Positions 1 to 64,000 of a DNA stretch of 64,000 nucleotides are shown one piece after another. The notes under the pieces were generated by a model. The model saw only the letters and a program-made list of their open reading frames with translations. It was not told the origin of the DNA and did no database searches. The DNA is from Sneathiellales bacterium (GTDB lineage: Bacteria; Pseudomonadota; Alphaproteobacteria; JANQFL01). Numbering within the stretch: position 1 is the stretch's first letter; the number at the start of each line of letters is the position of its first letter. The stretch spans positions 13,704 through 77,703 of the forward strand of contig JANQFL010000087.1 in the NCBI GenBank assembly GCA_028277845.1, in the 5' to 3' direction. Made by a program: the position numbers and the translations under genes.

Positions 1-489
1 CGTGTCGACCCCGATCGGAATGCGCACCAGTTTGTCGCGCGGCACGCCCCAGTCCAGCAGTCGCCTCTCCATCACGGACGCGGCCGTGACCACTTTGTCG
101 AGTTTGCCAAGCGTGGCGAGGAACCGCTCGACATGGCGCGCCGCATCAGGGCCGTCTTCCGGTTTGCCGTGGAAGTACGTGACCACATAGCGGTTGGATG
201 CGGACAGGGCTTCGGACCAGACCTCCCACAAATACTGTGAGCCGAAGTGAGCCACGCTATTGAACAGTTGTTCCGGCCGCGACGTCAGCATGGCGGTGCC
301 CGCCGCCAGTGCGTTGACGCCTTCGGTGATGTAGGTGCCGTCCCAACGGGTCGACCAGTTGGCGTTTTCGGCAATAAAGGCGACGGGCGGTGTTGCCGGC
401 CTATACAGTCCGATGGCATGGGCCAGGGCATAGGATCGCCCGGCTAGGTGCCGGGCCATTTGCCGGAGCTGCGGTTGCAACGCGGTCAT
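1..489 (-). CDS. glycosyltransferase (GT4-like), N-terminal ~163 codons only; the 3' end of the gene lies beyond the window start
   Basis: Manual translation of the minus strand from the ATG at 489..487 is open to position 1 (MTALQPQLRQMARHLAGRSY...KLVRIPIGVDT). The start overlaps the upstream methyltransferase stop (ATGA). Absent from the ORF track because no stop falls inside the window. Confidence 0.45.
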   Translation of the reverse strand, partial: MTALQPQLRQMARHLAGRSYALAHAIGLYRPATPPVAFIAENANWSTRWDGTYITEGVNALAAGTAMLTSRPEQLFNSVAHFGSQYLWEVWSEALSASNRYVVTYFHGKPEDGPDAARHVERFLATLGKLDKVVTAASVMERRLLDWGVPRDKLVRIPIGVDT

Positions 490-1286
490 GTATCGGATGC
501 CGGTTTTCTGGCGACGGCCAGATACATGTGAGCGATCAGCCCGCCGGGCACGAACGGTGCCAGAACGACACTCAAGCCCTTGGTCACGAGCCATTCGTAA
601 GGCAGGCCGAATTCGTGATGCAACGACCGCAGGACGCCTTGCCGTTTGTGGATCGGCTTGACCGTTTCTACATCGAAACCGCCGAAGGTCAATTCACGCG
701 CCAGTTCTGCGCGGGTCAGGCGCCACTGGTAGAACTGGGAAACGTCGGTCGTATGCCGCCGCGGCAGGCGGGCAAAGGTTCCCCGCAGGGCATGACGCAA
801 ATTGTCGGCGGGAACCGAAATGAACAGCAACCCGCCCGGCTTGAGAATGCGCCAAGCCTCACGGATGCACGGCTGCAGGCCTTCTTCGAAATGCTCGAAC
901 ACGCCCCACGACAGGTAGGCGTCGAAGGTGTCGTCGGCAAATCCGGTGCCGCGGATGTCGCCGGTCACGAACTCCAGGTCCGGAAACAGTTCGTTGAGCT
1001 TGGCCACCGTTTCCCGGCTCAGGTCGAGGCCGGTCACCTTGTAGCCTTGCTTGGCCAGTTCGACCGGCCAGTCGCCCATGCCACAGCCGCCGTCGAGAAT
1101 ATGTCCGCCCGCCGGGACCGAGGACAGATAGGGCGCGATGACTTTGTACTCGTTCTTGCGGGTGATCGACTTGGTGGCCCGGGTCGGACCGCCCATCTCC
1201 TTCCACTTGTCGGTCCAATAGCGTTCGACAAAGGCGATCGAGGTTTCGTCCGCCGGCAGGTCGCCGACCATTACGTCCTTACGCAT
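486..1286 (-). CDS. class I SAM-dependent methyltransferase
   Basis: 266 aa ORF with glycine-rich SAM-binding motif ILDGGCGMGDW followed by the acidic loop VTGLDLS. Confidence 0.8.
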   Translation of the reverse strand: MRKDVMVGDLPADETSIAFVERYWTDKWKEMGGPTRATKSITRKNEYKVIAPYLSSVPAGGHILDGGCGMGDWPVELAKQGYKVTGLDLSRETVAKLNELFPDLEFVTGDIRGTGFADDTFDAYLSWGVFEHFEEGLQPCIREAWRILKPGGLLFISVPADNLRHALRGTFARLPRRHTTDVSQFYQWRLTRAELARELTFGGFDVETVKPIHKRQGVLRSLHHEFGLPYEWLVTKGLSVVLAPFVPGGLIAHMYLAVARKPASDT

Positions 1287-1316
1287 GCAACGTGTTCCGG
1301 ATTCTTGTGGGCATCG

Positions 1317-2342
1317 TCATACCGGCAACTGGGCGCAGACCGCTTCGACCGGTGCCCGCAACAACCGGCGCCGCGCGACGATGTCGTCCCGGCGCGAAAC
1401 CAGTGTTTCGAACAGGCCCACATAATCGCTGCACATCCGTTCGGCCGTGTAGGGGTAATCTTTCAGAGCGGTGCGGAATTCACCGTAGCGCAGAAACATG
1501 TCCTGCAACGCCGATACGAATTCATCGCCTTCGAATATCAGCCCGAAGCCTTTTCCGTATTCCGGCAACGCGCCGCTGTTACGGTACAGCAAAGGCAACC
1601 CGCACATCGCACCTTCAATGTGATGCATGCCGCCCGGCTCGTTGACGGAACCGGTGATATAGACGTGATGGCGGCGCAGTTCGGCGGCCAGGTTATGGCC
1701 GCCGAGCGGTTGAAGATGCGTGGCGTTGTGGAACGCGAAGCCCTTCGGCACGTTGCCGACATAGGTGAAGGCGATGCGGTCGCGCCAGGCCGGGTCAGCC
1801 AGCATCCGGTCCAACTTCTGGTAGACGTCGAAACCCTTGAGCCAGTTGCCGCCCCAATGATGTGTCACGAGCCGCATGGGTTCGCCGCCGTTCCACTCGG
1901 CGTGGCCGGCGTCATGGAATACCGACGCGTCGGCACCATTGAAAATGACGGAGTGCGAGCGGACATCGTCGGGCTGCCAGACCGCCAGATCCTTGAGCCA
2001 ACTGGCTATGAACACGGTGTGGTCGGCACAGTAGTTGGCCAGGCGCAACCGCCAGTTCATGCCGCGGGTGTTCTTGCGTTCGTCACACTCGTTGATGCGG
2101 TGCACGACGACGGCACGGCGGTTCTTCAGCAATAGGTAGCGGAACGCATGACCATGGGTGAAGCAGGCGACCGGGTTGCGAAACCGCGGATCGGTGATCA
2201 GGATGATGTCGATGTCGCCGTCCTTCAGGTCGAACACGACGTCGTGCCCGGCATCCGTCAAGGCGTCCGCAAGGGCCTTGGCAAATTGATTGCCGCCACC
2301 CCAGGGTCCGTCGTGAACCTGGTGACCCAGCGCGACCTTCAT
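1317..2342 (-). CDS. glycosyltransferase, GT4-like
   Basis: Start placed at internal Met (MKVALGHQ), whose ATG overlaps the stop of the upstream gene by 1 nt; the ORF-track N-terminal extension is Arg/Pro/Gly-rich and looks non-coding. C-terminal EPGGMHHIEGAMCGLPLL resembles the GT4 donor-binding region. Confidence 0.6.
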   Translation of the reverse strand: MKVALGHQVHDGPWGGGNQFAKALADALTDAGHDVVFDLKDGDIDIILITDPRFRNPVACFTHGHAFRYLLLKNRRAVVVHRINECDERKNTRGMNWRLRLANYCADHTVFIASWLKDLAVWQPDDVRSHSVIFNGADASVFHDAGHAEWNGGEPMRLVTHHWGGNWLKGFDVYQKLDRMLADPAWRDRIAFTYVGNVPKGFAFHNATHLQPLGGHNLAAELRRHHVYITGSVNEPGGMHHIEGAMCGLPLLYRNSGALPEYGKGFGLIFEGDEFVSALQDMFLRYGEFRTALKDYPYTAERMCSDYVGLFETLVSRRDDIVARRRLLRAPVEAVCAQLPV

Positions 2343-3478
2343 CAGGCGGCCATCCTCGGACAGCGGTTCTGGATGGTGGCCACCAGGTCTTCGATCGAGC
2401 GGTTCATGCGCGCCAACGGAAAGGCCTGCACCGCGGTCTCCCGCGCCGCGGCGCCGATCTGGCGGCGCATCTCGGAATCGGCGCGCAGGCGGCGGATGGC
2501 ATCGGCCAGATCCGCCCGGTTGCCGGGTTCCACCAGCAGACAGTTCTCGCCGGACCGGAACACGTCGGGGTCCCACAAACCCTTGATGCGCGACAGCACC
2601 ACCGGCTTGCCACACGCCATGGCCTGCAGGGTGACGCTGTAGCCTGTCGGTTGCCAAACGTCCTTCAATGGCACCGCGACAATGGCCGCGCGGCGGTACA
2701 TGTCGCGTAGGACCTCATCGGTGACCTGCGAACCATGGTAGCTGCCGCGGATCAATTCGATCTCGGCGCGGCCGCCGGTGTCGACCGCCAGCCGGGTCAG
2801 AACTTTGATCGCGCCGTCATACCCGCAGGCGAACAGGGACGCATAGTCCCGGCTCGGGTCCGAACCGACCGACAGAACATATTCCTCGGCCAAGCCGTCG
2901 TCCGAGGGCGTCCAGAAATCGGTGTCGATGCCGAACAGAAACAGGCTGGTCTTGCTCTCATCCAGGCCGAAACGGCGCACCGATTCCTGCCGGTCCGCCT
3001 CGCCGAAGAAGAACAGATGATCGAGGCCGGCAAGCGCGTCGCGGACCTTGGTGTTTATGGCCCAACTGACCGGCGGCTTGACCGTCGTACCGATATCCGC
3101 AAGTCCGTGAAATCCGCCGGCGATCACCGACGAAATACCCGCCCGCTTGCCGTACAGGCCGAGGGACAAGCTGAACCAGTCGGTAAAGGTCAGGGCCATC
3201 GCGGCGCTGGAAACTTCGTTGCGCAAGGCGTTCACCCGTTGGCGACTGAATCCCGAGTTGCTCCAGCGGTTGCGCAGAATTTCCCATTGCAGCAGGCCGT
3301 TGTTGACCAGTCCGGGAGGGTCCTGACGCGTGTCGGCCATGGCGACGCGGCCGCCGATGTCGCGCAGATGCAGAAAGCCGTAAAAGAAATCCTTGGGTAC
3401 GGTGCCCGATGCCAACTCGCCCAGCCGCTGCTGGCGGCTGTTGCTGGGGAACAGGAACAGAATTGGGTTGTCGGACAC
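2342..3478 (-). CDS. glycosyltransferase family 4 (GT1-fold)
   Basis: 378 aa ORF with GT4-like C-terminal half (GENCLLVEPGNRADLADAIRRL). Confidence 0.7.
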   Translation of the reverse strand: MSDNPILFLFPSNSRQQRLGELASGTVPKDFFYGFLHLRDIGGRVAMADTRQDPPGLVNNGLLQWEILRNRWSNSGFSRQRVNALRNEVSSAAMALTFTDWFSLSLGLYGKRAGISSVIAGGFHGLADIGTTVKPPVSWAINTKVRDALAGLDHLFFFGEADRQESVRRFGLDESKTSLFLFGIDTDFWTPSDDGLAEEYVLSVGSDPSRDYASLFACGYDGAIKVLTRLAVDTGGRAEIELIRGSYHGSQVTDEVLRDMYRRAAIVAVPLKDVWQPTGYSVTLQAMACGKPVVLSRIKGLWDPDVFRSGENCLLVEPGNRADLADAIRRLRADSEMRRQIGAAARETAVQAFPLARMNRSIEDLVATIQNRCPRMAA

Positions 3479-3492
3479 GGTTATTGCAATGC

Positions 3493-4464
3493 TCAGAACG
3501 TTTGCCGGTACCAGCCGATCATCTTGTCCAGTCCCTGCTCCAGCGAGACCCGAAACGCGAAGTCGGGCACGATGGCGCGGAACCGGCTCATATCGGCGCT
3601 CTTGACGAACCGGCCTTCCGGTCTGGACGTATCGGTCTGCAGCACCGGGTCCAGGCCGCCGAGCCGGCAGATCAGAGCGACCAGATCGGTCATGCAGATG
3701 GTTTCCTCGGTGCCGATATTGATTGCGCCATTGCTGTGCCCGGACGCCACCAGCAACGCCATCATTTGGGCGCAGTCGCTGGCGTGGACGTAACTGCGGC
3801 GCTGTTTGCCGCTGCCCCAGATGACCACCGGATCGGCACCGTCCATCACCCGCTTCACCAGCATGGGGATGGCCTGGCTGAATTCGCCCATCCAGTTGTA
3901 GCGCTCGCCGTAGATGTTGAATGGCCGTACGATCGTCATCGGAATGCCGGACTCGCGGCCGGCGATCAGCGCCTTTTGCTCAAGAAATCGCTTGGCCCAC
4001 CCATAGCCCCAGTTGACCGCCTCGGGGTCGCCTTCGAACAGCGGTAGTTCGGGTACCGTGTCGGGACCGTCATCGGCGTAGACGCAGGACGACGAGGTAA
4101 TGAGAACGTGCTCGGGTTTGTGGACGCAGACGGCATCGAGTACGGCATTGGTGATGCGTTCGTTGTGCTGCAGGATGTCGTAGTGCCGGCCGGCCGCGTA
4201 ACCGACGCCGTAGGCCCGGCTGGCCAAATGAAACACCATTTGGGCATCGGCCAGGGCATCGTGCGCGAATTCGGCGATTTCAAGATTGCCTTCGCGGATA
4301 ATCACCTGGTCCGCAATCTGTTTCAGATTCTCGCGCCGGCCTTTGGAAAAATCGTCGACTACGATCACTTTTGCGCCCGCACCTACCAGCTCGTCGCAGA
4401 GATACGAACCGATCAGTCCGGCGCCGCCGGTCACGGCGACGGTCTTGTCGCGGACATTGGCCAC
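3493..4464 (-). CDS. NAD-dependent sugar epimerase/dehydratase (extended SDR)
   Basis: N-terminal Rossmann motif VTGGAGLIGSYL and catalytic YxxxK (YGWAK). Confidence 0.8.
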   Translation of the reverse strand: MANVRDKTVAVTGGAGLIGSYLCDELVGAGAKVIVVDDFSKGRRENLKQIADQVIIREGNLEIAEFAHDALADAQMVFHLASRAYGVGYAAGRHYDILQHNERITNAVLDAVCVHKPEHVLITSSSCVYADDGPDTVPELPLFEGDPEAVNWGYGWAKRFLEQKALIAGRESGIPMTIVRPFNIYGERYNWMGEFSQAIPMLVKRVMDGADPVVIWGSGKQRRSYVHASDCAQMMALLVASGHSNGAINIGTEETICMTDLVALICRLGGLDPVLQTDTSRPEGRFVKSADMSRFRAIVPDFAFRVSLEQGLDKMIGWYRQTF

Positions 4465-4474
4465 TGTTCAGATC

Positions 4475-5350
4475 CTAGTCGTCCAGTTCATAGCCGACGG
4501 CACGGATCTCGGCCGCGAGTTCTTGTTCGATCAGCCGGCGTTGGTGCGCGTTTAAAGTCTGTTTCCAGCGATACAGCGGCGATTCACTCACCGTGGTCAT
4601 ATTGTCGTAAGACGAATTGGCGGCGATAGGTTTCCCCAACCGAGACGGTTGCAGAACGCAGGGATCGAAATCGATGCCGATGAAGTCGCACAGGCTGCGC
4701 ATGGTCTTTTCGGTATCTTGTACCAAATCCTCGTAACGCAGGCCGTAGGCGTTCGGCTCGGGAGAGATCCAGAACCGGTTGGCCACATTGCGCCACAGGC
4801 CGCAGAAATCAACGAGTTCATTGTCATCGAACGGCCGGTTGCGGGTCTTTTCGCGCAGTTTGGTGTGGCTGGCAAACGTGGCGCGCGGATCGCGGATCGA
4901 CACCACATACTTGGCCGGGCCGAAGATCTTCTCGACATAGGGAGTCGGCCGCTTGCAGATATTGGCGATATGATTGACCGTCACACCGCGCCGGGGATGG
5001 CCGCAGAACGACGGGAAATAGATCTCCTGAAATAAATCATAGAACTCTTGCAAATTGCGTACCGGTCCAACCCGGCGGCCCACTTTCTCGGTCAACTGTC
5101 CATATGCGCCTTCGCCGTGGATCATTGTAATCATGTCCTCGAGGCGCTGGTGAAAACCGGCCTCGCGCAGTTTTAGGCTTCGCGGCAGATAACGGTAGAG
5201 AGCGAAATAGGGCTGCTTGATTTCGTTTTTGTTGCAGGTATTCCAGTATTCGAACGGGAAGACGTTGCATGCGGGATGACCGTCCAGCAGATTGTTGGTC
5301 AACGTGCCGCCGGAGCGGGACATGGACACGATGGAGACGTTGGTGTTCAC
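4475..5350 (-). CDS. sulfotransferase (PAPS-dependent type)
   Basis: N-terminal 5'-PSB-like motif SMSRSGGT and 3'-PB-like SIRDPRA; 291 aa. Confidence 0.7.
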   Translation of the reverse strand: MNTNVSIVSMSRSGGTLTNNLLDGHPACNVFPFEYWNTCNKNEIKQPYFALYRYLPRSLKLREAGFHQRLEDMITMIHGEGAYGQLTEKVGRRVGPVRNLQEFYDLFQEIYFPSFCGHPRRGVTVNHIANICKRPTPYVEKIFGPAKYVVSIRDPRATFASHTKLREKTRNRPFDDNELVDFCGLWRNVANRFWISPEPNAYGLRYEDLVQDTEKTMRSLCDFIGIDFDPCVLQPSRLGKPIAANSSYDNMTTVSESPLYRWKQTLNAHQRRLIEQELAAEIRAVGYELDD

Positions 5351-5402
5351 GTTGCGCAGTACCTAACTTGGTCGAAATGTTGAGTCCGGTTTGACCGGCG
5401 GC

Positions 5403-6776
5403 TCAGGCCGCCTGTTCGGCGACGGTGTCGTCGATCACGTCGACCAGACTCTCACCGTATTCCTTGCCGGTGTCGGCGACGAAATAGCGCGATTCGTCGC
5501 GCAGGCGGTCGGCGACGCACGGGTCGCCGATTTGCGCGATGAGCTCTCCGAACCGCGCCGGGAAATCGTCCTGAGCATCGCATTTAAGGATGCTGGTCTT
5601 GGCGATGAAGTCGTTGAAGTGCACCAGACCGAGATTGTGGTCGTTCGATTGGTTGGAGAGCGGATAGAACATCATCGCCGGCTTGCCGTTGAGCACCGAT
5701 TCAAGCAATACCGTGGAGAGTGGCGACACCACCGCCGAGGCGAGACGCAACAGCCGGTTCATGACATTGTAGTCGGCCAGATACATCGAAGACTTACCGT
5801 CGACGATGCGCTGGCGGTAAAAATCGGCCATGGATGGGTCCATGCTGATATGTTTCCACGGCACGGCAAAGAAGTCTTGTTCCTCGATTCCCAGGCCACG
5901 CCGCCACGGATGCGGTCGGTAAACGACATGAACGTCGGGCGCCTCGCCGCTCTCGATCATGTCGTCCATCATCTTCAGGTAGACGGTTTCGTAGTTGCCC
6001 GAACCGTTGCCGGCATAGAGCACAATACGTTTGCCGTCCGGCACGCCGAACTCGTCGCGCAGGGCCCGCTCGGAGGTATCGGTGGGGCGCCGGTAGACCT
6101 GGAACTGGGCGGCGCCAATCGCGCGCACCCGGTCACCGGCTATCCCCATATACTCGGTCGCCAGGTTCTTGCTGTGCTCGCCCCACACCACCAGGCGGTC
6201 GGGATAGCCCGACGACATGGCCTTGGCCGACGGATTGTCCCACGAGTTCATCAGGGCGATGAACGGGATCTTCCGCCGCTGGCAGATCTGCAGCAGGTCG
6301 TTCATGAAATAACCGCCGAGGACCGACGGATGAACGATGACATCCGGTTGGTGCCGGGCGATGAATTCGTCGAGGGGTTGGTGTGTGCCCATATAGCGGG
6401 TATAGGCGAAGCGGAAAAATGGAAAGACGAAAGGCAAGGCCAGGATGTCGAGGATACGGGTGCGTTTCTCGCCGATGGCGTTGACGACGTAGTTGCGCCG
6501 CGGCTCGTAGTTTCGCTTACCCCTCTGCAGGCGGAGCGCGTTGATCGTCACCAGCCACCACCACATGCCCATGCGCTTGCGCGGTACTTCGACGGTTTCC
6601 ATCTGGGCCAGGCCGAGGGTTGCCGGATCGGTATAGACGCCTTTTTTCTCCGACGTGGTGTCGCTGTGAAACACGTAGGTGACGTCGTAGCGCCGTTCCA
6701 ACGCCTGGAACGCGCCGCTGTGCACGAAATTGCGCACGACGGCATCCATGTCGATGAAGACGAGAGCCTTTTTCAC
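5403..6776 (-). CDS. hypothetical protein, capsule-synthesis/TagF-like fold with RPHP motif; possible (nonulosonic) sugar or glycerophosphate transferase
   Basis: 457 aa ORF with protein-like composition; VVYRPHP motif recalls the KPHP motif of KpsC/KpsS/TagF-type transferases. Family assignment is tentative. Confidence 0.45.
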   Translation of the reverse strand: MKKALVFIDMDAVVRNFVHSGAFQALERRYDVTYVFHSDTTSEKKGVYTDPATLGLAQMETVEVPRKRMGMWWWLVTINALRLQRGKRNYEPRRNYVVNAIGEKRTRILDILALPFVFPFFRFAYTRYMGTHQPLDEFIARHQPDVIVHPSVLGGYFMNDLLQICQRRKIPFIALMNSWDNPSAKAMSSGYPDRLVVWGEHSKNLATEYMGIAGDRVRAIGAAQFQVYRRPTDTSERALRDEFGVPDGKRIVLYAGNGSGNYETVYLKMMDDMIESGEAPDVHVVYRPHPWRRGLGIEEQDFFAVPWKHISMDPSMADFYRQRIVDGKSSMYLADYNVMNRLLRLASAVVSPLSTVLLESVLNGKPAMMFYPLSNQSNDHNLGLVHFNDFIAKTSILKCDAQDDFPARFGELIAQIGDPCVADRLRDESRYFVADTGKEYGESLVDVIDDTVAEQAA

Positions 6777-6820
6777 GATCGGAGTGCGGTGTTGGGCGCC
6801 GGGGCGAAGCGTACCGGGCT

Positions 6821-8950
6821 CTAGACGAATTCGTTGAGGCCGGTCAGGCCGCGGTCGCCGCTGTGCAGGTCCTGGCCGTCGGGCGGCGGCACCAGGTGGC
6901 GGGCCTCGCCGGCATATTCGGGAATGCGGTAGAGGCGGCGAACGTAGATCTTCGACAGGATACGGCCGATGCCGATGACCGAATCGCCGTAGATTTCGAG
7001 AAAGTCGCGGGCGGTTTTCTTCTGTTCGTCGGTCAGATCGAATGAGATATCCGCCGGTTCGGCGAAGCGATAGTCGGCCACGTCGCGCGGCTGCAGGTCA
7101 TCGCTGAAGCGGATGACATCGAATTTGAATGCGCCGCTGGTCGAGGCGTCCAGATTATCGAACAAATGGCTCGCCCGCAGCCTGCCGAACTCGATCAGCT
7201 CGCGGCCCAATTCGATCGCCGCGGCGTCGACGCCCTTGTCGGTGAAATAATCGGTCAGCGTCTTGGTCGCGACCTCGGCCACCTCGTCGACCAAACGGAT
7301 CAGGCCGAGGGTCTTGTATTTGAAGATCAGGTTGGCGCCCAATTCGCCGTCGATATAGCGTTTGACCGTGTCGCGCTGGCGCACGAAGTCTTCCAGATCC
7401 TCGCGTTCGCCCCAAAGCTCCGCCTTGGTTTCGGCGAGGAAATCGGCGATCAGTTGATCGAAGCGGTCATTGCCGCGGAACGCCCAGATCCTTTCGATCC
7501 ATTCGTATTTCGAAAGGCTGAGCAGCTTGATCAGCCGCAGCACCTCCTTGTAGACGGCGTCGTTGTAAAACAGGTTGACGACCAGGTGCATGTGGCGGGC
7601 GCTGAGATATTCGTCGAAAGTGATGGCGTCGTTGCCGACGCAGATTTCCTCTACCTCAGCGGCGTTGATTGCCTCGCCGAGTACGTCGAAATAGCCGTAG
7701 CAGCGCGGCAGGACGCGATACCGATTGACCATCTTCCACTTGTCGACGCTTTCGCGCGTCGCCAGGTCGGTACCCGGCAGCAGCATCAGTTGAAACAGCG
7801 CCACGGTGTTGAAGTCGGCCTCGACGATGGTCCGTATGGTTTTCAGGTGCGCCTGCAGGCTGTCTCCCGGCAGACCGAGGATGATCTCGGAATAGCTGTT
7901 GGCGCCGATTTCGCTCGCCGCCAGGGCCAGGTCGAGAATTTCCTGCTCGTCGATGTTGTTGCGTTCGATGTTTTCCAGAACGTCCTTGTCGAGGCTCTGC
8001 ACCGATCCTGAAATGCGCAGCGAACCGCTGATGATGTTGGCGGCCTCAAGCACCCGGTGTTTTTGGTTCTTGCCGGTGGCGACGTTGATGTATTCGGGAA
8101 AACCGTACGTCTTCTGCACTTCGGCGATGGCGCGGCAGGTGTCGAGATCCTCCTTGTACATGCCGAAATTGGAGTCGGCGATGAACATGTCGGAGCGGGC
8201 CCGGCCGTTGCGGCGCAGTTCGGCCATGCGTGCGCCGATCAGGTTCATCTCGTCGCGCACCCGGTCGGTCTTGCCCTTGGCAACCTTGGAATAGTACTTG
8301 GTGCCCTCGACACAGAAGGTGCAGCGGAATGGACAGCCCCGGTTGGTCTGGATGATCGGCAGCATGACACCGTCGAAAAACTCGTCCATCAGCCCCTGAA
8401 GATAGGGTGACGGGATATCGGACAGATCGAGGCGCGGGGTGGTTTCCTGCGGTCCGTCGAAGCCGCCGTCCGCCATCAGGCGATGCACCGACGGCAAGCC
8501 GTGCGGTACGCCGCCCGGATCGAAGGCGCACGCCTCCAGCCGCTCGACGAGGTCGGCGAAGGCCGCCTCGCCCTCCTTGACGATGAAGAAATCGAACATG
8601 GGGTGGGCGCGGACGAATTCTTCCTGCTCGGCCGGATTTGTCGGATAGTTGGGGCCGCCGAACACGGTCACCACGCCAGGCAGCCTGCGCTTGATGACTG
8701 CCGCGAACTGGCTGCTCAGGTCCCGGTTCCAGATATAGTTGGAAAACCCGATCACCGCCGGTGCCGGTTCGTTGTCCAGGGCCGTGGCCAGCTTTTCCGG
8801 AAATTTGAACAGCCGGAATTGCGGCGGGTTAGGCCGCCTGCTGGCGGTATAACTGGCGATGCAGCCGATCGCCGCCGGCATGACGTCGGACGCAACGGTC
8901 TGCTGTGTATAGGTCAGGTCACATAGCCAGATCGACGGGGCTTCGGTCAA
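6821..8950 (-). CDS. B12-binding domain radical SAM protein
   Basis: CxxxCxxC motif NRGCPFRCTFC at 8312..8335. Start set at in-frame TTG 8950 preceded by GGAG 8 nt upstream; the ORF-track ATG at 9061 would overlap sqdB by 79 nt. A GTG at 9010 is an alternative. Confidence 0.7.
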   Translation of the reverse strand: MTEAPSIWLCDLTYTQQTVASDVMPAAIGCIASYTASRRPNPPQFRLFKFPEKLATALDNEPAPAVIGFSNYIWNRDLSSQFAAVIKRRLPGVVTVFGGPNYPTNPAEQEEFVRAHPMFDFFIVKEGEAAFADLVERLEACAFDPGGVPHGLPSVHRLMADGGFDGPQETTPRLDLSDIPSPYLQGLMDEFFDGVMLPIIQTNRGCPFRCTFCVEGTKYYSKVAKGKTDRVRDEMNLIGARMAELRRNGRARSDMFIADSNFGMYKEDLDTCRAIAEVQKTYGFPEYINVATGKNQKHRVLEAANIISGSLRISGSVQSLDKDVLENIERNNIDEQEILDLALAASEIGANSYSEIILGLPGDSLQAHLKTIRTIVEADFNTVALFQLMLLPGTDLATRESVDKWKMVNRYRVLPRCYGYFDVLGEAINAAEVEEICVGNDAITFDEYLSARHMHLVVNLFYNDAVYKEVLRLIKLLSLSKYEWIERIWAFRGNDRFDQLIADFLAETKAELWGEREDLEDFVRQRDTVKRYIDGELGANLIFKYKTLGLIRLVDEVAEVATKTLTDYFTDKGVDAAAIELGRELIEFGRLRASHLFDNLDASTSGAFKFDVIRFSDDLQPRDVADYRFAEPADISFDLTDEQKKTARDFLEIYGDSVIGIGRILSKIYVRRLYRIPEYAGEARHLVPPPDGQDLHSGDRGLTGLNEFV

Positions 8951-8982
8951 GTCATCTGCTCCACGCTGCAAGGCCGATCGGT

Positions 8983-10149
8983 CTATCGATCCGCTTTCTC
9001 GGACGACCACTGGATCCGTGGGTTCATCACGTTCCGGTCCACGAAGTCTACATGCCGGCATACCGTTTGGTACATGGCGTCCAACACGGCTTCCGTTAGA
9101 AGGTTAGGGCGCAATCCGAGATCGACAAGTTTCGAGTGCTTTGCGTTGTAGTAATGATCCTCCAATTCCACCCGGGGATTCTCCAGGTGGTCGATCTGTG
9201 TATCCTGCCCGTTGCGCTTCGCGGCAGCGACCACCATTTCGGCCAGTTGCAGGACCGAGAACTGTTCGGTGAACTGGTTGAAGACACGGAAATCGCCGCG
9301 ATCGGCCGGATTGTCGACCGCCAGGGCGACGCACTGGATGGTGTCCTTGATATTGAGGAAACCGCGCGTCTGGCCACCCTTGCCGTAAACCGTCAGGGGG
9401 CATCCGATCGCCGCCTGGACCAGAAATCGGTTCAGAACCGTGCCGAACACATCGTCGTAATGGAACGACGTCTCCAGGTCGGGGTGCAGCACGGTCTGAT
9501 CCGTCTCGATACCGTAAACGACTCCCTGGTTGAGGTCGGTCGCCCGCATGTCCCAAATCCGGCAGGTGAATTCGATATTGGCCGAATCGTGCACCTTGGA
9601 CAGGTGGTAAAAACTGCCGGGACGCTTGGGGAACAGGACCCGGTCCTTGCGGCCGTTGTGTTCCAGCTCCAGCCAGCCTTCCTCGATATCGATGTTCGGC
9701 GTGCCGTACTCGCCCATGGTGCCCAGCTTCACCAAATGTGCGTCCGGGCAATGAGCCCGCATGGCGAACAGGACGTTCATCGTGCCTTCGATATTGTTTG
9801 TCTGGGTGTAGACCGCGGTCGTTCTGTCCTGCATCGAATAGGGGGCGGAGGGCTGCTCGCCGTAGTGCACGATGGCGTCGGGCTTGAATTCCCGGATCAC
9901 CTTGTAGACGAAGCGATGGTTACACAGATCCCCGACCATCAGCGCGATGTCGTTACCGCTGATTTCCTTCCAGCGCCGGACGCGCCGGTGCAACGGTGGA
10001 ATGGCCGCCAGCGGCTCGATGCCTTCCTCCAACTCCCATTGCCGTTTGGCGAAATTGTCGACGATGGCAACCTCGTCGCCGCGGGCGGAGAAATGCATGG
10101 CCGTCGGCCAGCCCAGATAACCATCACCACCAAGAACCAATACACGCAT
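8983..10149 (-). CDS. sqdB: UDP-sulfoquinovose synthase (SqdB/SQD1 family)
   Basis: Long blocks match SQD1 as I recall it: GGDGYLGWPTAMH, VKLGTMGEYGTPNIDIEEG, FYHLSKVHDS, RATDLNQGVVYG, LTVYGKGGQTRGFL, FRVFNQFTEQFSV, HYYNAKH. Confidence 0.85.
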   Translation of the reverse strand: MRVLVLGGDGYLGWPTAMHFSARGDEVAIVDNFAKRQWELEEGIEPLAAIPPLHRRVRRWKEISGNDIALMVGDLCNHRFVYKVIREFKPDAIVHYGEQPSAPYSMQDRTTAVYTQTNNIEGTMNVLFAMRAHCPDAHLVKLGTMGEYGTPNIDIEEGWLELEHNGRKDRVLFPKRPGSFYHLSKVHDSANIEFTCRIWDMRATDLNQGVVYGIETDQTVLHPDLETSFHYDDVFGTVLNRFLVQAAIGCPLTVYGKGGQTRGFLNIKDTIQCVALAVDNPADRGDFRVFNQFTEQFSVLQLAEMVVAAAKRNGQDTQIDHLENPRVELEDHYYNAKHSKLVDLGLRPNLLTEAVLDAMYQTVCRHVDFVDRNVMNPRIQWSSEKADR

Positions 10150-10197
10150 GACCTGTCTCTGCTTTTCGTGAAGTTGTTGAGTCTGAAAGCGCCGGAT

Positions 10198-10932
10198 CTA
10201 AAGTCGGGATCCGTCACTCATGTGAGGGAGTTCGATGGCGCCGCTCGACAGCAGCGCCTCCGCAATCGGGAGGTCTTCGGGACCGTCTAGGTCGAGGCCA
10301 TAGCGCGAGTCAATGCCAATTCCCGCGCAGGGCTCCGCATAAAACCCCGATCCATCGCGCAAGGCGTCCGTCCGCGCCGCGATCAGATTGCCGAACACCA
10401 TCAGTTTCGGCTTGTTCTGTTTCAGCCGTGCGCTGCCGCGTTCCTCGGCAAACAGAAAGCCGACCCGGCCGTCGGCATCCAGCTGCCTCTGGTTCCAGGC
10501 GTGGCTGTTGTGTGCCACGGCGATGACGTTGTGGGCCGATCGTGCCGCGCCGTCGCGTTCGAACACGCCCAGCAGTTCCTCGACATGGACGGGCAGAAGA
10601 AACGGCGATGTCGGTTGAATCAGCACGATGACGTCGGGCAGCGTTTCGCCCTGGCCGGCCGCGCGTTCGAGATATTCCCGCACTACGTCGTCGACCTTGA
10701 CCGCGTCGCCGCCCAGGTCGTCGGGCCGCCGATCCACGTCCACCCCGAGCGCTATTGCCCGTTGGGCGATGCGGTCGCTGTCCGTCGAGCAGACGATGCG
10801 GTCGAGGCGCCCGGAGGCGATCGCCGCCGTGATGCCGTAATCGAGCAGCGGCCGGCCGGCGACGGACACCAGGTTTTTCAACGGAATGCTTTTCGATCCG
10901 CCCCGCGCCGGGACGAAACCCCAGGCGTTCAT
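10198..10932 (-). CDS. acylneuraminate cytidylyltransferase family (CMP-nonulosonate synthetase, NeuA/LegF/PseF-like)
   Basis: N-terminal PARGGSKSIPLKN motif typical of CMP-NeuAc/CMP-Kdo-type cytidylyltransferases; start overlaps upstream stop (ATGA). Confidence 0.75.
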   Translation of the reverse strand: MNAWGFVPARGGSKSIPLKNLVSVAGRPLLDYGITAAIASGRLDRIVCSTDSDRIAQRAIALGVDVDRRPDDLGGDAVKVDDVVREYLERAAGQGETLPDVIVLIQPTSPFLLPVHVEELLGVFERDGAARSAHNVIAVAHNSHAWNQRQLDADGRVGFLFAEERGSARLKQNKPKLMVFGNLIAARTDALRDGSGFYAEPCAGIGIDSRYGLDLDGPEDLPIAEALLSSGAIELPHMSDGSRL

Positions 10933-11888
10933 CGGCCGGACTCCCTCGCCAGTGCGCGCAACGCCTTGTCGATGACGAAGGCTTCGGTCTCGCTCCAGGC
11001 GTCGTGGGTCGAACCGCCGATATGCGGCGTCAGGATCAGATTGTCGTGTTCCCGGGCATAGACGGCGACGCGGCTGTCACCGAACGACTGGGCAAAATCG
11101 GTGCGGTATTCGCCGTCGATGGTATCGAGGGCGGCGGCCTGGAGATGGCCCGATTCCAGCAGGTCGAGCAAGGCGTCCAGGTCCAGGAGTTCGCCGCGGG
11201 CCGTGTTGACCACCACGGCGCCCCGGGGCAGCGCCTCCAGCACGGCGCGCGAAACGAGGTTGCGGGTTCCGTCGTTGGCCGGTGCGTGCAGGGACAGGAC
11301 ATCGGAGCCGGCGGCCAGGGCTTCGATTGTGTCCACGCCGCCGTCGACGTAGGGATCGTAGTAGGCCGTCTTCATACCGATGGCTTCGGCGATGCGGGCG
11401 ACCTTGCGGCCCAGCCGGCCATAGCCGACAAGGCCCAGGCGCATACGGGACAACATGCGCGGCGCACCCCACGGCCGCCGGTTCCAGGCACCACTGGCCG
11501 CCGCCGCGTGAGCCGCCGGAATCCGCCGCCAGGCCGCCATCATCAGGCCGATGGCGTGTTCCGCCGTCGGTGTGATGCCGTCGAGAAACTCGGGCTCGTC
11601 GTGCAGGGCGCACACCGCGATATGTCTGCTCGCGGCGGCCTGGGCATCGATATGGGGAATGCCCGTGGTGTTGGACACGACCGCGCGCAGGCGTGGGCAG
11701 CGATCCATCTTGTCCGCGTCCACGGCAAATCCCAGGGGCGCGAACAGCACTTCGGTTTCGGCCAACATGTCCGCCGTGTCGTCGCGCGGGTCATCCAACG
11801 CCGTCAGGTCGAAACAGTCCCGAAGCCGGGCCAGGTTCTCGGGCTGGTAGCTCATGATGCGGTAATAGAGGGCGCGGGGACGGGGCAT
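10929..11888 (-). CDS. D-isomer-specific 2-hydroxyacid dehydrogenase family
   Basis: NAD-binding GLVGYGRLGRKVA and C-terminal catalytic region (LILTPHIGGST). Start set at Met 58 of the ORF (11888) to avoid overlap with the upstream gene; Met 69 (11855) is an alternative. Confidence 0.7.
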   Translation of the reverse strand: MPRPRALYYRIMSYQPENLARLRDCFDLTALDDPRDDTADMLAETEVLFAPLGFAVDADKMDRCPRLRAVVSNTTGIPHIDAQAAASRHIAVCALHDEPEFLDGITPTAEHAIGLMMAAWRRIPAAHAAAASGAWNRRPWGAPRMLSRMRLGLVGYGRLGRKVARIAEAIGMKTAYYDPYVDGGVDTIEALAAGSDVLSLHAPANDGTRNLVSRAVLEALPRGAVVVNTARGELLDLDALLDLLESGHLQAAALDTIDGEYRTDFAQSFGDSRVAVYAREHDNLILTPHIGGSTHDAWSETEAFVIDKALRALARESGR

Positions 11889-11895
11889 CGCGGAG

Positions 11896-13050
11896 TCAGT
11901 AGGCCAGGGTCTTGTCGACCGGTGGCAAAGGCGCGGCAAGGCATGCGGCAATCTGTTCGCCCGCGCGGCCGTCGCCGTAAACCGTATCGGAGGGATAGAC
12001 GCCGTGCGCGATCTGGCGCCGGGTTGCGGCGACGATCTCGTCGGTGTCGTGGCCGACATTGACGACGTTGCCGCCCTGCTGGCGGCCGCGCTGGCGGTTG
12101 CCGATATTGACCACCGGGACTCCGAGGAACGCGCTTTCGCGAATGCCGCTCGACGTGTTGCCGACCAGGCATACCGCGTTCTTGATCAACGCCGCATAAC
12201 GTACGAAGTTCAGCCCCGAAATCGTCCGCACCGGCGGGGCATCGCCGTTCGATTGCAGGGCACTTAAAGGGCCGGCCACCGATTGGGCGCCGGCGTCGTC
12301 GTTGGGCAGCACCCAGATAGTGGGAATGTTCAACTCCACCACGGCATCGGCGGTGTGCGTGAACTGGCGCCGGGCATCGTCGTATTCCGTCACGACGGGA
12401 TGCTGCGACACCACCAGGTATTCCGCCGTCAGATCGACCGCGGCGCCGTTGCCGTTGTCGGTCAAACACCGGTCCAAATCATCACCGGCGGCCAAGTCGA
12501 GACCGGCGAGCTGATCCAGACTCGGCGTGCCGACGACGTGCACGGTGTCGGCAATCTCGCCCAGGCGGATCAGCCGGTCGGCCGCGTCCCTGTTGGCCGG
12601 AAAATGAATGTGGGCCAATTTGGTGATGGCGTGCCGGATGCGTTCGTCGATGGAACCCGAAACCTCGCCGCCCTCCAGATGGGCGATGACGGTATTGCGG
12701 CACATCGCCGCCTGGGCGATCGACAGGCATTCGTACCGGTCGGCGATGACCATCACCACGTCGGGATCGAGCTCGGTCAGAATTCGGCCGAATGCGATCG
12801 TGCAACGGCCGGCCGACTCGACGACCGAGTCGAGCGTCTGCCCAGCGGCGATATAGTCCAGGGTGCGGTCGATGGTGAAACCATCCCATTCGATAACTTC
12901 GACAAAGGAGTCGTAGTCTTGCCCGAGCAGGATACCGCCCACGACCAACTGCAGGGACAAATCGGGGTGGCGCTGAATGGCCGCCATGGTCGATTTCATC
13001 TTGCCGTAATTGCCCCGCGTGGTCAGGACGATGCAGATGCGGCGACTCAC
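11896..13050 (-). CDS. UDP-N-acetylglucosamine 2-epimerase (hydrolysing), NeuC/LegG-like
   Basis: 384 aa; motifs IADRYECLSIAQAA and HLEGGEVSGSIDE typical of the UDP-GlcNAc 2-epimerase family. Confidence 0.75.
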   Translation of the reverse strand: MSRRICIVLTTRGNYGKMKSTMAAIQRHPDLSLQLVVGGILLGQDYDSFVEVIEWDGFTIDRTLDYIAAGQTLDSVVESAGRCTIAFGRILTELDPDVVMVIADRYECLSIAQAAMCRNTVIAHLEGGEVSGSIDERIRHAITKLAHIHFPANRDAADRLIRLGEIADTVHVVGTPSLDQLAGLDLAAGDDLDRCLTDNGNGAAVDLTAEYLVVSQHPVVTEYDDARRQFTHTADAVVELNIPTIWVLPNDDAGAQSVAGPLSALQSNGDAPPVRTISGLNFVRYAALIKNAVCLVGNTSSGIRESAFLGVPVVNIGNRQRGRQQGGNVVNVGHDTDEIVAATRRQIAHGVYPSDTVYGDGRAGEQIAACLAAPLPPVDKTLAY

Positions 13051-14081
13051 GGTTCGAGAACCTCCCAGGTCAGCGGCGCGTCTGCGGCGACCGGTTGCTT
13101 GAGGCGCTTGCCGATCACATCGGCCAGATCACCGGGCGAGATCCCGGTGCCGGGCCGTTTGGCGGCGACATCGGTTTCGGCGATCACGTGACCGGCCGGC
13201 AGATCGTTGCGGGCAACCAGGGATTTCAGCGCCCATTCCATGCCCGGCCGCTCGCTGGCCGCCGGTTCCTTGCGGCCATGCCCGAGCATGGTCTCGACCC
13301 GTCGGATATCGGCCACCAATTGCGGCAGATCCTCGGGGCCGGCCGAGACCTTCCAGTCCTGGGCATTGGGCACGTCGCGCAGAATGGTGATGTGCTTCTC
13401 GATGATCTGGGCGCCGCGGGCGACCGCCGCAAGCACGGCCAAACCGTCTTCCGTGTGATCGGAATAACCGACCGGGCCGGGGAACGCCGTGCGTATATGG
13501 TCCATCGCACTCAGATTGACATCGGCCGGCGGTGCCGGATAGCTGGTGACACAATGCAGCAGGGCGATATCGGCGCATCCGGCGTACAGGCAGGCGTTCG
13601 TCGCTTCGGCGATATCGTCCAGGCCGTACATGCCGGTCGAGATGATCATCGGTTTGCCAAGCGCCGCCAGACGGGCCAGGAAGGCTGGATTGCCGCGCTC
13701 GCCCGAGCCGACCTTGACCGCCGGCACATCCAGGGTTTCGAGCCACGGGATACGGGTCTCGTCATGGGCGGTCGCCATGAACAACAGCCCGCGGGCTTCG
13801 CAGCGTTCTTTCAGTTCGACCGCCTGATCCAAGGTCAGGTTGCGCGGCCGCAACCGGTCCTGCCAGTCGGCGGCCCGGTTGGAGATCAGTGCCTCGACGT
13901 CGAAAAACTGGGTCTTGAAGACATCCGCGTTGGCATCGGCCGCCAGGTCCACCAGGTCACGGGCCAAGCCCATGTCGCCGAAATGGGCGACGCCGGCTTC
14001 GGCGATGAACAGGCAGGGTGCGTCACCGCCGACCCGGCGATCGCCGATGCGGAACGAAGACACCGGCTGAAGGCTGTTCAT
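13047..14081 (-). CDS. N-acetylneuraminate synthase family (NeuB/LegI/PseI-like nonulosonic acid synthase)
   Basis: Start at internal Met (MNSLQPV) giving ATGA overlap with the upstream ABC gene stop; NeuB-like TIM-barrel region plus C-terminal SAF-like domain. Confidence 0.8.
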   Translation of the reverse strand: MNSLQPVSSFRIGDRRVGGDAPCLFIAEAGVAHFGDMGLARDLVDLAADANADVFKTQFFDVEALISNRAADWQDRLRPRNLTLDQAVELKERCEARGLLFMATAHDETRIPWLETLDVPAVKVGSGERGNPAFLARLAALGKPMIISTGMYGLDDIAEATNACLYAGCADIALLHCVTSYPAPPADVNLSAMDHIRTAFPGPVGYSDHTEDGLAVLAAVARGAQIIEKHITILRDVPNAQDWKVSAGPEDLPQLVADIRRVETMLGHGRKEPAASERPGMEWALKSLVARNDLPAGHVIAETDVAAKRPGTGISPGDLADVIGKRLKQPVAADAPLTWEVLEP

Positions 14082-15925
14082 GAGGACCCGCCCTGGCCCG
14101 TGGCGGCCACCGGGGGCTGCTGCGCGAGGGCATGAAACAGCTCGGTCGACCGGTACAGCGACTGATAGGTGCCCTGTGCCGCCAGGCGGCCGTCTTCGAG
14201 GACGAAAATGGTATCGCACTCGGCGATGGTGGAAATGCGGTGGGCGACGGTGATGGTGGTCACTTCGCCTTTCAGTTTGGCCACCGTATCCTGGATCAGT
14301 TTTTCGGTGCCGGTGTCGAGCGAACTTGTCGCCTCGTCCAGCACAAGGATATCGGGCGCGTCATACAGCGCCCGGGCAATGGTGACGCGCTGGCGCTGAC
14401 CGCCGGAAAGCCGCAGGCCGCGGTCTCCCATCACCGTGTCGAGGCCGTCATCCAACTCGGCGACCACGTCGGTCAAGCCGGCCTTGTCGAGGGCGCGGCG
14501 TACCTTGTCGTTGTCGATGTCGGCGTCGGGCACGCCAAAGGCGACATTGCGCCGCAGTGTATCGTTGGCGATGAACGGCGACTGAGGCACATAGCCAATT
14601 CGGCCGAACCAGTTCGATCGGGCGAAGTCGGTGATGTCCGTGTCATCCAAACGCACGTGACCGTCGGTCGGCGGCAAAACACCGAGCAGGATGTCGACGA
14701 ACGTCGACTTGCCCGCGCCCGATGGGCCGACCACGCCGACCGATTGACCGCGGGCTATCGCCAGGGAAATGCGATCGAGCGCGGTGGCGGTCGTGCCCGG
14801 GTAGGAAAAACTGACGGCATCGAAGTGGATGGCCGACCACTCGTCCGGTACCTTGGCGCCACCACTGGGCTTCCCCCATTCCGTTTCCGCCGCCGCCAGT
14901 TCGGCGCGCAAGTCGGCGAGTCCCCTGGTATAGGCCCTGACCTTGGCCAGTTTCGTGATGGTACCGACAACACGGGACAGGGCAGGGATAAGACGGGCGC
15001 TGATCAATCCCAGCAAAGCGACCTGCGAGGCGATTTCGCCGGTGCTGGCACCGGCACCGAACAGGGACACCGCGACGATGATCAGTCCGAGCTGGCCGGT
15101 CAACAGCAGCCCCATCGGCACGGCCCGTTGCAGCAGTTGCGCCTTCATACGGCTTGTGGCGGCCCTGTGATAGAGACGTGTGTACATGCTGGTGAAGAAC
15201 CCTTGACGGGCCTTGACCTGGATATCCTTGATGCCGTTGACCGCCTCGACGCCAAGCTGGCTGCAATGCAGCCATTGGGTCCGTTCGTCGGCGGCGTAGC
15301 GGGCGATGCGTGGGCGAATGACCGCCATCATCATGACGGCGGCGAAGGCGATAATCGCGGCGACGGCAACGATCGCCTGCCACGGCAAGGCAACCGCCAC
15401 CACCGCAAAGGCAAAGACAAGCAGCAGCGAGGTGTACACCAGCTCCATGACCGTCGGATACAGCGACACCGCCGTGTTGGTCGGATCTTTGTAGAGCCGA
15501 TGGGACAGCATCGCCGCATTCTGGCGCAGGAACCAGACATAGGGTGCCTTGAGGCAGCGATTGAGCAGGTCGTTGGCCAGATAACGCCCGATACGGACAC
15601 TGAGGATTTCGGTCATGAACAGCGAGAAATAGCTGCCGATAACGCCCAGAACCAGCAGGCTCGCGGCGATAAGGCCGAGCATCTGGATCAACTCCCGTTC
15701 CGTGTCGGTCGCCAGGATATCGGCGATCTTTTGCAGCCATTCGCTGCGCTGAAGCATGGTCGGTTCGACCACCAGCGTCACGAAAGGCGCCGCCGAGGAT
15801 AGGGCGACCATTTCCAGGGCGCTGGTGAACACGAACAGCAGCAGGATCGCAGCCGCGGCAGTCTTCTGCCGGGCCGTCAGGAACGACCAGCCGATGGCGA
15901 CGATATTGGTTGACGGTTTCGTCAT
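14078..15925 (-). CDS. ABC transporter, fused permease/ATP-binding exporter
   Basis: N-terminal hydrophobic helices; Walker A GPSGAGKST, signature LSGGQRQR, Walker B ILVLDEATS. Start at Met 21 (MTKPSTNIV) avoids overlap with the upstream gene. Confidence 0.85.
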   Translation of the reverse strand: MTKPSTNIVAIGWSFLTARQKTAAAAILLLFVFTSALEMVALSSAAPFVTLVVEPTMLQRSEWLQKIADILATDTERELIQMLGLIAASLLVLGVIGSYFSLFMTEILSVRIGRYLANDLLNRCLKAPYVWFLRQNAAMLSHRLYKDPTNTAVSLYPTVMELVYTSLLLVFAFAVVAVALPWQAIVAVAAIIAFAAVMMMAVIRPRIARYAADERTQWLHCSQLGVEAVNGIKDIQVKARQGFFTSMYTRLYHRAATSRMKAQLLQRAVPMGLLLTGQLGLIIVAVSLFGAGASTGEIASQVALLGLISARLIPALSRVVGTITKLAKVRAYTRGLADLRAELAAAETEWGKPSGGAKVPDEWSAIHFDAVSFSYPGTTATALDRISLAIARGQSVGVVGPSGAGKSTFVDILLGVLPPTDGHVRLDDTDITDFARSNWFGRIGYVPQSPFIANDTLRRNVAFGVPDADIDNDKVRRALDKAGLTDVVAELDDGLDTVMGDRGLRLSGGQRQRVTIARALYDAPDILVLDEATSSLDTGTEKLIQDTVAKLKGEVTTITVAHRISTIAECDTIFVLEDGRLAAQGTYQSLYRSTELFHALAQQPPVAATGQGGSS

Positions 15926-15950
15926 GGATTCAGTTTGGAGTTCGCCCGCC

Positions 15951-17654
15951 TCAATAATCGGCGATGAACTTGTAGCTGTCCGCACGGTCCATCTTGTAGG
16001 AATGGTAGTGCATCCGGTCGGAATGGAACCAGCCGTGCAGCAGATCGGTTTCCTGTTGCAGCGGGGCGGGATTGTCGCTCACGACCTTCCGGTAATCCTC
16101 ATACAGGGCGAAGATCGCCGAATCGTCGCCGGTGACGAAACTGTCCTGCCAATCGGGATGGCAGAAGAACCAACCGGCAAAGACCTTGGCGCTCTCCCGT
16201 GTCTTGGCCAGATCCAGGTCGTTCCACCAGGGCCGTTTGAGGCAATCGATGTATTCTTCGCGGGATCGGCACCAGGTGCCGACGCCGCAATCGTGGAACC
16301 AACCGCGGTCCGCCATCAACGACGGCTTGCCGAGATACGCGTATTCGATGGCGGCGGTGCCGGTACAGGTGATGACGGCGTCGACGCAGTCCATCACCGC
16401 CCGGCCGTTCCAGCCCTGGGGCGCTATCTGGACATGGCCGGCCATGCGCTCGCCGATATAGTCGGCCAACGACGCGCCGCCGTACCACAGATCGCAGGGG
16501 TGGGGCTTGAACAGCCAGTAGACGTCGGTGTTTTGCTTGGCGATATCGACCGTCAGGGAAATCCAGTCGAGATAGTCTGTGAAGTTGTTGAGCCCGAACA
16601 CGTGCGGATAGTCGAACCAGTTGGAGGCATAGACGCCGACGATGGGCTTGTCCTCGGTCCAGCCGAAGCGCTGGCGCAATTGCTCCCGGTCGATGTGGTC
16701 GTTGGCGTTGATGTAGGCATACAAGGTGCCCAGATCCAACGTCTTGCCGTTGAGGCGGTTGTCCAGGTACGAGCCGCCGACCTCGGACAGGGACCCCAGC
16801 TGTTGCGGGCTCAGGTTTCGGGCGTGTTCGACCGGCAGGCGGTCGACCCAATCGAAGATGGCTTCGCGCGAGCGGATCTTCCAGTATCGCGGCACGCCGT
16901 AGCAACCGTACAGCACCACCGCCGGAATACCGAGCGATAGGGCGACATAAGCCAGCGCGCCATAACGGAACTCGATGACATGGCTGAGGATCAGCAGGGA
17001 CGTGCGTTCGGCCGACAATATGCGTTCGGCGGCGTCGATGCTCAGCAAGGCTTCGGCGACGTGGTCCTCCAGTTTCGGGTCCGCCATGTCGATGGTGCCG
17101 AGGCGGCGACGCTTGAGAATGCCGTCATAGACCCAGCCGCCGGGAAAGCCGTGCGGCAGGTCCCATTCCATCATGTCTTCCGGACGATCGGTCATATCCA
17201 GAAGCTGTCGTGCCCGGCGGCGGGCGTCCTTGAGGCCGGAACGGAAGTGTTTTTCAAACCGCACCGTGTCATTGATGCCGAGACGGTTCATGGTCTCCTT
17301 GGCCTCGCGGGTGCGCCACTTGCCGACGATGCCGACCTCGTTGGCGGTCGGCAGCCCGAGGGCCTTGCGCAACAAGGTCAGGCGCCACCAGTAGTTCGGA
17401 TTGAACCACATGCCGTCGATCAGCACCCGGTCCGGGAACGTCTTGTCCGTCGACTCGGCGATCTGCCGGAACAGATTCTCCGCCGGAATTCGCTGGCGTT
17501 GAATCTCCTGCCAGCGCGCCCGTTCGGACGGTGTGATTCGGCGGCGCAGCATTTGGCCCTGGGCGTAAAGGTGCTTCGCCGCGGTTAACATGCGCGAAGA
17601 GGCCTTCGACAAGGGCGACGGACGGGTATTTGATTCTGAGGTGGAAACGGTCAT
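15951..17654 (-). CDS. capsule-polysaccharide-biosynthesis-like protein (KpsC/KpsS/LpsZ-like fold with KPHP motif); candidate glycosyltransferase
   Basis: 567 aa with WLFKPHP motif. Family assignment tentative; start could also be Met 22 (17591). Confidence 0.45.
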   Translation of the reverse strand: MTVSTSESNTRPSPLSKASSRMLTAAKHLYAQGQMLRRRITPSERARWQEIQRQRIPAENLFRQIAESTDKTFPDRVLIDGMWFNPNYWWRLTLLRKALGLPTANEVGIVGKWRTREAKETMNRLGINDTVRFEKHFRSGLKDARRRARQLLDMTDRPEDMMEWDLPHGFPGGWVYDGILKRRRLGTIDMADPKLEDHVAEALLSIDAAERILSAERTSLLILSHVIEFRYGALAYVALSLGIPAVVLYGCYGVPRYWKIRSREAIFDWVDRLPVEHARNLSPQQLGSLSEVGGSYLDNRLNGKTLDLGTLYAYINANDHIDREQLRQRFGWTEDKPIVGVYASNWFDYPHVFGLNNFTDYLDWISLTVDIAKQNTDVYWLFKPHPCDLWYGGASLADYIGERMAGHVQIAPQGWNGRAVMDCVDAVITCTGTAAIEYAYLGKPSLMADRGWFHDCGVGTWCRSREEYIDCLKRPWWNDLDLAKTRESAKVFAGWFFCHPDWQDSFVTGDDSAIFALYEDYRKVVSDNPAPLQQETDLLHGWFHSDRMHYHSYKMDRADSYKFIADY

Positions 17655-17687
17655 AGCTGCGTTAAGTATCGGCGCCGGTCGGGGCGG

Positions 17688-18617
17688 TTAGACTTCATAT
17701 CCCAACGACGTCAGATCGTGGTCGAACATGGTGGCCAGCTTGCGGTTCGATTCGCGCCATTTCTCCCGCGCCCAATCGGGGACATGCCGGTCCACTTGCG
17801 CCAACGTCGTATCGCGCTTGTTGGGAAAACGCGATGACAATAGGCGCGCCGCCTGGCGGGCCCGCAGATGAGCCGAAAACGGCAATATGCCGGCCTCGTT
17901 GTGCTGGGTCTGGCAGAACCGGTTGGCAAACCGGTACAAACCACGCCACGGTTCGGAGAACGACACATTGACCGGTTCCTGACGCGGTTCGAAGTCCGGG
18001 TCGACACCGATGAATTCAAAGATGTCGCGGAAAAACCGGGTCCGATTGGCCTTGAGGTCCTCGAAGAACAGCACCTTGAAGTTTTCGCGGCCGAACTTCT
18101 CCTGGGCATAGGCGACGTAGCGGTCGTAGCACAGCTTCTCGAAGATATTGAGATGGCCGGTGCGCTCGAAATTACCACGCGGAATGTTCATGCTGATGGC
18201 CGGCGACGCGTGCTCGGACAGGAAGCCCTTCACATCGAGTACGCCGCCTTCCATGACATAGGCGTTCCAGGCCGAGCGCACGTAGGATTTCTGTTCGCGC
18301 AGGACGATGAACGCCTTGACGCCCGGCATAAGGTCGCTCAGCAGGTCGATGATCATGCGCGCACCGGCGCCGTCGAAGGCATGACCCGACATCGCTTCGG
18401 CGCTGAACACGGATTTCTTTGCCGCCGGCTTGGCATTCGAGAACGGCATGGCCCGCAGCTTGTCGAGGAACGCCGCACGGTCGAATTCAAAGGAATAGTC
18501 CCGCAATTCGAAGAACAGCCCCTTGTGATCGCGCCAGGAAAAATTGATCTCCGGATGCGCGTCCATGGCCACCATCTGCAGGTACGACGATCCCGTCTTG
18601 GGCAGGCCAAGATGCAA
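17688..18617 (-). CDS. sulfotransferase (second copy, different family from 4475..5350)
   Basis: PAPS-binding-like LHLGLPKTGSSYLQ motif. The ORF-track N-terminus overlaps the upstream gene by ~200 nt and is Arg/Ser/Pro-rich, so a non-ATG start near 18617-18656 is inferred (TTG at 18617 chosen; CTG at 18632 or 18656 possible). Confidence 0.55.
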   Translation of the reverse strand: MHLGLPKTGSSYLQMVAMDAHPEINFSWRDHKGLFFELRDYSFEFDRAAFLDKLRAMPFSNAKPAAKKSVFSAEAMSGHAFDGAGARMIIDLLSDLMPGVKAFIVLREQKSYVRSAWNAYVMEGGVLDVKGFLSEHASPAISMNIPRGNFERTGHLNIFEKLCYDRYVAYAQEKFGRENFKVLFFEDLKANRTRFFRDIFEFIGVDPDFEPRQEPVNVSFSEPWRGLYRFANRFCQTQHNEAGILPFSAHLRARQAARLLSSRFPNKRDTTLAQVDRHVPDWAREKWRESNRKLATMFDHDLTSLGYEV

Positions 18618-18657
18618 GACGTCGAACGGCAGGGCGTTATCCGATCGGCTAGGCAGG

Positions 18658-19365
18658 TTATTGGGCAACGGTGTTCTGCTCCAAGGTCGATGACTTGAGC
18701 GCGCCGATGACCTCGTGCGCGCTCGCCGTGGCCCAGGACGGGCCCAGTGTATCCATGATGCGGTGGGCGCGTTCCAGATCCTCCACGGTATCGACGGAGA
18801 CGTTTTGCTGCGACAGGTCTTCATCGAGGCAAACATTTTCAATGCGAAACGCATCGGTGTAACGGTACATGTGGCGGGTCAGGTGTTCGCGGTCTTCCGG
18901 GTCGTCGCTGGCGGCAATGGCGCGCTGCAGCGCCTGTGTCTGGATCACTTCGACGGTCATGCCGACGGGAAAGGAACGGGGAAACGCATTCGTCGCCAGG
19001 TCTGCACCGGTGTTCTGCTGCAAATCCCGCAACTGTGTCATCACATCGATCGGCACGAACGGACTGTCGCCGGTCACACGGATAAACGTCTCCAGGCCAT
19101 GTAATTGCGCACATGCCAGCGCCCGGCCGGCAACATCATCGCACGATCCACGAAACACGCCGACCTGTTCGTTATCCGCCAGTTCCGCAATGGCGTCGTC
19201 GACCGGTCGGTCCGAGGTGGCGACGAAAATCGGCAGCGCGGGGTGCAAGGCGCGCAACCGTTCGAGCACCCGGCTCAACAACGGTTTTCCGGCCAGGGCG
19301 ATGAGGGCCTTGCCCGGCAGGCGCACCGAGTCGAAGCGGGAAAAGACGAGAATTCCGGCGGTCAT
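18658..19365 (-). CDS. cytidylyltransferase, SpsF/PseF-like (CTP_transf_3 type)
   Basis: Start at internal Met (MTAGILVFSRFDSVRLPGKAL), the characteristic N-terminus of this family; the upstream 104 codons of the ORF are low-complexity. Confidence 0.7.
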   Translation of the reverse strand: MTAGILVFSRFDSVRLPGKALIALAGKPLLSRVLERLRALHPALPIFVATSDRPVDDAIAELADNEQVGVFRGSCDDVAGRALACAQLHGLETFIRVTGDSPFVPIDVMTQLRDLQQNTGADLATNAFPRSFPVGMTVEVIQTQALQRAIAASDDPEDREHLTRHMYRYTDAFRIENVCLDEDLSQQNVSVDTVEDLERAHRIMDTLGPSWATASAHEVIGALKSSTLEQNTVAQ

Positions 19366-19369
19366 GGCG

Positions 19370-20437
19370 TCATGCGTTCGACAGTTGGTCCCACGTTTCC
19401 TTGTACCACTGGCAGTACCGCAGATAGCCGTCCTCGAGTGACCAATTCGGCTCGAAGCCCAGTTCGGTTTGGGCGCGTTCCACCGACAATGTGCCGCGGA
19501 TCGGCTTGTCCTTGGCACGCGGGCGTTCCTCCAGGATGACGTTGGGGACGACCTGCTGCACGACCGATGCAAGTTCGGCGATGGTGCGCGCGCTGCCGCG
19601 CGTGATGTTGAAGGTCTGCGACGCCGGTTTGCCGGGATGGAATGCCAAGGCTCGGATGATTCCCTGTACCAGGTCATCGATATAGGTGAAGTCCAGACGG
19701 CCGTCCCCGCCGCCTTCCAGCAGCAATGGCTTGCCGGTCATGGCGTTCTCGATGAAGATTTGGCTGACCCTGCGGCTGACGCAACGTTCGCCATACAGGG
19801 CGCTGGGGCGGATGATCGACGTGCCGATACCGTGTTGGTGGTTGTAGGTGCGGACCAGCCGTTCAGCCATATATTTGGTGTTGGCGTAGATGCCGCGCGG
19901 CCGCGGACGGGTGCTTTCGTTGACGCTGTCGCCCTCGAAGTCGCCATACACCGTGCTCGAACTCATCAGCATGACAAGATCGACGGGCGCCGCTTCCATG
20001 CGCACCAGTTCGAGCACGTTGCGCAGGGTGATCAGCTGCAAATCGAAACACAGGCCGGGGTCCTTGCGGGCCTGAACGGCGCTGGCGATCGCCGACAGAT
20101 GCACCACCTTGGTCGGCTGGTAGTCATGGAACCAACGCATCAGTTCGACCGGGTCGCGGGCGTCGGCGTTGCACAGTTGGATACCCGCGTCCTTCATCAT
20201 GGCGAACCGCGTCAGCAGGAAGTGCCGGTAGATCCGGCTTTCCAGCGGATCGGTCCGGGCTCCGTAAACGCTGTCGACCAGGCTATTGACCATGAGATTG
20301 TCGAGAACCATGACATCTATGCCCAATCGCCGCAGCTCAAGCGCCAGGTGGTGGCCGATGAAGCCTGCACCGCCGACCAACATGACACGGTCGTTTTCCA
20401 GTTTCTTGGGTACGGCGGCGTAGGAGAGGTCAGTCAT
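19370..20437 (-). CDS. NAD-dependent epimerase/dehydratase (extended SDR); first gene of the glycan island
   Basis: Rossmann motif LVGGAGFIGHHL and catalytic YANTK; AAAGGA-like RBS about 10 nt upstream of the ATG. Confidence 0.8.
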   Translation of the reverse strand: MTDLSYAAVPKKLENDRVMLVGGAGFIGHHLALELRRLGIDVMVLDNLMVNSLVDSVYGARTDPLESRIYRHFLLTRFAMMKDAGIQLCNADARDPVELMRWFHDYQPTKVVHLSAIASAVQARKDPGLCFDLQLITLRNVLELVRMEAAPVDLVMLMSSSTVYGDFEGDSVNESTRPRPRGIYANTKYMAERLVRTYNHQHGIGTSIIRPSALYGERCVSRRVSQIFIENAMTGKPLLLEGGGDGRLDFTYIDDLVQGIIRALAFHPGKPASQTFNITRGSARTIAELASVVQQVVPNVILEERPRAKDKPIRGTLSVERAQTELGFEPNWSLEDGYLRYCQWYKETWDQLSNA

Positions 20438-20467
20438 ACGTTACATCCTTTCAACTTGTCGCGATGC

Positions 20468-20742
20468 TCTGGAGCAATTCCTCTTTAGATGGAATCCATT
20501 CTGTTTCTCGAGCGGCCTGCCCATCCACCAGGAAGACGGGGCCGCGCGATGCCGGGCATCGCGCAAGCCGTCTAACGCCGTGGGGGGCGGCCGCTCGGAA
20601 ACCCGGAGGGACGGGCGTATTGGTGCCAAATCCGGCGGCTGCCGTCTCGGCCATACCCCCGGTATGGCCGTCACCGCCAGCCTTGGCCTTGGCACCAATA
20701 CGCCCGTCAGAATGTTTCCATCTAAAGAGGAATTGCTCTAGG
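20468..20742. repeat. large nested imperfect palindrome in the divergent intergenic region
   Basis: Outer arms 20468-20503 and 20708-20742 (core GAGCAATTCCTCTTTAGATGGAA / TTCCATCTAAAGAGGAATTGCTC, perfect 23 bp). Inner arms GACGGGCGTATTGGTGCCAA 20610-20629 / reverse complement 20689-20708. Central hairpin GGCCATACC-CCC-GGTATGGCC 20649-20669. Left arm carries ~105 bp extra with its own palindrome CGCGATGCCGGGCATCGCG. Confidence 0.75.
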
Positions 20743-20777
20743 TTTCGCCGAGCGATCGTAACGTCCGGAGTCCCGCA

Positions 20778-21197
20778 ATGCCTGTCATGACGGCGGAACA
20801 GATTCACAGCTTCCTGGAAGAACATTTTCCGCAGATTTCCCATCTCGATATGCGCATCGAGGATGTCCGGAAAAACGGCATCACGGTCCGGATTCCCTAT
20901 CACGAACGGCACCTGCGTCCCGGCGGCACCATATCCGGGCCGACCATGATGGCGTTGGCCGACGCCGGCACCTATCTGGCCATATTGGCCCAGCTCGGTC
21001 CGGTCGCCGAGGCCGTCACCACCAATCTGAACATCAATTTCCTCAGGAAACCCGGGCAAAACGACATCGTCGCCCAATGCAATATCCTGAAACTGGGCAA
21101 GCGGCTGGCGGTCGGCGAGGTCACCATTTTCAGCGCCGGCGAAGACGACCCCGTCGCCCACGCCACCATGACCTATTCGATCCCGCCCCGTGAATAG
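20778..21197 (+). CDS. PaaI-family (hotdog fold) thioesterase
   Basis: 139 aa; GGAG 8 nt upstream of the ATG; hotdog-thioesterase-like core (HGGTISGPTMMALADAG). Confidence 0.65.
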   Translation: MPVMTAEQIHSFLEEHFPQISHLDMRIEDVRKNGITVRIPYHERHLRPGGTISGPTMMALADAGTYLAILAQLGPVAEAVTTNLNINFLRKPGQNDIVAQCNILKLGKRLAVGEVTIFSAGEDDPVAHATMTYSIPPRE

Positions 21198-21268
21198 GGT
21201 AATATAATACCGCAATTTCAAGTTATTGAATTTGCAGCGAAATTCTTGCCGATTCTCAAACAAATGTG

Positions 21269-21297
21269 TTGACTTGCCCCTGCACCTCGACTAGAAA
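21269..21297 (+). promoter_or_regulatory. putative sigma70-type promoter for rplM-rpsI
   Basis: TTGACT - 17 nt - TAGAAA located ~70 nt upstream of the rplM ATG in an AT-rich intergenic stretch. Confidence 0.3.
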
Positions 21298-21367
21298 TCG
21301 CGCCCTGAATTCGGCTCGGCGCAGTGCCGGGCACCACGCCTGAATACAGGTTTTTTAAGGACCGACA

Positions 21368-21832
21368 ATGAAAACCTATTCCGCCAAACCCAGCGAGGTC
21401 GAGCGCAAGTGGTTGCTGATCGACGCCGAAGACGTCGTCCTCGGCCGTTTGGCCGTATACGTCGCCGACCGGCTGCGCGGCAAGCACAAGCCGATGTACA
21501 CCCCGCATATCGACTGCGGCGACAACGTCATCGTCATCAACGCCGAGAAGGTCAAGCTGACGGGCCGCAAGCGCACCGACAAGACCTACTACTGGCACAC
21601 CGGCTATCCGGGCGGCATCAAGAGCCGCACCGCCGACAAGATCCTGGACGGCGCCCATCCCGAGCGGGTGGTCGAAGCGGCCGTCAAGCGCATGCTGCCG
21701 GGCGGACCCTTGTCGCGTCAGCAGATGCGCAAGCTGAAGATCTATGCCGGCGCCGAGCACAAACACGAAGCCCAGTCGCCGGAAGTGGTCGACATCGCGG
21801 CATTGAACCCCAAGAACAAGAGGAGCGCGTAA
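21368..21832 (+). CDS. rplM: 50S ribosomal protein L13
   Basis: Conserved L13 sequence ([29 protein letters not shown]...). Confidence 0.95.
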
Positions 21833-21835
21833 TCC

Positions 21836-22336
21836 ATGAGCGAAGAAACGCGCACGTTGGATGACCTGAAAGACCTGGGCGACGCCGTCACCCCGAGTGA
21901 CGAGGCCGCGGCCGCACCGGCTGCGCCGGCGGAACCCCAGAAGGATGAATTCGGCCGGTCCTACGCCACGGGCAAGCGGAAAAACGCCGTGGCCCGCGTT
22001 TGGATCAAGCCCGGCGTCGGCCGTTTCACGGTCAACGGCAAGGACGGCGATGTCTATTTCGCCCGCCCGGTGCTGCGCATGCTGCTGCGCCAGCCGTTCA
22101 ACGCGGTCAACCGCAACGACCAGTTCGACGTGGTCTGCACGGTCAAGGGCGGCGGTCTCTCCGGCCAGGCCGGCGCCGTCCGCCACGGTATTTCCAAGGC
22201 ATTGACCCTGTTCGAGCCGGAACTGCGCCCGGCCCTGAAGCAGGGCGGCTTCCTGACCCGTGACTCCCGTGTAGTCGAGCGTAAGAAGTACGGCCGCCCC
22301 AAGGCGCGCCGCCGCTTCCAGTTCTCGAAACGCTAA
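21836..22336 (+). CDS. rpsI: 30S ribosomal protein S9
   Basis: Conserved S9 C-terminus ([19 protein letters not shown]...[25 protein letters not shown]). Confidence 0.95.
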
Positions 22337-22362
22337 CCCGACTTTACGGTCACACGAAAAAA

Positions 22363-22389
22363 GGGTTGCGTTTCGCAGCCCTTTTTTTT
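22363..22389 (+). terminator. rho-independent terminator after rpsI
   Basis: GGGTTGCG-TTT-CGCAGCCC hairpin followed by an 8-T tract. Confidence 0.6.
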
Positions 22390-22432
22390 CGCCCCGGGGC
22401 TGCGGCAACCCGTTAGGATCAGAGGCAAAACG

Positions 22433-23494
22433 GTGACGGTTATGACCAACGCAAACTCGAAGATCAAAATCGGCGTTCTCGGCGCCAGCGGCTATACGGG
22501 CGCCGATCTCGTGCGGCTCCTGCTGCTGCACCCCAACGCGGAGATCTCGCTGCTGACGGCCGACCGCCGGGCAGGGGAATCTTATGCGGCGGTCTATCCC
22601 CATCTGGCCGGGCGCGGACTGCCTGATCTGGTGGCCATCCAGGACGCCGACTGGTCGGGCGTCGATGCCGTGTTTTGCGGATTGCCCCACGGGACCACCC
22701 AGGAACTGATCGCCGCGCTGCCCGACCAGGTCAAGGTGATCGACCTGTCCGCCGATTTCCGTTTGCGTAACGCCGACACCTACGCCGAATGGTACGGTCA
22801 TGAACACCGGGCGCCGCATCTGCAGGGCGACGCCGTCTACGGCCTGACCGAACATGCCCGGGAGGCCGTCTCCGCCGCCCGCCTGGTGGCCTGCCCCGGC
22901 TGTTACCCGACCGCCGCCCTGATGGCGTTGCTGCCCCTGGTCGGCGGCGGCGTCATTGACCCCGCCGACATCGTCGTCGACGCCAAGTCGGGTGTGACCG
23001 GCGCGGGCCGGGGACTGAAGGAGGCCAATCTGTTCTGCGAGGTCGCCGAAGGCATTCATCCTTACGGAATTGCGTCGCACCGGCACGCGCCCGAAATCGA
23101 GCAGGAACTGAGCTTGGCCGCCGGCAAGGACATCCTGATCAACTTCACGCCGCATCTCATGCCCATGAACCGGGGCGAGTTGCTGACCTGCTATGTGCGC
23201 ATGACCGAGGGCCATACCGCCGACGACCTGCGCGCCACGCTGGCCGAACGGTACGACGACGAATACTTCGTCACGGTGGTCGAACCCGGCGTGGTGCCGG
23301 CGACCCGCCACATACGCGGCTCCAATCACTGCCTGATCGGTGTCTTCGCCGACCGGATACCGGGCCGGGCGATCGTCGTGTCGACGCTGGACAATCTGGT
23401 CAAGGGATCGAGCGGCCAGGCCATCCAGAACATGAACCTGATGTTCGGCCTGCCCGAAACCACGGCGTTGGAACAGGCACCACTGTTTCCGTAA
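22433..23494 (+). CDS. argC: N-acetyl-gamma-glutamyl-phosphate reductase
   Basis: NAD(P)-binding IGVLGASGYTGADLVRLL and the family active-site region; the L13/S9/argC arrangement is common in alphaproteobacteria. Confidence 0.9.
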   Translation: MTVMTNANSKIKIGVLGASGYTGADLVRLLLLHPNAEISLLTADRRAGESYAAVYPHLAGRGLPDLVAIQDADWSGVDAVFCGLPHGTTQELIAALPDQVKVIDLSADFRLRNADTYAEWYGHEHRAPHLQGDAVYGLTEHAREAVSAARLVACPGCYPTAALMALLPLVGGGVIDPADIVVDAKSGVTGAGRGLKEANLFCEVAEGIHPYGIASHRHAPEIEQELSLAAGKDILINFTPHLMPMNRGELLTCYVRMTEGHTADDLRATLAERYDDEYFVTVVEPGVVPATRHIRGSNHCLIGVFADRIPGRAIVVSTLDNLVKGSSGQAIQNMNLMFGLPETTALEQAPLFP

Positions 23495-23517
23495 ATCCAT
23501 AACCGAGTCACAGCCCC

Positions 23518-24051
23518 ATGCAGCCGATCATTCATGCCTACAAAGGCATCTCGCCCATCATCGCCGACGATGCCTTCATCGCTCCCGGCGCCGCCGTCAT
23601 CGGCAACACGCACATCGGCAGCAAGTCGAGCATCTGGTATGCCTGCGTCGTCCGCGGTGATGAAAACAAGATCCGCATCGGCGACAACACCAACATCCAG
23701 GACGGCACGGTCGTGCACATCACCAGCAAGACCCACGGCACGTTCATCGGCAACAACGTGACCGTCGGCCACAGCGCGCTGATCCACGGCTGTACGTTGG
23801 AAGACGGCGCCTTCGTCGGCATGAAGGCGACGGTCATGGACGGCTGCGTGGTGGAAACCGGCGGCATGCTGGCGGCAGGATCGCTGCTCACGCCTGGCAA
23901 GGCCGTCAAGGCGGGTCAGCTATGGTCGGGATCACCGGCTCGCTACACCCGGGACCTGACGGACGAGGAACAGGCCTATTTCAGCGCCGCCGCCGGCCAT
24001 TATGTCGAAATGGCTCAGCAGTTCCGCCGCGACTTGGGCTGGACAGAGTAG
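23518..24051 (+). CDS. gamma-class carbonic anhydrase / hexapeptide-repeat family protein
   Basis: Left-handed beta-helix hexapeptide repeats (IGDNTNIQDGTVVH..., IGNNVTVGHSALIHGC...). Confidence 0.8.
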   Translation: MQPIIHAYKGISPIIADDAFIAPGAAVIGNTHIGSKSSIWYACVVRGDENKIRIGDNTNIQDGTVVHITSKTHGTFIGNNVTVGHSALIHGCTLEDGAFVGMKATVMDGCVVETGGMLAAGSLLTPGKAVKAGQLWSGSPARYTRDLTDEEQAYFSAAAGHYVEMAQQFRRDLGWTE

Positions 24052-24063
24052 GGCCGCGCGGCG

Positions 24064-25869
24064 TCAGTCCATCGCCTGGATCTTGACGTAGGACCCCGGC
24101 GCATCCTCGATCACGTCGAGCTTGCCGTCGCCCGGCACCCGGGCGGGCACCTTCTTGCCCGATTTCTTGGCCAGCCATGCATCCCAATCCTCCCACCAGG
24201 AGCCGGGATGTTCCTCGGCGTCGGCGAACCAGTCGTCGGGCGTCTTGTAGGTTTTTTTCTTTTCGTTGATCCAGTGCTGATATTTCTTCGCCGCCGGCGG
24301 ATTGATCACACCGGCGATGTGGCCGGAGCCGGACAGCACGAACCGCACCGGTCCGCTGTAGAGCCCGGTGGCCTTGAAGGCCGACGGCCAGGGCGCGATG
24401 TGGTCTTCCTTGCTGGCCAGAATGTAGGTCGGCGTCTTGATCCGGCGCAGATCGATTTTCTCGCCGCCCAGTTCCAGGCCATCCGGCGCCGACAACAGGT
24501 TCTTCTGGTACATGTTGCGCAGGTAGTAGCTGTGCATGGCCGCCGGCATGCGGGTGGCGTCCTGGTTCCAGTAGAGCAGATCGAAGGGGAAGGGGTCCTT
24601 GCCCAGCAGGTAGTTGTTTACCACGAACGACCAGATCAGGTCGTTGGCCCGCAGCATGTTGAAGGTCGTCGCCATGGCGCTGCCCTCCAAATAGCCGCTT
24701 TTTTCCATGCGGTTTTCGAGCGATTTGATCTGTTCCTCGTCGACGAAGACCGTCAGTTCGCCGGCCTCGGAGAAATCCACCTGGGCGGCGAAGTAGGTTA
24801 CCGCCTTGATACGGTCGTCGCCGATCGCCGCCATATAGGCCAGCGTCGCCGCCATCAATGTGCCGGCCAGGCAATAGCCGATGGCGGTGACGTTCTTTTC
24901 GCCGGTAGCTAACTCGATAGCATCGAGGGCGGCCAGAATGCCTTCCTGCATGTAGTCCTCGAAGGTCTTGTTGGACAGTTTCTCGTCGGGATTGACCCAG
25001 GAGATGACGAAAACGGTATAGCCGTGATCCACGGCCCATTTGATGAAGGAATTGTCCTGGCGTAGATCGAGGATGTAGAACTTGTTGATCCACGGCGGGG
25101 CGATCAGCAATGGCCGCTTGTACACCTGCTTGGTGGTCGGCGTGTATTGAATCAACTGCATGAGCTCGTTCTGATAAACCACCTTGCCCGGCGTGACGGC
25201 AACGTTCTCACCCAGCGTAAAGGCGTCCAGGTCGGTCATCTTGATGGCCAACTGCCCTTTACCCCGTTCCAGGTCGGACAGCATGTTATTCAGTCCATTG
25301 ACCAGGTTTTCGCCGTTGCTGTCGAAGGTGGAGCGCAGCACCTCGGGGTTTGTCATGACGAAATTGCTGGGCGCCATGGCGTCGACGAATTGACGGGTGT
25401 AGAACTCGACCTTCTGCTTGGACTTGCCGTCCATACCCTCCACATCGGACACCGTCGATTGGAGCCAGCGGGCGGTCAGCAGATAGGATTGCTTGATGAA
25501 GTCGAATATCTGGTTTTCGTCCCAGGCCGAATCCCGGAACCGGCGATCACCCCGTTCCGGCGACACATGGGGATCGACCTCCTGGCCGAGCATGCGTTGC
25601 GTCGTTTTTTGCCATAATTCCAAATAATCTTGCCACAACCCCATCTGCGCTTCGACCAAACGGGTCGGATCGGCCATCATTTTGGCCGTCATATCCAGGA
25701 AAGCGCCGCCGATATTCAGCGGATCGGCATCTCCCGTGGCGGAATCCTCGGTCTGGTTCTTCAGAAACTCGGTAACAAGGCGCTGGCTTTGCGAGGCAAT
25801 TTTTGCCATGTTCTTCGAGAATTCTGCCGGATCGGGGAAGTTAAGGTCGTTGCCTGGTTGATCGGCCAT
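24064..25869 (-). CDS. phaC: class I poly(3-hydroxyalkanoate) synthase
   Basis: Start at internal Met (MADQPGNDL) with AAGGA RBS; lipase box GYCLAG. The 147-codon N-terminal extension in the ORF track is rejected. Confidence 0.85.
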   Translation of the reverse strand: MADQPGNDLNFPDPAEFSKNMAKIASQSQRLVTEFLKNQTEDSATGDADPLNIGGAFLDMTAKMMADPTRLVEAQMGLWQDYLELWQKTTQRMLGQEVDPHVSPERGDRRFRDSAWDENQIFDFIKQSYLLTARWLQSTVSDVEGMDGKSKQKVEFYTRQFVDAMAPSNFVMTNPEVLRSTFDSNGENLVNGLNNMLSDLERGKGQLAIKMTDLDAFTLGENVAVTPGKVVYQNELMQLIQYTPTTKQVYKRPLLIAPPWINKFYILDLRQDNSFIKWAVDHGYTVFVISWVNPDEKLSNKTFEDYMQEGILAALDAIELATGEKNVTAIGYCLAGTLMAATLAYMAAIGDDRIKAVTYFAAQVDFSEAGELTVFVDEEQIKSLENRMEKSGYLEGSAMATTFNMLRANDLIWSFVVNNYLLGKDPFPFDLLYWNQDATRMPAAMHSYYLRNMYQKNLLSAPDGLELGGEKIDLRRIKTPTYILASKEDHIAPWPSAFKATGLYSGPVRFVLSGSGHIAGVINPPAAKKYQHWINEKKKTYKTPDDWFADAEEHPGSWWEDWDAWLAKKSGKKVPARVPGDGKLDVIEDAPGSYVKIQAMD

Positions 25870-26086
25870 TACCCTATCCTTTATTCTTGTGCGCGCCGTA
25901 AGGTTTGGAATTAACGGACAAATTTGAATTTTTATTGAATTTACGGGTGACCACGCGCATTCGCAAGCTTCGGTCTGCACTAGGTTGTCGATGCGGATGA
26001 TGGCATGACGGTGTTTCATGACCGCAAAAGAACGACACGATACCCAGATTGCGGTCTGGTTCGGTCGTGGTTTATGGGGGTGACGT

Positions 26087-27373
26087 ATGTACCATGAGTC
26101 TGACTCTCTTCGCCGAGGGGTCCGCCGGGCGCGCCTTGGTCGGGTTATCGGTCCCATCCTGGCGGTCGGGTTGCTGTCCGGCTGCAGCTCCGTGCCGGAC
26201 TGGGCGAACCCGGTCGACTGGTACGACACGGTCACATCCGATTCGACCCCCCGGCCGGTACAACTGGAAACCGAAGAGGAAAAGGCGGAAGCCGACAAGC
26301 CGTTCCCCAATCTTGGCGCCGTACCGGACCGTCCGGAAGGCGGCAGCGCCGAACAGCGCCGTCAAGTTGCCGAGGGCCTGGTCGCGGACCGGGACAAGGC
26401 GAAATACACGGATGAAACGTTGCGCGCCGAAGGCACCGAGAGCGCACCGTCGGTCACGCCGCCAGCCGCCGCAACACCGCCACAGGCCGCGGCCCCCGTC
26501 CAGCAACCGGTTCAGCCACCGGTTCAGGCACCTGTGGCCGCCACGCCACCGGCCCCGCAACAGCCCACAACGTCGTTCGGTTCAAGTCCGACCCCGATGA
26601 TTGCCGCCATGACCCGCCAGCGCCAGGCCGGCGGGCAGGGCCAGGTGCCGTCGCTTTCGCAAGGAACGGATCAGTCCCGTTATGTGCCGCCGCCGCCGGC
26701 ATCCAGCACCACGCCGCCGTCGACCGTCCCGACGCCGGCCGCTATTCCCAACCAGGCGCCGGCGCTTAATCCGGTGACCCGCCCGTCTTACCCGAATTAT
26801 CCGCAAGCCCAGGCGTCATCGGGCAATATCCTGGGCGATACCTTCAGTTCCCGACTGCGCGATTCGGCCTCAACCGTGACGACGGCGCCGCCGAACGAAC
26901 AGTTCATCAGCTCAACTCAGCCCTATACCCCGACGGAACAGTCTGTCGCCTTTTCGTCGGCTCCGGCGCAGGCCGGATCTCCCGTCGCTTTGCCGTCGCT
27001 GTCGCCTCTGGTCGGCGGATCCCGTCAAATCGCCGTTGTCAAGTTTACCGACGGCTCCCACAACCTGACCGGCAAGGGCCGCTCGCAGCTCAAAAGCGTG
27101 GTCGCGGAATACAAAAAACGCCGCGGTATCATCCGTGTTGTCGGTCATGCCTCCAGCCGGACGCGGGATCTGAGCATTTCCCAGCACAAATTGGTCAATT
27201 TCGATATTTCCCTGAAACGGGCGCAATCGGTGGCCGGCCGGTTGACCCGCATGGGTGTTCGGTCGGAAGACGTACTGATCGAAGCCCGAGGCGACAGCGA
27301 ACCGCTCTATTTCGAAGCCATGCCCCGGGGCGAAGCCGAAAACAGACGGGTTGAAATCTTTCTCGAATATTAG
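26087..27373 (+). CDS. OmpA-family lipoprotein with proline-rich linker
   Basis: Lipobox LLSGC; long Pro/Ala/Gln-rich low-complexity region; C-terminal OmpA/MotB-like domain (RVVGHASSRT...NRRVEI). Confidence 0.75.
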   Translation: MYHESDSLRRGVRRARLGRVIGPILAVGLLSGCSSVPDWANPVDWYDTVTSDSTPRPVQLETEEEKAEADKPFPNLGAVPDRPEGGSAEQRRQVAEGLVADRDKAKYTDETLRAEGTESAPSVTPPAAATPPQAAAPVQQPVQPPVQAPVAATPPAPQQPTTSFGSSPTPMIAAMTRQRQAGGQGQVPSLSQGTDQSRYVPPPPASSTTPPSTVPTPAAIPNQAPALNPVTRPSYPNYPQAQASSGNILGDTFSSRLRDSASTVTTAPPNEQFISSTQPYTPTEQSVAFSSAPAQAGSPVALPSLSPLVGGSRQIAVVKFTDGSHNLTGKGRSQLKSVVAEYKKRRGIIRVVGHASSRTRDLSISQHKLVNFDISLKRAQSVAGRLTRMGVRSEDVLIEARGDSEPLYFEAMPRGEAENRRVEIFLEY

Positions 27374-27442
27374 TCCCGAATCGGCTAGACACAGTCTAAT
27401 TCGCTTCTAACGCCGGAACCCGCCTGGACGGGTTGAATTAGC

Positions 27443-28660
27443 ATGGATATCGACTTTCACCGCATCAAGCGCTTGCCGCCCTACGTCTTCGACGAAGTCA
27501 ATACGATGAAGGCCAAGGCACGTGCCGACGGCGAGGACATCATCGATTTCGGCATGGGCAACCCGGACCGGCCCACGCCGCCGCATATCGTCGAAAAACT
27601 GGTGGAAACAGTCCGCGACCCGCGTACCCACCGCTATTCGACATCGCGCGGCATCCCGGGTCTGCGCCGGGCCGTAGCGGCCTATTACCAACGCCGGTTC
27701 GGCGTGGATATCAATCCCGAGACGGAAGCCATCGTGACACTCGGGTCCAAGGAAGGGCTGGCCAATCTGGCGATGGCCATCACCACCCCCGGTGACGTCA
27801 TTCTAGCACCCAATCCAAGCTACCCGATCCATCCCTACGGTTTCATGATCGCCGGCGCCGTCATCCGCCACGTACCGATCGACCCTCTCGACGAATTTCT
27901 GCCGCGGCTCGAATACGCCGTGCGTCACAGCGTGCCGAAACCGGTGGCTCTGGTCCTGAATTTTCCGGCCAATCCGACGGCCCTGACGGTCGACCTGGAC
28001 TTCTACGAGGACGTGATCGCCTTCGCCCGCAGGCACGAGATGTTCATCCTCTCGGACCTGGCCTACGCCGAAATCTACTATGACGGCAACCCGCCACCGT
28101 CGATCCTCGAACTGCCTGGCGCCAAGGATGTGGCCATCGAATTCACGTCCATGAGCAAAACGTTTTCCATGCCGGGCTGGCGCATCGGCTTCGCCGCAGG
28201 CAATACCAAACTGGTCAGCGCCCTGCGACGGATCAAATCCTATCTGGACTACGGCGCATTCACGCCGGTGCAGGTGGCGGCAACGGCGGCGCTCAACGGC
28301 CCGCAGGACTGTATCGAGGAAAACCGGCAAGTCTACCAGTCGCGCCGCGACGTCCTGATCAAGGGTCTTGCGGCTGCGGGTTGGGACGTTCCGGCCCCAC
28401 CGGCCACCATGTTCGCCTGGGCCCCGATTCCGGAACCGTTGGCCGAACTGGGCAGCCTGGAATTTTCGAAACTGCTGCTCACGGAAGCCAAGGTTGCCGT
28501 CGCGCCGGGTCTCGGGTTCGGTGAACACGGCGAAGGTTTCGTCCGCATTGCCCTGGTGGAGAACGAACAGCGCATCCGCCAGGCCTGCAAAAGTATCAAA
28601 CGCTTTTTCGCGGAGTACCAGTCGGCGCGAAACCCCGGCAGTAAGGCGATGGCATCGTGA
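27443..28660 (+). CDS. PLP-dependent aminotransferase, class I (aspartate/alanine aminotransferase-like)
   Basis: Class I aminotransferase features including the Schiff-base lysine region SMSKTFSMPGWRIG. Confidence 0.8.
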   Translation: MDIDFHRIKRLPPYVFDEVNTMKAKARADGEDIIDFGMGNPDRPTPPHIVEKLVETVRDPRTHRYSTSRGIPGLRRAVAAYYQRRFGVDINPETEAIVTLGSKEGLANLAMAITTPGDVILAPNPSYPIHPYGFMIAGAVIRHVPIDPLDEFLPRLEYAVRHSVPKPVALVLNFPANPTALTVDLDFYEDVIAFARRHEMFILSDLAYAEIYYDGNPPPSILELPGAKDVAIEFTSMSKTFSMPGWRIGFAAGNTKLVSALRRIKSYLDYGAFTPVQVAATAALNGPQDCIEENRQVYQSRRDVLIKGLAAAGWDVPAPPATMFAWAPIPEPLAELGSLEFSKLLLTEAKVAVAPGLGFGEHGEGFVRIALVENEQRIRQACKSIKRFFAEYQSARNPGSKAMAS

Positions 28661-29949
28661 GCAATTCACTGAATATCGGTATCGCCGGGCTGGGTACGGT
28701 CGGCGCCAGCGTGGTCAAACTCCTGCAGGACCATGCCGACTTGCTGACTGCACGGTGCGGCCGTCCCGTCAACGTCGCCGCGGTGTCGGCACGAAGCCGC
28801 AACAAGGACCGCGGCGTCGACATCAGCCAATTGCGCTGGCACGACGACCCGATGGATATGACGCGCGATGCAGATATCGACGTTGTCGTCGAACTGATCG
28901 GCGGCGAGGACGGTGTCGCCAAGGCCCTGGCGGAAAACGCTCTGCAAGCCGGCAAGTCATTCGTGACGGCCAACAAGGCGCTTTTGGCCCATCATGGCAC
29001 CGCCCTGGCACGAATCGCCGAAAGCAATGGCAGCCAATTGAGTTACGAGGCCGCCGTCGCCGGCGGCATCCCCATCGTCAAGGCTATCCGCGAAGGTCTG
29101 GCCGGCAACAGCCTGTCACGCGTCTACGGAATCCTAAACGGCACCTGCAACTACATCCTGAGCGTCATGCGCGACACCGGCCGTGATTTCGCCGACGTTC
29201 TGGAGGAAGCCCAGAAAATGGGTTACGCCGAAGCGGATCCGGCGTTTGACATCGATGGCGTCGACGCGGCTCATAAGCTGGCCATCCTGACCAGTCTGGC
29301 ATTCGGCTGTCCCGTCGATTTCGGCAATGTTCACGTCGAAGGCGTGCGCGACGTTTCGGCCCTGGACATCGAATACGCCGAGGAACTCGGCTACCGCATC
29401 AAACTGCTGGCCATCACCAACAAGACGGAAAACGGCGTCGAGCAACGGGTGCACCCGTGCATGGTTCCGGAAGGCACGCCGATTGCCCACGTCGATGGCG
29501 TGTTCAACGCGGTGGTCGCCGAGGGCGATTTCGTCGGTCAGACCGTCTATGAGGGCCAGGGCGCCGGCGCCGGCCCGACCGCGTCCGCCGTGGTCGCCGA
29601 CTTGGTGGACATCGCCTGTGGCCGGCGCACCCATGCATTCGGCATTCCCGTGGAGGACTTCGGCCCTCCGCAACCCGCTGCCATGTCGCAGCACCAGGGC
29701 GCGTATTACCTGCGTTTCATGGTTCAGGACCGCCCCGGCGTTCTGGCCGATATCGCCAGTGTGTTGCGCGATGAGGAAGTCTCCATCGAATCCCTGTTGC
29801 AGCGCGCCCGTTCGCCGGAAGATCCGGTCCCGGTGGTCATGATCACGCACGAAACCCAGGAAGACAGGATGAGCCGGGCGGTCAGTGCGATCGGCGCCTT
29901 GAACGCGGTTTTGTCCAAACCCACACTCATTCGCATTGAACACCTCTGA
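28657..29949 (+). CDS. hom: homoserine dehydrogenase
   Basis: NAD-binding IGIAGLGTVGASV, catalytic domain and C-terminal ACT domain; GTG start overlaps the upstream stop (GTGA). Confidence 0.9.
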   Translation: MSNSLNIGIAGLGTVGASVVKLLQDHADLLTARCGRPVNVAAVSARSRNKDRGVDISQLRWHDDPMDMTRDADIDVVVELIGGEDGVAKALAENALQAGKSFVTANKALLAHHGTALARIAESNGSQLSYEAAVAGGIPIVKAIREGLAGNSLSRVYGILNGTCNYILSVMRDTGRDFADVLEEAQKMGYAEADPAFDIDGVDAAHKLAILTSLAFGCPVDFGNVHVEGVRDVSALDIEYAEELGYRIKLLAITNKTENGVEQRVHPCMVPEGTPIAHVDGVFNAVVAEGDFVGQTVYEGQGAGAGPTASAVVADLVDIACGRRTHAFGIPVEDFGPPQPAAMSQHQGAYYLRFMVQDRPGVLADIASVLRDEEVSIESLLQRARSPEDPVPVVMITHETQEDRMSRAVSAIGALNAVLSKPTLIRIEHL

Positions 29950-29957
29950 GGAAAACT

Positions 29958-30947
29958 ATGTCTCCCCAAGCAACACTCGATAGAAACCTTGCACTCGAAG
30001 CGGTTCGCGTGACCGAAGCGGCGGCACTGGCGGCTTCCAAGCTCATGGGCCGTGGCGACGAGAAAGCCGCCGATCAGGCCGCCGTCGACGCCATGCGCGG
30101 CGCGCTGAACAGCCTGCAGATCGAAGGCAAAGTGGTGATCGGAGAAGGGGAACGCGACGAAGCGCCGATGTTGTATATCGGCGAAGAGGTGGGCGCCGGC
30201 AACGGCCCGCGTGTCGACATCGCGCTGGATCCGCTGGAAGGCACGACCCTGACCGCCAAGGGTGGCCCCAACGCCCTCGCCGTCATCGCACTGGCCAGCG
30301 AAGGCGGTTTCCTGTTCTCGCCCGATGTCTACATGGACAAGATCGCCGTCGGTGGCGGTCTGCCGGAAAACGTCGTCGACCTGGATGCCAGTCCGGTGGA
30401 CAACGTCAATGCCCTGGCGGAAGCCAAGGGTTGCCGGCCGGACGATCTGGTCGTGTGCATTCTCGACCGTTCGCGCCACGGCGACCTGATCGATGCCGTC
30501 CGCTCGTCCGGCGCGCGGATCAAACTGATCAGCGACGGCGACGTCGCCGGTGTCATTGCGACATCGACGCCGTCGGCCGGTATCGACATGTACATGGGAT
30601 CGGGCGGTGCGCCAGAAGGTGTTTTGGCCGCGGCGGCACTGCGTTGCATCGGCGGCCAGATGCAGGGACGACTGTTGTTCCGTAACAACGACGAAAAGGA
30701 CCGGGCGGAACGCTGCGGCATTACCGACTTCGATCGCAAGTATTCGTTGCTCGACCTGGCCAGTGGCGATGTCATGTTCGCCGCCACGGGCGTGACCGAC
30801 GGCTCCATGCTCGACGGTGTGCGCATCGACGCCAGCGGTGCACGCACGCAGTCCATCGTAATGCGGTCAAAAACCGGCACTGTGCGCTGGGTGACAACGC
30901 ACCACGACTTCGTCCGGGCGCCCAGTTACGACATCCACAAATCCTAG
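29958..30947 (+). CDS. glpX: fructose-1,6-bisphosphatase class II
   Basis: GlpX-type N-terminus (LALEAVRVTEAAALAASK) and conserved core. Confidence 0.9.
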   Translation: MSPQATLDRNLALEAVRVTEAAALAASKLMGRGDEKAADQAAVDAMRGALNSLQIEGKVVIGEGERDEAPMLYIGEEVGAGNGPRVDIALDPLEGTTLTAKGGPNALAVIALASEGGFLFSPDVYMDKIAVGGGLPENVVDLDASPVDNVNALAEAKGCRPDDLVVCILDRSRHGDLIDAVRSSGARIKLISDGDVAGVIATSTPSAGIDMYMGSGGAPEGVLAAAALRCIGGQMQGRLLFRNNDEKDRAERCGITDFDRKYSLLDLASGDVMFAATGVTDGSMLDGVRIDASGARTQSIVMRSKTGTVRWVTTHHDFVRAPSYDIHKS

Positions 30948-30952
30948 CGACG

Positions 30953-32731
30953 ATGGAGGATTCGGCACCGCCGTTTCTTGGTGTTGAACACTCGCTGAGC
31001 GGCAAGCGCTGGCGATCCAGGCTGACCGACGAACGGCTCGCCGCCGCCATCGCGCAGAAACTGTCGGTGCCTGAGATCATCGGCAGAGTTCTCGCGGCAC
31101 GGGACGTCGGGTTGGACGAATGCGGCCGGTACCTGGATCCCACGCTCAAGGACCTGATGCCCGATCCGTCGTGTTTGATGGAGATGGACCAGGCGTGCGA
31201 CCGTCTCGCCCGATGCATCACGGACGGCAAAACCGTCGGGGTTTTCGGCGACTACGATGTCGACGGAGCGACATCCGCGGCGGTGCTTCACCGCTTCGTC
31301 TCTATGGCGGGCGGAACCTGTCACAGCTATATTCCAGACCGGATCAAGGAAGGCTACGGCCCCAATCTTCCCGCGCTCGAGAAACTGCATGGGGACGGCG
31401 CGGACGTGATCGTGACCGTGGATTGCGGCATCACGGCGTTCGACGTTATCGATGCGGCAACCGAGCGCGGCATCGATATTATCGTGATCGATCATCACCT
31501 GGCGGAAGTGCGCCTGCCGAAGGCCGTCGCGGTCGTCAATCCAAACCGTCTGGACGACGAGAGCGGCCTCGGGCAGTTGGCCGCGGTCGGTGTAACGTTC
31601 ATGTTGATCGTCGGCGTGAACCGTCATCTGCGCCAAGCCGGATGGTACCAAACGCGGCCGGAGCCGAAACTGCAATCGCTGTTGGACCTGGTCGCACTGG
31701 GAACCGTCTGTGATGTCGTGCCTCTCAAAGGGCTGAACCGGGCGTTGGTGACGCAGGGCCTGAAAATCATGGCCAAGCGACTCAATCCCGGCCTGGTCGC
31801 CCTATCGGATGTTGCCGGCATTCACGAGCCTCCGGCGGCGTTTCATCTCGGCTACATCCTGGGTCCCAGGGTCAATGCCGGAGGACGGGTGGGTCAGCCG
31901 GATCTGGGCGCACGTCTGCTGTCGTCCGACGATCCCGATCTCGTACGGCCCATCGCACAGCGGCTGGACGACTACAACCTGGAACGCCGTGCCATCGAAG
32001 CGGCCGTGCTGGAGGAGGCGTCGCTGCAAGTAGAGACAACTGCTACGGGCGAGCCCAACGCGCCTACAATCGCCGTCGGCCAGGATTGGCATCCGGGTGT
32101 CATTGGTATCGTTGCCAGCCGCCTTAAGGACCGTTTCGGCAAACCTGCGATCGTCATTTCGCTGTCTGACGGAATAGGCAAGGGGTCTGGCCGGTCCATT
32201 CCCGGCGTCGACCTGGGCGCCGCCGTGACGGCCGCCCGCCAGGCCGGCCATCTCATCAATGGCGGCGGACACAAGATGGCAGCCGGCCTGACCGTCGATG
32301 AAGCGTCGGTTCCCGTCCTGCAAGCCTTTCTGTCGGAACGACTATCCGATGCCATTGCCGCAAGCACCCGCGGTGCCAGTCTGGGCCTGGACGGCTCCGT
32401 GACGGCTGCCGGCGCCAATCTGGATTTCGTCGGAACCTTGCAGAAGGCCGGCCCGTACGGTGCCGGAAATCCAGAGCCCCGATTCGTTATTCCCAATGCG
32501 CAAATCGTGAAGGCGGACATCGTCGGCGAAAACCATGTCCGCTGTATCATCACCGACTCGACCCGGGCACGCCTCAACACCATCGCGTTCCGGTCGGCGG
32601 ACACGGAAATGGGCCGCAACTTGTTAAACCATGGCGGGTTGACATTCCACTTGGCTGGGCATTTGCGGACCAATTTCTGGCGTGGCGAAGCCAGTGTTCA
32701 GCTTACGGTGGACGACGCGGCCAAGGCTTGA
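30953..32731 (+). CDS. recJ: single-stranded-DNA-specific exonuclease RecJ
   Basis: DHH motif (VIDHH) and DHHA1-type C-terminal region; 592 aa. Confidence 0.9.
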   Translation: MEDSAPPFLGVEHSLSGKRWRSRLTDERLAAAIAQKLSVPEIIGRVLAARDVGLDECGRYLDPTLKDLMPDPSCLMEMDQACDRLARCITDGKTVGVFGDYDVDGATSAAVLHRFVSMAGGTCHSYIPDRIKEGYGPNLPALEKLHGDGADVIVTVDCGITAFDVIDAATERGIDIIVIDHHLAEVRLPKAVAVVNPNRLDDESGLGQLAAVGVTFMLIVGVNRHLRQAGWYQTRPEPKLQSLLDLVALGTVCDVVPLKGLNRALVTQGLKIMAKRLNPGLVALSDVAGIHEPPAAFHLGYILGPRVNAGGRVGQPDLGARLLSSDDPDLVRPIAQRLDDYNLERRAIEAAVLEEASLQVETTATGEPNAPTIAVGQDWHPGVIGIVASRLKDRFGKPAIVISLSDGIGKGSGRSIPGVDLGAAVTAARQAGHLINGGGHKMAAGLTVDEASVPVLQAFLSERLSDAIAASTRGASLGLDGSVTAAGANLDFVGTLQKAGPYGAGNPEPRFVIPNAQIVKADIVGENHVRCIITDSTRARLNTIAFRSADTEMGRNLLNHGGLTFHLAGHLRTNFWRGEASVQLTVDDAAKA

Positions 32732-32824
32732 CCGGGAGCGAAGAAAGTTAAGGAATTTCTGGCCCGTAGCCGTGAATATCTATTGATTTTGCCAGACGAT
32801 CCGTTTAAGACCTCGTGACCTCGC

Positions 32825-32902
32825 GACCCCATCGTCTAGCCAGGTCTAGGACGTCAGCCTTTCACGCTGAAAACACGGGTTCGAATCCCGTTGGGGTCGC
32901 CA
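32825..32902 (+). tRNA. tRNA-Glu (anticodon TTC)
   Basis: Cloverleaf read by hand: acceptor GACCCCA/TGGGGTC, anticodon stem TCAGC/GCTGA with loop CTTTCAC, T-arm ACGGG-TTCGAAT-CCCGT, discriminator G and encoded CCA. Confidence 0.8.
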
Positions 32903-33015
32903 TTTCTCCCTTCCAAACTACGGTATGGACTCCGATCTCCGGTGTTTGCATAACCGCGCCGAATCCAGCACACTCGCGGCCCAAACACCGTATCTGGCCG
33001 AACGAGGAGCGGATT

Positions 33016-33990
33016 TTGTCAGCAGACCCAAAAGGCGATAACGCGTTTACCCGCACCAATCCATACGGTACGGCCGTGGAGCCGATGTATTCGGGCGCCC
33101 TCAGTTTCATGCGCCGCCGTTACAGCCGCGACCTCGCCGACGCCGACGTGGCCGTCACCGGTATCCCGTTCGACACGGCAACGACGAACCGGCCGGGTGC
33201 CCGCTTCGGTCCCCGTTCGATACGGGCTGCCTCGACCAATCTGGCCTGGGAACGGGCGTGGCCCTGGACGTTCGATCCGTTTCGGCGCCTCAATGTGATC
33301 GACTATGGCGACTGCGTCTTCGACCACGGGCGGCCTGAATCGGTACCGGCGGAAATAGAAGCGTATGCCCGGACCATTCTCGAAAGCGGCACGGCCATGC
33401 TGGCACTGGGTGGGGACCACTTCGTGACATACCCCATCCTGAAAGCAACCGCCGCCATGCACGGCCCCCTGTCTTTGATCCACTTCGATGCGCATTCCGA
33501 TACATGGCACGACGAAACAGGCCGGATCGACCATGGAACCATGTTCTTCCATGCCGCGAAGGACGGCATCGTCGATCCGAGCCGGTCGATCCAGATCGGA
33601 CTGAGAACCACGAACGAGGAAACCCATGGGTTCAACATCCTCGACGCACGCTCGGTTCATAAAAACGGGGTGGACGCCGTGGTCGAGAAAATTCATGAGG
33701 TGGTTGGGACCAACAATTGTTATCTGACGTTCGATATCGATTGCCTGGATCCCGCTTATGCACCGGGCACCGGAACGCCGGTATGTGGCGGTCTGACGAT
33801 CGTTCAGGCGCTGGAGATCCTCCGGGGCCTTCCGGGGATTGCGTTGAAGGGCATGGATTTGGTCGAGGTTTCACCGCCATACGATGTCGGCGATATCACG
33901 TCGTTGGCCGGTGCGACGATTGCGCTGGATATGCTGGGTATCTATGCCGCGCAGTTTCCGGAACGGGACGATTCCGATGACGGCAAATGA
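33016..33990 (+). CDS. agmatinase / ureohydrolase (arginase family)
   Basis: Mn-binding motifs GGDHFVTYP, HFDAHSDT and TFDIDCLDPAYAPG. Start set at TTG 33016 with GAGGAG 6 nt upstream; the ORF-track N-terminus overlaps the tRNA and is rejected. Confidence 0.75.
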   Translation: MSADPKGDNAFTRTNPYGTAVEPMYSGALSFMRRRYSRDLADADVAVTGIPFDTATTNRPGARFGPRSIRAASTNLAWERAWPWTFDPFRRLNVIDYGDCVFDHGRPESVPAEIEAYARTILESGTAMLALGGDHFVTYPILKATAAMHGPLSLIHFDAHSDTWHDETGRIDHGTMFFHAAKDGIVDPSRSIQIGLRTTNEETHGFNILDARSVHKNGVDAVVEKIHEVVGTNNCYLTFDIDCLDPAYAPGTGTPVCGGLTIVQALEILRGLPGIALKGMDLVEVSPPYDVGDITSLAGATIALDMLGIYAAQFPERDDSDDGK

Positions 33991-33997
33991 CTGGGCC

Positions 33998-34447
33998 TCA
34001 GTTACAGCCTTTGCTCCAGGTACCGACCGGAGCGCCCTTGTCGCACATGCCGTCTTTCTTAAGTTCATAGACATGGACGCGGGCGATTTTCTGGCCACCG
34101 ACGACGCGGATGACGCGATCCAGCAAGCGGTCGCCGATGGCCGCGACGTCGATTACATTGTCCTTGCGGTTCGGCGGTATCGGATTGGCGTAGAGGTCGC
34201 GCAACACCGTATCGCGCAGGCGCAACAAATGCCGGGTCACACTGCGGCGCGAGGTGTTTTCCGTGATTTCCAGAGATATGATCAGATTCACATAGTTTCC
34301 GGCGCTTGGCGGACGCAGGAGGGGCGCCTTAATCACGCCGAGGCTGACAACCTTGTCGATATCGTTTGACTTGGCACTCACGGAAGCCGTTGTTCCGGCG
34401 ACCGCCAGCACGGCAATCGTCATAAACACGGTCAGAATTCGCCGCAT
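33998..34447 (-). CDS. membrane-anchored protein, FliL-like (tentative)
   Basis: Single N-terminal TM helix (ILTVFMTIAVLAVAG) and C-terminal region resembling FliL (YVNLIISLEI...RLRDTVLRDL...ARVHVYE). Low confidence. Confidence 0.35.
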   Translation of the reverse strand: MRRILTVFMTIAVLAVAGTTASVSAKSNDIDKVVSLGVIKAPLLRPPSAGNYVNLIISLEITENTSRRSVTRHLLRLRDTVLRDLYANPIPPNRKDNVIDVAAIGDRLLDRVIRVVGGQKIARVHVYELKKDGMCDKGAPVGTWSKGCN

Positions 34448-34488
34448 CGACCGAGGATACGTCGGTACGATTGCGCTGATAAGGCCGA

Positions 34489-34728
34489 CTATTTTGGGAG
34501 CGGGGTGCGGACCCATCCTGAATAACTCAAGTAAGTGGAAGCCATGGCGAGAAAGCGCTGACCGGCGCGGCCGTTCAGATCGTTTACGGTGGGTTGGTTT
34601 GATGCAATGGATTCCCCGGCCAGGGCGATGGCCTTGGGATCGTCATGAGCCAATTCGTCGAGCAAGCGCGACGCTTCCTCAAGATGGCGGATAAATTCAC
34701 TTATCTTATTGTTTTCAAGCGTTTCCAT
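34489..34728 (-). CDS. hypothetical small protein
   Basis: 79-codon ORF from Met 8 (METLENNKISEF...), followed on the coding strand by an AT-rich promoter-like stretch; no recognisable motif. Confidence 0.3.
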   Translation of the reverse strand: METLENNKISEFIRHLEEASRLLDELAHDDPKAIALAGESIASNQPTVNDLNGRAGQRFLAMASTYLSYSGWVRTPLPK

Positions 34729-34859
34729 GATTACGATGCTACACCGCAATCACAAAAGAAGCGTAAACAATACTCGCTGAAGATAATTACGTCACTGCAG
34801 CGCTGTACTTGCACTATTCAAGATGAATTACACGAATATAATTCTACCGGATCGCGAGA

Positions 34860-35828
34860 TTACTGCGCGTTACCTGCCAGGGACTTTCTCACCCGCTCCG
34901 CATTCAGCTTCGCAAAATAGTCCTGCAACGTCTTGTTGAGCGCACGGATTTTTTCATCCGAAAGCTTTTTTGTCACTTCGTGTAACGCGTTGGCCGCATC
35001 CTTGATACCGTTGTAAATCGCGATACTGAGCCAGTAATAGGCCTTTTCGTGGTCGATGGTCTTACTGTTTCCAAAGGCATAGATCAGGCCGAGATTGTGT
35101 TGTGCTTTCGGGTCGCCTTCTTTGGCGGCCTGCGCATAAAACCCAATCGCCGTCTGATGATCGCGCTCGACTCCGTATCCTTCGCCATAGACATAACCCA
35201 GCGCCGTTTTGGCCCCGGTGTGGTTTTGCTTGGCGGAAGCACGAAACCATTTGACCGCCTTTTTGATGTCACGGGGGATGATCTTACCGCGAACATATTC
35301 CGAGGCCAGCCGGTATTGGGCTTCGGCTTGACCCAGATTGGCGGCCTTGATCAGCCAATTCACACCCGACCGACGGTCGCCTTCCTCGTCTTCAAGATGA
35401 AACCGGGCAAATCGCAGGGCGGCATCCGGATGCCCCAGATTGGCGGCGCTTCTGAGCCACATCAGGCCCATTTCCCGGTCCTTGAAGACCTCTTCGCCGT
35501 CCAGATAGATCTGGGCCAGACGCATCTGGGCGTCCACCGAGTTCTGGCCGCCCGCCTTGCGGTACCAGTCTATGGCCGTCTGGGCGCTTTTCGGCAATCC
35601 CAAACCATCCTGATACATGGTTCCGACATAGTATTGCGCCTGCGGATTTCCGTCCTGGGCGAGTGGCATAAATTGAACGAAAGCATCAACATAATCACCG
35701 TTCTTGAGAGATTGCTTTGCATTCTCCAGGCTCGGCGTAGCCCATGAACACGGCGCGGCCAAGACAGCGGCCAGGCAGCACACGGCGGCAAGGCCTCGGC
35801 GTATCCTATGACTGATCGATTTATCCAT
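34860..35828 (-). CDS. Sel1-repeat (TPR-like) secreted protein
   Basis: Signal peptide then repeated Sel1 units (AQYYVGTMYQDGLGLPKS...AIDWYRKAGGQN..., AQYRLASEY..., AQHNLGLIYAFG...). Confidence 0.7.
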   Translation of the reverse strand: MDKSISHRIRRGLAAVCCLAAVLAAPCSWATPSLENAKQSLKNGDYVDAFVQFMPLAQDGNPQAQYYVGTMYQDGLGLPKSAQTAIDWYRKAGGQNSVDAQMRLAQIYLDGEEVFKDREMGLMWLRSAANLGHPDAALRFARFHLEDEEGDRRSGVNWLIKAANLGQAEAQYRLASEYVRGKIIPRDIKKAVKWFRASAKQNHTGAKTALGYVYGEGYGVERDHQTAIGFYAQAAKEGDPKAQHNLGLIYAFGNSKTIDHEKAYYWLSIAIYNGIKDAANALHEVTKKLSDEKIRALNKTLQDYFAKLNAERVRKSLAGNAQ

Positions 35829-36119
35829 CGTTCTATTCCAGCGGGCAGTTGACACCGATTTGCCACGGAAAGATTAGGGCCGGTTAAGCAACCCGTTGCA
35901 CAGTGCATCCCATGCCGAATCTAATCGGCAATGTAAAAGACACCGTTAAGCAAAGGTCACGAAGTCCATAAAAATTGATGAAAACTCGACCCAATTGCGG
36001 TCCGAATAGTTAAATGTTTTGAAAACGTTATCCGGTTTACTCCGGTTCAAAGAGGTTGCGTACCCATGTTGCAGACGCCACACGACGAAAACGCTATCCC
36101 GGCTCCCAGGCCCAAGGGC

Positions 36120-36572
36120 ATGGAACGCCGGTTGACCTTGAGGCTCCTGAATTACTGGCAGGAGATCAAAGGCGTTCGCACGTTTCCGTCCCGTTTGGAC
36201 GTCAACGCCCAGGCCATCGCAGATATTTGGCCCAACTGCTATCTGTTGAAGATCGAAAAGGACGGCGAAGAGCCGATCTTCGACTACTTGGGACAGGATC
36301 TGGCCAAATTTTCCGGGGTATTCGTCAGCGGCAACACGGTTTCCGAAACACATCACAACACCCTGCTCGACCAGGCCATCCGCTATTTCAGCGAGGCTCT
36401 GGCGACTCGGGCGCCGGTCATCGGCGACGACGAATTCGTCCGCTTCGACGGGACGCGTATTATTTACCGCAGCATCATTCTGCCGTTGAGCGAGGACCAG
36501 GAGCACATCACGCATCTGCTGGGCGCCGCCAACGGCAAGGAAGTCGCTGCGTTCGAAGACGAAGGCGAATAG
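36120..36572 (+). CDS. PAS-like small sensor-domain protein (tentative)
   Basis: ~150 aa single-domain protein whose pattern suggests a PAS-type fold (LLNYWQEIKG...CYLLKIEKDGEEPIFDYLGQDL); start at Met 19 of the ORF. Confidence 0.35.
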   Translation: MERRLTLRLLNYWQEIKGVRTFPSRLDVNAQAIADIWPNCYLLKIEKDGEEPIFDYLGQDLAKFSGVFVSGNTVSETHHNTLLDQAIRYFSEALATRAPVIGDDEFVRFDGTRIIYRSIILPLSEDQEHITHLLGAANGKEVAAFEDEGE

Positions 36573-36582
36573 GAAACCTCAC

Positions 36583-37407
36583 ATGATCGGATTCCGCAAA
36601 GCCGTCCTGGGTTTGTCGATCGCAGCCATTGCCGCCGTGGCGAGCGGCGCGGCGGATGCCAAGATGCCCCGTTCGCTGCTCGGGTCGGTCGGCAAGGCGA
36701 CCGGAGCCGCTGCCGGCAGGGCCGCGGCGAAAATGATCATGCGATCCGGCTCGGAACGGCAGGACAGCCAAATCCAATCCGGGAGCCGCGCAAAGATCAG
36801 AACGGCCACGCGGACCGTGACCGTCGCGCCATCGCCATTCATCAGCCAAGGCGACAACCCGCAAATCCGGATGATTTTGACGAAAGCGGAACGGCATTTC
36901 GTCATGCAGGACTACGACAACAGCTTGAAACTGCTGTCCGGACAGACGGTACAGGACCATCCGCACGCCAAGTTTCTCACCGGTATTCATCACGAATACG
37001 GACTGGCCACCACGCGGGACGATGCCAAGGCAGCGGAACACTACGAAGTGGCCGCCGCCAAAGGGCATGCCGCCGCGCAATACAATCTCGGCCTGATGTA
37101 CAGCGACGGGCGCGGCGTCGACCGCATGCCCGACCGGGCTCTGTTGTGGATCGAACTGGCCGCCAATCAGGGACTGCCAGATGCGCAATATGCCCTGGGC
37201 CTGCTGTACTACAATGGCAAGGGCGCCGAACAGGACCTGGTGGTCGCCCTGAAATGGTTTGAAGTCGCCGCCGGCTACGGCCATACCAGCAGCGAACAGA
37301 ATATTGCCCCCTTGTCCAAGTCGATGAAAAAGGACGACGTGGTCCGGGCCCGGCAATTGGCCTCCATCTGGCGGCCGTCGAAACGCAATCCCGCGGCACC
37401 ACGCTAG
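36583..37407 (+). CDS. Sel1-repeat secreted protein
   Basis: Signal peptide (AIAAVASGAADA) and Sel1 repeats (AQYNLGLMYSDGRGVD..., AQYALGLLYYNGKGAEQD...). Confidence 0.7.
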   Translation: MIGFRKAVLGLSIAAIAAVASGAADAKMPRSLLGSVGKATGAAAGRAAAKMIMRSGSERQDSQIQSGSRAKIRTATRTVTVAPSPFISQGDNPQIRMILTKAERHFVMQDYDNSLKLLSGQTVQDHPHAKFLTGIHHEYGLATTRDDAKAAEHYEVAAAKGHAAAQYNLGLMYSDGRGVDRMPDRALLWIELAANQGLPDAQYALGLLYYNGKGAEQDLVVALKWFEVAAGYGHTSSEQNIAPLSKSMKKDDVVRARQLASIWRPSKRNPAAPR

Positions 37408-37486
37408 CCGCAACCGCAGACCAACCAGACCCAGCAAAACCGTAAACCGTCAGCAGCGGCGCGTAGTGCCGGTGCGGAGTATAGGT

Positions 37487-37894
37487 ATGAGTTCTGTGTT
37501 CAACATCGGTGTCTCGGGCCTGCATGCGGCCGTGACGCGCACGTCGGTATCCGCCAACAACATCGTCAACGCACGCAGCAATCCGGTCCGCCCCGCCTCG
37601 GCTCCGCCGCCGGCCAACCCCGATCCGGCGCAAACGGAATTCCAAGCCCTGAAGGTTTATCAGAAAGCCGTGGAAGGCGGGGGGACACAGGCCTACACCA
37701 GACCGGTGACACCGCCGGCTGTTCAGGTACCCGATCCGTATGCCGAGGACGGTTCCGGCGTCAGCTACGTGCCCAACGTGTCCTACGAAGTGGAATTCGT
37801 TGAACAGATCCGTGCCGAACATGCCTACAAGGCCTCGGCCAAGGTGATCGAAACGGCCAAGGAAATGGACGAGACCCTGCTCGACATTATCTAG
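37487..37894 (+). CDS. flagellar basal-body rod protein, FlgC-like
   Basis: N-terminal rod motif (FNIGVSGLHAAVTRTSVSANNIVNA) and C-terminal rod motif (DPYAEDGSGVSYVPNVSYEVEFVEQIRAEHAYKASAKV); the middle is proline-rich. ORF could start 7 codons earlier (37466). Confidence 0.55.
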   Translation: MSSVFNIGVSGLHAAVTRTSVSANNIVNARSNPVRPASAPPPANPDPAQTEFQALKVYQKAVEGGGTQAYTRPVTPPAVQVPDPYAEDGSGVSYVPNVSYEVEFVEQIRAEHAYKASAKVIETAKEMDETLLDII

Positions 37895-37950
37895 ACCACG
37901 ACAACTGCCGGTTTGATGCTATGCTGCGCGCACCCTCAAATCGGCGCGTC

Positions 37951-38763
37951 ATGGATACTTTCATTCGCATCGCCATTTATGTCGGCATCGGTTATGTGCT
38001 GATCGTGATTTTGGCCGCCTGTTTCCAGCGCTCTTTGCTGTACTTTCCCGACCAGAACCTGCCGGCGCCGCAGGCGGTCGGCGCAACCGGGTTTGCCGCG
38101 GTCAGGTTGACCACCACCGACGGGCTCGACCTGACATCCTGGTACCTGCCGCCGCGATCGGAAGAGAACCCGGTGATCGTGCTGTTTCACGGCAACGCGG
38201 GCAATATCGCACACCGGCTTTTCAAGGCGGTGCCGCTGGCGAGTTCGGGCTACGGTATCCTATTGCTGGAGTACCGCGGCTATGGCGGGAACCCCGGCAG
38301 TCCGACGGAGGAAGGGCTGTATCACGACGGCCGGGCGGCGATCGCGTTCCTGCGCGCGAACGGCGTGTTCGAAAACCGTATCGTCTTGTACGGCGAATCT
38401 CTCGGCAGTGGCGTCGCGGTGCAGATGGCGACAGAGATCACGGCGGGTGCCTTGATACTCGAGGCGCCCTATACCTCCATCCCCGAGGTTGCCGGCAAGC
38501 ACTATCCCATCCTGCCGACCGAATGGCTGACCAAGGACAAGTTCCGCAACAAGGACAAGATTACGGACCTGAACGAGCCGCTGCTTATCGTGCATGGCGC
38601 CAAGGACGACATCATCCCCGTGCAAATGGGCCGCCAGCTCTATGCCCTGGCGCCGACGCCCAAGAAATCCTTCTGGGTGCTGGGCGCTGGACACAATGAC
38701 GTGTTCGGCCCCGAGGTAGCCGACGAGGTGCTCATGTTCATCGACAAATACGTAAATGGCTAA
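37951..38763 (+). CDS. alpha/beta-fold hydrolase with N-terminal membrane anchor
   Basis: TM helix (IAIYVGIGYVLIVILAA), HGNAGN oxyanion-region motif and nucleophile elbow GESLGSG. Confidence 0.7.
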   Translation: MDTFIRIAIYVGIGYVLIVILAACFQRSLLYFPDQNLPAPQAVGATGFAAVRLTTTDGLDLTSWYLPPRSEENPVIVLFHGNAGNIAHRLFKAVPLASSGYGILLLEYRGYGGNPGSPTEEGLYHDGRAAIAFLRANGVFENRIVLYGESLGSGVAVQMATEITAGALILEAPYTSIPEVAGKHYPILPTEWLTKDKFRNKDKITDLNEPLLIVHGAKDDIIPVQMGRQLYALAPTPKKSFWVLGAGHNDVFGPEVADEVLMFIDKYVNG

Positions 38764-39194
38764 AACGCGCCAGCCTCTTCAAATGCTTTCGATATGGCCT
38801 GAAACGGCAGCATGACGCAGATATGACGGCTTTTGTGGCCGGCGACCGGCGTGAACGCATCCAGTTCGGCCCATTCGCCGTCGGGCGGGTTTTCACCCTT
38901 CTTCAGAATGGCCTCCAATTGCGCGGCGACGGCGGCGATTTCTTTCGCGTCGTGTCCCTTGGCGTGGCCGCCGACGACGGAAGCCGAAGCCTGGCACAAC
39001 ACGCAAGCGCGTACCTTGTGGGCAAGCTCGATGACCCGGCCGTTTTCATCCAGCTTGATTTCCAGGGTAATGCGGTCGCCGCACAGGGGATTGTCCACCG
39101 TCACCTTGGCATCGGGCTGGTCCAGTTGACCGGCGCCCACGGCATCGGCAGCCAGGCGCAACAATTGTTTCTGATAGATCTCGTCACTCATCAT
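38760..39194 (-). CDS. Fe-S cluster assembly scaffold/sulfur-acceptor protein (NifU N-terminal/SufU-like)
   Basis: Three conserved Cys contexts (NPLCGD, ACVLCQAS, HICVML); immediately downstream of the cysteine desulfurase with 7 nt spacing. Confidence 0.65.
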   Translation of the reverse strand: MMSDEIYQKQLLRLAADAVGAGQLDQPDAKVTVDNPLCGDRITLEIKLDENGRVIELAHKVRACVLCQASASVVGGHAKGHDAKEIAAVAAQLEAILKKGENPPDGEWAELDAFTPVAGHKSRHICVMLPFQAISKAFEEAGAF

Positions 39195-39200
39195 CCGTAC

Positions 39201-40436
39201 TCAAACAAGTTTACCCATGGCGTCGTCCAAACCGCTCAATAGCGCTTCCACGTCGGCATCGTCGTTGTAAACGGCGAGGCTGGCCCGCGTCGTGCCGATG
39301 ACGTCGTAGAAGTCCATCAGCGGCTGGGCGCAATGATGGCCACCGCGTAATGCCACGCCATGACCGTCGAGGATTTGGCAAATGTCGTGCGGGTGTGCGC
39401 CTTCGATATCGAAGGAAATGACCGGTAGGCGTGATTGCAACCCTTTCGGCCCGATCAGCCTGATGATGCCGCGGCCTTTGTCGAGATTGTCCAGGCCGTC
39501 GATGATGCGTCCGGTGAGACGGCTGAGATGCCCGGCCACCGCCGCCGTATCCACGCCCTGCAGCCATTCCGCCGCCGCCGCCATGCCGACCGCTTGGGCA
39601 ATGGGCGGGGTGCCCGCCTCGAACCGGTGGGGCGGTGGGGCGAATACGGTTTCCTCGATGGTCACCCGGTGAATCATTTCGCCGCCGCCATGGAAGGGCG
39701 GCATGTCGGCCAGAAGCTCGGCTCGGCCCCACAACACGCCGATGCCGTTGGGTCCGAACATCTTGTGGCCGGAGAAGGCGTAGAAATCCACGTCCAGCGC
39801 CTGTACGTCGATGGCGCCGTGGGGCACCCGCTGGGCACCGTCGAGCAACACCTTGGCGCCCACGGCCCGGGCCGCCTCGACCACCCGGCCGACGGCGGTT
39901 TCCGCGCCGGTGACGTTGGAGACATGGGTAACCGCGACCAGCTTGCACTTCTCCGTCACCAGATCGGCCAGGGCGTCCACGTCCAGCCGGCCATCAGGCG
40001 TGGCCGGCACGACCTTGAGCACCACGCCGGTGAGGTCGCGCAATAACTGCCACGGCACGATGTTCGAATGATGCTCGAGCACCGAAATGACGATCTCGTC
40101 ACCCGCACTCAAACCATTGCCGAAGCTGTGCGCCACCAGGTTGATGGCGCCTGTCGTGCCGGAGGTGAAAACCACCTCGTCGGCATCCGCCGCGTTGACG
40201 AACCGGGCCAGGGTATGACGGGCCTGCTCGAACGCCTCGGTCGCTTCCTCGGCCAGGGTGTGCACGCTGCGCAGCACGTTTGCCCGGTGCCGGGTCTCGT
40301 GCTGTTGTATAGCGTCGAGCACGGCCGCCGGCATTTGCGCCGTCGCACCGTTGTCCAGGTAGTGCAGGGCGCTACCCTGAATGTCGCGGTCCAGTATCGG
40401 GAACTGCCGGCGGATCGGCGTCGGGTCAAACCCCAT
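39201..40436 (-). CDS. sufS: cysteine desulfurase, SufS type (class V aminotransferase)
   Basis: PLP-lysine region FYAFSGHKMFGPNGIGVL and active-site Cys region RGGHHCAQP. Confidence 0.85.
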   Translation of the reverse strand: MGFDPTPIRRQFPILDRDIQGSALHYLDNGATAQMPAAVLDAIQQHETRHRANVLRSVHTLAEEATEAFEQARHTLARFVNAADADEVVFTSGTTGAINLVAHSFGNGLSAGDEIVISVLEHHSNIVPWQLLRDLTGVVLKVVPATPDGRLDVDALADLVTEKCKLVAVTHVSNVTGAETAVGRVVEAARAVGAKVLLDGAQRVPHGAIDVQALDVDFYAFSGHKMFGPNGIGVLWGRAELLADMPPFHGGGEMIHRVTIEETVFAPPPHRFEAGTPPIAQAVGMAAAAEWLQGVDTAAVAGHLSRLTGRIIDGLDNLDKGRGIIRLIGPKGLQSRLPVISFDIEGAHPHDICQILDGHGVALRGGHHCAQPLMDFYDVIGTTRASLAVYNDDADVEALLSGLDDAMGKLV

Positions 40437-42076
40437 TACGTTGCTGCCTTCTTGTAATCGCTGAGTGCCTGAACGGTGTCGATATCGATCAGGATGGCGT
40501 CGTCCTCGACGGGCACTTCACAGACCATTTCCTCGTTTTCGCCGATAATGTGCCGGGCCCCCACATCGCCGGAAATCTTCCGCATGGCGGAAAACAGTTC
40601 GGCCGGCCACAGCACCGGATTGCCGCGCTTGCCGTCATAAGTGGGTACGCAGACGCCGCGGCCCTCCAGCGGATTGAAGGCGGCAATCAGCTTGTTGACC
40701 AAGGATGCCGATACCCTGGGCATATCGCCGAGACAGACGACCGCACCGTCGACGTCGCTGCCGAACGCGGATTCCACGTGACCGATGCCGACTTTCAGCG
40801 ATGTGCTCAAGCCGGCGGCGTAGTCGGGGTTGTGCACGAAACGCACGTCCAGATCCTTGAGAATGTCACGGACATTGTCCTGTTCGTGCCCGGTGACGAC
40901 GACGATATCGCGGACATGACTGGCCGAGACGTTTTCCACCACCCGGCGCACCATGGCGATGCCGTCGATATCGGCCAAAAGCTTGTTGATGGCGCCCATG
41001 CGCCGGGACTGGCCGGCGGCCAGGATGACGGCGGCAATTCGCGGTTCGTGGGGCACGACAGGCTCCAACTTTTCCCGGGGTTGCGGACGGCTGACGATTT
41101 CCTTGAGCAACCCGCCGCCACCCATGCGCATGATGTCGGTGCGTGAGGTGTCGATCCCGGCGGCAATACGCTGCAGCACCCAGTCGAAGCCATTCAGCTT
41201 CAGCGACCGGGCACAGCCGGGCACGCCGATGACCGGATCGTCGCCATGATGGGCCAGCAGCAGCAGATTGCCCGGATCGACAGGCATGCCGAAATGGTCG
41301 ACCGTGCCGCCGGCATCCTCGATGCCGGCCGGCACCACGTCGCGGCGGTCGACGATGGCGGAGGCGCCGAAGACCAGGATCGGACTGTAGCCTTGCGCCT
41401 TCAACGAGCCGACGGCCGCCGCGATTTCGTCCTGCCGGTGCCGGCAACGCAGTTCAATACCCAACGTACTGTCGAGCGCCGCAAGCCGGGTCCGCACGGT
41501 CTCCGAGGTTTTGTCGAGAATGCTCTCCTTCATGCCCTCGACGCTGGTCAGCACCAGGCCGGCGTTCATCGGCTTATACGCGGCCAGCTGCAGCAACGGC
41601 GCATTGTCCGCCGCGACCTGCTCCCAGGCATCCAGGGTGGCTTCAGGCGTGGAGAAGGGGATGATCTTGATGGTCGCCACCAGTTGTCCGGCCCGCACGG
41701 GCTCGTAGCGGTTCAGGGTAGCGATAGTCACGGTTTCGTCGATCAGGTTGAGCGCATCGATGCATTCGGGATCGAAATCCAGCAGGCCGTCGCCGTCGGC
41801 CACCAGGTTGCATCGGCCGGTGAACGGCACCGCCATACGCAGGCCTTCACCGCAGACCGCGGCGGCGATGCGGGCGGCGGCTTCGTCCTCGTGTACGTCG
41901 CCGTCTTCGAGCCGGGCCGCGATGACTTCGGTGACGCCGGCCGCCGTCAGGGCCGCGACGTCGTCCTCGTTCAGCAGACGCCCCTTTTTGAACCGGGCGC
42001 CCGACGCATTGGTACTGTGGGCCAGTATGGCGCCAGCGGCGTCCGCGACCGGGATGGTGCCGAAGCGCACGGTCAA
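40436..42076 (-). CDS. molybdopterin-binding domain fused to MobA/MocA-like nucleotidyltransferase (molybdenum cofactor cytidylyltransferase-like)
   Basis: N-terminal MoeA/CinA-like molybdopterin-binding region; C-terminal NTP-transferase motif AAVILAAGQSRRMG. Confidence 0.65.
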   Translation of the reverse strand: MTVRFGTIPVADAAGAILAHSTNASGARFKKGRLLNEDDVAALTAAGVTEVIAARLEDGDVHEDEAAARIAAAVCGEGLRMAVPFTGRCNLVADGDGLLDFDPECIDALNLIDETVTIATLNRYEPVRAGQLVATIKIIPFSTPEATLDAWEQVAADNAPLLQLAAYKPMNAGLVLTSVEGMKESILDKTSETVRTRLAALDSTLGIELRCRHRQDEIAAAVGSLKAQGYSPILVFGASAIVDRRDVVPAGIEDAGGTVDHFGMPVDPGNLLLLAHHGDDPVIGVPGCARSLKLNGFDWVLQRIAAGIDTSRTDIMRMGGGGLLKEIVSRPQPREKLEPVVPHEPRIAAVILAAGQSRRMGAINKLLADIDGIAMVRRVVENVSASHVRDIVVVTGHEQDNVRDILKDLDVRFVHNPDYAAGLSTSLKVGIGHVESAFGSDVDGAVVCLGDMPRVSASLVNKLIAAFNPLEGRGVCVPTYDGKRGNPVLWPAELFSAMRKISGDVGARHIIGENEEMVCEVPVEDDAILIDIDTVQALSDYKKAAT

Positions 42077-42762
42077 CCCCGCCGGAAGGTCTGTACGACC
42101 TCCGCCAACACGGACACGGCGATCTCGGCGGGCGACTTAGCGCCGATATCCAGGCCGATGGGGCCATGGATGCGGGCCATGTCGTCGTCCGTGAAGCCTT
42201 CCGCCCGCAGTCGTTCCAACCGGGCGGCGTGGGTGCGGTTGCTGCCCAGCGCGCCGATATAACTGGCGTTGGAGCGTAAGGCGGTGACCAGGGCCGGATC
42301 GTCGATCTTGGGATCGTGGGTGAGGGTGACGATGGCGCACTGGCTGTCGAGGGACCGTTCCGCCAGGGCGTCATCGGGCCAGTCGTTGGACAGGTCGATG
42401 CCGGGAAAACGCTGTTCGTTGGCAAAAGCCCGGCGCGGATCGATAACCGAGACCTGAAAACCGGCCACGGACGCCATGGAAACCAGGGCCTGGGTTATGT
42501 GCACGGCGCCGACCACGAACATGCGTTTCGGCGGATTGAAGACATTGAGAAACAGCTTGTCGCCGGCCACCTCGACCACGCCGCCGCGATCCGAGCGGAA
42601 GGCATTGCGCACGGCGTCGACCAGCACCGGATCGGCGTCCGAGGTATCCAGTTCCGATTCGTAGAAGAACGCCTGATCCCCGGACTCCAGGTTCGTCGCC
42701 AATACGACCGGCACCTTGCCGGCGCGGTCGGCGATGAGCTGTTCGAGATCCTGGGTTCTCAT
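42073..42762 (-). CDS. XdhC/CoxI-family accessory protein, Rossmann-like C-terminal part
   Basis: XdhC C-terminal-like sequence (MFVVGAVHITQALVSMA...GALGS); overlapping stop/start with neighbours. Confidence 0.6.
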   Translation of the reverse strand: MRTQDLEQLIADRAGKVPVVLATNLESGDQAFFYESELDTSDADPVLVDAVRNAFRSDRGGVVEVAGDKLFLNVFNPPKRMFVVGAVHITQALVSMASVAGFQVSVIDPRRAFANEQRFPGIDLSNDWPDDALAERSLDSQCAIVTLTHDPKIDDPALVTALRSNASYIGALGSNRTHAARLERLRAEGFTDDDMARIHGPIGLDIGAKSPAEIAVSVLAEVVQTFRRG

Positions 42763-42780
42763 CCGGTTCTATCCGCCCGC

Positions 42781-43128
42781 TCAGTCGATTTTTTCCACGA
42801 AGACTTGAATCTTACCGCCGCAGGCCAGGCCCACTTCCCAGGCCTCGCTGTTGCTGACGCCGAATTCCAGCAGCCGGGGTTTGCCCTCCTGGATGACTTC
42901 CTGGGCTTCCTGCACGACGGCGCCTTCGATGCAACCGCCGCTAACTGATCCCGCCATCTGGCCGTCCTCGTCGATGGCCAGCAGGCTGCCGACCGGCCGA
43001 GGGGCCGATCCCCAGGTCGATACGACCGTCGCCAGAGCGACTTGCTTGCCGTCGCGGGTCCACGTTGCGGCTTTCTCCAAAATATCGTCGTGGCCGCCGG
43101 GATCGATGGTCGCTGTCGCCTGTGTCAT
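42781..43128 (-). CDS. XdhC/CoxI-family accessory protein, N-terminal domain (split gene)
   Basis: XdhC N-terminal-like motif (VALATVVSTWGSAPRPVGSLLAI); start at Met 7 gives ATGA overlap with the coxE stop. Confidence 0.6.
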   Translation of the reverse strand: MTQATATIDPGGHDDILEKAATWTRDGKQVALATVVSTWGSAPRPVGSLLAIDEDGQMAGSVSGGCIEGAVVQEAQEVIQEGKPRLLEFGVSNSEAWEVGLACGGKIQVFVEKID

Positions 43129-44339
43129 GCCGCTTGTGTGCTCCATTCCGAGACGCTTTCTTCGGTCCGCGGGCCCTGTTTCATCAAGGCATCCGCCAGG
43201 TCCTGCAGACTATTCAAGTTATGAACCGGCCGGAAATCGTCAACATGGGGAAGAATGGCCTGTATGCCCTTTGATTTGGGCTCGAAGCCGCTGTAACGCA
43301 ACAAGGGATTAAGCCAGATCAGCCGACGGCACGACTTGTGCAGCCGCTCCATCTGGCTGTCCAGGCCTTCGCCGGCGTCCCGGTCCAAACCGTCGCTGAT
43401 CAGCAGCAATACGGCGCCTTGCCCCAGAACCCGGCGCGACCAAACGGTGTTGAACTCTTTCAGGCATTCGCCGATGCGGGTGCCGCCGGACCAGTCCTCG
43501 ACCACTTCGCCGACCTTTTGCAGCGCTACGTCGACGTCGCTTTGCCGCAGATACCGGGTCACGTTGGTCAAACGGGTGCCGAAAGTAAAGGTATGCACCC
43601 GGTCCCGGTCGTTGGTGATGGCGTGCAGGAAATGCAGGAACATGCGCGAATAGTGGCTCATGGAGCCGGACACGTCGCACAGGATGACCAGCGGCGGGTG
43701 CCGGAGCGAGCGGGATCGCCGGCGCAACGGGATCTGGCTGCCGCCGGTACGCAGGCCTGCACGCATGGACCGGCGCATATCGATGCGCGGGCCACTGGGA
43801 TCGGCGACGAACCGCCGGGTCGGCACCTGCATGATGGGCAGGCGCATGCGGGCGATGATGGCCTTGGCCTTGGCAATTTCCTCGGCGGACATGGATTCGA
43901 AATCCATGGTGCGCAGCATTTCCTTGTCGGAATAGGTCAGGGTGGCATCGAGCTCGACCTCCCGCTCATCACCTTCGCGCTCGCTGACATCCGGCGTATC
44001 GCCGAACATGGCATCGGCAAGACGCTTGTCGCCGGCCGCCTTCTCCTTTTCCTCGCCTTCGGTCCGCACGGTCGGCAGCAGCATGGCCATGGCCTTTTCC
44101 AGCATCTGCGGATTGCGCCAGAAGACATGAAATGCTTGATCGAACAACTCGCGCTGGTCGCGCCGGTTGACGAACACGCAGTGCAGGGCCCAGTAGAAAT
44201 CCTGACGGTTTTCCAGCCCGGCCGCCTCGACCGCGCGGACGGCGTCGATCACCCGGCCGGGTCCGACCGGCAGACCGGCCGCGCGCAAGACCCGCGCGAA
44301 GTACATGATGTTCTCGAAGAGGCGACCGTGCACTGCCAT
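43125..44339 (-). CDS. coxE: VWA-domain CO dehydrogenase accessory protein CoxE
   Basis: C-terminal VWA domain with MIDAS-like DVSGSMS. Confidence 0.75.
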   Translation of the reverse strand: MAVHGRLFENIMYFARVLRAAGLPVGPGRVIDAVRAVEAAGLENRQDFYWALHCVFVNRRDQRELFDQAFHVFWRNPQMLEKAMAMLLPTVRTEGEEKEKAAGDKRLADAMFGDTPDVSEREGDEREVELDATLTYSDKEMLRTMDFESMSAEEIAKAKAIIARMRLPIMQVPTRRFVADPSGPRIDMRRSMRAGLRTGGSQIPLRRRSRSLRHPPLVILCDVSGSMSHYSRMFLHFLHAITNDRDRVHTFTFGTRLTNVTRYLRQSDVDVALQKVGEVVEDWSGGTRIGECLKEFNTVWSRRVLGQGAVLLLISDGLDRDAGEGLDSQMERLHKSCRRLIWLNPLLRYSGFEPKSKGIQAILPHVDDFRPVHNLNSLQDLADALMKQGPRTEESVSEWSTQAA

Positions 44340-44354
44340 GGAACTGCCGCCGCT

Positions 44355-45275
44355 CTACTTGGGTGCTGCCGCCATCTCCTGGTCGATGGCTTTCAGCATG
44401 TTGGCGGCCTCGCTGCCCTGAACCTTGGCGATATCGTCCTGGTATTTGAGCAGCGCGCCGAGGGTGTTGTTGACCGTCTCGGGGTCGAGCACCATGACGT
44501 CCAGTTGCTGCAGGGCCTTGGCCCAATCGATGGTCTCGGCGATGCCGGGCAGTTTGAACAGGTCGCCGGTGCGCAGTTTCTGCACGAAGGCGACGATCTG
44601 TTCGGCCAGACGCTCATCCGCACCGGGCACCTTGCGCTCGAGGATTTCCAGTTCGCGGGCGGCATCCGGGTAGTCGACCCAGTGATACAGACAACGCCGC
44701 TTCAGGGCGTCGTGAATCTCGCGGGTCCGGTTCGAGGTGACGATGACGATGGGCGGTTCCGGGGCTTTGATGGTGCCGATTTCCGGGATGGTGATCTGGT
44801 TGTCGGCCAGGACCTCGAGCAGGAAGGCCTCGAACGCCTCGTCGGAGCGGTCCAGTTCGTCGATCAGCAGCACGGGCGCGCCGCCGGCATGAGGTTCGAG
44901 CGCCTGCAATAGGGGCCGCTCGATCAGGAACTTGCGGGAGAAGATGTCCTTGCTGAGCACGTCGCGGTCGGTGACTCCTTCCGCCTCCGCCAGGCGGATT
45001 TCGATCATCTGGGCTTGGTAATTCCATTCGTAGACGGCGGAAGCGGAATCCAGGCCCTCGTAACACTGCAGACGGACCAGATCGCGGCCCAGAACCTCCG
45101 AGAGGACCTTGGCGATTTCGGTCTTGCCGACCCCGGCTTCCCCTTCCAGGAACAACGGGCGTTGCAGCGATAGGCTGAGGTAAAGCGTCGTCGCCAGAGA
45201 GCGGTCGGAGACATAGTCCCCTTCGGTCAGCATGGCCAGGGTGTCGTCAACGGATGAGGGCAGGGGTCGTGTCAT
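44355..45275 (-). CDS. coxD: MoxR-like AAA+ ATPase CoxD
   Basis: Walker A GEAGVGKT and Walker B LLIDELDR. Confidence 0.8.
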   Translation of the reverse strand: MTRPLPSSVDDTLAMLTEGDYVSDRSLATTLYLSLSLQRPLFLEGEAGVGKTEIAKVLSEVLGRDLVRLQCYEGLDSASAVYEWNYQAQMIEIRLAEAEGVTDRDVLSKDIFSRKFLIERPLLQALEPHAGGAPVLLIDELDRSDEAFEAFLLEVLADNQITIPEIGTIKAPEPPIVIVTSNRTREIHDALKRRCLYHWVDYPDAARELEILERKVPGADERLAEQIVAFVQKLRTGDLFKLPGIAETIDWAKALQQLDVMVLDPETVNNTLGALLKYQDDIAKVQGSEAANMLKAIDQEMAAAPK

Positions 45276-45401
45276 CGGGGCACCGGTACAGATCGGACAA
45301 ACGGAAACGAGGGGAGGCGGTGCCTCCCCTCGTTCAACTTAGTGACGAATCCCCCTGCCGACCAGCCCAAAAGGCCTATTTCGGCTAAGGATTCCGCGTC
45401 A

Positions 45402-46199
45402 TCAGCCGCCCGCGGCGTCCGCCGCCCGGCCGGCCATGACCTTGACCAGATGGGCGCGGTATTCCGGCGTGGCGTGAATATCGCTATTGAGGCCATCGGC
45501 GGATACCGAAGCGCCGTCCAACGCCGACGACGACAGACCACCGGCCAGAGCCTGTTCCAGCGAGGACGCCCGGAACACACACGGTCCCGCGCCGGTCACG
45601 GCCACGCGCACGCCGCCGCCGGTCTTGGCCACCATGACACCTACTAGGGCATAACGGGATGCCGGATTGTGGAACTTCTGGTAATTGGCTGCCTCCGGAA
45701 CCGGGAAGGAAACCGAGGTGATCAGTTCCCCTTCTTCCAACGCGGTTTCGAACATGCCGGTGAAGAAGTCATCCGCGGCGATGCTACGCTTGTTGGTGTT
45801 GACCGTGGCGTTGAGTCCGAGCACCGCCGCCGGATAGTCCGCCGCCGGGTCGTTGTTGGCGATGGAGCCCCCGATGGTGCCACGGTTGCGGACCTGGGGG
45901 TCGCCAATGCCGCCGGCGAGGGCGGCGAGGGCGAGAATGGCCGCAGCCACATCGCCGGATGCCGCCACGTCGGCGTGCCTGGTCATGGCGCCGATGGTCA
46001 CCGAATCGCCGGACACGGTAATGCCCTGCAATTCGGATACACCGGACAGGTCGACCAAGTCGGACGGCGCCGCCAGACGCTGTTTCAGCGTCGGGATCAG
46101 CGTCTGTCCACCGGCAAGGAAACTGCCGTCTTCTGCGCCCGCCGCTGCTGCAGCCGCATCAGCGACACTGCCGGGCTTGTGATATTGAAAGTCATGCAT
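45402..46199 (-). CDS. coxM: CO dehydrogenase/xanthine dehydrogenase-family FAD-binding medium subunit
   Basis: FAD-binding LAGGQTLIP motif and medium-subunit C-terminal region. Confidence 0.8.
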   Translation of the reverse strand: MHDFQYHKPGSVADAAAAAAGAEDGSFLAGGQTLIPTLKQRLAAPSDLVDLSGVSELQGITVSGDSVTIGAMTRHADVAASGDVAAAILALAALAGGIGDPQVRNRGTIGGSIANNDPAADYPAAVLGLNATVNTNKRSIAADDFFTGMFETALEEGELITSVSFPVPEAANYQKFHNPASRYALVGVMVAKTGGGVRVAVTGAGPCVFRASSLEQALAGGLSSSALDGASVSADGLNSDIHATPEYRAHLVKVMAGRAADAAGG

Positions 46200-46211
46200 G
46201 ATTCGCTTCCC

Positions 46212-48575
46212 TTATTCCGCAGCAGCCTTGGCGCTGTTCAGTGTCTGCCAAACCTTCAAAGGCGTGGCCGGCATGTCGATGTCGGCACCGATGGCATCGG
46301 TCACGGCGTTGATCACCGCGGCCGGCGAGGCGATGGCGCCCGCTTCGCCCGCACCCTTGACGCCCAACGGATTGAGAGGCGAGGGAACCGGCGACATGCC
46401 GATGTCGATGCTGGGCAGGTCGTCGGCCCGCGGCATGGCGTAATCCATGTACGAACCGGTGACCAACTGGCCGCTATCGTCGTCGTAGACGCAGCCTTCC
46501 AGCAACGCCTGGCCGACGCCCTGGGCGATACCGCCATGGACCTGGCCTTCGACGATCATCGGATTGATGACGTTGCCGAAATCGTCGACCGCAGAATACT
46601 TGATGATATCGACGACGCCGGTATCGGGATCGACTTCCACCTCGGCGATATGCACACCCGACGGGAAGGAGAAGTTGAGCGGATCATAGAACGCGGTTTC
46701 GTCCAGACCCGGCTCGAGGCCTTCCGGATAGTTGTGCGGGACATAGGCCGCAAAGGCGACTTCGCCGATATTCATGGCCTTATCGGTACCGGCCACCGAG
46801 AAATTGCCGCCCGAGAACTCTATGTCCTCCTCGGCGGCTTCGAGCGCGTGCGCCGCGATCTTCTTGCCTTTCTCGATGATCTTGTCGGCTGCCTTCATGA
46901 TAGCGGAGCCGCCGACGGCGATCGACCGGGAACCGTAGGTGCCCATCCCGAACGGACCCTTGTCGGTGTCGCCTTCGACGACCTCGACGTTTTCGTAGGG
47001 CACGCCTAGTTTGTCTGCGACCACCTGGGCGAACGTCGTGGCGTGGCCCTGGCCGTGGCTGTGGGTACCGGCCAAAACGGTCACATTGCCGGTCGGGTTG
47101 AAGCGGATTTGCGCCGCCTCCCACAGACCGACGCCGCCGCCCAGCGCACCGACCGCCGCCGACGGCGCGATGCCGCAGGCTTCGATGTAGGCGCTCAGGC
47201 CGACACCGCGCAGCTTGCCGCGCGATTGCGCATCCGCCTTACGGGCCGCCAGGCCGTCATAATCGGCCAGCTTGAGAGCTTCCTCGAGGGCCTTGGGGTA
47301 ATCGCCGCAGTCGTAGGTGTGCACGACCGGTGTCTCGTACGGGAACGCGTCATTGGGAATGAAGTTCCGCCGGCGGATTTCCGCCGGATCCAAGCCCATT
47401 TCCCGGGCCGCATTCTCGACCAAGCGCTCGACCACATAGGTCGCTTCCGGCCGTCCGGCGCCGCGATAGGCATCCACCGGTGACGTGTTGGTGTAGACAC
47501 CCTTGACCTCGGCATAGATGACCGGCGTGGTGTACTGGCCGGCCAGCAACGTGGCGTACAGGTAGGTCGGCACCGCCGACGCGAAGGTCGACAGATAGGC
47601 GCCCAGATTGGCGATGGTGCTGACCCGCATGGCGATGAACTTGCCGTTCTCGTCCATGGCCATTTCGGCGTGGGTCACGTGGTCGCGGCCGTGGGCGTCG
47701 GAGAGGAACGATTCGGACCGTTCCGCCACCCACTTGATCGGCCGGTTGACCCGGCGCGAGGCCCAAAGCGTGGCCGTTTCCTCGGCATAGACGAAGATCT
47801 TCGAGCCGAAGCCGCCGCCCACATCCGGCGCGATCACGCGCAGTTTGTGTTCCGGCGCGACCTGCAGGAAGGCCGACATGATCAGACGGCAGACATGCGG
47901 ATTCTGGCTGGTGGTGTACAGCGTCATGTCCTCGGTGCCGGGGTCGTACTCGGCAACCGCTGCCCGCGGCTCCATGGCGTTGGGAATCAGCCGGTTGTTG
48001 ATCATGTCCAAGGATGTGACGTGATGGGCCTTCGAGAACGCCTCGTCGACCACCGCCTTGTCGCCCAGCTCCCAGTCGTAGCAGATGTTGCCGGGGATAT
48101 CGGCGTGGATCTGTGGCGCACCGGCCGCGGCGGCACCGGCGGTATCGGTCACGCTCGGCAGTTCGTCGTAGTCGACCTCGACCAACTCGGCGGCATCTTT
48201 CGCCTGGTTGTAGGTGTCAGCAACCACGATGGCGACATGGTCGCCGACATAGTTGACCTTGTCGACGGCGAGGGCCGGGTGCGCCGGCGCGTTCATCGGC
48301 GATCCGTCCTTGGAGCTGATCATCCAGCCGCAGATCAACGGGCCGATGCCGTCGGCGGCCATTTCCTGGCCGGTCAGAACGGCGACCACACCCGGCGCGG
48401 CCGCGGCGGCGCTGGTGTCGACGCCATTGATCTTGGCGTTGGCGTACGGCGAACGGACGAAGTAGGCGTAAGCCTGTCCGGGCCTGTTGATGTCGTCGAG
48501 ATAGTTGCCCTTGCCGGTCAGGAAGCGTTGGTCTTCCTTACGGACGGTGCGGGTGCCAATTCCATTGTCAGCCAT
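46212..48575 (-). CDS. coxL: aerobic-type CO dehydrogenase large subunit, form II (molybdopterin-binding)
   Basis: 787 aa molybdopterin-binding subunit; active-site loop AYRGAGR (47451-47471) is the form II signature rather than AYRCSFR of form I. Confidence 0.85.
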
Positions 48576-48576
48576 A

Positions 48577-49044
48577 TCAGCCTCCCATACCTTGCGCGCC
48601 GGCCTTCACGGCTTTGACGATGTTGTGGTAGCCCGTACAGCGGCAGATATTGCCATCCAGGTTTTCGCGGATGGTCTCTTCCGACGGATTGGGGTTGTTG
48701 TTGACCAGATCCACGGCGCTCATGACCATGCCCGGCGTGCAAAAACCGCATTGCAGTCCATGGTTTTCGCGGAATGCTTCCTGCATCGGATGCAGCTGAC
48801 CGTCCTTGGCCAGACCTTCGATGGTGGTGACGTCGGCGCCGTCGGCCTGCAAAGCCAGGGTCGTGCAGGATTTGACGCTGCGGCCGTCGACGTGGACGAC
48901 GCAGGCGCCGCATTGGCTGGTGTCGCAACCGATGTGCGTGCCGGTCAGTCCGAGTTGGTCCCGAATAAACTGCGAAAGCAGAGTCCGCGCTTCGACTTCG
49001 CCGGAATACTGCTTTCCGTTCACCGACATGGAGACGGTGGGCAT
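48577..49044 (-). CDS. coxS: CO dehydrogenase small subunit, [2Fe-2S]-binding
   Basis: Two [2Fe-2S] motifs (CDTSQCGAC and CGFCTPGM...CRCTGY); start at Met 12 of the ORF. Confidence 0.85.
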
Positions 49045-49250
49045 AAGGCTCCTCCCTTTGTCGCGATCCGGGTTCATGGCCCGGATGCTGGATTTGTGAA
49101 TGACAGATTTTTGGGATTAGTCCGCCAAATCTGCCCATAGTTTCAAACTGTTAATCAGCGGGGTCAACACAGAATTTGCGCAACCCCAGGCAATGCTTCT
49201 AAATTTTCTGTGGTCCTCCCCTCGAACGGTCTTTTTGTCCCGACACGAAA

Positions 49251-49859
49251 TCAGCCGCCGCGGGAAATGAAAAACAAGACGACCACGACAACGGCCGCCA
49301 GCACGAGCCCCCAAATCAATGAATTAGACTTGCCTGCGTTTTCCGCAAGGGCCGGCACGGCTTCAGCCTGCAATTCTTCCATGACAGTTTCGGGTATATC
49401 TTCCGCCGCCGCTTCCGCACCGCCGCCGACCAGTTCCCGGAAGGTGGAGAAAAACTCATCCGCCATCTTGCGAGCGGTACCATCCACCAGGCGCGATCCG
49501 ATCTGCGCCAGCTTGCCGCCGACTTTGGCTTCAACGGCGTAACGCAGGACGGTTGCAGTACCGTCTTCTTCCAGCGTCACCTTGGCTTCGCCCTTGCCGA
49601 AACCGGCAGCACCGCCTTTGCCTTCGCCGGAAAGGGTGTAGCCGTTCGGCGGATCCAGGTCGGACAGAGTCACGTGGCCTTTGAATTTGGCCTTCACCGG
49701 ACCGACTTTCGCGGTGACGTCGGCACTGAATTCGGTGTCTGAAATCTTTTCCAAGGATTCACAGCCGGGAATACATTGTTTGAGGATTTCGGGATCGTTG
49801 AGCGCTTCCCAGACTTGTGTCCGGCTGGCCGAAATCCGCTGCTCCCCGGTTAGCTCCAT
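49251..49859 (-). CDS. coxG: CoxG-family (SRPBCC) protein with C-terminal membrane anchor
   Basis: CoxG-like N-terminus (MELTGEQRISASRTQVWEALNDPEILKQCIPGCE) and C-terminal TM helix; start at Met 52 of the ORF. Confidence 0.7.
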   Translation of the reverse strand: MELTGEQRISASRTQVWEALNDPEILKQCIPGCESLEKISDTEFSADVTAKVGPVKAKFKGHVTLSDLDPPNGYTLSGEGKGGAAGFGKGEAKVTLEEDGTATVLRYAVEAKVGGKLAQIGSRLVDGTARKMADEFFSTFRELVGGGAEAAAEDIPETVMEELQAEAVPALAENAGKSNSLIWGLVLAAVVVVVLFFISRGG

Positions 49860-50047
49860 GCCTGATCCCCTCCGTGCCCTATTTTCCGTTAGGCTAACGG
49901 CCAGCATCTCAGTGGGCAAGCCCTGTGTACAGTATACAATAAATTTTCGATGATCGAGGTGAGGCCCTTGCGACGATATTGCTGTGGTTCTAGTTTCAGT
50001 CTCTCCGCGCACTGAGCGCGCGCTCCAAACAACAACAGAGTAGGCTT

Positions 50048-52138
<2,091 letters not shown>

Positions 52139-52216
52139 GACGCTGTCAGGTCCGCATTAATCCGCCATTAACCATAACCGGAGACCATTCCTGCCGATGA
52201 CGGCGAGAATGGTCTC

Positions 52217-52873
52217 ATGAGTTACGCGGTACGCTCCAGCATCGACGTAGCGCTCTGGTTTCACGACCGGGCGGATACCGGCGGCCGGCATCTATCCGCC
52301 CAAAAACTGCAAAGGCTGTTGCTGTTGACGCAAGCCGGGTATGCGCCGCAGGGCCTGGAAATCGCCTTCATGCCGGCGATATTCGTTCCTTCATCCATGG
52401 GGCCGGTGGACCCCAACATCTTCGCCTTGTTCGAGAACGGACTTCCCGCCATGACGCGCCACCCCATGTCGGAGAGGGCGGACGCGCACTTGAACGCCGT
52501 GTGGAATACATACGGTACTGCCGGCGCGGAGGACTTACGCGCCACAATCGACGGGAATCTGAGCTGCATGCGCCTGGTCGCAGGAAATGATTCGGCGGTT
52601 CCCAAACCGTCGGTGCCGCAAAACGCCAACGACGCGCCCAACAAAGAAACACATACCGTACCACCCAAGCCCAAACAGCCGGTGAAACCGCATATCATCA
52701 AAGGACAATCGGAGCGCGATTCGGGCAAATCCGATAAGGGCGGCAGTGTTCTGGCAGACCTTGCCCGGGATCTGCAAGACATGCAGAAACCAAAAAAGAA
52801 GACGGCGAAGAGCCCCATCTCGATCGGTCGCAAGGACGTGCGCAAATGGCATCCGCACAAGCGCGCCGACTAA
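52217..52873 (+). CDS. Panacea (DUF4065, SocA-like) domain protein with Lys/Pro-rich basic C-terminal tail
   Basis: N-terminal ~90 aa match the Panacea pattern as I recall it (DVALWFHDRA...LSAQKLQRLLLLTQAGY...MGPVDPNIFALF); C-terminal ~90 aa are low-complexity and basic. Confidence 0.5.
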   Translation: MSYAVRSSIDVALWFHDRADTGGRHLSAQKLQRLLLLTQAGYAPQGLEIAFMPAIFVPSSMGPVDPNIFALFENGLPAMTRHPMSERADAHLNAVWNTYGTAGAEDLRATIDGNLSCMRLVAGNDSAVPKPSVPQNANDAPNKETHTVPPKPKQPVKPHIIKGQSERDSGKSDKGGSVLADLARDLQDMQKPKKKTAKSPISIGRKDVRKWHPHKRAD

Positions 52874-52928
52874 GCCCACGAACGACCATCCCAAAACACG
52901 TTAACTATATGAAATATCGTTGAAATTT

Positions 52929-52960
52929 TGTCCGGACACATTAACTCGGGTGTCGGGACA
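52929..52960 (+). promoter_or_regulatory. pair of operator-like 10 bp palindromes upstream of the RHH-encoding ORF
   Basis: TGTCCGGACA (52929-52938, perfect palindrome) and TGTCGGGACA (52951-52960), centres 22 bp apart, ~100 bp upstream of the ATG at 53058. Confidence 0.3.
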
Positions 52961-53057
52961 CGATAGACGGTACGTTCCCACACGAAATGTGTTGTGATGA
53001 TTGCGTTGCGGCCGACATTGGCGGGAGCGCAACGAATTGCTGCAAGGACGACCAGCG

Positions 53058-53891
53058 ATGAGCAAGAAGACGGAAACACTCGAAGTCCGCGTGTCACCGG
53101 AACTGAAGGCCAGATTCACGGCCGTAAGCCGGGAGCGAGGCCAGCCCATGAGCCATATCATCCGGCATTTGATGCAACAGGAAATCGATTCGTATGCGCC
53201 AGACCCTCACCAGCACGGAGTACGCGCTATGAATTCATGGAAATTACACCGGTTCGGCACCATCGCAGCATCGGGACTCGTCGTTCTAGGCTTGGCACTC
53301 GCCATGAACGCGGCCACCCAGTCCACCGTTTCGGCCCGGGCGGACGTTCGCGTGACGTTTGCCGAAATGGACGTCAACGACGACGGCAAGATCACACAAC
53401 AGGAATACGAAACGTTCTGGAAGCAGATGGAGGAAGACTTCGAGCAGGAAGAGGACATTGCTCACGCGGACGACACTCCCGCGGCGTGCAAGGCCGATTT
53501 CGCCAAACTCGAAGAACTGGACCGCCATCACGGCCACGACCAATACCGTTATGATTTCTCGGCGGTCGACGGCAACAAGGATGGCGCCGTTCGTTATGCC
53601 GAGCTACAGTCCGCCTTCGACGTGATGCACACGGCCGAATTCCGGGAGATCGACCGGAACCAGGACGCGTTCCTGGACACCGGCGAACTCATGCGGGCTT
53701 TTCAGGAAGACGAACCCAGCCTCAGCAAGGCCTGTAAGGACGCCATGCTCGAATCCCACCCGGATGCGTTCGAGTTTCACGAAGACGATGCGCGGTTGAT
53801 CCTGGCGCAATTCGACGAAAACCGCGACCGGAAGATCAGCTTGCAGGAGTTTATCGAAAATCAGCCCGCCGATATCGGTTTCGGCGACTGA
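53058..53891 (+). CDS. predicted RHH (CopG-like) domain fused to a transmembrane helix and a periplasmic EF-hand domain; alternatively a signal-peptide EF-hand protein starting at 53229
   Basis: In-frame N-terminal RHH-like segment (LEVRVSPELKARFTAVSRERGQPMSHIIRHLMQQEI) with AAGGA RBS, then a hydrophobic helix with positive residues on the N-side, then canonical EF-hand loops (DVNDDGKITQQE, DGNKDGAVRYAE, DENRDRKISLQE). Confidence 0.5.
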   Translation: MSKKTETLEVRVSPELKARFTAVSRERGQPMSHIIRHLMQQEIDSYAPDPHQHGVRAMNSWKLHRFGTIAASGLVVLGLALAMNAATQSTVSARADVRVTFAEMDVNDDGKITQQEYETFWKQMEEDFEQEEDIAHADDTPAACKADFAKLEELDRHHGHDQYRYDFSAVDGNKDGAVRYAELQSAFDVMHTAEFREIDRNQDAFLDTGELMRAFQEDEPSLSKACKDAMLESHPDAFEFHEDDARLILAQFDENRDRKISLQEFIENQPADIGFGD

Positions 53892-53933
53892 TTGCCGGAC
53901 ATCGTTCGACGGTTACTTCGCAATGGAAGGCCC

Positions 53934-53964
53934 GGCCGGTGGGAGCGTGTTTTTCCCTCCGGCC
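53934..53964. terminator. possible bidirectional hairpin between convergent genes
   Basis: GGCCGGTGGGA - 9 nt loop - TCCCTCCGGCC (10/11 bp stem), with the T-run inside the loop. Confidence 0.3.
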
Positions 53965-53968
53965 GTCG

Positions 53969-54940
53969 TCATTCCGCCTTCTTTTTCATCTTCTCAAGCT
54001 GCTTTTTGAACTGCTCGCACGGATCGTTCGTGTCGACCCTGGGCGTGAACCACACGAAGTCGAATTTGTCCGCGTCTTCGTACGCGGCGATGTCCGTGGC
54101 ATCGTGGGAAACCTCGCGAAATCCGACACTGACAACGGTTCCATCCGGATCGATGATGCGCAGATAGAAGGGTACGCCACGATCCAACCTGGCGTGGCCG
54201 GCGCCGGTAATGAGAACGGCGCCGTCACGGCTCCCACCGTAGACCATGCGCTCCGACATCACCGCGTCGCGTGCACGCTGCACACGGGCAATGGCTGGAA
54301 CCGCATTGGGCGGTATCTGGTTGCAGTGAGACACGACGATTTCGTCCTCGAGTTCTTTCTGCAGCACTTCGGGAAACGGCTTGTCCAGCCCGGATTTACC
54401 GACCAAGTCCTGACCGAGGACAGCAAATCCCTGACGGGCGACACCGCGGTTGTTCTTACGCGGCAGGTTGGCCGCTACGACAGTCGCTCCGGCGGCGACA
54501 GCCGCATCGGCAATCGGTTGGTAGTTGGACCAGTCGGGCCAGCCGGATCGTTTCCATTCAATCCGTTCTCCGAGCCTACCCGCATCCGAATGCCCCTCGG
54601 ACAAATACGCGTCGATGACCGGCTGCTTGTCGGTTTCGATCATTTCGAAAGCCAAATCGGGCCGCCGGCCAGTGGCATAGACCGTCCGTGCCAGTTTGGC
54701 CTGAAGTCGGTGGTGATCGCGGTTGTCATGTTTCTCCCCAAGCAGAACATACCTGGCCCGCCGGACCGCGGCGGCGACGTCTTCCGCGGTGACAAACTGT
54801 TGCGTGCGTGTGGACCATATCTTGCCAATCAAGGGATGATCGGCGAGCGCCGAGTGATGCCAGTCGGACGCATCGGCCGAAAGCGGCCATACGAAGGCCA
54901 GAAGCGCGACAAGGAAGCCTTTGAACCCGCGCCTAGGCAT
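53969..54940 (-). CDS. ChaN-family (haem-binding/Tiki-like) periplasmic protein
   Basis: Signal peptide from internal Met (MPRRGFKGFLVALLAFVWPLSADA) and ChaN-like motif YVLLGEKHDNRDHH. Confidence 0.55.
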   Translation of the reverse strand: MPRRGFKGFLVALLAFVWPLSADASDWHHSALADHPLIGKIWSTRTQQFVTAEDVAAAVRRARYVLLGEKHDNRDHHRLQAKLARTVYATGRRPDLAFEMIETDKQPVIDAYLSEGHSDAGRLGERIEWKRSGWPDWSNYQPIADAAVAAGATVVAANLPRKNNRGVARQGFAVLGQDLVGKSGLDKPFPEVLQKELEDEIVVSHCNQIPPNAVPAIARVQRARDAVMSERMVYGGSRDGAVLITGAGHARLDRGVPFYLRIIDPDGTVVSVGFREVSHDATDIAAYEDADKFDFVWFTPRVDTNDPCEQFKKQLEKMKKKAE

Positions 54941-56615
54941 AATAAAGCAGCAGATAGATGGCGAGCAGGACCGCCACCCACAGTACCGTACTGCCCGTGG
55001 GCCAGGTGCGTGCCAGAATGCCTTGCGGTCCATGATGGCGGAAAACACCGGCAACGATGGTGTCGAGGTTGCGCCGGGTCCAAACGCTTGCCGACTTGTT
55101 GAACTGGACGATGGCATCGGTCAACCGGTCGACGATCACATATCCGAACACCCGGTAGAACCAATCGAAGTCCAGCGTGATGGTCAGCGTGCGTTTCATC
55201 ATCGGCAGCAGCACGAAGAAGGCCAGCCCTGCAAACAACAGCAATTGAAGCATATTGATCACGTGGGCAGCGGTGTACGGCGCGTACTGGACCGGATACG
55301 GCAATAGATCGTAGAGGAACTGGGGCCATAGTCCGATGCCGATGCAGGCCGCCGCGAACAGAATCATGGCGAGCCGCATATTCCACGGCGGATCGGGGGG
55401 CCGCATGCCGGAATCCTTCTGGAAGAACACGAACCACGGGAACTTGATGCCGGCATGCAGGAAGACGCCGGCGGACGCGGCGGTCAGCAGGAACCAGATG
55501 ATGGCCATGTGCTCGTCCGCCGCGCCTTGGCTGATCATGGATTTCGATACGAATCCCGATGTCCACGGGAACGACGAAATGGCCAGGGCACCGATGGTAC
55601 CGCATAGTGCCGTCAGCGGCATGCTTTGAAACAGTCCGCCGAGGTCGGTGCATTTGCGCTTGCCGGTCATGTACAGCACCGCACCGGCCGACATGAGCAG
55701 CAACGCCTTGTAGATGATGTGGGTAAAGGCATGGGCGGCGGCGCCATTCAGGCTCATCTCCGTACCGATGCCGATGCCCGTGACCATGAACCCGACCTGA
55801 TTGACGATGCTGTAGGCGAGAATGCGCCGCATGTCGTTTTCCAGCAGCGCATAGACGATGCCGTAGAACACCATGAAGATGCCGATATAGATCAGGATCT
55901 CGGTGCCGGGAAACCCGCGCATGAGGACATAGACCGCCGTCTTGGTGGTAAAGGCGGAGAGGAACACCGTACCGCTCCACGACGCCTCGGGATAGGCATC
56001 GGGCAGCCAGGCCGAGAGCGGCGGCGCACCGGCGTTGAGCAGGAAACCGGCGAGGATCATCCAGGTCCCGAAACTGTCGGCTTCCATGGCGCCGAAAGCC
56101 AGCGATCCGGTATCCGCCACATGGGCGACGATGCCGGTCATCAGCACGACGCCGCCCAGCAAGTGTATGATCAGATAGCGGATGGAGGCGCGGTAGGCCG
56201 CGGTCGTGGCGGCGCTCCAAATCACCATGGTCGACGCCACCGCCATGATTTCCCAGAACACGAAGGCGGTGAACAGATCACCGGCCATGGCCACGCCGAT
56301 GGCGCTGCCCGCATACACGAACCCCGCGACCAGTTCGACGGTGCGGTCCTGATTGAGCGCGAACAGGCCGCCGCCGAATGCCATGATGGCGAAGATGGTG
56401 GCGAACAGCCGTCCCAGCGAATCGGCCCGGACCGGCTCTATCACGTAGTCGAGGAACGGCAAAGCCGAAACCATGTCGCCCGGCACCTGCCAGATCGCGA
56501 ACAAAGCGAGCAACGGGAGCGCCAGAGTAAACACGGCGCGGATAGTCCGTCCGCCAAATAGAAGCAACGCGGCACCGAGGATCAGGATGAGGCCGGGCGG
56601 AAGGCTAGTCAGCAT
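54933..56615 (-). CDS. proton-pumping antiporter-like subunit (MrpD/NuoL/M/N family)
   Basis: 560 aa polytopic membrane protein with antiporter-module-like helices. Confidence 0.75.
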   Translation of the reverse strand: MLTSLPPGLILILGAALLLFGGRTIRAVFTLALPLLALFAIWQVPGDMVSALPFLDYVIEPVRADSLGRLFATIFAIMAFGGGLFALNQDRTVELVAGFVYAGSAIGVAMAGDLFTAFVFWEIMAVASTMVIWSAATTAAYRASIRYLIIHLLGGVVLMTGIVAHVADTGSLAFGAMEADSFGTWMILAGFLLNAGAPPLSAWLPDAYPEASWSGTVFLSAFTTKTAVYVLMRGFPGTEILIYIGIFMVFYGIVYALLENDMRRILAYSIVNQVGFMVTGIGIGTEMSLNGAAAHAFTHIIYKALLLMSAGAVLYMTGKRKCTDLGGLFQSMPLTALCGTIGALAISSFPWTSGFVSKSMISQGAADEHMAIIWFLLTAASAGVFLHAGIKFPWFVFFQKDSGMRPPDPPWNMRLAMILFAAACIGIGLWPQFLYDLLPYPVQYAPYTAAHVINMLQLLLFAGLAFFVLLPMMKRTLTITLDFDWFYRVFGYVIVDRLTDAIVQFNKSASVWTRRNLDTIVAGVFRHHGPQGILARTWPTGSTVLWVAVLLAIYLLLYYA

Positions 56616-56859
56616 CGTAGTAACGATCCTTCCGCTTCAAGAACACGCCCAGCCCCTTGGCGAAAAACACCATGACCGCGCAGGTCACAAAGCCGTACCA
56701 GGAAAAGAACCCGAACGTTCCATCGAGCCCGAAATGCGGGTGGCCGACGAGCCAGATGTCGGCAAGGACAAACAGGGCAAGCCCCGCCAGCCCGCCACGC
56801 CAGAGCCAGCGGATCGTGTTGGGCCGGACCAGCCAATGCAGGTCTTGTTGCTTGCTCAT
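56605..56859 (-). CDS. small hypothetical membrane protein
   Basis: 84 codons from internal Met (MSKQQDLHWLVRP...), two predicted TM helices, overlapping-stop arrangement between two antiporter-like genes. Confidence 0.35.
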   Translation of the reverse strand: MSKQQDLHWLVRPNTIRWLWRGGLAGLALFVLADIWLVGHPHFGLDGTFGFFSWYGFVTCAVMVFFAKGLGVFLKRKDRYYDAD

Positions 56860-58337
56860 TGCGGCATTCCCGTCAAAAAGCGCGCCAGGGTCAATGGCAA
56901 ATCGGGCGTGAACGCGAGAACGACCGTACCTGCCGCGGTCAATGTGAGCGCCGCGACACAGGTCCACGGGGCTTCGCCGTGATCATGGTCGTGACCATGG
57001 CCATGGGATTGGTCCGACGCATGTCCATCCTCGGGCTTGAAAAACGCGGCGTAGATGATCGGAACGAAATATCCGGCGTTCAATAGCGTACTGATGATCA
57101 AAACACCCGCGGCCACCATTTGGCCGCTATCGACCGCACCCATCAGGATGTACCACTTGCTGATGAAACCGGCCGTCGGTGGCAATCCGATCATGGACAG
57201 GGCGGCCACGGCGAAGGCGCCCATGGTCCATGGCATGCGCCGGCCGATGCCGTTGAGCTGGCTGACCTCCGTCTTGTGGCTGGCGACCAGTATGGCGCCG
57301 GCGCAAAAAAACAGCGTGATCTTGCCGAACGCATGCATGGCGACATGCAGGGTGCCGCCGACGATCCCCAGCGGCGTGGCCAGCATGGCGGCCAGAACGA
57401 TGTAGGACAACTGGCTCACCGTGGAGTAGGCGAGGCGCCGCTTGATATTGTCCTGGCGCAGGGCGACCAGAGACGCGATCACGATGGTGGCCCCGGCCAG
57501 ATAGACGAAGAACTGCCCGGAAGCCAGACCGGACACCACGTCGATCCCGAACACATAGACGACCACCTTGAGCACCGAGAATACGCCGGCCTTGACCACG
57601 GCCACGGCATGCAGCAAGGCACTGACCGGCGTCGGCGCCACCATGGCGGCCGGCAACCAGCGATGGAACGGCATGACGGCCGCCTTGCCGATGCCGAAGA
57701 CGTACAGAGCCAGCAGGACGGATAGGACGGTGCCCGATGCGCCCTGGCCGAAAATACCGCCGTCCTGGAAGTCGAGGGTGCCCGCCAAGTGCATGGTCCA
57801 GATGACCGCCGGCAGCAGGAAACCGATGGACGTGGCCAAAAGAATGCCCAGATAGGTCCGGCCGCCGGCCTTGGCGTTGTCGGTGCCGGCGTGGGTCACC
57901 AGCGGATAGGTGGACAGGGTCAGGACTTCGTAGAACACCAGCAGCGAAAACAGGTTGCCGGAAAACGCGACGCCGATGGCCGCCGAGATGGCGATGGCGA
58001 AACACACATAAAAACGGGTCTGGTTCTGCTCGTTATGTCCGCGCATGTAGCCGATGGCGTAGACCGAGGTCACGATCCACAAGAAACTGGCGACCAGGGC
58101 GAACAGCATGCCCAGGGGTTCGAGTGTGAACGAAAGCGTAATCGCGGGCAGCACTTCGAACAGCAACACCGCCGGCCGCTGGCCGTCCATAACGCCGGAC
58201 ACCAGGGAGGCCACGGTCAGAAACGTGATGGTCGCCGTGGACAGGGTGACGGCTTCACGCAGGTTCGGTGAGCGCCCGGTCACGGCGATCAGCACCGCGC
58301 CGATGAGCGGCGCCACGAACGCAACGATCATCGCCAT
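56856..58337 (-). CDS. proton-pumping antiporter-like subunit (MrpD/NuoM-like) with His-rich segment near the C-terminus
   Basis: Polytopic membrane protein of the MrpD/NuoM type; HASDQSHGHGHDHDHGEAP at ~56966-57025. Confidence 0.75.
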   Translation of the reverse strand: MAMIVAFVAPLIGAVLIAVTGRSPNLREAVTLSTATITFLTVASLVSGVMDGQRPAVLLFEVLPAITLSFTLEPLGMLFALVASFLWIVTSVYAIGYMRGHNEQNQTRFYVCFAIAISAAIGVAFSGNLFSLLVFYEVLTLSTYPLVTHAGTDNAKAGGRTYLGILLATSIGFLLPAVIWTMHLAGTLDFQDGGIFGQGASGTVLSVLLALYVFGIGKAAVMPFHRWLPAAMVAPTPVSALLHAVAVVKAGVFSVLKVVVYVFGIDVVSGLASGQFFVYLAGATIVIASLVALRQDNIKRRLAYSTVSQLSYIVLAAMLATPLGIVGGTLHVAMHAFGKITLFFCAGAILVASHKTEVSQLNGIGRRMPWTMGAFAVAALSMIGLPPTAGFISKWYILMGAVDSGQMVAAGVLIISTLLNAGYFVPIIYAAFFKPEDGHASDQSHGHGHDHDHGEAPWTCVAALTLTAAGTVVLAFTPDLPLTLARFLTGMPQ

Positions 58338-58345
58338 CTGGTCCG

Positions 58346-59827
58346 TCACGGCGCGAGTCCCAACAATTGCACCGCCGCTTGCTTGGCCACCGACACCGAC
58401 AGGTCCGTGTGAATGCCGAAATAGACGTTGGCGCCGATCAGCACCCAAGTCGGAATGAGCATGGAGAGCGGTGCTTCCTCGACGGTCGTCGCGCCGTCAG
58501 GCGATGGCCGGAAATAGGCCGCTTCCACCACCCGCCAGACATACACGACCGCAAGCAGCGACCCGACAAGCACGATCACGGCCGCCGGCCACCAGCCTTT
58601 TTCCATGGCACCCAGCAGCAGGTACCATTTGGACACGAAGCCCGCCGTCAACGGCACACCGATCAGACTGAGCCCGCCGATGACGAAAGCGAACATGGTC
58701 AGCGGCATGCGCCGTCCGGCGCCGGCGACCTGCTCGATACTGGTGGCGCCCAGCCGATAGGCGATGCAACCCAGAGCCATAAACAGGCCGCCTTTCATCA
58801 AGGCGTGGTTGAACAGGTGCAGGATGCCCGCGGTCAGGCCGCTGACATTCACCATGGCGATACCGAACACCATGTAGCCGATCTGCGCCACACTGGAATA
58901 GGCCAGCATGCGTTTCAGGTTGTTCTGGAAAATGGCGACGGTCGACGCCGTCAGGATGGCAAGCGACGCCAGGAAGATCAGGATGGGCGATTCCGGCAGG
59001 AATTCGAACGTGAAGAACTTGCCGAACACCGTGAACATGAAGCGCAGCATGACGTAGACCGAAACCTTGGTCGCCGTTGCCGCCAGAAACGCCGACACCA
59101 TCGACGGCGCGAAGGTGTACGCGTTCGGCAGCCACAAATGCAGCGGAAACAAGGCCAGCTTCAAGCCGACACCGACGAAGATAAATGCGGCCGCCGCGAC
59201 CGTGGTCGGCGAGGTCGAGACCGCCTCGATACGCACCGCCATGTCGGCGATGTTCAGGGTGCCGGTCATCATGTAGATCAAGCCGATGCCGATGAGGATA
59301 AACGTGGCACCGATGGTACCCATCACCAGGTACTGGAACGCCGCGGTCAACGCCCGCCGGTCGCGCCCCATGGCGATCAGGGCGTAGGACGACAGAGAGG
59401 AAATCTCCAGGAAAACAAAGATGTTGAAAGCATCGCCGGTGATGGTGATGCCGAGCAAACCGGTCAAACACAACAGAAATGCGGAATAGAACAGGACCTG
59501 CTTGTCCTCGGGAATTTCCTTCTCGACGCTGGCCCTGGCGAAAGTAGCGACTATGGCGGCTATGGCCGAAACGATCAGCAGCACGAAAGCATTGATCTTG
59601 TCGACCCTGTATTCGATGCCCCACGGCGGCGCCCAGTCACCGATGGCATACGATATCTCGCCGGCGTCCATGACCTGACCCAGCAGGGCGACGGATATGG
59701 CCAGGGCGAACCAGCTGACGGCAAAGGAAATGAACCAGGCCACCGTACCGTTGCGGAACAGAACCACGAACGGGGCCGCCATGAGCGGCACGACCACCTG
59801 CAATATCGGGAAGTGCGCGGCGATCAT
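58346..59827 (-). CDS. proton-pumping antiporter-like subunit (MrpA N-terminal/MrpD/NuoL-like)
   Basis: 493 aa polytopic membrane protein of the same family; first of three consecutive paralogs. Confidence 0.75.
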   Translation of the reverse strand: MIAAHFPILQVVVPLMAAPFVVLFRNGTVAWFISFAVSWFALAISVALLGQVMDAGEISYAIGDWAPPWGIEYRVDKINAFVLLIVSAIAAIVATFARASVEKEIPEDKQVLFYSAFLLCLTGLLGITITGDAFNIFVFLEISSLSSYALIAMGRDRRALTAAFQYLVMGTIGATFILIGIGLIYMMTGTLNIADMAVRIEAVSTSPTTVAAAAFIFVGVGLKLALFPLHLWLPNAYTFAPSMVSAFLAATATKVSVYVMLRFMFTVFGKFFTFEFLPESPILIFLASLAILTASTVAIFQNNLKRMLAYSSVAQIGYMVFGIAMVNVSGLTAGILHLFNHALMKGGLFMALGCIAYRLGATSIEQVAGAGRRMPLTMFAFVIGGLSLIGVPLTAGFVSKWYLLLGAMEKGWWPAAVIVLVGSLLAVVYVWRVVEAAYFRPSPDGATTVEEAPLSMLIPTWVLIGANVYFGIHTDLSVSVAKQAAVQLLGLAP

Positions 59828-60183
59828 GGTTCATCGTCCATGTGCTGGATCTCATCTTCCTCGGTCGTACCGTAGGATTCGTTGATGCGCACGATGAAGG
59901 ACAGACCCAGTGCCGTGGTGGCCACGCCGACAACGATCGCCGTCAGAATAAGGACGTGAGGCAGGGGATTGGAGAACACTTCGGGCTTACCGCTGAGAAT
60001 GGGCGCGGTGCCGCCTTCCACCTTGCCCATGCTGATATACAGCAGAAACACCGATGCCTGAAAAATGTTCAAGCCAACGATCTTTTTGACCAGGTTGCCC
60101 CGGGCCACGACGGTGTAGAACCCGGCCATCATGAGAAAGATGGCGATCCAGTAGTTGTAGTGTTCCAGAAACGCCGTCATCAC
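59824..60183 (-). CDS. mrpC: Na+/H+ antiporter subunit C (MrpC/NuoK-like)
   Basis: 119 aa, three TM helices, NuoK-like sequence (IGLNIFQASVFLLYI). Confidence 0.75.
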   Translation of the reverse strand: MMTAFLEHYNYWIAIFLMMAGFYTVVARGNLVKKIVGLNIFQASVFLLYISMGKVEGGTAPILSGKPEVFSNPLPHVLILTAIVVGVATTALGLSFIVRINESYGTTEEDEIQHMDDEP

Positions 60184-60596
60184 CGGCCCCGTCCGGTAAA
60201 CATCAGGAACACCATGATCATGACGGCGGCAACCGTGATACCGACACCCAATTCAATGAGCAGAATGCCCAGGTGCTGCCCGGCGACGCCGTCGGCCCGC
60301 AACACGCTGTAGTTCAGGAAATTGCCGCCGTTGATCATACCGACCACGCCCACCGAGGCGTACAACAGCAAGCCGAACGCCATCAGGGCCTGCAGCACCC
60401 TCGGCGGCGTCACCTTGACCGCGTTCTCGCGGCCGAAAATCAGTGCATACAGAATGAAGCCGGCGGCGAAGATGACTCCGGCCTGGAAACCGCCGCCCGG
60501 TCCGAAGTCGCCATGAAACTGAACGTACAGGCCGAACAACAGAATAAACGGGATCAGAAGCTTGGAGACGACACGGAGGACGAGATGATGCCTCAT
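60180..60596 (-). CDS. mrpB: Na+/H+ antiporter subunit B (MrpB/MnhB domain)
   Basis: MnhB-domain motif GPGGGFQAGVIFA. Confidence 0.75.
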   Translation of the reverse strand: MRHHLVLRVVSKLLIPFILLFGLYVQFHGDFGPGGGFQAGVIFAAGFILYALIFGRENAVKVTPPRVLQALMAFGLLLYASVGVVGMINGGNFLNYSVLRADGVAGQHLGILLIELGVGITVAAVMIMVFLMFTGRGR

Positions 60597-61063
60597 ACAC
60601 CGTCCTCCTTGTCACTGTCCCGGCGGCGCTTGCGCCCGCCCAGCATCAGCATGACACCGACGCCGGCGGTAAAGATTACCGTGACTTCACCCATGGTGTC
60701 GTAACCGCGATAGCTGGCCAGCACGGCGGTGACGATATTGGGCACGTCGATCTTTTCGGGCGTTTCCTCGATATAGCGCGGCGCCACGTGCGTATGGACC
60801 GGCGCGTCGGGATCGCCGAACGCCGGCATGCCCGTCGTGGCGTATAACAGGATGCCACCGGTCAACAGCACCACGGCCAGCGGCAGGAACGCGCCGTGAG
60901 TCGGGATCTTTTCCCGGCTGCGGGTGAGGTGCAGAGTACCCAGCATCAAAACGGTCGAAATACCGGCCCCGACGGCGGCTTCGGTAAACGCTACGTCGAC
61001 GGCATCCAGTACGACGAACGCACCGGCCATCAACAGGCTGTAGATGCCGGACAGCATAACCAC
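60593..61063 (-). CDS. MrpA C-terminal-domain-like / MbhD-like (DUF4040-type) membrane protein
   Basis: 156 aa hydrophobic protein located where Mbh-type operons carry MbhD; assignment is positional plus composition. Confidence 0.45.
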   Translation of the reverse strand: MVMLSGIYSLLMAGAFVVLDAVDVAFTEAAVGAGISTVLMLGTLHLTRSREKIPTHGAFLPLAVVLLTGGILLYATTGMPAFGDPDAPVHTHVAPRYIEETPEKIDVPNIVTAVLASYRGYDTMGEVTVIFTAGVGVMLMLGGRKRRRDSDKEDGV

Positions 61064-61140
61064 CGCGAACAGATTGCGCAGCCGGATGATGGCAATCGCG
61101 GTGATGACGAGAAACGCCAGCAGAATGATATCGACGAAGG

Positions 61141-61464
61141 TTACGATGACATGTCTTCCTTCTTCGCCGTAAGAGGACGCAATCCGGCGCTCAGCGCTGC
61201 GTTGGCCAGTGCGTAGGACGATGTCGGGCTGGTCACGAACAGGAATACAAGGATCAGGATCAGTTTGACCGTGATCAGCGTGAATCCGCTTTGCAGCGCC
61301 AGCCCCAATATGATCAGGCCGGCTCCGAGCGTGTCGGTGATGCCGGCGCCATGCATACGCGAGAACAGATCAGGCAGGCGCAGCACGCCCAGACCGCCGA
61401 TCATGGCAAACAATCCGCCACCGACGATCGCGATCCAACTGAAGATATCGAGCACCGTTTCCAT
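61141..61464 (-). CDS. mrpG: Na+/H+ antiporter subunit G (MrpG/MnhG)
   Basis: MnhG-like N-terminus (IAIVGGGLFAMIGGLGVLRLPDLFSRMH). Confidence 0.75.
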   Translation of the reverse strand: METVLDIFSWIAIVGGGLFAMIGGLGVLRLPDLFSRMHGAGITDTLGAGLIILGLALQSGFTLITVKLILILVFLFVTSPTSSYALANAALSAGLRPLTAKKEDMSS

Positions 61465-61468
61465 GGGA

Positions 61469-61771
61469 TCAGTCGTTCTCCCCGGCGGACGGATGGCCGA
61501 GGTCGCCGAATTTGAGAAACTTGAGCACCGCGATGATGCCGACGAAGTTGATCAGGGCGTACACAAGCGCGATATCGAGGAAGTCGGGCCGGCCGGTCAG
61601 AAATCCCAATACGGAAATCAACAGGACTGTTTTGGTGCCGAACATATTGACCGCCAAAATGCGGTCGAACACCGTCGGTCCGAGCAGGGCGCGGAGGATC
61701 GCCATGAACATGGTGACAAGCACGGCCAGCGCGGCGGCCAAATACATCAACGATCCGTCAATCATCGGCAT
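61469..61771 (-). CDS. mrpF: Na+/H+ antiporter subunit F (MrpF)
   Basis: 100 aa, three TM helices, MrpF-like. Confidence 0.7.
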   Translation of the reverse strand: MPMIDGSLMYLAAALAVLVTMFMAILRALLGPTVFDRILAVNMFGTKTVLLISVLGFLTGRPDFLDIALVYALINFVGIIAVLKFLKFGDLGHPSAGEND

Positions 61772-62240
61772 GGCCTTCGATGGCGGTCACCTTGCGATCC
61801 ATGGAGCCTTCTTCCAGGTCGGCGATGCCGCCGCCGGTCAGGGCATGGACGAGAATTTCGTCGTCGAGAACACGCAGGGAAACGGTGCCGGGTGTAAGGG
61901 TAATCGAATTGGCATAGATTACCCGGCCGAGGTCCGATCGTTGCGTGCAGGGGATCTGTTTGACCGTCGGATCGATCGGCAGAGACGGTGCGAGAATGCG
62001 CCGCGCCACATCGATGTTGGACAAAACGATCTGCCAGACCAGCCATGGCAGATAGGACGCGGAACGCCATCCGATATGAATAGGATGGCCTTCATGATCG
62101 ATCACGTCCATTCGGGCAGCAATCAGCACGACGCCGACGCACGACAGGACGCCCAACGTGATCAATAAACCGGTGAAATAGCCGGAAAGGAGTAGCCAGG
62201 TGGCGAATAGGAACGCCGCCAAACTAACTGCACGAAACAA
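61758..62240 (-). CDS. mrpE: Na+/H+ antiporter subunit E (MrpE/MnhE)
   Basis: MnhE-like motif ITLTPGTVSL; first gene of the module. Confidence 0.7.
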   Translation of the reverse strand: MFRAVSLAAFLFATWLLLSGYFTGLLITLGVLSCVGVVLIAARMDVIDHEGHPIHIGWRSASYLPWLVWQIVLSNIDVARRILAPSLPIDPTVKQIPCTQRSDLGRVIYANSITLTPGTVSLRVLDDEILVHALTGGGIADLEEGSMDRKVTAIEGHADD

Positions 62241-62493
62241 AATCCGACCTCTCTTTTACTGCCTGAACATGGCGCTTGTAATGTGACGATTCCATGTTCT
62301 GCCCGCATTTTGTGCGCGGAACATAATATGTTGCGAAAGAATCATTCAATGGAAATCGTTCGTCGGTGTATATAAAGCTGATATCGCTGGTATTTGTTTC
62401 AAGTTGTGTGCTTACTTTCGTTATACGGTTTATTTGAGACACAAAGAAAACCGTGTTAAGCTTCGGCATTCACGGGAGGAAAGAGCGCCAGTA

Positions 62494-63027
62494 ATGGAAG
62501 AGCGGGAAGTCAACCCGGAAGGCGCCCGGCAGGAAACTGTTGAGATAAACGGCACTGTTAAGTGGTTCAACAGGGTTAAGGGCTTCGGGTTTATTGTGCC
62601 AGTAGATGGCACCGGGGATGTATTTCTTCATTTATCTGCTTTGAGACAAGCCGGATACGACGCGGTCGATGAAGGCGCGACCGTGCGGTGCGAGGCAATC
62701 GAAAGAGATAAAGGACTGCAAGCGGTACGCGTGCTGGACGTCGACACCAGCACGGCCATTACTTCCGTGGAAGCGACCGAATCGGCGTCTTCCAAATTTC
62801 CTCCGGTAGACGCGGAAGGCGATTTCATGGAAGCCAAAGTCAAATGGTTCAACCGAACCAAGGGATATGGCTTCGTGACGCGCGGCGAGGGCACGCGCGA
62901 CGTGTTCGTCCACATGGAAACGCTGCGCCGCATGGGTATTTTGGAATTGCAGCCCGGCCAGGACGTCCGGGTGCGTATTGGGAACGGGCCCAAGGGCCCT
63001 CAGGTCGCCGAAATCGAAACAACCTGA
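62494..63027 (+). CDS. tandem cold-shock-domain protein (two CspA-like domains)
   Basis: Two CSDs with RNP1-like motifs ([12 protein letters not shown] and [12 protein letters not shown]); start at Met 31 of the ORF with GGAGG RBS; ~250 nt AT-rich leader upstream. Confidence 0.85.
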
Positions 63028-63050
63028 CGACCGTTACAAATGACCGGTCC

Positions 63051-63080
63051 GGGGCCCGCCAACGCGGGCCCCTTTGTTTT
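63051..63080. terminator. rho-independent terminator between convergent genes
   Basis: GGGGCCCGC-CAAC-GCGGGCCCC perfect 9 bp stem followed by TTTGTTTT. Confidence 0.6.
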
Positions 63081-63082
63081 GG

Positions 63083-64000
63083 CTATTTCAACTCCACGGC
63101 ATAGTCGGCGATCGGCAGTGCCTTGCCGATCTGCTTCTGTTCGACCAGGAACCTGGCAAAGCGCGCGTACCGCGCGCTGTCCAGCGATGCCGGCCGCAAG
63201 GCGAATCGGGGCAGGGTGTCCTTCCAGGCCCGGCGGTTCAATTCATCGTCCAGGTCCTTGTGGGCCTTGATGAACAATTGCCAGCTCTCATCGGGGTGAT
63301 TGACCAGATACTGCACGGCCCGTTCCAGGGCATCCAGGAAACGCCGGTTCTTGCCGTCCGTCACCTTGTCTTTGTGGGCCACCAAAATCAGTTCGTCATA
63401 GGCCGGTACACCTTCCTCCTCCACATAGAAGGCACGGCCGGGCCGTTTGACGATGTCCATCTGATTGAGCTCGAAATTGCGGAAGGCGCCGATCACGGCA
63501 TCGACCTGGCCGCTGATCAGCGACGGCGAAAGGCTGAAATTGACATTGACCAGGGTAATGTCTTTGAGGCCCAATCCGTGCCGCGCCAGCATGGCCGCCA
63601 GCAAGGCGTCTTCAAACCCGCCAACGGAAAAACCGACCTTTTTACCTTTCAGGTCGGCGATCGACCGGATCGGGCTTTCTTTCAACACTACAAGGCTGTT
63701 CAAGGGTGTCGCCACCAAAGTGCCAATACGGCGCAACGGGAGGCCCTGGTCGACCTGGACATGCAGTTGAGGCTGGTACGACACGGCCAGATCCGCTTTG
63801 CCGGCGGCCACCAGCTTGGGCGGCAGGTTGGGATCGGCCGGCGGGATCAGTTCGACTTCCAACCCGGCGTCCTTGAAGTAGCCCTTTTCCTGGGCCACGA
63901 TCAGCGTCGCATGGTCGGGATTGACGAACCAGTCCAGCAAAACGGTCAACTTGTCCGCGCCGTGCGCAAATGTCGACACCGTCATGGCGGCGGCCAGAAC
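63083..64000 (-). CDS. periplasmic substrate-binding protein (NMT1/THI5-like, nitrate/sulfonate/bicarbonate-type ABC transporter), 5' end beyond window
   Basis: Reading frame continues to the window end with a signal-peptide-like N-terminus; NMT1-like core (KVGFSVGGFEDALLAAMLARHGL). Confidence 0.65.
   Translation of the reverse strand, partial: VLAAAMTVSTFAHGADKLTVLLDWFVNPDHATLIVAQEKGYFKDAGLEVELIPPADPNLPPKLVAAGKADLAVSYQPQLHVQVDQGLPLRRIGTLVATPLNSLVVLKESPIRSIADLKGKKVGFSVGGFEDALLAAMLARHGLGLKDITLVNVNFSLSPSLISGQVDAVIGAFRNFELNQMDIVKRPGRAFYVEEEGVPAYDELILVAHKDKVTDGKNRRFLDALERAVQYLVNHPDESWQLFIKAHKDLDDELNRRAWKDTLPRFALRPASLDSARYARFARFLVEQKQIGKALPIADYAVELK

Follow-up and report, generated by a model that had tools for sequence, protein, structure and literature searches.

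Sulfoquinovose is almost always regarded as the head group of the photosynthetic sulfolipid, and the only exceptions to this role that we know of are a few archaeal N-glycans. Legionaminic and pseudaminic acids are synthesized by pathways in which LegB, PseB or Pen is followed by LegG or PseG, then by LegI or PseI, and finally by LegF or PseF. The corresponding operons combine the gene for an extended SDR, which modifies a UDP- or GDP-HexNAc at C4-C6, with NeuC-like, NeuB-like and cytidylyltransferase genes (PMC8987622). Agl3 of Sulfolobus acidocaldarius is an archaeal enzyme, ~40% identical to SQD1, that provides UDP-sulfoquinovose for an N-glycan; its product is a separate residue of that dolichol-linked glycan, with no described link to nonulosonic acid (NulO) (PMC4388408).

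Here we describe a bacterial locus that shares its logic with the legionaminic/pseudaminic operons but has a relative of SQD1 as its SDR. The window, i.e., the whole stretch of DNA that was analysed, comprises 64,000 nt from a Sneathiellales bacterium (GCA_028277845.1, contig JANQFL010000087.1, positions 13,704-77,703, forward strand). Its SqdB is a predicted sulfite-adding enzyme of the SQD1 type, rather than a 4,6- or 5,6-dehydratase, and the conserved core of this and related loci, unlike the legionaminic/pseudaminic operons, includes no aminotransferase or acetyltransferase gene. The proposal developed below resembles Agl3 in that an SQD1-family enzyme would supply a glycan rather than a lipid (PMC4388408).

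The SqdB gene of the window and the K-type subfamily

The SqdB open reading frame lies on the minus strand, begins with ATG and encodes 388 aa; on the plus strand, the translation of the same interval is riddled with stops. The first-pass annotation was silent on this orientation.

In a phmmer search of the PDB, the best match to the protein was Arabidopsis SQD1 (1qrr/1i24; 512 bits, E ~1e-152), followed by generic SDRs with scores of at most 43 bits. Residues 2-382 align to SQD1 residues 3-383 with 56.7% identity across 381 columns, a likeness well above chance, and the full-length match bears out the first-pass description of the protein as an SQD1/SqdB orthologue. The alignment with Arabidopsis SQD1 also served to check the catalytic residues. 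Like the sulfolipid synthases SQD1 (Arabidopsis) and SqdB (cyanobacteria, Rhodobacter), the protein has the NAD motif (GGDGYLG), GTMGEYGT (T145 and the [ST]MG wall), SFYHLSKVHD (Y182, H183 and K186) and LNQGVVYG (Q209); the fingerprint of UDP-SQ synthases is [ST]MG...Yx3K (PMC8987622). Each position of GTMGEYGT and SFYHLSKVHD is at least 90% conserved among 91 aligned homologues, and T145, Y182, H183, K186 and Q209 are invariant among the 84 homologues that were tabulated. These results confirm that the window SqdB is a genuine SQD1/SqdB relative with intact catalytic residues.

Two other features of the sequence call for care. The protein scores 463.8 against the NCBIfam equivalog NF041015, below the cutoff of 575, but Arabidopsis SQD1 (484.7) and cyanobacterial SqdB (489.9) also miss this cutoff, which therefore leaves out bona fide members; hence, we dropped the miss as an argument against SqdB membership. 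The Arg of EQRSAP is essential in Agl3, where the Ala mutant is inactive (PMC4388408), and the equivalent residue, Arg101, is replaced by Pro in the window SqdB and in all K-type sequences (see below). Pro is also found at this position in ~16 classical homologues, and of 60 classical R-type homologues ~17 have either Pro or Ala there. Residue 101 thus varies naturally across the family, and we abandoned Arg101-to-Pro as a K-type marker because Pro is frequent among classical homologues too.

The window SqdB belongs to a distinct subfamily, newly defined here as K-type, that is separate from classical R-type SqdB. We found 67 K-type sequences, and the K-type loci whose source record names an organism all come from MAGs; carriers of the cassette include populations of Sulfuritalea, Telmatospirillum and Rhodospirillales. 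In a neighbour-joining tree, K-type proteins form a separate clade with a bootstrap value of 94/100, computed by a fast distance method. Five signature positions (K36, E40, P47, S229 and H231; SQD1 numbering) are fixed differently from every classical enzyme; the window SqdB has all five, and also N78 and R80. By contrast, K-type and classical R-type enzymes share GTMGEYGT, SFYHLSKVHD and LNQGVVYG without any change, which argues that the chemistry is unchanged and that the sugar pocket is probably unchanged. A second SQD1-like lineage ('T-type'), with the altered sugar-side motif LMQGPVYG, fills the same slot in NulO cassettes.

Gene context of K-type SqdB

SqdB lies in a glycan locus of ~23 kb (Table 1). 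Its flanking genes agree with the first-pass annotation, the radical SAM gene being downstream and the CTP_transf_3 cytidylyltransferase gene upstream; positions 26-64 kb of the window hold housekeeping genes. Nearly all of this 20-gene locus is present in a related locus, L083 (individual loci of our survey are given as L numbers). After inspection of the encoded N-terminus, the start of the radical SAM gene is placed as likely near 8971, in which case its apparent overlap with SqdB vanishes, and those of the 2-hydroxyacid dehydrogenase and NeuB genes are probably near 11894 and 14078, respectively. The B12-binding radical SAM gene is present in many K-type loci, and the ABC exporter gene adjoins NeuB in most proteobacterial ones.

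Table 1. Features of the glycan locus, in window coordinates
Feature	Position	Strand	Basis and homologues
SAM-dependent methyltransferase	486..1286	-	Pfam Methyltransf_25 and Methyltransf_11; 62% homologue in L001
Divergent GT4-like protein, ~340 aa	1317..2339	-	Weak Pfam Glycos_transf_1; 55% homologue in L001; present in L083
GT4 glycosyltransferase	2342..3478	-	Pfam Glycos_transf_1
Extended SDR, NDP-sugar epimerase/reductase-like	3493..4464	-	Pfam Epimerase; generic NCBIfam matches; 64% homologue in L003
Sulfotransferase	4475..5350	-	Pfam Sulfotransfer_3 and Sulfotransfer_1; same position in L083
GT-B-fold protein 'unk457', unannotated	5403..6776	-	Tightly coupled to K-type SqdB
B12-binding radical SAM enzyme, KedN5-like C-methyltransferase family	6821..9061	-	NCBIfam and Pfam
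SQD1/SqdB-family UDP-sugar C6-sulfonating enzyme (predicted), K-type	8983..10149	-	SQD1 match, motifs, tree
Putative CMP-nonulosonate synthetase (NeuA-like cytidylyltransferase)	10198..10932	-	Pfam CTP_transf_3 above threshold
D-2-hydroxyacid dehydrogenase, PGDH-like	10929..12059	-	NCBIfam PGDH/2-hydroxyacid dehydrogenase; ~110 bits to SerA structures
NeuC-type hydrolysing UDP-GlcNAc 2-epimerase	11896..13050	-	TIGR03568, 347.5 bits (cutoff 235.9)
NeuB-type nonulosonate synthase	13047..14219	-	TIGR03569, 297.7 bits, below cutoff (399.65)
Fused TMD-NBD ABC exporter, MsbA/PglK/HepA-like	14078..15985	-	NCBIfam matches
Conserved protein, 567 aa, upstream of ABC exporter	15951..17654	-	No family match; homologues at same position in L003, L083 and others
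Protein with weak sulfotransferase signal	17688..18854	-	Pfam Sulfotransfer_1/_3, E ~1e-3; L083 unk334 by label transfer
Second cytidylyltransferase, KdsB/NTP_transf_3-like	18658..19677	-	Pfam and NCBIfam; same position in L083
Extended SDR, 4,6-dehydratase/epimerase-like, distal locus end	19370..20437	-	Pfam and NCBIfam; same position in L083

The NulO enzymes of the window can be recognized with differing clarity. The nearest structure to NeuC is the epimerase domain of human GNE (217 bits). NeuB scores 167-169 bits against NeuB structures and, when aligned with N. meningitidis NeuB, keeps the equivalents of E25, E134, E234 and R314 (residue roles from PMC8208679). The best NCBIfam match to NeuA is PseF, with 92 bits against a cutoff of 206. 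The window NeuB falls in an SqdB-associated NeuB clade, and the window NeuA groups with SqdB-proximal NeuA copies from other phyla. We also looked in the NeuB pocket for a signature of an anionic C9 substituent, and rejected it: an Arg after E134 is confined to a proteobacterial subgroup, and D247 and R314 are unchanged.

We surveyed 82 loci through SqdB, scoring gene content by HMM and label-transfer searches of six-frame translations. Among K-N78 loci, 23 of 25 have a NeuC-type 2-epimerase, 19 of 25 have NeuB and 20 of 25 have NeuA; each of these genes is present in 0 of 59 classical R-type loci, and NeuC is present in 0 of 4 K-D78 loci. The association of NeuC with SqdB type has a Fisher p value of 2e-14 in the GTDB-only subset, with co-occurrence counts inflated by shared cassette ancestry. 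In total, more than 60 K-type loci have the same NulO context. In a reciprocal survey using the window NeuB, an SqdB homologue was found in 39 of 43 informative metagenome loci; in four loci found via NeuB, a NeuB of this lineage (64-72% identical) occurs with no SqdB. The commonest gene order is NeuB-NeuC-(2-hydroxyacid dehydrogenase)-NeuA-SqdB, and others are NeuA-SqdB-NeuB and SqdB-unk457-NeuC, the latter with 4-bp overlaps. SqdB usually sits between NeuA and NeuB or directly after NeuA. The 2-hydroxyacid dehydrogenase gene, found in 11 of 25 K-type loci, is invariably within the NulO cassette. SqdB is the sole difference between two cassettes in L019. Some loci contain two NulO sets; there, the NeuB and NeuA copies nearer to SqdB group together across phyla in a separate clade and share 27-38% identity with the distal copies. 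L005 and L084 have neither NeuB nor NeuA nearby, but SqdB is adjacent to an epimerase gene of NeuC type. We conclude that the placement of SqdB is not peculiar to a single genome: K-type SqdB is a fixed member of the NeuC/NeuB/NeuA cassette, often together with the PGDH-like dehydrogenase, and its embedding among NulO genes is near-obligate in at least five bacterial lineages. In the literature we searched, nothing relevant was found that ties sqdB or sulfoquinovose to NulO, LPS or capsule.

This context bears on the possibility that the enzyme serves ordinary SQDG synthesis, i.e., that its UDP-sulfoquinovose goes to membrane sulfolipid through an SqdX/SqdD-like transferase encoded elsewhere and that its position in a glycan locus is incidental. 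The catalytic core is identical to that of sulfolipid enzymes, and the portion of the genome examined is 64 kb. However, the NulO context separates K-type from classical loci, the 4-bp overlaps between SqdB-side and NulO genes are operon-like, and no sqdX-, sqdD- or sqdC-like gene is detectable in the window. Moreover, classical SqdB genes neighbour GT2, GT21, GT-C or SqdX-like GT4 genes, whereas K-type genes were never found beside these. We give this explanation less credence than any other considered here. The first-pass view that SqdB does not belong to a sulfolipid operon fits these data, its neighbours being NulO/glycan genes and the window having no sulfolipid glycosyltransferase gene.

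The suggestion that one of the GT4 genes at 1317-3478 could encode the sulfoquinovosyl transferase fared less well. This region comprises two genes, found with SqdB in only some proteobacterial loci, and the GT4 at 2342-3478 does not specifically resemble a GT4 encoded next to a classical R-type SqdB. The GT4 is not a conserved partner of SqdB; the coupled protein is unk457, which is either a transferase or a nucleotide-sugar-processing enzyme. Its fold is closest to NeuC, and it resembles NeuC/2-epimerases or CMP/CDP-donor transferases rather than SqdX. Proteins in the SqdB-adjacent slot carry an HP motif, and their GT-B fold is TagB/TagF-like. Some of them (unk457 and unk481 of L085) give weak matches to BFO_1060, of the Tannerella forsythia NulO transferases (BFO_1060/Tanf_01245 family; PMC5420450), and the slot protein of L087 has a Capsule_synth domain, as in the KpsC/KpsS transferases. 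Nor do K-type loci have in common any conventional candidate for a sulfoquinovosyl transferase. Glycosyltransferase counts, considered as a means to exclude a separate sulfoquinovosyl transferase, provided no exclusion, since L115 contains a GT4.

The sugar made by K-type SqdB

We propose that K-type SqdB makes UDP-sulfoquinovose, and that sulfoquinovose joins a nonulosonic acid in one anionic surface glycoconjugate exported by the ABC transporter; judging from sequence and gene context, we assign this reading a probability of roughly 45%. SqdB, with tightly bound NAD+, would oxidise C4 of the UDP-hexose and then eliminate water across C5-C6; addition of sulfite at C6 and re-reduction of C4 would yield a UDP-6-deoxy-6-sulfo-hexose. 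The substrate would still be UDP-glucose, making UDP-sulfoquinovose the predicted product. We count the 57% identity to SQD1 and the shared motifs in favour of this chemistry, together with a potential sulfur supply: CysNC and CysD genes lie near SqdB in L084 and L005, and in L014 the gene immediately upstream of SqdB is a small one of the PAPS-reductase family.

It is very unlikely that the reaction is sulfite-free, with SqdB acting as a 5,6- or 4,6-dehydratase of UDP-hexose or UDP-HexNAc that provides a 6-deoxy precursor for a 9-deoxy NulO, as a counterpart of LegB, PseB or Pen. UDP-SQ synthases do yield a 5,6-ene without sulfite (PMC4388408; PMC8987622), the slot of SqdB in the NulO operon is like that of LegB or PseB, and the core cassette has no other consistently present dehydratase. 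Nonetheless, the SQ-synthase-specific TMG wall and H183 are fully conserved where true dehydratases have TDE/TDK acid-base pairs, the 57% identity to the sulfite-dependent plant enzyme implies that the same chemistry is under strong constraint, and sulfate-activation or PAPS-reductase-family genes lie beside SqdB in the three loci named above.

If UDP-sulfoquinovose is the product, sulfoquinovose and the nonulosonic acid would be a functionally coupled pair within a single surface glycoconjugate, lipid-linked and strongly anionic, e.g., with one as the acceptor for the other, and unk457 may handle one of the two sugars. We count the two-way coupling between SqdB and NulO genes in favour of this pairing, the glycan context (ABC exporter, GT4s, sulfotransferases and methyltransferases) in favour of a surface glycoconjugate, and the supply of an archaeal N-glycan by Agl3 as a precedent for sulfoquinovose in a glycan. 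Sulfoquinovose is a plausible glycan building block, as the first-pass annotation had suggested, and the linkage of SqdB to NulO genes suggests a sulfonated surface glycan of a kind not yet described. Several observations argue against the pairing. If sulfoquinovose were an independent module, one would not expect SqdB to be tied, near-obligately and in both directions, to a single lineage of NeuB and NeuA in at least five phyla, nor would one expect its usual place between these two genes or immediately after NeuA. There is also the absence of a conserved sulfoquinovosyl-transferase candidate, with unk457 being unlike SqdX, and there are the five K-type-specific positions and the Pro in place of the Arg that is essential in Agl3.

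An alternative possibility, which we regard as doubtful yet worth serious consideration, is that SqdB sulfonates UDP-GlcNAc and thereby feeds NeuC and NeuB to form a 9-deoxy-9-sulfo nonulosonic acid. Hydrolysis and 2-epimerisation by NeuC would give 6-deoxy-6-sulfo-ManNAc, NeuB would condense this with PEP to yield 9-deoxy-9-sulfo-Neu5Ac (or one of its derivatives), from which NeuA would make the CMP-sugar; in a variant of this route, unk457, which is NeuC-like in fold, would process the UDP-sulfosugar. The scheme parallels the legionaminic and pseudaminic routes, in which a C6-modifying SDR acts ahead of the epimerase and synthase. It would be consistent with the position of SqdB inside a NulO biosynthetic operon, including the 4-bp overlaps, the near-obligate coupling in both directions, the L019 cassettes distinguished by SqdB alone, and the separate cross-phylum clade of SqdB-proximal NeuB and NeuA copies. 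The NeuC-type epimerase that adjoins SqdB in L005 and L084, even without NeuB and NeuA nearby, the altered sugar-side motif of the lineage that occupies the same slot, the retention of the N-acetyl-binding R314 in NeuB and the NeuC-like fold of unk457 also fit. In addition, the UDP-GlcNAc 5,6-dehydratases TunA and Pen indicate that the first half of the chemistry is feasible on UDP-GlcNAc (PMC8987622). On the other hand, the recognised active-site motifs are all identical to those of UDP-glucose enzymes, with no evident enlargement of the pocket, and no report of a sulfo-HexNAc or a sulfonated NulO was found in the literature searched. NeuB has no universal signature of an anionic C9, the four SqdB-less loci with the same NeuB lineage imply that the NulO enzymes have no strict need of SqdB, and shared cassette ancestry inflates the co-occurrence counts that favour this route. 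In its broadest form, which we hold just as tentatively, K-type and T-type SQD1 homologues would both sulfonate UDP-GlcNAc, and CMP-activated 9-deoxy-9-sulfo NulO would be used for exported surface glycoconjugates in Proteobacteria, Actinomycetota and CPR.

Implications

Our data indicate that SQD1-type enzymes are used widely outside photosynthesis and in a broad range of taxa, and that this use is tied to the sialic-acid-like sugars of surface glycoconjugates. If the proposed role is correct, the K36/E40/P47/S229/H231 signature, combined with a gene-context rule, would allow these enzymes to be annotated apart from sulfolipid SqdB, and K-type loci would be an additional source of C-sulfonated sugar for the organosulfur cycle. 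If SqdB instead acts on the nonulosonic acid precursor, the pathway would end in a sialic-acid analogue with a C-sulfonate group, a class of sugar so far undescribed. Lastly, the proposed role, if correct, would reveal a large family of doubly anionic bacterial surface glycans, with carboxylate and sulfonate groups and often sulfate too, and such glycans would bear on biofilm matrices, phage receptors and host mimicry.

A UDP-sulfoquinovose synthase homologue among nonulosonic acid genes

The first-pass annotation had called a UDP-sulfoquinovose synthase (SqdB) within a polysaccharide locus, and the homology is real and far beyond chance. The gene is an ATG-initiated ORF of 388 aa (translation of the plus strand gives stops throughout), and in a phmmer search of all PDB sequences its best match is Arabidopsis SQD1 (512 bits, E ~1e-152, end-to-end; 56.7% identity over 381 columns), followed by generic SDRs at no more than 43 bits. 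Alignment with SQD1 shows that all catalytic motifs are kept (the NAD-binding GGDGYLG, the T145/Y182/K186 triad, H183, the TMG wall and LNQGVVYG; SQD1 numbering), with a single departure from the conserved features: Pro replaces the Arg of EQRSAP. Ala at this position inactivates Agl3 (PMC4388408); Pro is also found here in ~16 classical SqdB homologues. The protein scores 464 on the NCBIfam equivalog NF041015 ("UDP-sulfoquinovose synthase"; curated cutoff 575 bits), but neither Arabidopsis SQD1 (485) nor a cyanobacterial SqdB (490) reaches that cutoff, so the shortfall says nothing about membership; it explains why the named database relatives are labelled only "NAD-dependent epimerase/dehydratase". 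Judged by sequence, the window protein belongs to the SQD1/SqdB family.

Every gene from ~486 to 23500 is on the minus strand (Table). As first described, SqdB is flanked by a radical SAM gene and a CMP-nonulosonate synthetase gene and lies outside any sulfolipid operon; its neighbours are nonulosonic acid (NulO) and glycan genes, including those for the hydrolysing 2-epimerase (NeuC), synthase (NeuB) and CMP-activating cytidylyltransferase (NeuA), and no sulfolipid glycosyltransferase gene was found in the 64-kb window. The other 40 kb holds housekeeping genes (PhaC, homoserine dehydrogenase, GlpX, RecJ, SufS, FadJ, Mrp and others).

Table. Features of the window locus and of compared loci (L handles); window genes of the locus are in transcription order
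Feature	Locus	Position	Strand	Remark
SDR, second cytidylyltransferase, two unknowns	window		-	
MsbA/PglK-like ABC exporter	window		-	
NeuB	window		-	
NeuC	window		-	TIGR03568, over its cutoff
PGDH-like D-2-hydroxyacid dehydrogenase	window	10929-12059	-	
NeuA-like cytidylyltransferase	window		-	directly before SqdB
SqdB	window	8983-10149	-	
B12-radical SAM methyltransferase	window	6821-9061	-	~715-746 aa, KedN5-like C-methyltransferase family; annotated ATG overlaps SqdB stop by 79 nt, likelier start TTG near 8971
457-aa protein without annotation	window	5403-6776	-	
Sulfotransferase, SDR, GT4, GT4-like protein, methyltransferase	window		-	
Sulfotransferase-like, clear (the sulfotransferase listed above)	window	4475-5350	-	
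Sulfotransferase-like, weak (one of the two unknowns listed above)	window	17688-18854	-	
PhaC-type polyhydroxyalkanoate synthase	window	24064-26310	-	748 aa, directly past glycan locus
370-aa ORF	window	23981-25093		overlaps PhaC-type ORF; probably shadow ORF
R-type locus, example	L082	11154-12227		
R-type locus, example	L044	11237-12406		
R-type locus, example	L068	12561-14423		
R-type locus, example	L026	6083-8344		
SqdB-SDR (GalE-like)-Wzx	L016, L018, L020, L023	~10000-13700 each		Chloroflexi
Third-lineage SqdB-like gene	L152, L161, L166, L169	~8800		directly upstream of NeuB
Third-lineage SqdB-like gene	L153	911		directly upstream of NeuB; short contig
UDP-Glc/GDP-Man dehydrogenase family	L117, L119, L138	~12800		after NeuA
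UDP-Glc/GDP-Man dehydrogenase family	L099			after NeuA; shorter locus
ABC exporter, lptE, lptD	L088	13261-17841		lptE and lptD straight after the cassette's ABC exporter

Two SqdB subfamilies and their neighbours

We compared the best-scoring 80 of the SqdB-homologue loci listed for species-representative genomes, plus several from assemblies; some of the gene labels, used for gene orders and for the NeuB-retrieved loci below, were assigned by BLAST against a small library that we annotated ourselves. The SqdB homologues split cleanly into two types with the same catalytic motifs (NJ bootstrap 94/100). Classical R-type sequences, Arabidopsis SQD1 and one cyanobacterium among them, have R36, R229 and D231 (60/60); the K-type, of which 67 sequences were found, has K36, E40, P47, S229 and H231 in every member. 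The window SqdB belongs to a K-type branch with N78 and R80 (K-N78), and a small Chloroflexi branch retains D78 (K-D78). The sources of K-type loci include Alphaproteobacteria, Rhodocyclaceae, Gaiellaceae, Saccharibacteria and Parcubacteria; all K-type loci with an organism named in the source record are MAGs.

A link to NulO genes, first seen by tblastn with the window's locus proteins, is borne out by profile HMMs, which detect Epimerase_2 in 23/25 K-N78 loci, NeuB in 19/25, NeuA in 20/25 and a dehydrogenase in 11/25; the first three are found in 0/59 R-type and 0/4 K-D78 loci. Within the GTDB sample only, the comparison is 15/17 versus 0/63 (Fisher p = 2e-14), a figure made optimistic by shared ancestry, the loci not being phylogenetically independent. 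The two K-N78 exceptions are L050, at a contig end, and L011. Gene order varies (NeuB-NeuC-HADH-NeuA-SqdB, where HADH is a 2-hydroxyacid dehydrogenase; NeuA-SqdB-NeuB; or, with 4-bp overlaps, SqdB-457-aa protein-NeuC), yet SqdB remains within the biosynthetic block, and L083 (SqdB 73% identical) has nearly the entire 20-gene locus in common with the window. A second context, MBOAT-NeuC-SqdB-GmhA-like, is found in L005 and L084; here the epimerase is clearly NeuC-type (349 bits, TIGR03568), and CysNC/CysD, KdsD and a WecA-like gene lie near SqdB. In 11/25 K-type loci, and in the majority of those retrieved with NeuB, the PGDH-like dehydrogenase gene is embedded between those for NeuC and NeuA. 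It co-varies with one NeuA subtype, and no known NulO pathway offers it an obvious role.

R-type genes have as neighbours GT2+DUF2304, GT21, PMT_2-type GT-C, AsnB or SqdX-like GT4 genes. Those of Acidobacteria, Actinomycetes and Nitrospina (four example loci in Table) are flanked by the first three of these and by GT2-PMT fusions, which suggests that sulfoquinovose passes via a polyprenyl-phosphate carrier to extracytoplasmic acceptors, and not only into SQDG. The Chloroflexi K-D78 loci have no NulO genes and contain a fixed trio, SqdB-SDR-Wzx flippase. This trio is a candidate for making a 4-epimerised sulfosugar, UDP-sulfofucose, a compound with no known biosynthesis (bioRxiv 10.1101/2023.08.01.551581).

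The coupling also holds in the reverse direction. Among the best-scoring 80 metagenomic loci found with the window NeuB (44-72% identity), 39 of the 43 with informative flanks have an SQD1 homologue: 34 K-type and five of a divergent third lineage (YHTTK, LMQGPVYG, R36; 45-50% identical to SQD1), with one more K-type fragment (L165) under the counting threshold. The third lineage occupies the same slot in the NulO cassette, which suggests that the SQD1 family was recruited a second time. The other four loci, three of them near-identical, lack SqdB; thus, the NulO enzymes can exist without it. Rare SqdB-less NeuB-HADH-NeuA cassettes, namely the three near-identical ones and that of the shorter L099, have a UDP-Glc/GDP-Man dehydrogenase-family gene after NeuA (Table). 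This family also generates an anionic C6 on an NDP-sugar, and in L097, L101, L114 and L011 such a gene lies beside SqdB.

A protein encoded alongside SqdB

The 457-aa protein matches no Pfam family, and the ~1000 members of its own family are labelled "hypothetical". Of the top 120 members, at least 25 share contigs with top SqdB matches, and two members picked elsewhere likewise had SqdB and NeuC as neighbours. Its AF2 model is a confident GT-B fold (pLDDT 93.8) that Foldseek matches to MshA, TagF and 2-epimerases at TM ~0.5. NCBIfam gives a weak match to the BFO_1060 family, the knock-out-validated Tannerella NulO transferases with an HP motif (PMC5420450); the 457-aa protein carries an invariant RPHPW. 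In L087 and relatives, its place is taken by a Capsule_synth (KpsC/S-like) protein. We therefore consider the 457-aa protein to be a transferase with a CMP/CDP-type donor or else a nucleotide-sugar processing enzyme. It is not recognisably like SqdX.

Possible products of the K-type cassettes

The catalytic core of K-type SqdB is identical to that of sulfite-adding enzymes, and sulfate-activation or PAPS-reductase-family genes adjoin SqdB in L014, L005 and L084, which argues that sulfite addition is kept and makes a plain dehydratase role improbable. We give very little credence to ordinary sulfolipid synthesis by K-type SqdB. We favour, with a probability of about 0.45, a pathway in which K-type SqdB would make UDP-sulfoquinovose that is transferred as its own residue and is linked in function to the NulO; the unchanged pocket motifs count for it, as does the lack of precedent for a route in which the sulfosugar is a NulO precursor. 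Such a route, from UDP-6-sulfo-GlcNAc through NeuC and NeuB to a 9-deoxy-9-sulfo NulO, is a tentative alternative. The same pocket motifs and lack of precedent speak against it; in its favour are the embedding of SqdB in the NulO operon, the near-obligate two-way coupling, the NeuC-like partner protein, the gene arrangements of L019 and L084, and a dedicated NeuB/NeuA lineage. Indeed, several loci (L015, L019, L039, L085) have double NeuB/NeuC/NeuA sets whose paralogues are only 27-38% identical, and the SqdB-proximal NeuB and NeuA copies of different phyla group together, away from the distal copies; the clearest case is L019 (NeuC-MT-NeuA-SqdB-NeuB, then NeuC-MT-NeuA-NeuB).

The MsbA/PglK-like transporter would export the end product, probably a strongly anionic, lipid-linked glycoconjugate of the cell surface, given the conserved ABC gene, the sulfotransferases, the WecA-like gene of L084, a CDP-alcohol phosphatidyltransferase gene in L115 and the LptD/E adjacency in L088. 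This last arrangement hints at a link between the product and LPS or the outer membrane. Sulfotransferase-like genes, two in the window locus and at least three in L085, share the locus with a sulfonate-forming enzyme, so the glycan may carry both O-sulfate and C-sulfonate groups. Many K-type loci (L006, L007, L083, L086, L088, L089, L098, L103, L111, L133 and more) also have the B12-radical SAM gene, a hint that one of the sugars is C-methylated.

In function, the closest precedent is Agl3, the source of sulfoquinovose for an archaeal N-glycan; in organisation, it is the operon for legionaminic and pseudaminic acids. Full-text literature searches returned no paper tying sqdB or sulfoquinovose to nonulosonic acids, and no description of a sulfo-HexNAc or sulfonated NulO; the only sulfosugars in a recent preprint are sulfoquinovose, sulfofucose and transient sulforhamnose. 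There is a substantial chance that the association of K-type SqdB with NulO genes hides a categorically new sugar.

Follow-up and report, generated by a model that had tools for sequence, protein, structure and literature searches.

Tannerella and Campylobacter make N-glyceroyl nonulosonates for which no genetic basis is known (PMC5378307). In Agl3 residue R101 is essential, and without sulfite the enzyme releases UDP-glucose-5,6-ene (PMC4388408). In the D-2-hydroxyacid dehydrogenase family, a Thr-Gly backbone pair binds the substrate carboxylate (PMC6303947). The window analysed here, i.e. the whole stretch of 64,000 nucleotides, carries a nonulosonic acid (NulO) gene cassette of which no description was found in the literature searched. 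Positions 10198-14081 are interpreted, with a probability of roughly 0.55 for this composite reading, as the central part of a conserved cassette of five to six genes for a CMP-activated, tailored nonulosonic acid of the Neu5Ac type. That the cassette is dedicated to NulO and that its dehydrogenase (DH) belongs to the pathway, coupled to NeuA, can be stated with high confidence.

Organization of the gene cluster

The contiguous NeuB, NeuC and NeuA genes, with a D-2-hydroxyacid dehydrogenase between NeuC and NeuA, were found as a sequence-only reading of the locus had described them (Table 1). They are transcribed in the order NeuB, NeuC, DH, NeuA as a tightly coupled block. Overlaps of 4 nt occur at the ABC exporter/NeuB (ATGA), NeuB/NeuC (GTGA) and DH/NeuA (ATGA, the NeuA start overlapping the DH stop) junctions. 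The junctions indicate that DH starts at the ATG at 11888, 7 nt past the NeuC stop, and not at the longest-ORF start at 12059; the overlapping stop/start attributed to DH is therefore real towards NeuA and absent from its 5' end.

Table 1. Genes of the minus-strand cluster, by position in the window
Feature	Position	Strand	Length or domain matches
Sulfotransferase, same glycan cluster	4475-5350	-	Sulfotransfer_3 69 bits, Sulfotransfer_1 44 bits
B12-binding radical-SAM (KedN5-like), putative C-methyltransferase	6821-9061	-	Pfam Radical_SAM + B12-binding
SQD1/SqdB paralogue (UDP-sulfoquinovose-synthase-like SDR), NulO-linked 'SFHYD' clade	8983-10149	-	388 aa
NeuA-type CMP-nonulosonate synthetase	10198-10932	-	244 aa
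NulO-module-specific D-2-hydroxyacid dehydrogenase (DH)	10929-11888	-	319 aa
NeuC-like hydrolysing UDP-HexNAc 2-epimerase	11896-13050	-	384 aa
NeuB-like nonulosonate synthase (PEP + aldose condensation)	13047-14081	-	344 aa
ABC exporter (fused permease/ATPase; HepA/MsbA/PglK-like)	14078-15985	-	ABC_membrane + ABC_tran
Putative CMP-ulosonate transferase (distant KpsS/KpsC 'Capsule_synth' relative)	15951-17654	-	
Sulfotransferase-like	17688-18668	-	Sulfotransfer_1, Sulfotransfer_3, E ~8e-4, weak, below Pfam cut-offs
Second CTP_transf_3 cytidylyltransferase-like	18658-19365	-	235 aa, CTP_transf_3 72 bits
NAD-dependent epimerase/dehydratase (SDR)	19370-20437	-	Pfam Epimerase 140 bits, GDP_Man_Dehyd 110 bits

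The SDR at 19370-20437 is the first gene of the minus-strand cluster, and the genes to the right of it are on the plus strand and unrelated. Neither a DegT-type aminotransferase nor an N-acetyltransferase was found among the minus-strand cluster genes at 1-20437; the absence noted earlier is thus confirmed for this span and unproven for the cluster as a whole, which extends past the left end of the window. The boundary drawn around 10198-14081 was too tight: downstream of NeuA the cassette continues with the SQD1-like and B12 radical-SAM genes, both of which change the likely product. The longest ORF of the radical-SAM gene overlaps the 3' end of the SQD1-like gene by 79 nt and its true start is uncertain; the protein scored 145 bits on NF033712 (cut-off 700).

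The ABC exporter scored 300 bits on HepA_fam and 286 bits on MsbA, in both cases below the cut-off. The putative CMP-ulosonate transferase itself gave no Pfam match; among its homologues, 15 of 113 carry PF05159, two are named capsule polysaccharide biosynthesis proteins by JGI, and those in Nitrospira, SAR11 and Tagaea loci adjoin NeuA. The transferases that recur with the cassette are TagF-like or KpsS/C-like, both CMP-leaving-group types. Several GT-B/GT4-type glycosyltransferases are also present within the window cluster.

Identity of the NeuB-, NeuC- and NeuA-like proteins

The NeuB-like protein matched Pfam NeuB (217 bits) and SAF (51 bits). On the NeuB model TIGR03569 it reached 298.5 bits, below the cut-off of 399.65, as against 201.7 bits on the PseI model, and its best PDB matches were the Neu5Ac synthases 6ncs and 1xuu (167-169 bits; PseI 98). 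The NeuC-like protein matched Pfam Epimerase_2 (220 bits), exceeded the cut-off of the hydrolysing NeuC family TIGR03568 (347.5 versus 235.9 bits) and was nearer to the epimerase domain of human GNE (4zht, 217 bits) than to the legionaminic acid enzyme LegG (5xvs, 175 bits). The NeuA-like protein matched Pfam CTP_transf_3 (64 bits); its best NCBIfam match was PseF at 92.5 bits (cut-off 205.7), and its best PDB matches were the CMP-Neu5Ac synthetases 1eyr and 6ifd. The NeuB, NeuA and SQD1-like proteins all scored under curated equivalog cut-offs. These comparisons favour the sialic-acid (NeuCBA) type of module over the Pse type. The previously suggested sialic-acid-like sugar is upheld in this broad sense; a strict 'sialic acid' assignment is not, since the NeuB-like protein reached no curated equivalog cut-off.

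Conservation of the cassette

DH orthologues were found within NulO modules, next to NeuA, NeuB or NeuC, in 76 loci spread over about ten groups of phylum level, and this recurrence in independent loci places the arrangement far beyond chance. The hosts belong to Alpha-, Beta-, Gamma- and Deltaproteobacteria, Nitrospirota, Patescibacteria, Omnitrophota, Rokubacteriota, Chloroflexota, Bacteroidota, Marinimicrobia and SAR11. Identity of the orthologues was 42-73%, except for two SAR11 proteins (27-28%). Of the 47 loci flanked on both sides by 8 kb or more (full-flank loci), all 47 contained NeuB, 46 NeuA, 45 NeuC and 37 the SQD1-like gene; an ABC exporter homologue lay within 10 kb in 25. NeuA follows at most 400 nt downstream of DH in 59 of the 76 loci. 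With B, C, D, A, S and R denoting NeuB, NeuC, DH, NeuA, SQD1-like and radical-SAM genes, the order is permuted yet contiguous (BCDAS, SBCDA, CDASB, BCDSA, CSADB, BCDRAS). The radical-SAM gene is embedded in about a fifth of the loci, in orders such as BCDRAS, DARSB, RDAS and BCDASR.

In three MAGs, DH and NeuA form one ORF. DH-cytidylyltransferase fusions were recorded in L033, L034, L050, P0128, P0133, P0245 and P0173, with both domain orders among metagenome proteins. The L050 fusion, one of the three from MAGs, bears a second, separate CTP_transf_3 domain behind DH-NeuA, and separate second CTP_transf_3 genes occur in seven loci; the second CTP_transf_3 protein of the window showed no significant BLASTP similarity to that domain or to the seven-locus copies.

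Function of the dehydrogenase

DH matched Pfam 2-Hacid_dh_C (146 bits) and 2-Hacid_dh (34 bits), and no NCBIfam equivalog was reached. The catalytic R231/E260/H289, the GxGxxG motif, D178 and the T75-G76 carboxylate loop are invariant. With its catalytic triad of Arg, Glu and His, its NAD motif and the Thr-Gly carboxylate-binding pair retained, DH looks catalytically competent at the motif level. Other NulO modules contain paralogues of DH, at 27-38% identity, that share its family-specific motifs.

A housekeeping SerA/GhrB-type enzyme, present in the cluster by chance, might be assumed from the source annotation of DH homologues ('D-3-phosphoglycerate dehydrogenase') and from the best PDB relatives, which are PGDHs. 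The sequence-only reading had regarded such an identity as contrary to a role in the module. However, the PGDH score was 156 bits against a cut-off of 454, the ACT domain is absent, and in the alignment Pro and Asn occupy the positions of the PGDH phosphate-binding arginines. NulO genes accompany DH in all 47 full-flank loci. The housekeeping identity is effectively refuted by the low PGDH score, the NulO linkage and the NeuA fusions in several lineages; DH is not a housekeeping enzyme.

The fusion to cytidylyltransferases points to an action of DH on the sugar itself, one of the two roles proposed earlier. The other, in which DH forms glycerate or lactate as a free D-2-hydroxy acid that then becomes an acyl or ether substituent of the sugar, is in keeping with a bona fide 2-oxo-acid-type sequence and with the N-glyceroyl nonulosonates of Tannerella and Campylobacter (PMC5378307). 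This glyceroyl or lactyl supply is nevertheless very unlikely, because DH has no conserved companion among acyltransferases, ligases, carrier proteins or deacetylases (only 10 loci contain a deacetylase) and the pathway, having no aminotransferase, would offer no free amine to acylate. It also leaves the CMP-synthetase fusions in both orders unexplained, and the many invariant Arg, Trp, Tyr and Phe residues and an extra lid insertion suggest a large substrate.

As a best guess, though a doubtful one, DH may act on the open-chain sugar immediately ahead of cytidylylation, at the C1-C2 keto-acid end, as this end holds the only carbon of the pathway that adjoins a carboxylate. This placement is chemically awkward: between NeuB and NeuA no productive step for a 2-oxo-acid reductase is obvious, and reduction at C2 would destroy the anomeric centre required by NeuA. 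Alternatively, DH would reduce C2 of the nonulosonate to an acyclic 3-deoxy-nononic acid; once activated by the cytidylyltransferase, this acid would feed TagF-like polymerases that make a teichoic-acid-like polymer. CDP-ribitol synthesis (Bcs1, TarIJ) follows such a reductase-plus-cytidylyltransferase logic, and here, too, fusions of a reductase with a cytidylyltransferase recur, as do TagF-like enzymes (30 copies in 20 loci). However, a secondary alcohol carrying CMP as a monoester is no activated donor, the residues with which NeuA-type enzymes form ketosides appear intact, and the DH-less syntenic clusters L084 and L089 use homologous transferase and exporter genes. The acyclic product is rated slightly lower even than the acyl supply.

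The SQD1 paralogue and possible sulfonation

The SQD1-like protein aligned full-length with Arabidopsis SQD1 (1qrr; 512 bits, 57% identity) and reached 464 bits on NF041015 (cut-off 575). It retains the catalytic T145/M146/Y182/H183/K186 and differs from SQD1 in R229 (S), D231 (H) and R36 (K). In a neighbour-joining tree, all 53 module-linked copies form one distinct clade with S/H (or similar) at R229/D231 and with the SQD1 catalytic residues retained, and the other clade comprises Arabidopsis SQD1 and all 20 copies of the R229/D231 type (19 stand-alone and a second copy in L067). At the site matching Agl3 R101, every module copy has Pro. With two arginines lost in this way (R229 is always replaced), sulfite binding might be absent. 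Moreover, the cassette is present in Patescibacteria which, to our knowledge, usually lack sulfite-producing sulfate assimilation, and this counts against sulfonation. On the other side, modules with the SQD1-like gene and without DH occur (L084, L089, L096, L098, L106), which implies that S+C+B+A is self-sufficient, as fits a redox-neutral sulfite addition. Sulfonation of the product is therefore proposed only tentatively, at somewhat less than even odds.

The paralogue could also lie outside the NulO pathway and provide the same glycan with an independent building block, UDP-sulfoquinovose or a closely similar compound; the NeuCBA+DH sugar would then be unsulfonated and co-localisation would reflect a shared polymer, not a shared pathway. 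The identity to the plant enzyme, the complete set of catalytic residues, the glycosyltransferases of the cluster and the lack of the SQD1-like gene within 10 kb in 10 of the 47 DH loci agree with this. Yet the gene directly adjoins a module gene in 42 of the 48 loci that have it and in many lineages stands between NeuA and NeuB or between DH and NeuA (CDASB, BCDSA, CSADB). A separate clade with altered residues is needless for ordinary UDP-sulfoquinovose, L067 carries both SQD1 types, and the cassette has no conserved UDP-sugar transferase of the SqdX kind. This explanation is considered unlikely.

More unlikely still is a non-sulfonating paralogue that stops at the UDP-hexose-5,6-ene or 6-deoxy-keto stage, the keto group being reduced by DH to give a sialic-acid-like sugar that is 9-deoxy and bears no 7-amino group. 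The release of UDP-glucose-5,6-ene by Agl3 is a precedent (PMC4388408), the residue losses of the module clade and the co-occurrence of DH and SQD1-like genes are consistent with it, and DH would gain a logical job. However, the DH-less modules indicate that the product of the paralogue needs no DH, the keto group would not be beside a carboxylate while DH keeps its 2-oxo-acid carboxylate loop, and the fusion partner of DH is the cytidylyltransferase and not the SQD1 paralogue. As 10 of the DH loci lack the SQD1-like gene and several SQD1 modules lack DH, neither enzyme is obligatory.

Proposed pathway and comparison with known systems

For the preferred reading, the Neu5Ac-type cassette, we infer the substrate of the SQD1 paralogue, the sulfonation, the order of steps and the reaction of DH as follows. 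The SQD1 paralogue would alter a UDP-hexose (most likely UDP-GlcNAc) at C6; the most parsimonious assumption is the chemistry of SQD1, in which sulfite addition gives a 6-deoxy-6-sulfonate. The NeuC-like enzyme would then remove UDP and epimerise C2, and the NeuB-like enzyme would condense the free sugar with PEP to a 9-modified Neu5Ac analogue. DH, as an NAD-dependent 2-oxo/2-hydroxy-acid oxidoreductase physically partnered with the NeuA-like enzyme, would act on this nonulosonate, the latter enzyme would activate the sugar with CTP, and in this window the B12 radical-SAM enzyme would add a C-methyl group. The KpsS/C-like transferase and the ABC exporter would use and then export the product, destined for a capsule-like, sulfated surface glycan. 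Summarizing, the product is probably a CMP-activated Neu5Ac-type sugar that is tailored, and possibly sulfonated, at C9, bears a C-methyl group and has been acted on by DH jointly with the activating enzyme. Compared with described members of the sialic-acid-like class it probably represents a new, possibly sulfonated, variant, since the cassette adds two unusual enzymes, the dedicated dehydrogenase and a protein related to the plant sulfolipid enzyme.

Organization of the gene cluster

The genes at positions ~1-20437 are all encoded on the minus strand and make up a single glycan-biosynthesis cluster, truncated by the left edge of the window; to the right of 20437, unrelated plus-strand content follows. 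The contiguous block of NeuB, NeuC, D-2-hydroxyacid dehydrogenase (DH) and NeuA genes proposed in the sequence-only reading was confirmed by the gene calls and by direct reading of the junctions. The ABC exporter and NeuB genes overlap in ATGA, NeuB and NeuC in GTGA, and DH and NeuA again in ATGA, while spacers of 7 nt and 48 nt separate NeuC from DH and NeuA from the SQD1-like gene, respectively. The stop/start overlap claimed for the dehydrogenase gene therefore holds on its downstream side, but not upstream. Downstream of the radical-SAM gene, the cluster continues with glycosyltransferases, a sulfotransferase, a further SDR and a methyltransferase. Magnetovibrio and other Rhodospirillales are the nearest named relatives.

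Features of the glycan cluster and of two genes beyond it (window coordinates)
Feature	Position	Strand	Remarks
SDR epimerase/dehydratase	19370-20437	-	cluster member
Second CTP_transf_3 protein	18658-19365	-	cluster member
Sulfotransferase-like protein	17688-18668	-	weak match
567-aa protein	15951-17654	-	no Pfam match
Fused ABC exporter	14078-15985	-	
NeuB-like	13047-14081	-	NeuB and SAF domains
NeuC-like	11896-13050	-	hydrolysing UDP-GlcNAc 2-epimerase model
DH (2-hydroxyacid dehydrogenase)	10929-11888	-	both 2HADH Pfam domains
NeuA-like	10198-10932	-	CTP_transf_3
SQD1-like SDR	8983-10149	-	full-length SQD1 similarity
B12-binding radical-SAM protein	6821-9061	-	KedN5-like, putative C-methyltransferase
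Sulfotransferase	4475-5350	-	clear match
4HBT thioesterase	20778-21197	+	just beyond the cluster, apparently unrelated
PhaC-type polyhydroxyalkanoate synthase	24064-26310	-	748 aa, long N-terminal extension; outside the cluster, apparently unrelated

The type of nonulosonic acid

The NeuB protein belongs to its family by both domains (PF03102, 217 bits; PF08666, 51 bits; both above the cut-offs), and its closest solved relatives are Neu5Ac synthases. Its score on the N-acetylneuraminate synthase equivalog TIGR03569 was 298.5 bits, below the cut-off of 399.65, and its score on the PseI model, 201.7 bits, was below 340.25. NeuC exceeded the cut-off of TIGR03568 (347.5 against 235.9 bits) and reached 69.7 bits on the model of the non-hydrolysing WecB; the human GNE epimerase domain is its closest solved relative, followed by the legionaminic enzyme LegG. 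NeuA matched CTP_transf_3 with 63.9 bits and, among equivalogs, scored highest on PseF (92.5 bits against a cut-off of 205.7), and the nearest solved relatives are CMP-Neu5Ac synthetases. No DegT-type aminotransferase or N-acetyltransferase was detected among the cluster genes at 1-20437, a cluster cut at the window's left end. Membership of the legionaminic or pseudaminic pathway was not found either, the LegB model giving 23 bits on the SQD1-like protein. These matches of NeuC, NeuB and NeuA, together with the lack of aminotransferase and N-acetyltransferase genes in the cluster as far as it extends in the window, support a backbone of the Neu5Ac type and not of the legionaminic or pseudaminic type. 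The preference of the sequence-only reading for a sialic-acid-like sugar is therefore upheld, whereas its interpretation as a whole is supported in part. The locus is not a canonical CMP-Neu5Ac cassette composed of NeuC, NeuB and NeuA only, because DH, an SQD1 paralogue and a radical-SAM gene lie embedded in it, as they do in most related loci.

The dehydrogenase and its link to NeuA

DH is a member of the D-2-hydroxyacid dehydrogenase family (PF02826, 146 bits; PF00389, 34 bits). Across 13 orthologues, the catalytic R231, E260 and H289, the GxGxxG motif G155-G160, the pair T75-G76 and Asp178 of the NAD-binding part are invariant. In the 2HADH family, the substrate carboxylate is held by the backbone amides of a small residue and a glycine (PMC6303947), and Thr75-Gly76 of DH is the equivalent of this pair. 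Judged by its motifs, DH is apparently a complete and active member of the family. As family-specific features it has the motif 'SNTTG[IV]PHI' and two inserts, one of five residues preceding 'ITPTAEH' and a lid-like one between Glu260 and His289.

The distribution of DH was determined in a scan with one genome per species, which returned 78 loci, 76 of them with a substantial DH match. They span Alpha-, Beta-, Gamma- and Deltaproteobacteria, Magnetococcales, Nitrospirota, four Patescibacteria lineages, Omnitrophota, Rokubacteriota, Chloroflexota, Bacteroidota, Marinimicrobia and Pelagibacteraceae. Carriers available in culture include Desulfatibacillum alkenivorans DSM 16219 (L057), Pelagibius sp. 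7325 (L013) and Magnetovibrio sp. PR-2 (P0004). Neighbouring genes were counted in the 47 loci with at least 8 kb on either side of DH; spurious antisense 'families' produced by simple ORF clustering in high-GC loci were left out. NeuB was present in all 47, NeuA in 46 and NeuC in 45. Among the 76 loci, NeuA lies at most 400 nt downstream of DH in 59. Gene order is permuted among lineages while contiguity is kept. In three MAGs, DH and NeuA constitute one ORF, and both DH-CTP_transf_3 and CTP_transf_3-DH orders occur in metagenome proteins. One of these MAGs, of Omnitrophota, fuses a second cytidylyltransferase domain behind DH-NeuA (816-aa ORF, L050:10001-12451); this domain has no significant similarity to the second CTP_transf_3 copy of the window cluster.

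Other nonulosonic acid (NulO) modules contain more distant DH paralogues (27-38% identity) that keep the DH motifs; among these modules are those of SAR11 and the second module within the same Patescibacteria loci. Two such Patescibacteria loci (L044 and L047) contain two complete NulO modules each, every module with its own 2HADH paralogue. Genes for TagF-like GT-B proteins, four to five per locus, are interleaved with them, an arrangement that suggests a polymer of two distinct nonulosonates. SAR11 single-cell genomes (L074:5-4930, L075:7869-12797) encode the entire cassette in a divergent form, ordered NeuB-NeuC-DH-SQD1-NeuA; its SQD1 paralogue is of the 'SFHYD' type, the clade tied to NulO modules.

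The sequence-only reading had left room for an unrelated housekeeping enzyme. SerA identity was ruled out, as DH scored 156 bits against a cut-off of 454, has 319 aa and no additional (ACT/ASB regulatory) domain, and is linked to NulO genes; moreover, its Pro51 and Asn73 align with the positions of the phosphate-binding arginines of PGDH. A merely accidental neighbour is likewise excluded by the NulO genes of the fully flanked loci and by the fusions with NeuA, and DH can be regarded as an enzyme of the pathway.

The fusions indicate a cytidylyltransferase as the partner of DH, and we infer that DH is a nonulosonate-specific oxidoreductase acting with NeuA. Our commitment goes no further than this, because simple reduction at C2 would be unproductive. 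Since 2HADH chemistry requires a carbon that bears, or is next to, a carboxylate, the reacting carbon would be C2 of the open-chain sugar, and action at the C1-C2 end is tentatively considered. Another carbon of the sugar is a rather doubtful site, and a small acid, such as would furnish the acyl substituent first suggested for DH, is an improbable substrate.

A separate clade of SQD1 paralogues

The SQD1-like protein of the window aligns with Arabidopsis SQD1 over the whole length (512 bits, 57% identity) and retains Thr145, Met146, Tyr182, His183 and Lys186. On the UDP-sulfoquinovose synthase equivalog, however, it reached 464 bits against a cut-off of 575, lacks R229/D231, and falls into a separate clade with a NulO context. 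An SQD1-like gene was found within 10 kb of DH in 37 of the 47 fully flanked loci. Of 48 loci with such a gene, 42 have it directly next to a module gene. It is often wedged between module genes, as in the orders CDASB, BCDSA and CSADB (B, NeuB; C, NeuC; D, DH; A, NeuA; S, SQD1-like; R, radical-SAM).

In the reciprocal scan, which started from SQD1, homologues with at least 64% identity lay in or beside NulO genes wherever the contig shows neighbours, while most of those with 57-62% identity are stand-alone genes. In all 53 module-linked copies, Ser/His (rarely Phe/Asn and similar) occupy the positions of Arg229/Asp231, residues present in the plant enzyme and in all 20 copies of the canonical type (19 stand-alone and a second copy in L067). 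Arg36 is replaced by Lys in most module-linked copies, and all of them have Pro where Agl3 has Arg101. The latter position was rejected as a clean clade marker, because Pro also occurs in 8 of the 20 canonical-type copies. A neighbour-joining tree separates the module-linked from the R229/D231-type copies without exception, and the switch to S/H is a simple marker for telling the two SQD1 clades apart in genome annotation. Both types occur beside one NulO module of a Syntrophaceae MAG (L067), with an 'SFHYD' copy beside DH and a canonical 'RFDFD' copy beside NeuC (3402-4553 and 8856-10016). The stand-alone copies from soil and peat metagenomes (L104-L159), on contigs that do not look phototrophic, are flanked by GT21-like, ArnT-like and AsnB-like genes, with NulO genes absent from their surroundings; they possibly represent a distinct sulfoquinovose-lipid or glycan system.

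The substrate of the paralogue is presumably UDP-GlcNAc. The replacement of Arg by Ser and of Asp by His might provide space for the N-acetyl group or, alternatively, alter the choice of nucleophile. A SqdX-like UDP-sugar transferase is not among the genes conserved with the cassette, and mainly for this reason we assign the paralogue to the CMP-sugar pathway itself rather than to a parallel route.

Radical-SAM protein, transferases and sulfotransferases

About a fifth of the loci have a B12 radical-SAM gene within the module (BCDRAS, DARSB, RDAS, BCDASR). In the window it lies immediately downstream of the SQD1-like gene, and its KedN5-like product scored 145 bits against a cut-off of 700. 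The 567-aa protein has a Capsule_synth domain in 15 of 113 homologues, which is the domain of the KpsS/KpsC CMP-Kdo transferases, and its relatives adjoin NeuA in Nitrospira, SAR11 and Tagaea loci. TagF-like GT-B proteins were found in 20 loci, with as many as five in a single Patescibacteria locus, and eight loci have KpsS-like proteins; enzymes of both kinds use donors with a CMP leaving group. Since the cluster that contains the SQD1 paralogue also encodes two sulfotransferases, one of them a weak match, an O-sulfate may be present on the glycan besides the possible C-sulfonate.

A proposed pathway and its product

Four combinations of module genes exist (BCA, BCAS, BCDA and BCDAS). Modules of S, C, B and A occur that have no additional reductase, so the most economical chemistry would be a redox-neutral, SQD1-type addition of sulfite. 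In the proposed pathway, the SQD1 paralogue would modify UDP-GlcNAc at C6, NeuC would hydrolyse and epimerise the product, NeuB would condense it with PEP and NeuA would activate it with CTP, and the radical-SAM enzyme would contribute a methyl group. The product would be a CMP-activated C-sulfonated sialic acid, 5-acetamido-3,5,9-trideoxy-9-sulfo-non-2-ulosonic acid, here also C-methylated and tailored by DH. This reading is given a probability of roughly one in three. The predicted CMP-9-deoxy-9-sulfo-Neu5Ac (C20H31N4O18PS) would give an [M-H]- ion at 677.102, or at 691.118 when C-methylated.

The ions of Magnetospirillum at m/z 679.198, 693.214 and 707.230 differ from these values and were ruled out as the sulfonated product; the corresponding CMP-ulosonic acids carry two N-acetyl groups (bioRxiv 10.64898/2026.04.20.719630). 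The same source describes unexplained C10 CMP-ulosonic acids of Magnetospirillum (bioRxiv 10.64898/2026.04.20.719630), which a C-methylase could explain, although this is a lead only, with no direct link established. That untargeted CMP-sugar survey left out formulas with both N and S (bioRxiv 10.64898/2026.04.20.719630), so a compound containing both would have been filtered out. A full-text literature search found no paper linking NeuB or NeuA with a 2-hydroxyacid dehydrogenase or a sulfoquinovose synthase, and the Leptospira NulO paper makes no mention of a dehydrogenase.

Nonulosonic acids cap bacterial surfaces and govern phage, host and immune recognition, and to our knowledge their described diversity comes almost entirely from pathogens. 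The present cassette is conserved among environmental bacteria from about ten phylum-level groups, some SAR11, Nitrospira and Patescibacteria among them. Its gene families, motif-level competence, conserved but permuted gene content, DH-cytidylyltransferase fusions and separate SQD1 clade are established by the analysis. The feature is real, widespread and uncharacterised, and two of its tailoring enzymes have no characterised counterpart in sialic-acid biochemistry. The fusions define a testable new function in the 2-hydroxyacid dehydrogenase family. On the sulfonated-sugar reading, DH would also represent a new 2HADH subfamily working in complex with CMP-sugar synthetases. Should the SQD1 paralogue sulfonate its substrate, the result would be a new C-sulfonated sugar, extending sulfoquinovose-type chemistry beyond sulfolipids and archaeal N-glycans. 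It would also imply an unrecognised sulfonate pool and a new, strongly anionic cell-surface cap belonging to a sugar class so far undescribed.

Comparison with known systems

The NeuC-NeuB-NeuA pathway of E. coli K1 and Neisseria meningitidis uses the same three families in one operon, likewise without the set of 4,6-dehydratase, aminotransferase and acetyltransferase. The window, however, adds two or three enzymes, its NeuB and NeuA fall below the equivalog cut-offs, and it has neither NeuD nor NeuS, with a KpsS/C-like transferase in place of a polysialyltransferase. Compared with the UDP-sulfoquinovose synthases SQD1, SqdB and Agl3, the SQD1-like protein has 57% identity to SQD1 over the full length and keeps the catalytic Thr/Met/Tyr/His/Lys set, whereas the module clade is distinguished by R229S, D231H, R36K and Pro at Agl3-R101, and stands always in NulO modules, never adjoining sulfolipid-type transferases.

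The coupling of DH to NeuA resembles several systems. The CDP-ribitol enzymes Bcs1 (H. influenzae) and TarI/TarJ likewise join, as a pair or a fusion, an NAD(P)-dependent oxidoreductase and a cytidylyltransferase encoded in a surface-polymer locus, where TagF-like enzymes are often found; there, however, an SDR/MDR is combined with IspD and a ketose phosphate, here a 2HADH with CTP_transf_3 and presumably a keto acid. NeuA of E. coli K1 and of group B Streptococcus has a fused C-terminal O-acetylesterase that edits sialic acid, and the DH-NeuA fusions are analogous to it, although a hydrolase is used there and an oxidoreductase here, from unrelated domain families. An uncharacterised cytidylyltransferase-aldo-keto-reductase gene of a Vibrio Pse cluster likewise couples an oxidoreductase with a cytidylyltransferase (PMC7371886). 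None of these, Bcs1, TarIJ, the Vibrio gene and the NeuA esterase, uses a 2HADH.

B12 radical-SAM C-methyltransferases such as Fom3, which acts on cytidylyl-hydroxyethylphosphonate, and GenK methylate hydroxylated carbons of activated substrates. The window protein shares with them the B12-binding and radical-SAM architecture and a pathway with a cytidylylated intermediate, at the low score already mentioned. With group-2 capsule assembly, which combines KpsS/KpsC with an ABC exporter, the window shares a protein distantly related to the Capsule_synth family, an ABC exporter and a dedicated supply of CMP-ulosonate. No KpsD/E was seen in the window cluster, the exporter is a fused half-transporter of the MsbA/HepA type and not KpsMT, and the sugar is a C9 ulosonate in place of Kdo.

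Follow-up and report, generated by a model that had tools for sequence, protein, structure and literature searches.

Gene cluster around P1 and P2

A co-directional glycan gene cluster occupies positions 1..20437 of the window, the 64,000-nucleotide stretch of a Sneathiellales bacterium contig (JANQFL010000087.1) analyzed here. All of its genes lie on the minus strand, and its left end is cut by the window edge. Two of the encoded proteins, P1 and P2, had been singled out for an x-P-H-P motif, and both open reading frames and motifs are present as described. The P1 frame (15951-17654, minus strand; 567 aa) carries WLFKPHP and the P2 frame (5403-6776, minus strand; 457 aa) carries VVYRPHP. The likely start of P1 is 17591, giving a 546-aa protein (15951..17591). 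The database copy (P0001) and the family alignment begin there, 21 codons downstream of the start of the open frame, which runs on to 17654.

The cluster begins with genes for an SDR, the cytidylyltransferase CT235, a sulfotransferase-like protein, P1, an ABC exporter, NeuB, NeuC, a 2-hydroxyacid dehydrogenase and a second cytidylyltransferase, CT244. It continues with a UDP-sulfoquinovose-synthase-like (SQD1-like) SDR (8983..10149), a B12-radical-SAM methyltransferase (6821-8950), P2, a sulfotransferase (4475-5350), an SDR (3493-4464), a GT4 enzyme (2342-3478), a further glycosyltransferase (1317-2342), a methyltransferase (486-1286) and another GT4 enzyme (1-489), the last cut by the window edge. 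Past this edge come two genes of the GT4 type and one for a GT-C (PMT_2) enzyme. Two further ORFs, 21218-23500(-) and 20451-21263(-), had looked like the first genes of the cluster, but they run antisense to rplM, rpsI, argC and a thioesterase gene and are artefacts. The cluster therefore begins at 20437. A flagellin glycosylation context was also rejected, as no flagellar genes occur within the window.

The locus was predicted to make CMP-activated acidic sugars, and its gene content agrees. NeuC (11896-13050), a hydrolysing 2-epimerase, scores 347 bits against TIGR03568, above the cut-off of 236. The NeuB-like nonulosonate synthase (13047-14081) has the Pfam NeuB and SAF domains and reaches 298 bits with TIGR03569, below cut-off. 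Both cytidylyltransferases belong to CTP_transf_3. CT244 (10198..10932) resembles the CMP-nonulosonate synthetases NeuA and PseF, and CT235 (18658..19365), upstream of P1, has an SpsF-like N-terminus. We take its ‘SxRLPGK’ motif to be of the SpsF (CMP-Leg synthetase) type. CT235 could also be read as a CMP-Kdo synthetase like KpsU, with P1 then being a Kdo transferase, but this is not favored, as the KdsB matches of CT235 are weak (57 bits against a cut-off of 255).

Directly downstream of P1 is a fused TMD-NBD ABC exporter (14078..15925; Pfam ABC_membrane and ABC_tran). It is HepA/MsbA/PglK-like, with NCBIfam scores of 300 bits for HepA, 286 for MsbA and 242 for PglK, each below cut-off. The SQD1-like SDR matches NF041015 with an E-value of 4e-139 and 464 bits (cut-off 575).

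This arrangement recurs in other genomes. In 25 species from many phyla, P1 homologues nearly always adjoin NeuB-like and CMP-sugar synthetase genes, and many of these loci also have the MsbA/PglK-like exporter and a P2 homologue. In at least 12 loci the ABC gene immediately follows P1. For the P2 family too, the linkage to NeuB and CMP-synthetase genes is tight. The SQD1-like SDR is also kept beside NeuB, NeuC and CT244 in such clusters, at 70-77% identity (loci L002, L003, L007, L017, L026, L030 and L041). Locus L041 belongs to Thalassospira sp. MCCC 1A01148, a cultured bacterium with orthologues of P1 and P2. A literature search for sulfoquinovose synthase combined with nonulosonic acid found nothing.

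Motif conservation, fold and remote homology

A bare PHP tripeptide is weak evidence. The six-frame translation of the window holds 20 PHP and eight [KR]PHP occurrences. The motif rises above chance because its His-Pro is conserved in both protein families. The P1 family numbers 594 representatives, clustered at 50% identity, at E <= 1e-30 and spans many phyla, and the P2 family is even bigger. For the P1 motif, K362-P-H364-P365 (16497..16508), H364 is invariant and P365 at least 90% conserved among 74 family sequences down to 21% identity. For P2, all six residues of R287-P288-H289-P290-W291-R292 (5901..5918) are invariant in 50 family sequences. The two HP motifs align with each other (BLASTP E 9e-6; hhalign 95.9%, E 5.5e-9). 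KVHP in KpsC and KMHP in TarL align with them as well.

AlphaFold2 models of P1 and P2 (pLDDT 94) are GT-B folds, each with the superfamily hallmark of two Rossmann-like domains and a nucleotide-binding C-domain. Structure comparison had been proposed as a check on the prediction, and it places P1 closest to KpsC, the GT107 beta-Kdo transferase. KpsC is the top match of P1 in sequence-profile searches as well, and the P1 fold resembles the modified GT-B of KpsC and WbbB (GT107/GT99). P2 is a canonical GT-B. The depth of the alignment mattered here. A first P1 profile, A1, found KpsC only at E ~0.6, and the broader A3, built from an exhaustive representative search, found it at E 0.0014. Single-sequence PDB searches with P1 and P2 gave no match, and tblastn against plasmids turned up no annotated homologue of use.

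Neither protein attains any curated family threshold. Scanned directly against Pfam and NCBIfam, P1 gave nothing at E <= 10 except a spurious Ssr4 match, and neither database has a model for it. The original prediction proposed comparison with Capsule_synth, Glyphos_transf and the Maf/DUF115 family. Weak, sub-threshold matches were found to the first two at the family level and none to the third. Capsule_synth (PF05159) stays below its gathering threshold, with P1 itself giving no match at E <= 10, and it weakly matches 26 of 50 P1-family members (best 7.4e-7) and 3 of 50 P2-family members (~E 0.06). Glyphos_transf (PF04464; gathering threshold 22.1 bits) gives P2 13.9 bits and weakly matches 18 of 50 P2-family and 4 of 50 P1-family members. 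A Maf identity was rejected, as Maf/MptE-like DUF115 (PF01973) matches neither P1 nor P2 nor any member of their families.

The NCBIfam model BFO_1060 recognizes P2 at 36.1 bits (E 3.9e-9), below its curated cut-off of 200 bits and over residues 137-264 only, a part of the N-domain. Sub-threshold matches to this model occur in 46 of 50 P2-family and 27 of 74 P1-family members, and P2 resembles TagF/TarL less than it resembles BFO_1060. These results support P1 and P2 as two distantly related, uncharacterised GT-B families of the HP-motif group. This group uses cytidine-nucleotide-activated donors and includes the ulosonic-acid transferases KpsC, KpsS, WbbB and KpsS1, bacterial sialyltransferases, the Tannerella Pse/Leg transferase and TagF-like enzymes.

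Candidate catalytic residues

KpsC offers a template for the P1 active site. The P1 loop Y321-A-S-N-W-F-D327 (16611..16631) is the candidate counterpart of the KpsC QXXXD motif, and HMM alignment sets P1 ‘vvyasnWfD’ against KpsC ‘LVVDQTFND’ (D160). W325, D327 and P329 are each at least 90% conserved in the P1-family alignment; the Gln of the motif is not conserved. Asp327 thus falls at the position of the KpsC covalent nucleophile and is the candidate nucleophile of P1 by this alignment. His364 falls at the KpsC acid position, and the P1 HP motif is predicted to contact and protonate the CMP phosphate, by analogy with the His of the KpsC/WbbB motif (PMC10148158). Glu416 aligns with the conserved Glu of the KpsC ‘GFE’ segment, which may be a nucleotide contact. 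A further candidate is Asp156 in Y155-D156-G157 (17121..17129), which is invariant in A1 and A3 and is the only invariant acidic residue in the N-terminal domain. By analogy with the YE motif of KrkA and KpsS1, it could be the general base. The correspondence of Asp327, His364 and Glu416 to KpsC suggests that P1 may be a retaining enzyme, acting by double displacement through an Asp-sugar adduct.

P2 differs at the nucleophile. It has a deletion where P1 and KpsC have the Asp loop, seen in both the BLASTP and hhalign alignments of P1 with P2, and it keeps the HP His, a Ser/Thr pair (S354/T355) and a Glu (E359). This combination suggests a single-displacement, inverting mechanism, as would apply by analogy with sialyltransferases and TagF. 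Its possible base is Asp180 in the N-domain loop N177-S-W-D180-N-P182 (6231..6248), where N177, S178, D180 and N181 are invariant. Bacterial sialyltransferases pair a D/E-D/E-G motif with the HP motif (Freiberger 2007). The HP half is conserved in both P1 and P2, and the strict D/E-D/E-G is absent, with YDG in P1 and no equivalent in P2.

Proposed function

The role first proposed for the two proteins, transfer of the nonulosonic acid, gains computational support from fold, remote homology, motif conservation and gene neighborhood. P1 and P2 are the strongest candidates for the enzymes that link the CMP-activated acidic sugars of the cluster to a glycan of the cell surface. They probably use CMP-ulosonic acid donors, and we favor, with some confidence, a reading in which both transfer the nonulosonic acid of this locus onto the growing glycan. 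NeuC, NeuB and the two cytidylyltransferases would make the CMP-activated sugar, and transfer would take place at the membrane, on its cytoplasmic side, with the growing glycan as putative acceptor on a presumed lipid carrier. The donor of P1 could instead be a second CMP-ulosonic acid. The sulfotransferases and methyltransferases of the cluster could modify the glycan. Once complete, this acidic glycan would be flipped by the ABC exporter whose gene adjoins P1. It would then be handed over on the periplasmic side, a step for which the GT-C enzyme at the end of the cluster is a possible candidate.

In another reading, one or both proteins are TagF/TagB-like phosphotransferases. These would not form a glycosidic bond but would transfer a polyol-phosphate or sugar-phosphate from a CDP-activated donor, to build a teichoic-acid-like or phosphodiester-linked polymer. 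This is improbable. A Pfam/NCBIfam survey found no TagD/TarI/TarJ-type CDP-glycerol or CDP-ribitol genes in the cluster, and both cytidylyltransferases score best as CTP_transf_3 (KdsB/NeuA/SpsF type), which points to CMP-ulosonic acids. Every Glyphos_transf score is sub-threshold. The broad P1 profile favors KpsC, and the P2 family favors BFO_1060 (46/50) over Glyphos_transf (18/50).

We consider it equally improbable that P1 and P2 are conventional GT-B enzymes acting on UDP-, GDP- or dTDP-sugars, such as UDP-sulfoquinovose or hexoses. The conserved HP motif would then be a feature of the lineage with no relation to cytidine donors, and another enzyme would transfer the nonulosonate. However, the cluster already has at least four or five GT4/GT1-type enzymes for NDP-sugars, and it offers no other candidate for a CMP-sugar transferase, since GT38, GT42, GT52, GT80, Maf and FlmG-like proteins were not seen. 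The only specific sequence-level relatives are the CMP-dependent KpsC and BFO_1060, and the link to NeuB and cytidylyltransferase genes is near-universal. It is very unlikely that P2, or still less P1, is a GT-B hydrolysing epimerase or nucleotide-sugar hydrolase of the NeuC/PseG kind with a role in the nonulosonate pathway itself, as no member of either family matches Pfam Epimerase_2 at E <= 0.1, the cluster already has a true NeuC that passes its curated cut-off, and the sequence-level relatives are transferases.

We regard a bolder version of the transferase reading as speculative and, as a whole, unlikely. P1 and P2 would each found a new glycosyltransferase family, both serving a nonulosonic acid not described before. 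With the SQD1-like gene, which is conserved between the CMP-synthetase gene and P2, the cluster would make a 6-sulfo-6-deoxy-hexose, and NeuC and NeuB would convert it to a 9-sulfo-9-deoxy nonulosonate, an analogue of sialic acid with a C-sulfonate. P1 would transfer either this sugar or another ulosonic acid through a covalent Asp adduct, as KpsC does. The transfer would give the rare retained anomeric configuration, and its product would serve as a primer or cap read by the adjacent MsbA/PglK-like exporter, in a system widespread in uncultured environmental phyla.

To our knowledge, few bacterial nonulosonic acid transferases have been described, for example Maf, FlmG, KpsS1 (GT118), the Tannerella TagB-like enzymes and some promiscuous sialyltransferases. 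As far as we know, each deeply divergent KpsC-like enzyme recently characterised has received its own CAZy family (GT99, GT107, GT118 and GT140). If the transferase assignment is true, the P1 and P2 families would provide new candidate transferases for sialic-acid-like sugars. P1 would be a testable second example of Asp-adduct chemistry beyond Kdo transferases, and the pair would help account for reports of nonulosonates in the surface glycans of environmental bacteria. Practical value is limited for now, as the donor and acceptor are needed first.

Comparison with known systems

Compared with the sialyltransferases of GT38 (polysialyltransferase), GT52 and GT80, P1 and P2 have no sequence-level match, and D/E-D/E-G is not conserved. 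Compared with TagF, TarL, TagB and the TagF-like capsule polymerases Bcs3 and Cps3D, all P1 and P2 scores are sub-threshold, and the locus lacks CDP-polyol genes. In P2 the presumed counterpart of the catalytic ‘W-H-G’ of the TagF family is W198-G199, without the His.

The Tannerella forsythia enzymes Tanf_01245 and TFUB4_00887 (BFO_1060, TagB-like) are similar in having an HP motif, a GT-B fold, a length of ~450 aa and an adjoining CMP-nonulosonate pathway. Their function as Pse/Leg transferases is backed by knock-out and complementation. P2 differs from them in lacking the D/E-D/E-G motif. The Tannerella enzymes serve general protein O-glycosylation in Bacteroidota, whereas the pathway here has an ABC exporter and a GT-C enzyme as its last steps.

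KpsC (GT107) is a retaining beta-Kdo transferase that helps build the group 2 capsule linker, with WbbB (GT99), KpsS, KpsS1 (GT118) and KrkA (GT140) as relatives. P1 is only 10-13% identical to it and exceeds it in length by ~220 residues; it has a helical hairpin at the N-terminus, a helical insertion around residues 240-315 and a helical domain at the C-terminus. P1 has Ser where the KpsC QXXXD motif has Gln, and its base may be Asp156 rather than a residue equivalent to Glu66 of KpsC. KpsC works with KpsMT, while the P1 locus encodes a fused MsbA/PglK-type half-transporter, and KpsE and KpsD were not seen. Finally, the context of P1 indicates a nonulosonate, not necessarily the Kdo used by KpsC.

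Two divergent protein families share a conserved HP motif

The original prediction named two large proteins, P1 and P2, as candidate nonulosonate or polyol-phosphate transferases on the strength of an x-P-H-P motif reminiscent of KpsC/KpsS and TagF-like enzymes. Both open reading frames and motifs are present as described. P1 (15951..17654(-), 567 aa) contains WLFKPHP, with KPHP at 16497-16508(-), and P2 (5403..6776(-), 457 aa) contains VVYRPHP, with RPHPWR at 5901-5918(-). The P1 gene is likely shorter (15951-17591, 546 aa), because an identical database protein (P0001) and the P1-family alignment both start 21 codons inside the frame. P1 residue numbers follow the 546-aa version.

A bare PHP string is weak evidence. 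Six-frame translation of the window yields 20 PHP and eight [KR]PHP strings, and the HP motif is meaningful despite this because it is conserved in both families. In 74 P1-family sequences ranging down to 21% identity, D156, H364, and E416 never vary, and Y155, S203, H204, W325, D327, P329, and P365 show conservation of 90% or more. The P2 family (50 sequences) has invariant N177, S178, D180, N181, V197-W198-G199, and G221-A-A-Q-F225, followed by R287-P-H-P-W-R292, S354-T355, and E359. Homology between P1 and P2 spans about 220 residues and places their HP motifs in register (BLASTP E 9e-6; profile-profile comparison, 95.9% probability, E 5.5e-9). In P1-P2 alignments, the W-F-D loop of P1 coincides exactly with a deletion of 8 residues in P2.

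Pfam and NCBIfam scans gave no match for P1 and only sub-threshold matches for P2: BFO_1060_trans (3.9e-9), TIGR04396, Glyco_transf_4, and Glyphos_transf. Capsule_synth is touched by 26 of 50 P1-family members and BFO_1060_trans by 27 of 74. Among 50 P2-family members, 46 touch BFO_1060_trans (best 1.3e-14), 20 TIGR04396, and 18 Glyphos_transf. Neither Maf/DUF115 nor Epimerase_2 is matched by any member of the P1 or P2 family. The 113 close P1 homologues are nearly all named hypothetical, a few with a precomputed Capsule_synth match. At E <= 1e-30 an exhaustive P1 profile search recovered 594 representative proteins, rising to 2720 at E <= 1e-10; P2 homologues number more than 999.

P1 resembles KpsC and P2 resembles a Tannerella transferase

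AlphaFold2 models built from the family alignments (pLDDT 94.5 for P1, 93.7 for P2) predict GT-B folds for both proteins. When Foldseek matches to P1 are ranked by E-value, UDP-GlcNAc 2-epimerases and ordinary GT-Bs come out on top; ranked by TM-score normalised to the target, KpsC entries are best (0.45-0.50). The first P1 profile reached KpsC at only E ~0.6. With A3, a broader P1-family profile built afterwards, the four best PDB matches are all KpsC, and E. coli KpsC-N scores E 0.0014. This alignment places P1 'vvyasnWfD' over KpsC 'LVVDQTFND', 'lfKpHP' over 'WVKVHP', 'GTaGlE' over 'QYGFE', and 'gkpvLvAdrgwYsdwg' over 'GKPVTCFGQPWYASWG'. The catalytic residues of KpsC are an Asp (D160, in QXXXD) that serves as nucleophile and is joined covalently to Kdo, a His that gives a proton to the CMP phosphate, and an N-domain Glu that is the base (PMC10148158). 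In the A3 alignment, P1 has an Asp (D327) and a His (H364), about 37 residues apart, where KpsC has this Asp and His.

In both structure and sequence P1 lies nearest to KpsC; the nearest sequence relatives of P2 are the Tannerella nonulosonate transferase family and TagF/TarL. BFO_1060 is the strain FDC 92A2 orthologue of Tanf_01245 and TFUB4_00887, whose deletion removes the terminal Pse or Leg derivative of the Tannerella O-glycan and whose complementation restores it; these proteins were noted as TagB-like, with an HP motif (PMC5420450). That P1 and P2 are instead TagF-like phosphotransferases using CDP donors would fit their structural and weak Pfam similarity, but CDP-polyol genes are absent from the cluster and KpsC and BFO_1060 are the preferred matches, leaving this reading unlikely.

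Both genes lie in a CMP-nonulosonate cluster

The glycan cluster is one co-directional minus-strand block starting at 20437. It opens with an SDR (355 aa), the CTP_transf_3 cytidylyltransferase CT235, a sulfotransferase-like protein, P1, and a fused TMD-NBD ABC exporter. A NeuB-like synthase, NeuC (above its curated cut-off), a 2-hydroxyacid dehydrogenase, and a second cytidylyltransferase, CT244, follow. Next come a UDP-sulfoquinovose-synthase-like (SQD1-like) SDR, a B12-radical-SAM methyltransferase, and P2, then a sulfotransferase, an SDR, two GT4-like transferases, a methyltransferase, and a GT4 cut by the window edge. This gene content upholds the premise that the locus makes CMP-activated acidic sugars. 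The window has two cytidylyltransferases (CT235, 18658-19365(-); CT244, 10198-10932(-)) for one NeuB. Judged by its N-terminal motif, CT235 is probably SpsF-like, and CT244 by the same token NeuA/PseF-like. Other loci have a second NeuB gene and as many as three or four cytidylyltransferases (L045).

Beyond the left edge, in an overlapping metagenome contig (L047), the cluster goes on through a pair of GT4 genes to a final multi-pass GT-C (11495-12826; PMT_2 34.5 bits, above the cut-off of 26.1). The GT-C implies a periplasmic step with a polyprenyl-phosphate-linked donor, a clue to the acceptor.

Long antisense ORFs are typical of high-GC DNA. Minus-strand ORFs of 270 and 760 aa in 20451-23500 were rejected as antisense artefacts over plus-strand genes for a thioesterase (20778-21197), rplM (21368-21832), rpsI (21836-22336), and argC (22433-23494). 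Elsewhere the window carries housekeeping genes (PhaC, OmpA-like, homoserine dehydrogenase, GlpX, RecJ, a CO-dehydrogenase-type cluster, and Mrp/Nuo-like membrane subunits), and no flagellar genes were found in the window. AT skew is strongly positive (0.23-0.27) at 56000-60000, an ordinary effect of hydrophobic Mrp/NuoL-like subunit genes on the minus strand.

The module is conserved across phyla

A search limited to a single genome of each species gave 40 P1 loci, spread over Alpha-, Beta-, Gamma-, and Deltaproteobacteria, Nitrospirota, Methylomirabilota, Binatia, Elusimicrobia, Verrucomicrobiota, Acidobacteriota, Planctomycetota, Leptospirales, and Bdellovibrionota. Almost all are MAGs; the one cultured carrier is Thalassospira sp. 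MCCC 1A01148. Of the 25 loci that have 12 kb or more of flanking sequence, all carry a CTP_transf_3 cytidylyltransferase, 24 a NeuB-like gene, 18 an ABC exporter, and 15 a P2 homologue. P1 is immediately followed by the ABC gene in at least 12 loci, and a cytidylyltransferase gene directly adjoins P1 in about 14. Independent contigs have this module too, according to their gene tables. Both P1 and P2 sit among genes for CMP-nonulosonate biosynthesis and an MsbA/PglK/HepA-like exporter, and are linked to them across the phylogeny.

At least two NeuB types accompany P1, which is therefore not tied to one nonulosonate. One type is 65-71% identical to the window's NeuB and always occurs with an SQD1-like gene; the others are 30-39% identical. 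P2-type clusters are also found without P1. One, on a 4.45-Mb contig (L048 13261-17841), reads NeuB, rSAM, SQD1-like, P2, NeuC, cytidylyltransferase, and ABC; there is no P1 within 10 kb, and LptE-like and LptD genes follow directly. From this adjacency, the exporter and the glycan could have a connection with LPS in some lineages.

The cluster carries candidate genes for sulfur, methyl, and acyl modification

What stands out as most unusual in the locus is the SQD1-like gene (8983-10149(-), 388 aa), rather than P1 or P2. It matches NF041015 over its full length (E 4e-139, 464 bits; cut-off 575), and copies 70-77% identical sit beside NeuB, NeuC, and CMP-synthetase genes across phyla, in Nitrospirota, alphaproteobacterial MAGs, and Thalassospira. 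No aminotransferase or acetyltransferase occurs in the window's cluster. Given these two features, a C-sulfonated nonulosonic acid made from a UDP-sulfo-hexose through NeuC and NeuB is conceivable, though speculative. A literature search found no paper connecting sulfoquinovose synthase with nonulosonic acid. Two sulfotransferase-type genes, one clear (4475-5350(-), Sulfotransfer_3 7e-19) and one weak (17688-18668(-), ~1e-3, between CT235 and P1), imply a sulfated glycan besides any sulfonate.

Immediately upstream of P2, the B12-binding radical-SAM enzyme (6821-8950(-); KedN5-like C-methyltransferase 3e-42) suggests sugar C-methylation. L017 has a 49%-identical tblastn match to it, and in L048 a 719-aa B12-binding and Radical_SAM gene lies two genes upstream of the P2 homologue. 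The D-2-hydroxyacid (phosphoglycerate/glycerate-type) dehydrogenase between NeuC and CT244 (10929-11888(-)), 67-72% identical in L002 and L017, may provide or alter an acyl substituent, for example glyceroyl.

A proposed mechanism and its relatives

HP-motif conservation, the links to KpsC and BFO_1060, and linkage to CMP-nonulosonate genes support the proposal that P1 and P2 are nonulosonate transferases, and we consider them probable CMP-ulosonic-acid-dependent glycosyltransferases. Any specific donor, stereochemistry, or acceptor is put forward with far less assurance. B. subtilis SpsB, a TagB-like, HP-motif neighbour of the Leg pathway that is dispensable for Leg transfer (PMC7439481), sets a precedent for ordinary NDP-sugar GT-B enzymes in such a setting, an identity we think improbable for P1 and P2.

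As CMP-ulosonic-acid transferases, both proteins would draw on CMP-activated ulosonic acids. By analogy with KpsC, WbbB, and KpsS1, P1 would act by double displacement through Asp327, retaining configuration, with His364 as the acid and Asp156 as a plausible base, comparable to the 'YE' base of KrkA and KpsS1. P2 would use a single displacement, like sialyltransferases or TagF, because the nucleophile loop is missing. The terminal GT-C suggests a lipid-linked intermediate used in the periplasm.

Nothing in these findings contradicts current understanding. They present P1 and P2 as plausible candidates, with a wide distribution, for an enzyme class of which few members are known, and offer a testable catalytic hypothesis. 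The tight pairing of P1 with the ABC exporter resembles that of KpsC/KpsS with KpsMT and of the WbbB Kdo cap with Wzm/Wzt, and suggests that P1 may make the residue, as primer or as cap, through which synthesis is coupled to export. Neither protein reaches a curated membership threshold, and we therefore assign them to none of GT107, Capsule_synth, BFO_1060, and Glyphos_transf; they are 10-17% identical to any solved structure. We read them as functionally akin to these families, yet distinct from them and highly diverged. A similar degree of divergence was the ground for placing KpsS1 (GT118) and KrkA (GT140) in new CAZy families.

Follow-up and report, generated by a model that had tools for sequence, protein, structure and literature searches.

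Genes of the cluster

The locus lies within a 64-kb stretch of chromosomal DNA with a GC content of 61% (the window, by which we mean the whole stretch that was analysed). A gene for a protein with a sulfotransferase fold is located on the minus strand at positions 17688 to 18668 and consists of 326 codons and a stop codon, with the TTG at 18668 as its likeliest start. The gene directly upstream (18658 to 19365, minus strand) starts at ATG 19365 and encodes a cytidylyltransferase of the CTP_transf_3 family (PF02348, 73 bits), and the gene directly downstream (15951 to 17654, minus strand) encodes a KpsC-like protein of 567 residues. A further sulfotransferase gene is found at 4475 to 5350, also on the minus strand. 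The window also encodes GlpX, for which the best matches, at 75% identity, are from Vineibacter, Stellaceae, and Rhodospirillaceae genomes, and this roughly places the DNA with a Rhodospirillales-like alphaproteobacterium.

Read on the minus strand from 20437 downward, the genes encode an SDR epimerase/dehydratase, the cytidylyltransferase, the sulfotransferase, the 567-residue protein, an MsbA-like ABC transporter, NeuB, a NeuC-type 2-epimerase, a 2-hydroxyacid dehydrogenase, a second cytidylyltransferase, an SDR enzyme, a B12-binding radical-SAM enzyme, a 457-residue GT4-like protein, the sulfotransferase at 4475 to 5350, another SDR enzyme, and glycosyltransferases. No genes for PAPS synthesis (APS kinase, CysQ) were detected with Pfam in the 64-kb window.

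The assignment of the 567-residue neighbor as a KpsC-like GT-B glycosyltransferase relies on its predicted fold, on Foldseek, and on its conserved position in five clusters. The AF2 model has a GT-B architecture (pLDDT 94) and the best Foldseek TM-scores were obtained with the N-terminal beta-Kdo-transferase domain of E. coli KpsC. Weak matches to Capsule_synth (PF05159) were found for 14 of 41 relatives. NCBIfam gave no match for this protein, and sequence searches of the PDB returned nothing significant, either for the 567-residue and 457-residue proteins by themselves or for a profile with 41 members built for the 567-residue protein.

The five clusters compared are that of the window and four from metagenomes (L001, L002, L087, and L088). 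The sulfotransferase, the KpsC-like protein (540-573 residues), the ABC transporter, NeuB, NeuC, a cytidylyltransferase, and an SDR enzyme form a core that is present in all five. An orthologue of the 457-residue GT4-like protein is encoded in L001, L087, and L088, and the L002 sequence ends before that position. The radical-SAM enzyme is found only in the window and L001.

Fold, motifs, and family of the two sulfotransferases

The motif LPKTGSSYLQ, encoded at 18605-18576, had led the initial annotation to propose a second sulfotransferase in this stretch, and this identification is borne out by the presence of both PAPS-binding motifs, by the Pfam matches of the protein's relatives, and by a profile match to a protein of known structure (PDB 3RNL, a sulfotransferase from Alicyclobacillus acidocaldarius). 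The single protein scores below the Pfam gathering thresholds for PF00685 (Sulfotransfer_1; 19.4 bits, threshold 22) and PF13469 (Sulfotransfer_3; 20.2 bits, threshold 27), and NCBIfam gave no match for it. In an exhaustive search with a profile, 5,471 relatives reached E≤1e-3, and 1,661 of them reached E≤1e-10. PF13469 was matched by 45 of 60 sampled relatives (E≤1e-3, best E 4e-15), so that a search with a sulfotransferase HMM, which had been suggested as a check, fails with the single protein but succeeds with its family. When a profile of the 60 members was compared to the PDB, 3RNL was matched over nearly its full length with E=1.8e-25, and all 42 distinct sequences matched at E≤0.01 were sulfotransferases or sulfotransferase domains. 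Because the protein alone is below threshold and matches the superfamily at the profile level, it belongs to a divergent subfamily that lies outside the curated Pfam families proper.

The protein has the alpha/beta fold of the sulfotransferases, as modeled by AlphaFold from nine sequences with moderate confidence (pLDDT 76, pTM 0.77). Six residues are invariant across the 60 relatives (H19, G21, G95, R124, S132, and E203) and three more are nearly so (K24, S89, and E91). The 5'-phosphosulfate-binding loop, G21-L-P-K24-T-G-S-S28, follows the model strand 17-20 and aligns with KcGtS of 3RNL and PKSGT of SULT2A8 and SULT2B1. Together with the invariant His19 it forms the stretch H-L-G-L-P-K-T-G-S-S-Y-L-Q, encoded at 18576 to 18614 on the minus strand. 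The 3'-phosphate-binding motif, R124-E-Q-K-S-Y-V-R-S132 (18273 to 18299, minus strand), aligns with R-N-P-x-D-x-x-x-S of 3RNL, SULT2A8, and SULT2B1, the sequence in the two SULT proteins being R-N-P-R-D-V-x-V-S. Both agree with the patterns of the superfamily, which are P/x-K-x-G-[ST]-[ST] right behind the first beta-strand for the loop and, for the second motif, an arginine that closes a strand with a serine eight residues further on in the next helix. Two features are specific to the family, namely the invariant histidine immediately before the loop and the nearly invariant Glu91 in the sequence F-S-A-E (18396 to 18398, minus strand). Glu91 follows the model strand 85-89 and aligns with a glutamate of 3RNL. 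The catalytic base is a histidine in the cytosolic SULTs and a glutamate in NST and 3-OST, and by analogy with the latter Glu91 is a plausible candidate for the catalytic base.

The most likely reading of these features is that the gene encodes a predicted PAPS-dependent, cytoplasmic sulfotransferase of the carbohydrate type, from a small and uncharacterised branch of the superfamily, with the activity judged from sequence. That the fold serves a different nucleotide-activated donor, or is a non-catalytic binding module, we consider very improbable. The enzyme is thus of a known kind, a member of a divergent sulfotransferase subfamily, and the assignment is useful and unsurprising. Only nine proteins with an identity of ≥44% were found in a set of 5.8 billion clustered sequences, and the gene flags a small uncharacterised subfamily that is missed at the standard Pfam and NCBIfam thresholds.

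The product of the gene at 4475 to 5350 is a clear member of Sulfotransfer_3 (PF13469, 69.4 bits). The two proteins belong to the same superfamily and are encoded in the same operon-like cluster, but they share no full-length similarity. All that is common to them is a 29-residue motif, [FY]-E-D-L...F-I-G-[VI] (BLASTP E=0.003), and the product of 4475 to 5350 reaches 16 bits with the family profile of the other, so the two are members of different families of one superfamily and not recent paralogues. They had been described as unrelated, which holds at the level of the sequence family, whereas the shared motif makes them distant members of one superfamily. The enzyme encoded at 17688 to 18668 has an orthologue in all five clusters and the enzyme encoded at 4475 to 5350 is found in two of the five (the window and L001). 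The former is thus a core and the latter an accessory enzyme, a pattern that fits different targets, and the two sulfation sites that had been suggested are a reasonable possibility.

The start codon

The longest open reading frame runs on the minus strand from ATG 18854 to the TAA at 17690-17688 and would encode 388 residues, of which the first ~62 are rich in R, S, P, and W. As the TAA of the cytidylyltransferase gene is at 18660-18658, this frame overlaps that gene by 197 nt, in agreement with the overlap of ~200 nt and the low-complexity N-terminus described in the initial annotation. The in-frame start candidates are ATG 18854, 18836, and 18824, TTG 18842, 18668, and 18617, and CTG 18656 and 18632. 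The three ATG codons and TTG 18842 all lie deep within the cytidylyltransferase gene.

There is hardly any probability that the full frame from ATG 18854 is translated, which would give the protein a 62-residue N-terminal extension overlapping the cytidylyltransferase gene, even though this is the sole ATG-initiated version and is uninterrupted. In the region 18669 to 18854 of the minus strand the GC content at the three codon positions is 0.40/0.76/0.63, compared to 0.59/0.40/0.79 in the gene body. The cytidylyltransferase gene has values of 0.67/0.44/0.75 in its own frame, and the pattern of the region indicates that it codes only in the other frame. The extension is absent from eight close homologues (44-64% identity) and from 59 family members, and the family HMM aligns only from P-F-D-V onward, which corresponds to residue 76 of the 388-residue version. 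Visual inspection of the 22 nt that precede ATG 18854, a codon outside the formal scan, showed no Shine-Dalgarno-like motif of at least 4 bases. Doubts about this ATG that had been raised earlier were therefore justified; the 5' extension is spurious and the 388-residue frame is a wrong gene model.

We defined a canonical start as an ATG, GTG, or TTG codon that is preceded at 5-13 nt by a Shine-Dalgarno match. The TTG at 18666 to 18668 (minus strand), the proposed initiation codon, is of this type, with a Shine-Dalgarno-like GGAG at 18679 to 18682 (minus strand) and a spacer of 10 nt. Between ATG 18824 and TTG 18617 no other canonical start codon is in frame, and TTG 18668 is the sole canonical start that retains the conserved N-terminus. 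In the alignment and in the family profile, conservation among the homologues begins at L13-P14-F15-D16 (~18632-18629, LPFDV). This was the outcome of a proposed check on whether the conserved N-terminus extends well upstream of 18656, and it does not. In 59 relatives the invariant histidine is preceded by a leader of 3-26 residues (median 7), and the leader of 18 residues that results from TTG 18668 is within this range, in its upper tail. In this product the conserved N-terminal residues are all retained and the length is typical of the family, and the first 10 residues are predicted to be disordered (pLDDT <50). A public protein of 326 residues, P0001 (MPNNLPSRSDN...), is exactly the product of TTG 18668.

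A start between 18617 and 18656 had been proposed, in which the sole canonical codon is TTG 18617. This codon is in frame and lies downstream of the cytidylyltransferase gene without overlap, and its product would begin MHLGLPKTGSS. The alignment of the homologues rules against it, as a start at this position would delete P14-F15-D16-V17, residues of the first beta-strand region that are invariant in the four closest homologues (in which L-P-F-D-V-L-H is invariant or nearly so), and would leave 1 residue before His19 in place of the 3-26 in the 59 relatives. TTG 18617 also has no Shine-Dalgarno-like motif, and we regard it as a highly improbable start.

The same enzyme might instead be made from a near-cognate CTG at 18656 or 18632 by termination and reinitiation. 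Both codons share the reading frame of the gene and precede the conserved PFDV, and CTG 18656 is one base past the TAA at 18660-18658, a favorable position for reinitiation. CTG 18632 would give the N-terminus MPFDVLH with a 6-residue leader, close to the family median of 7, and this product resembles the N-termini of the homologues P0009 (MPEFDAIH) and P0004 (MNKPFDV). In a scan that counted Shine-Dalgarno matches of at least 4 bases at 4-13 nt, neither CTG had a match whereas TTG 18668 did, and P0001 implies the TTG start and not a CTG. CTG is a very inefficient and rare start codon in bacteria. Initiation at one of these two codons is in our judgment rather unlikely.

The most likely start is TTG 18668, with its choice over CTG being inferred from these features. 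The earlier proposal was right that the start is a non-ATG codon near the end of the cytidylyltransferase gene, but TTG 18668 is 12 nt outside of the range that it gave. Since this start yields P0001, the gene spans 17688-18668 and not 17688-18656. For annotation purposes the gene model is settled as far as sequence allows, with a TTG start and an overlap of 11 nt.

Given the overlap of 11 nt with the cytidylyltransferase gene, translation from the TTG is probably coupled to termination in the upstream frame, and the TAA of that gene (18658 to 18660, minus strand) would be the site of the translational coupling. Other junctions in the same operon have GGAG or GGAGG with 8-10 nt spacers and overlaps of 1-4 nt (ATG 10932, GTG 13050, and ATG 2342). 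Eight orthologue loci, corresponding to five different genes, all start with ATG. The junction is a 4-nt ATGA overlap with the upstream gene in six of the eight, an 8-nt overlap in one, and in one the gene has its own GAGGAG. Coupling in the window would thus correspond to that suggested by the ATGA-type overlaps of the orthologues, with the window gene keeping an overlapping, coupling-type junction despite its missing ATG. A scan of 17400-21300 detected no promoter-like or terminator-like sites, and the RNA at the junction shows no excess of structure over shuffled sequence (z=+1.24); both observations lend weak support.

The gene in the window is the only one without an ATG when set against the eight orthologue loci, and this could mean that an ancestral ATG was lost and that the gene is on its way to becoming a pseudogene, a relic that is silent or poorly expressed. 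Such decay appears very unlikely. The frame of 326 codons is intact and has kept all of the residues that are invariant in the family, the GC content by codon position in the gene body is typical of coding sequence, and a canonical TTG with a Shine-Dalgarno motif is at hand. Candidate non-ATG starts are present at several further junctions of the same operon as well. No relative with >65% identity to the window protein was found, and a scan of 185,579 species-representative genomes with the family-alignment profile gave no confirmed relative.

That a frameshift might fuse the cytidylyltransferase with the sulfotransferase was also considered and was rejected, as the orthologues are all separate genes with their own ATG. 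In L001 the sulfotransferase orthologue follows an SDR epimerase gene and not a cytidylyltransferase gene.

Proposed role and comparison with known systems

It is proposed that the sulfotransferase gene is co-transcribed with the genes for the SDR epimerase/dehydratase, the cytidylyltransferase, the KpsC-like GT-B protein, the MsbA-like exporter, and the NeuB/NeuC-type enzymes. The product of the cluster would be a surface glycan that depends on the ABC exporter, is based on a nonulosonic or ulosonic acid, and is sulfated in the cytoplasm. The enzyme would add sulfate to a glycan that contains nonulosonic acid, or to its lipid-linked precursor, before export, and it is the gene neighborhood entirely that makes these two the most likely acceptors. 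Taken as a whole, an account in which a PAPS-dependent sulfotransferase is translated from a coupled start at TTG 18668 and sulfates a nonulosonic-acid glycan prior to export has, in our estimate, a good probability of being correct.

A more specific and rather doubtful idea is that the window protein and ~8 close relatives form a dedicated subfamily, recognizable by H-x-G-x-P-K-T-[AG]-S-[ST]-Y-L-Q, that sulfates the nonulosonic acid, a sialic-acid-like residue, or the glycan directly attached to it and is at the core of a conserved NeuB/NeuC cluster. Full-text searches of the literature returned no description of a sulfotransferase for nonulosonic acids in bacteria. In Rhodospirillales-like and other environmental bacteria, the subfamily travels with gene clusters for nonulosonic-acid glycans. 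Sulfated and sialylated exopolysaccharides are widespread, and the enzymes responsible for them are not detected with reference sulfotransferases (PMC10483923). The pathways of glycan sulfation in bacteria are poorly mapped, and divergent families such as the one encoded at 17688-18668 are plausible candidates for the missing enzymes.

The closest known structure, 3RNL, is a structural-genomics entry whose sequence is 18-19% identical to that of the window protein. It does not have the His-x-Gly signature before the lysine, the sequence being vGaaK compared to H-x-G-x-x-K in the window protein. A literature search found no paper that mentions 3RNL, and the protein has no known substrate. The identity to the NST domain (1NST) and to 3-OST-1, 3-OST-3, and 3-OST-5 is 11-13%, and here the likeness is at the level of the fold only. 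These heparan-sulfate enzymes are eukaryotic Golgi proteins that act on glycosaminoglycans.

At the level of the gene cluster, the closest parallels are bacterial clusters for sulfated capsular polysaccharides. In Cobetia marina KMM 1449, the cluster for a sulfated capsule contains kpsSC, an ABC transporter, sulfotransferases, and PAPS genes (PMC11766843), and a comparable cluster is reported for Vibrio sp. KMM 8419 (PMC11641403). As in these clusters, the sulfotransferase gene in the window is part of an ABC-transporter-dependent cluster of the KpsS/KpsC type for a surface polysaccharide, for which cytoplasmic sulfation prior to export is presumed. The Cobetia cluster has its own PAPS-synthesis genes, cysNC, cysD, and cysQ, and a KpsMTED exporter (PMC11766843). 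Compared by gene content, the window cluster differs in that no PAPS genes are present within 64 kb, a single fused MsbA-like ABC protein is encoded, and the genes for NeuB and NeuC are part of the cluster.

A KpsC-like protein encoded beside the sulfotransferase

The gene at window 15951-17654 (minus strand) encodes a conserved protein of 546-567 residues that has no sequence match in Pfam, NCBIfam or the PDB. Its predicted structure is very confident (pLDDT 94) and adopts a GT-B fold, with the N-domain of the beta-Kdo-transferase KpsC as the nearest structure. The gene keeps its synteny with the sulfotransferase gene in all five clusters (that of the window and four related metagenomic ones), and more than 100 homologues of the protein exist, nearly all of them labeled hypothetical. 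This protein is a candidate for a family of CMP-ulosonic/nonulosonic-acid transferases that current Pfam has overlooked. The matching public protein, P0159, begins 21 codons after the ATG at 17654.

Activation and possible modification of the sugar

Two different CTP_transf_3 cytidylyltransferases are encoded in the window cluster, at 18658-19365 and 10198-10932 (both minus strand), and a 2-hydroxyacid dehydrogenase gene (10929-11888) lies between NeuC and the second of these. This combination points to either a pair of CMP-activated acids or a nonulosonic acid of an unusual kind. The cluster also encodes a B12-binding radical-SAM enzyme of ~710-746 residues (6821-9061, minus strand), which could act on the sugar by methylation or some other modification. 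The start of this gene is ambiguous, the candidates being GTG 9010, TTG 8971 and TTG 8950, the last with a GGAG at 8 nt. The enzyme is common to the window and L001 only (48% identity), and the accessory sulfotransferase is shared along with it.

Other genes in and around the cluster

The 457-residue protein encoded at 5403-6776 (minus strand) matches no PDB sequence, and the only signal it gives, GT4, is below threshold. Of the four related clusters, L001, L087 and L088 conserve it, with 40-57% identity. Immediately upstream of the cluster, a 760-residue ORF (21218-23500, minus strand) has no Pfam match at E<=1e-3. Outside the glycan cluster the window is ordinary chromosomal content, including PhaC (24064-26310), CO-dehydrogenase/xanthine-dehydrogenase-type molybdoenzyme genes with CoxE/CoxG/XdhC accessory genes (39201-50012) and a Mrp/Nuo-type antiporter block (54933-59827). 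Genes for homoserine dehydrogenase, GlpX and RecJ are likewise found there.

More distant versions of the cluster

In L087 (1-9069) and L088 (449-7250), other modules replace the epimerase/cytidylyltransferase head, so a single sulfotransferase family apparently serves nonulosonic-acid glycans that differ in their chemistry. The L088 head carries FkbH-like, carrier-protein and methyltransferase genes. That of L087 carries aminotransferase, acetyltransferase and HisH/HisF-like genes, which are of the kind known from the legionaminic and pseudaminic acid pathways.
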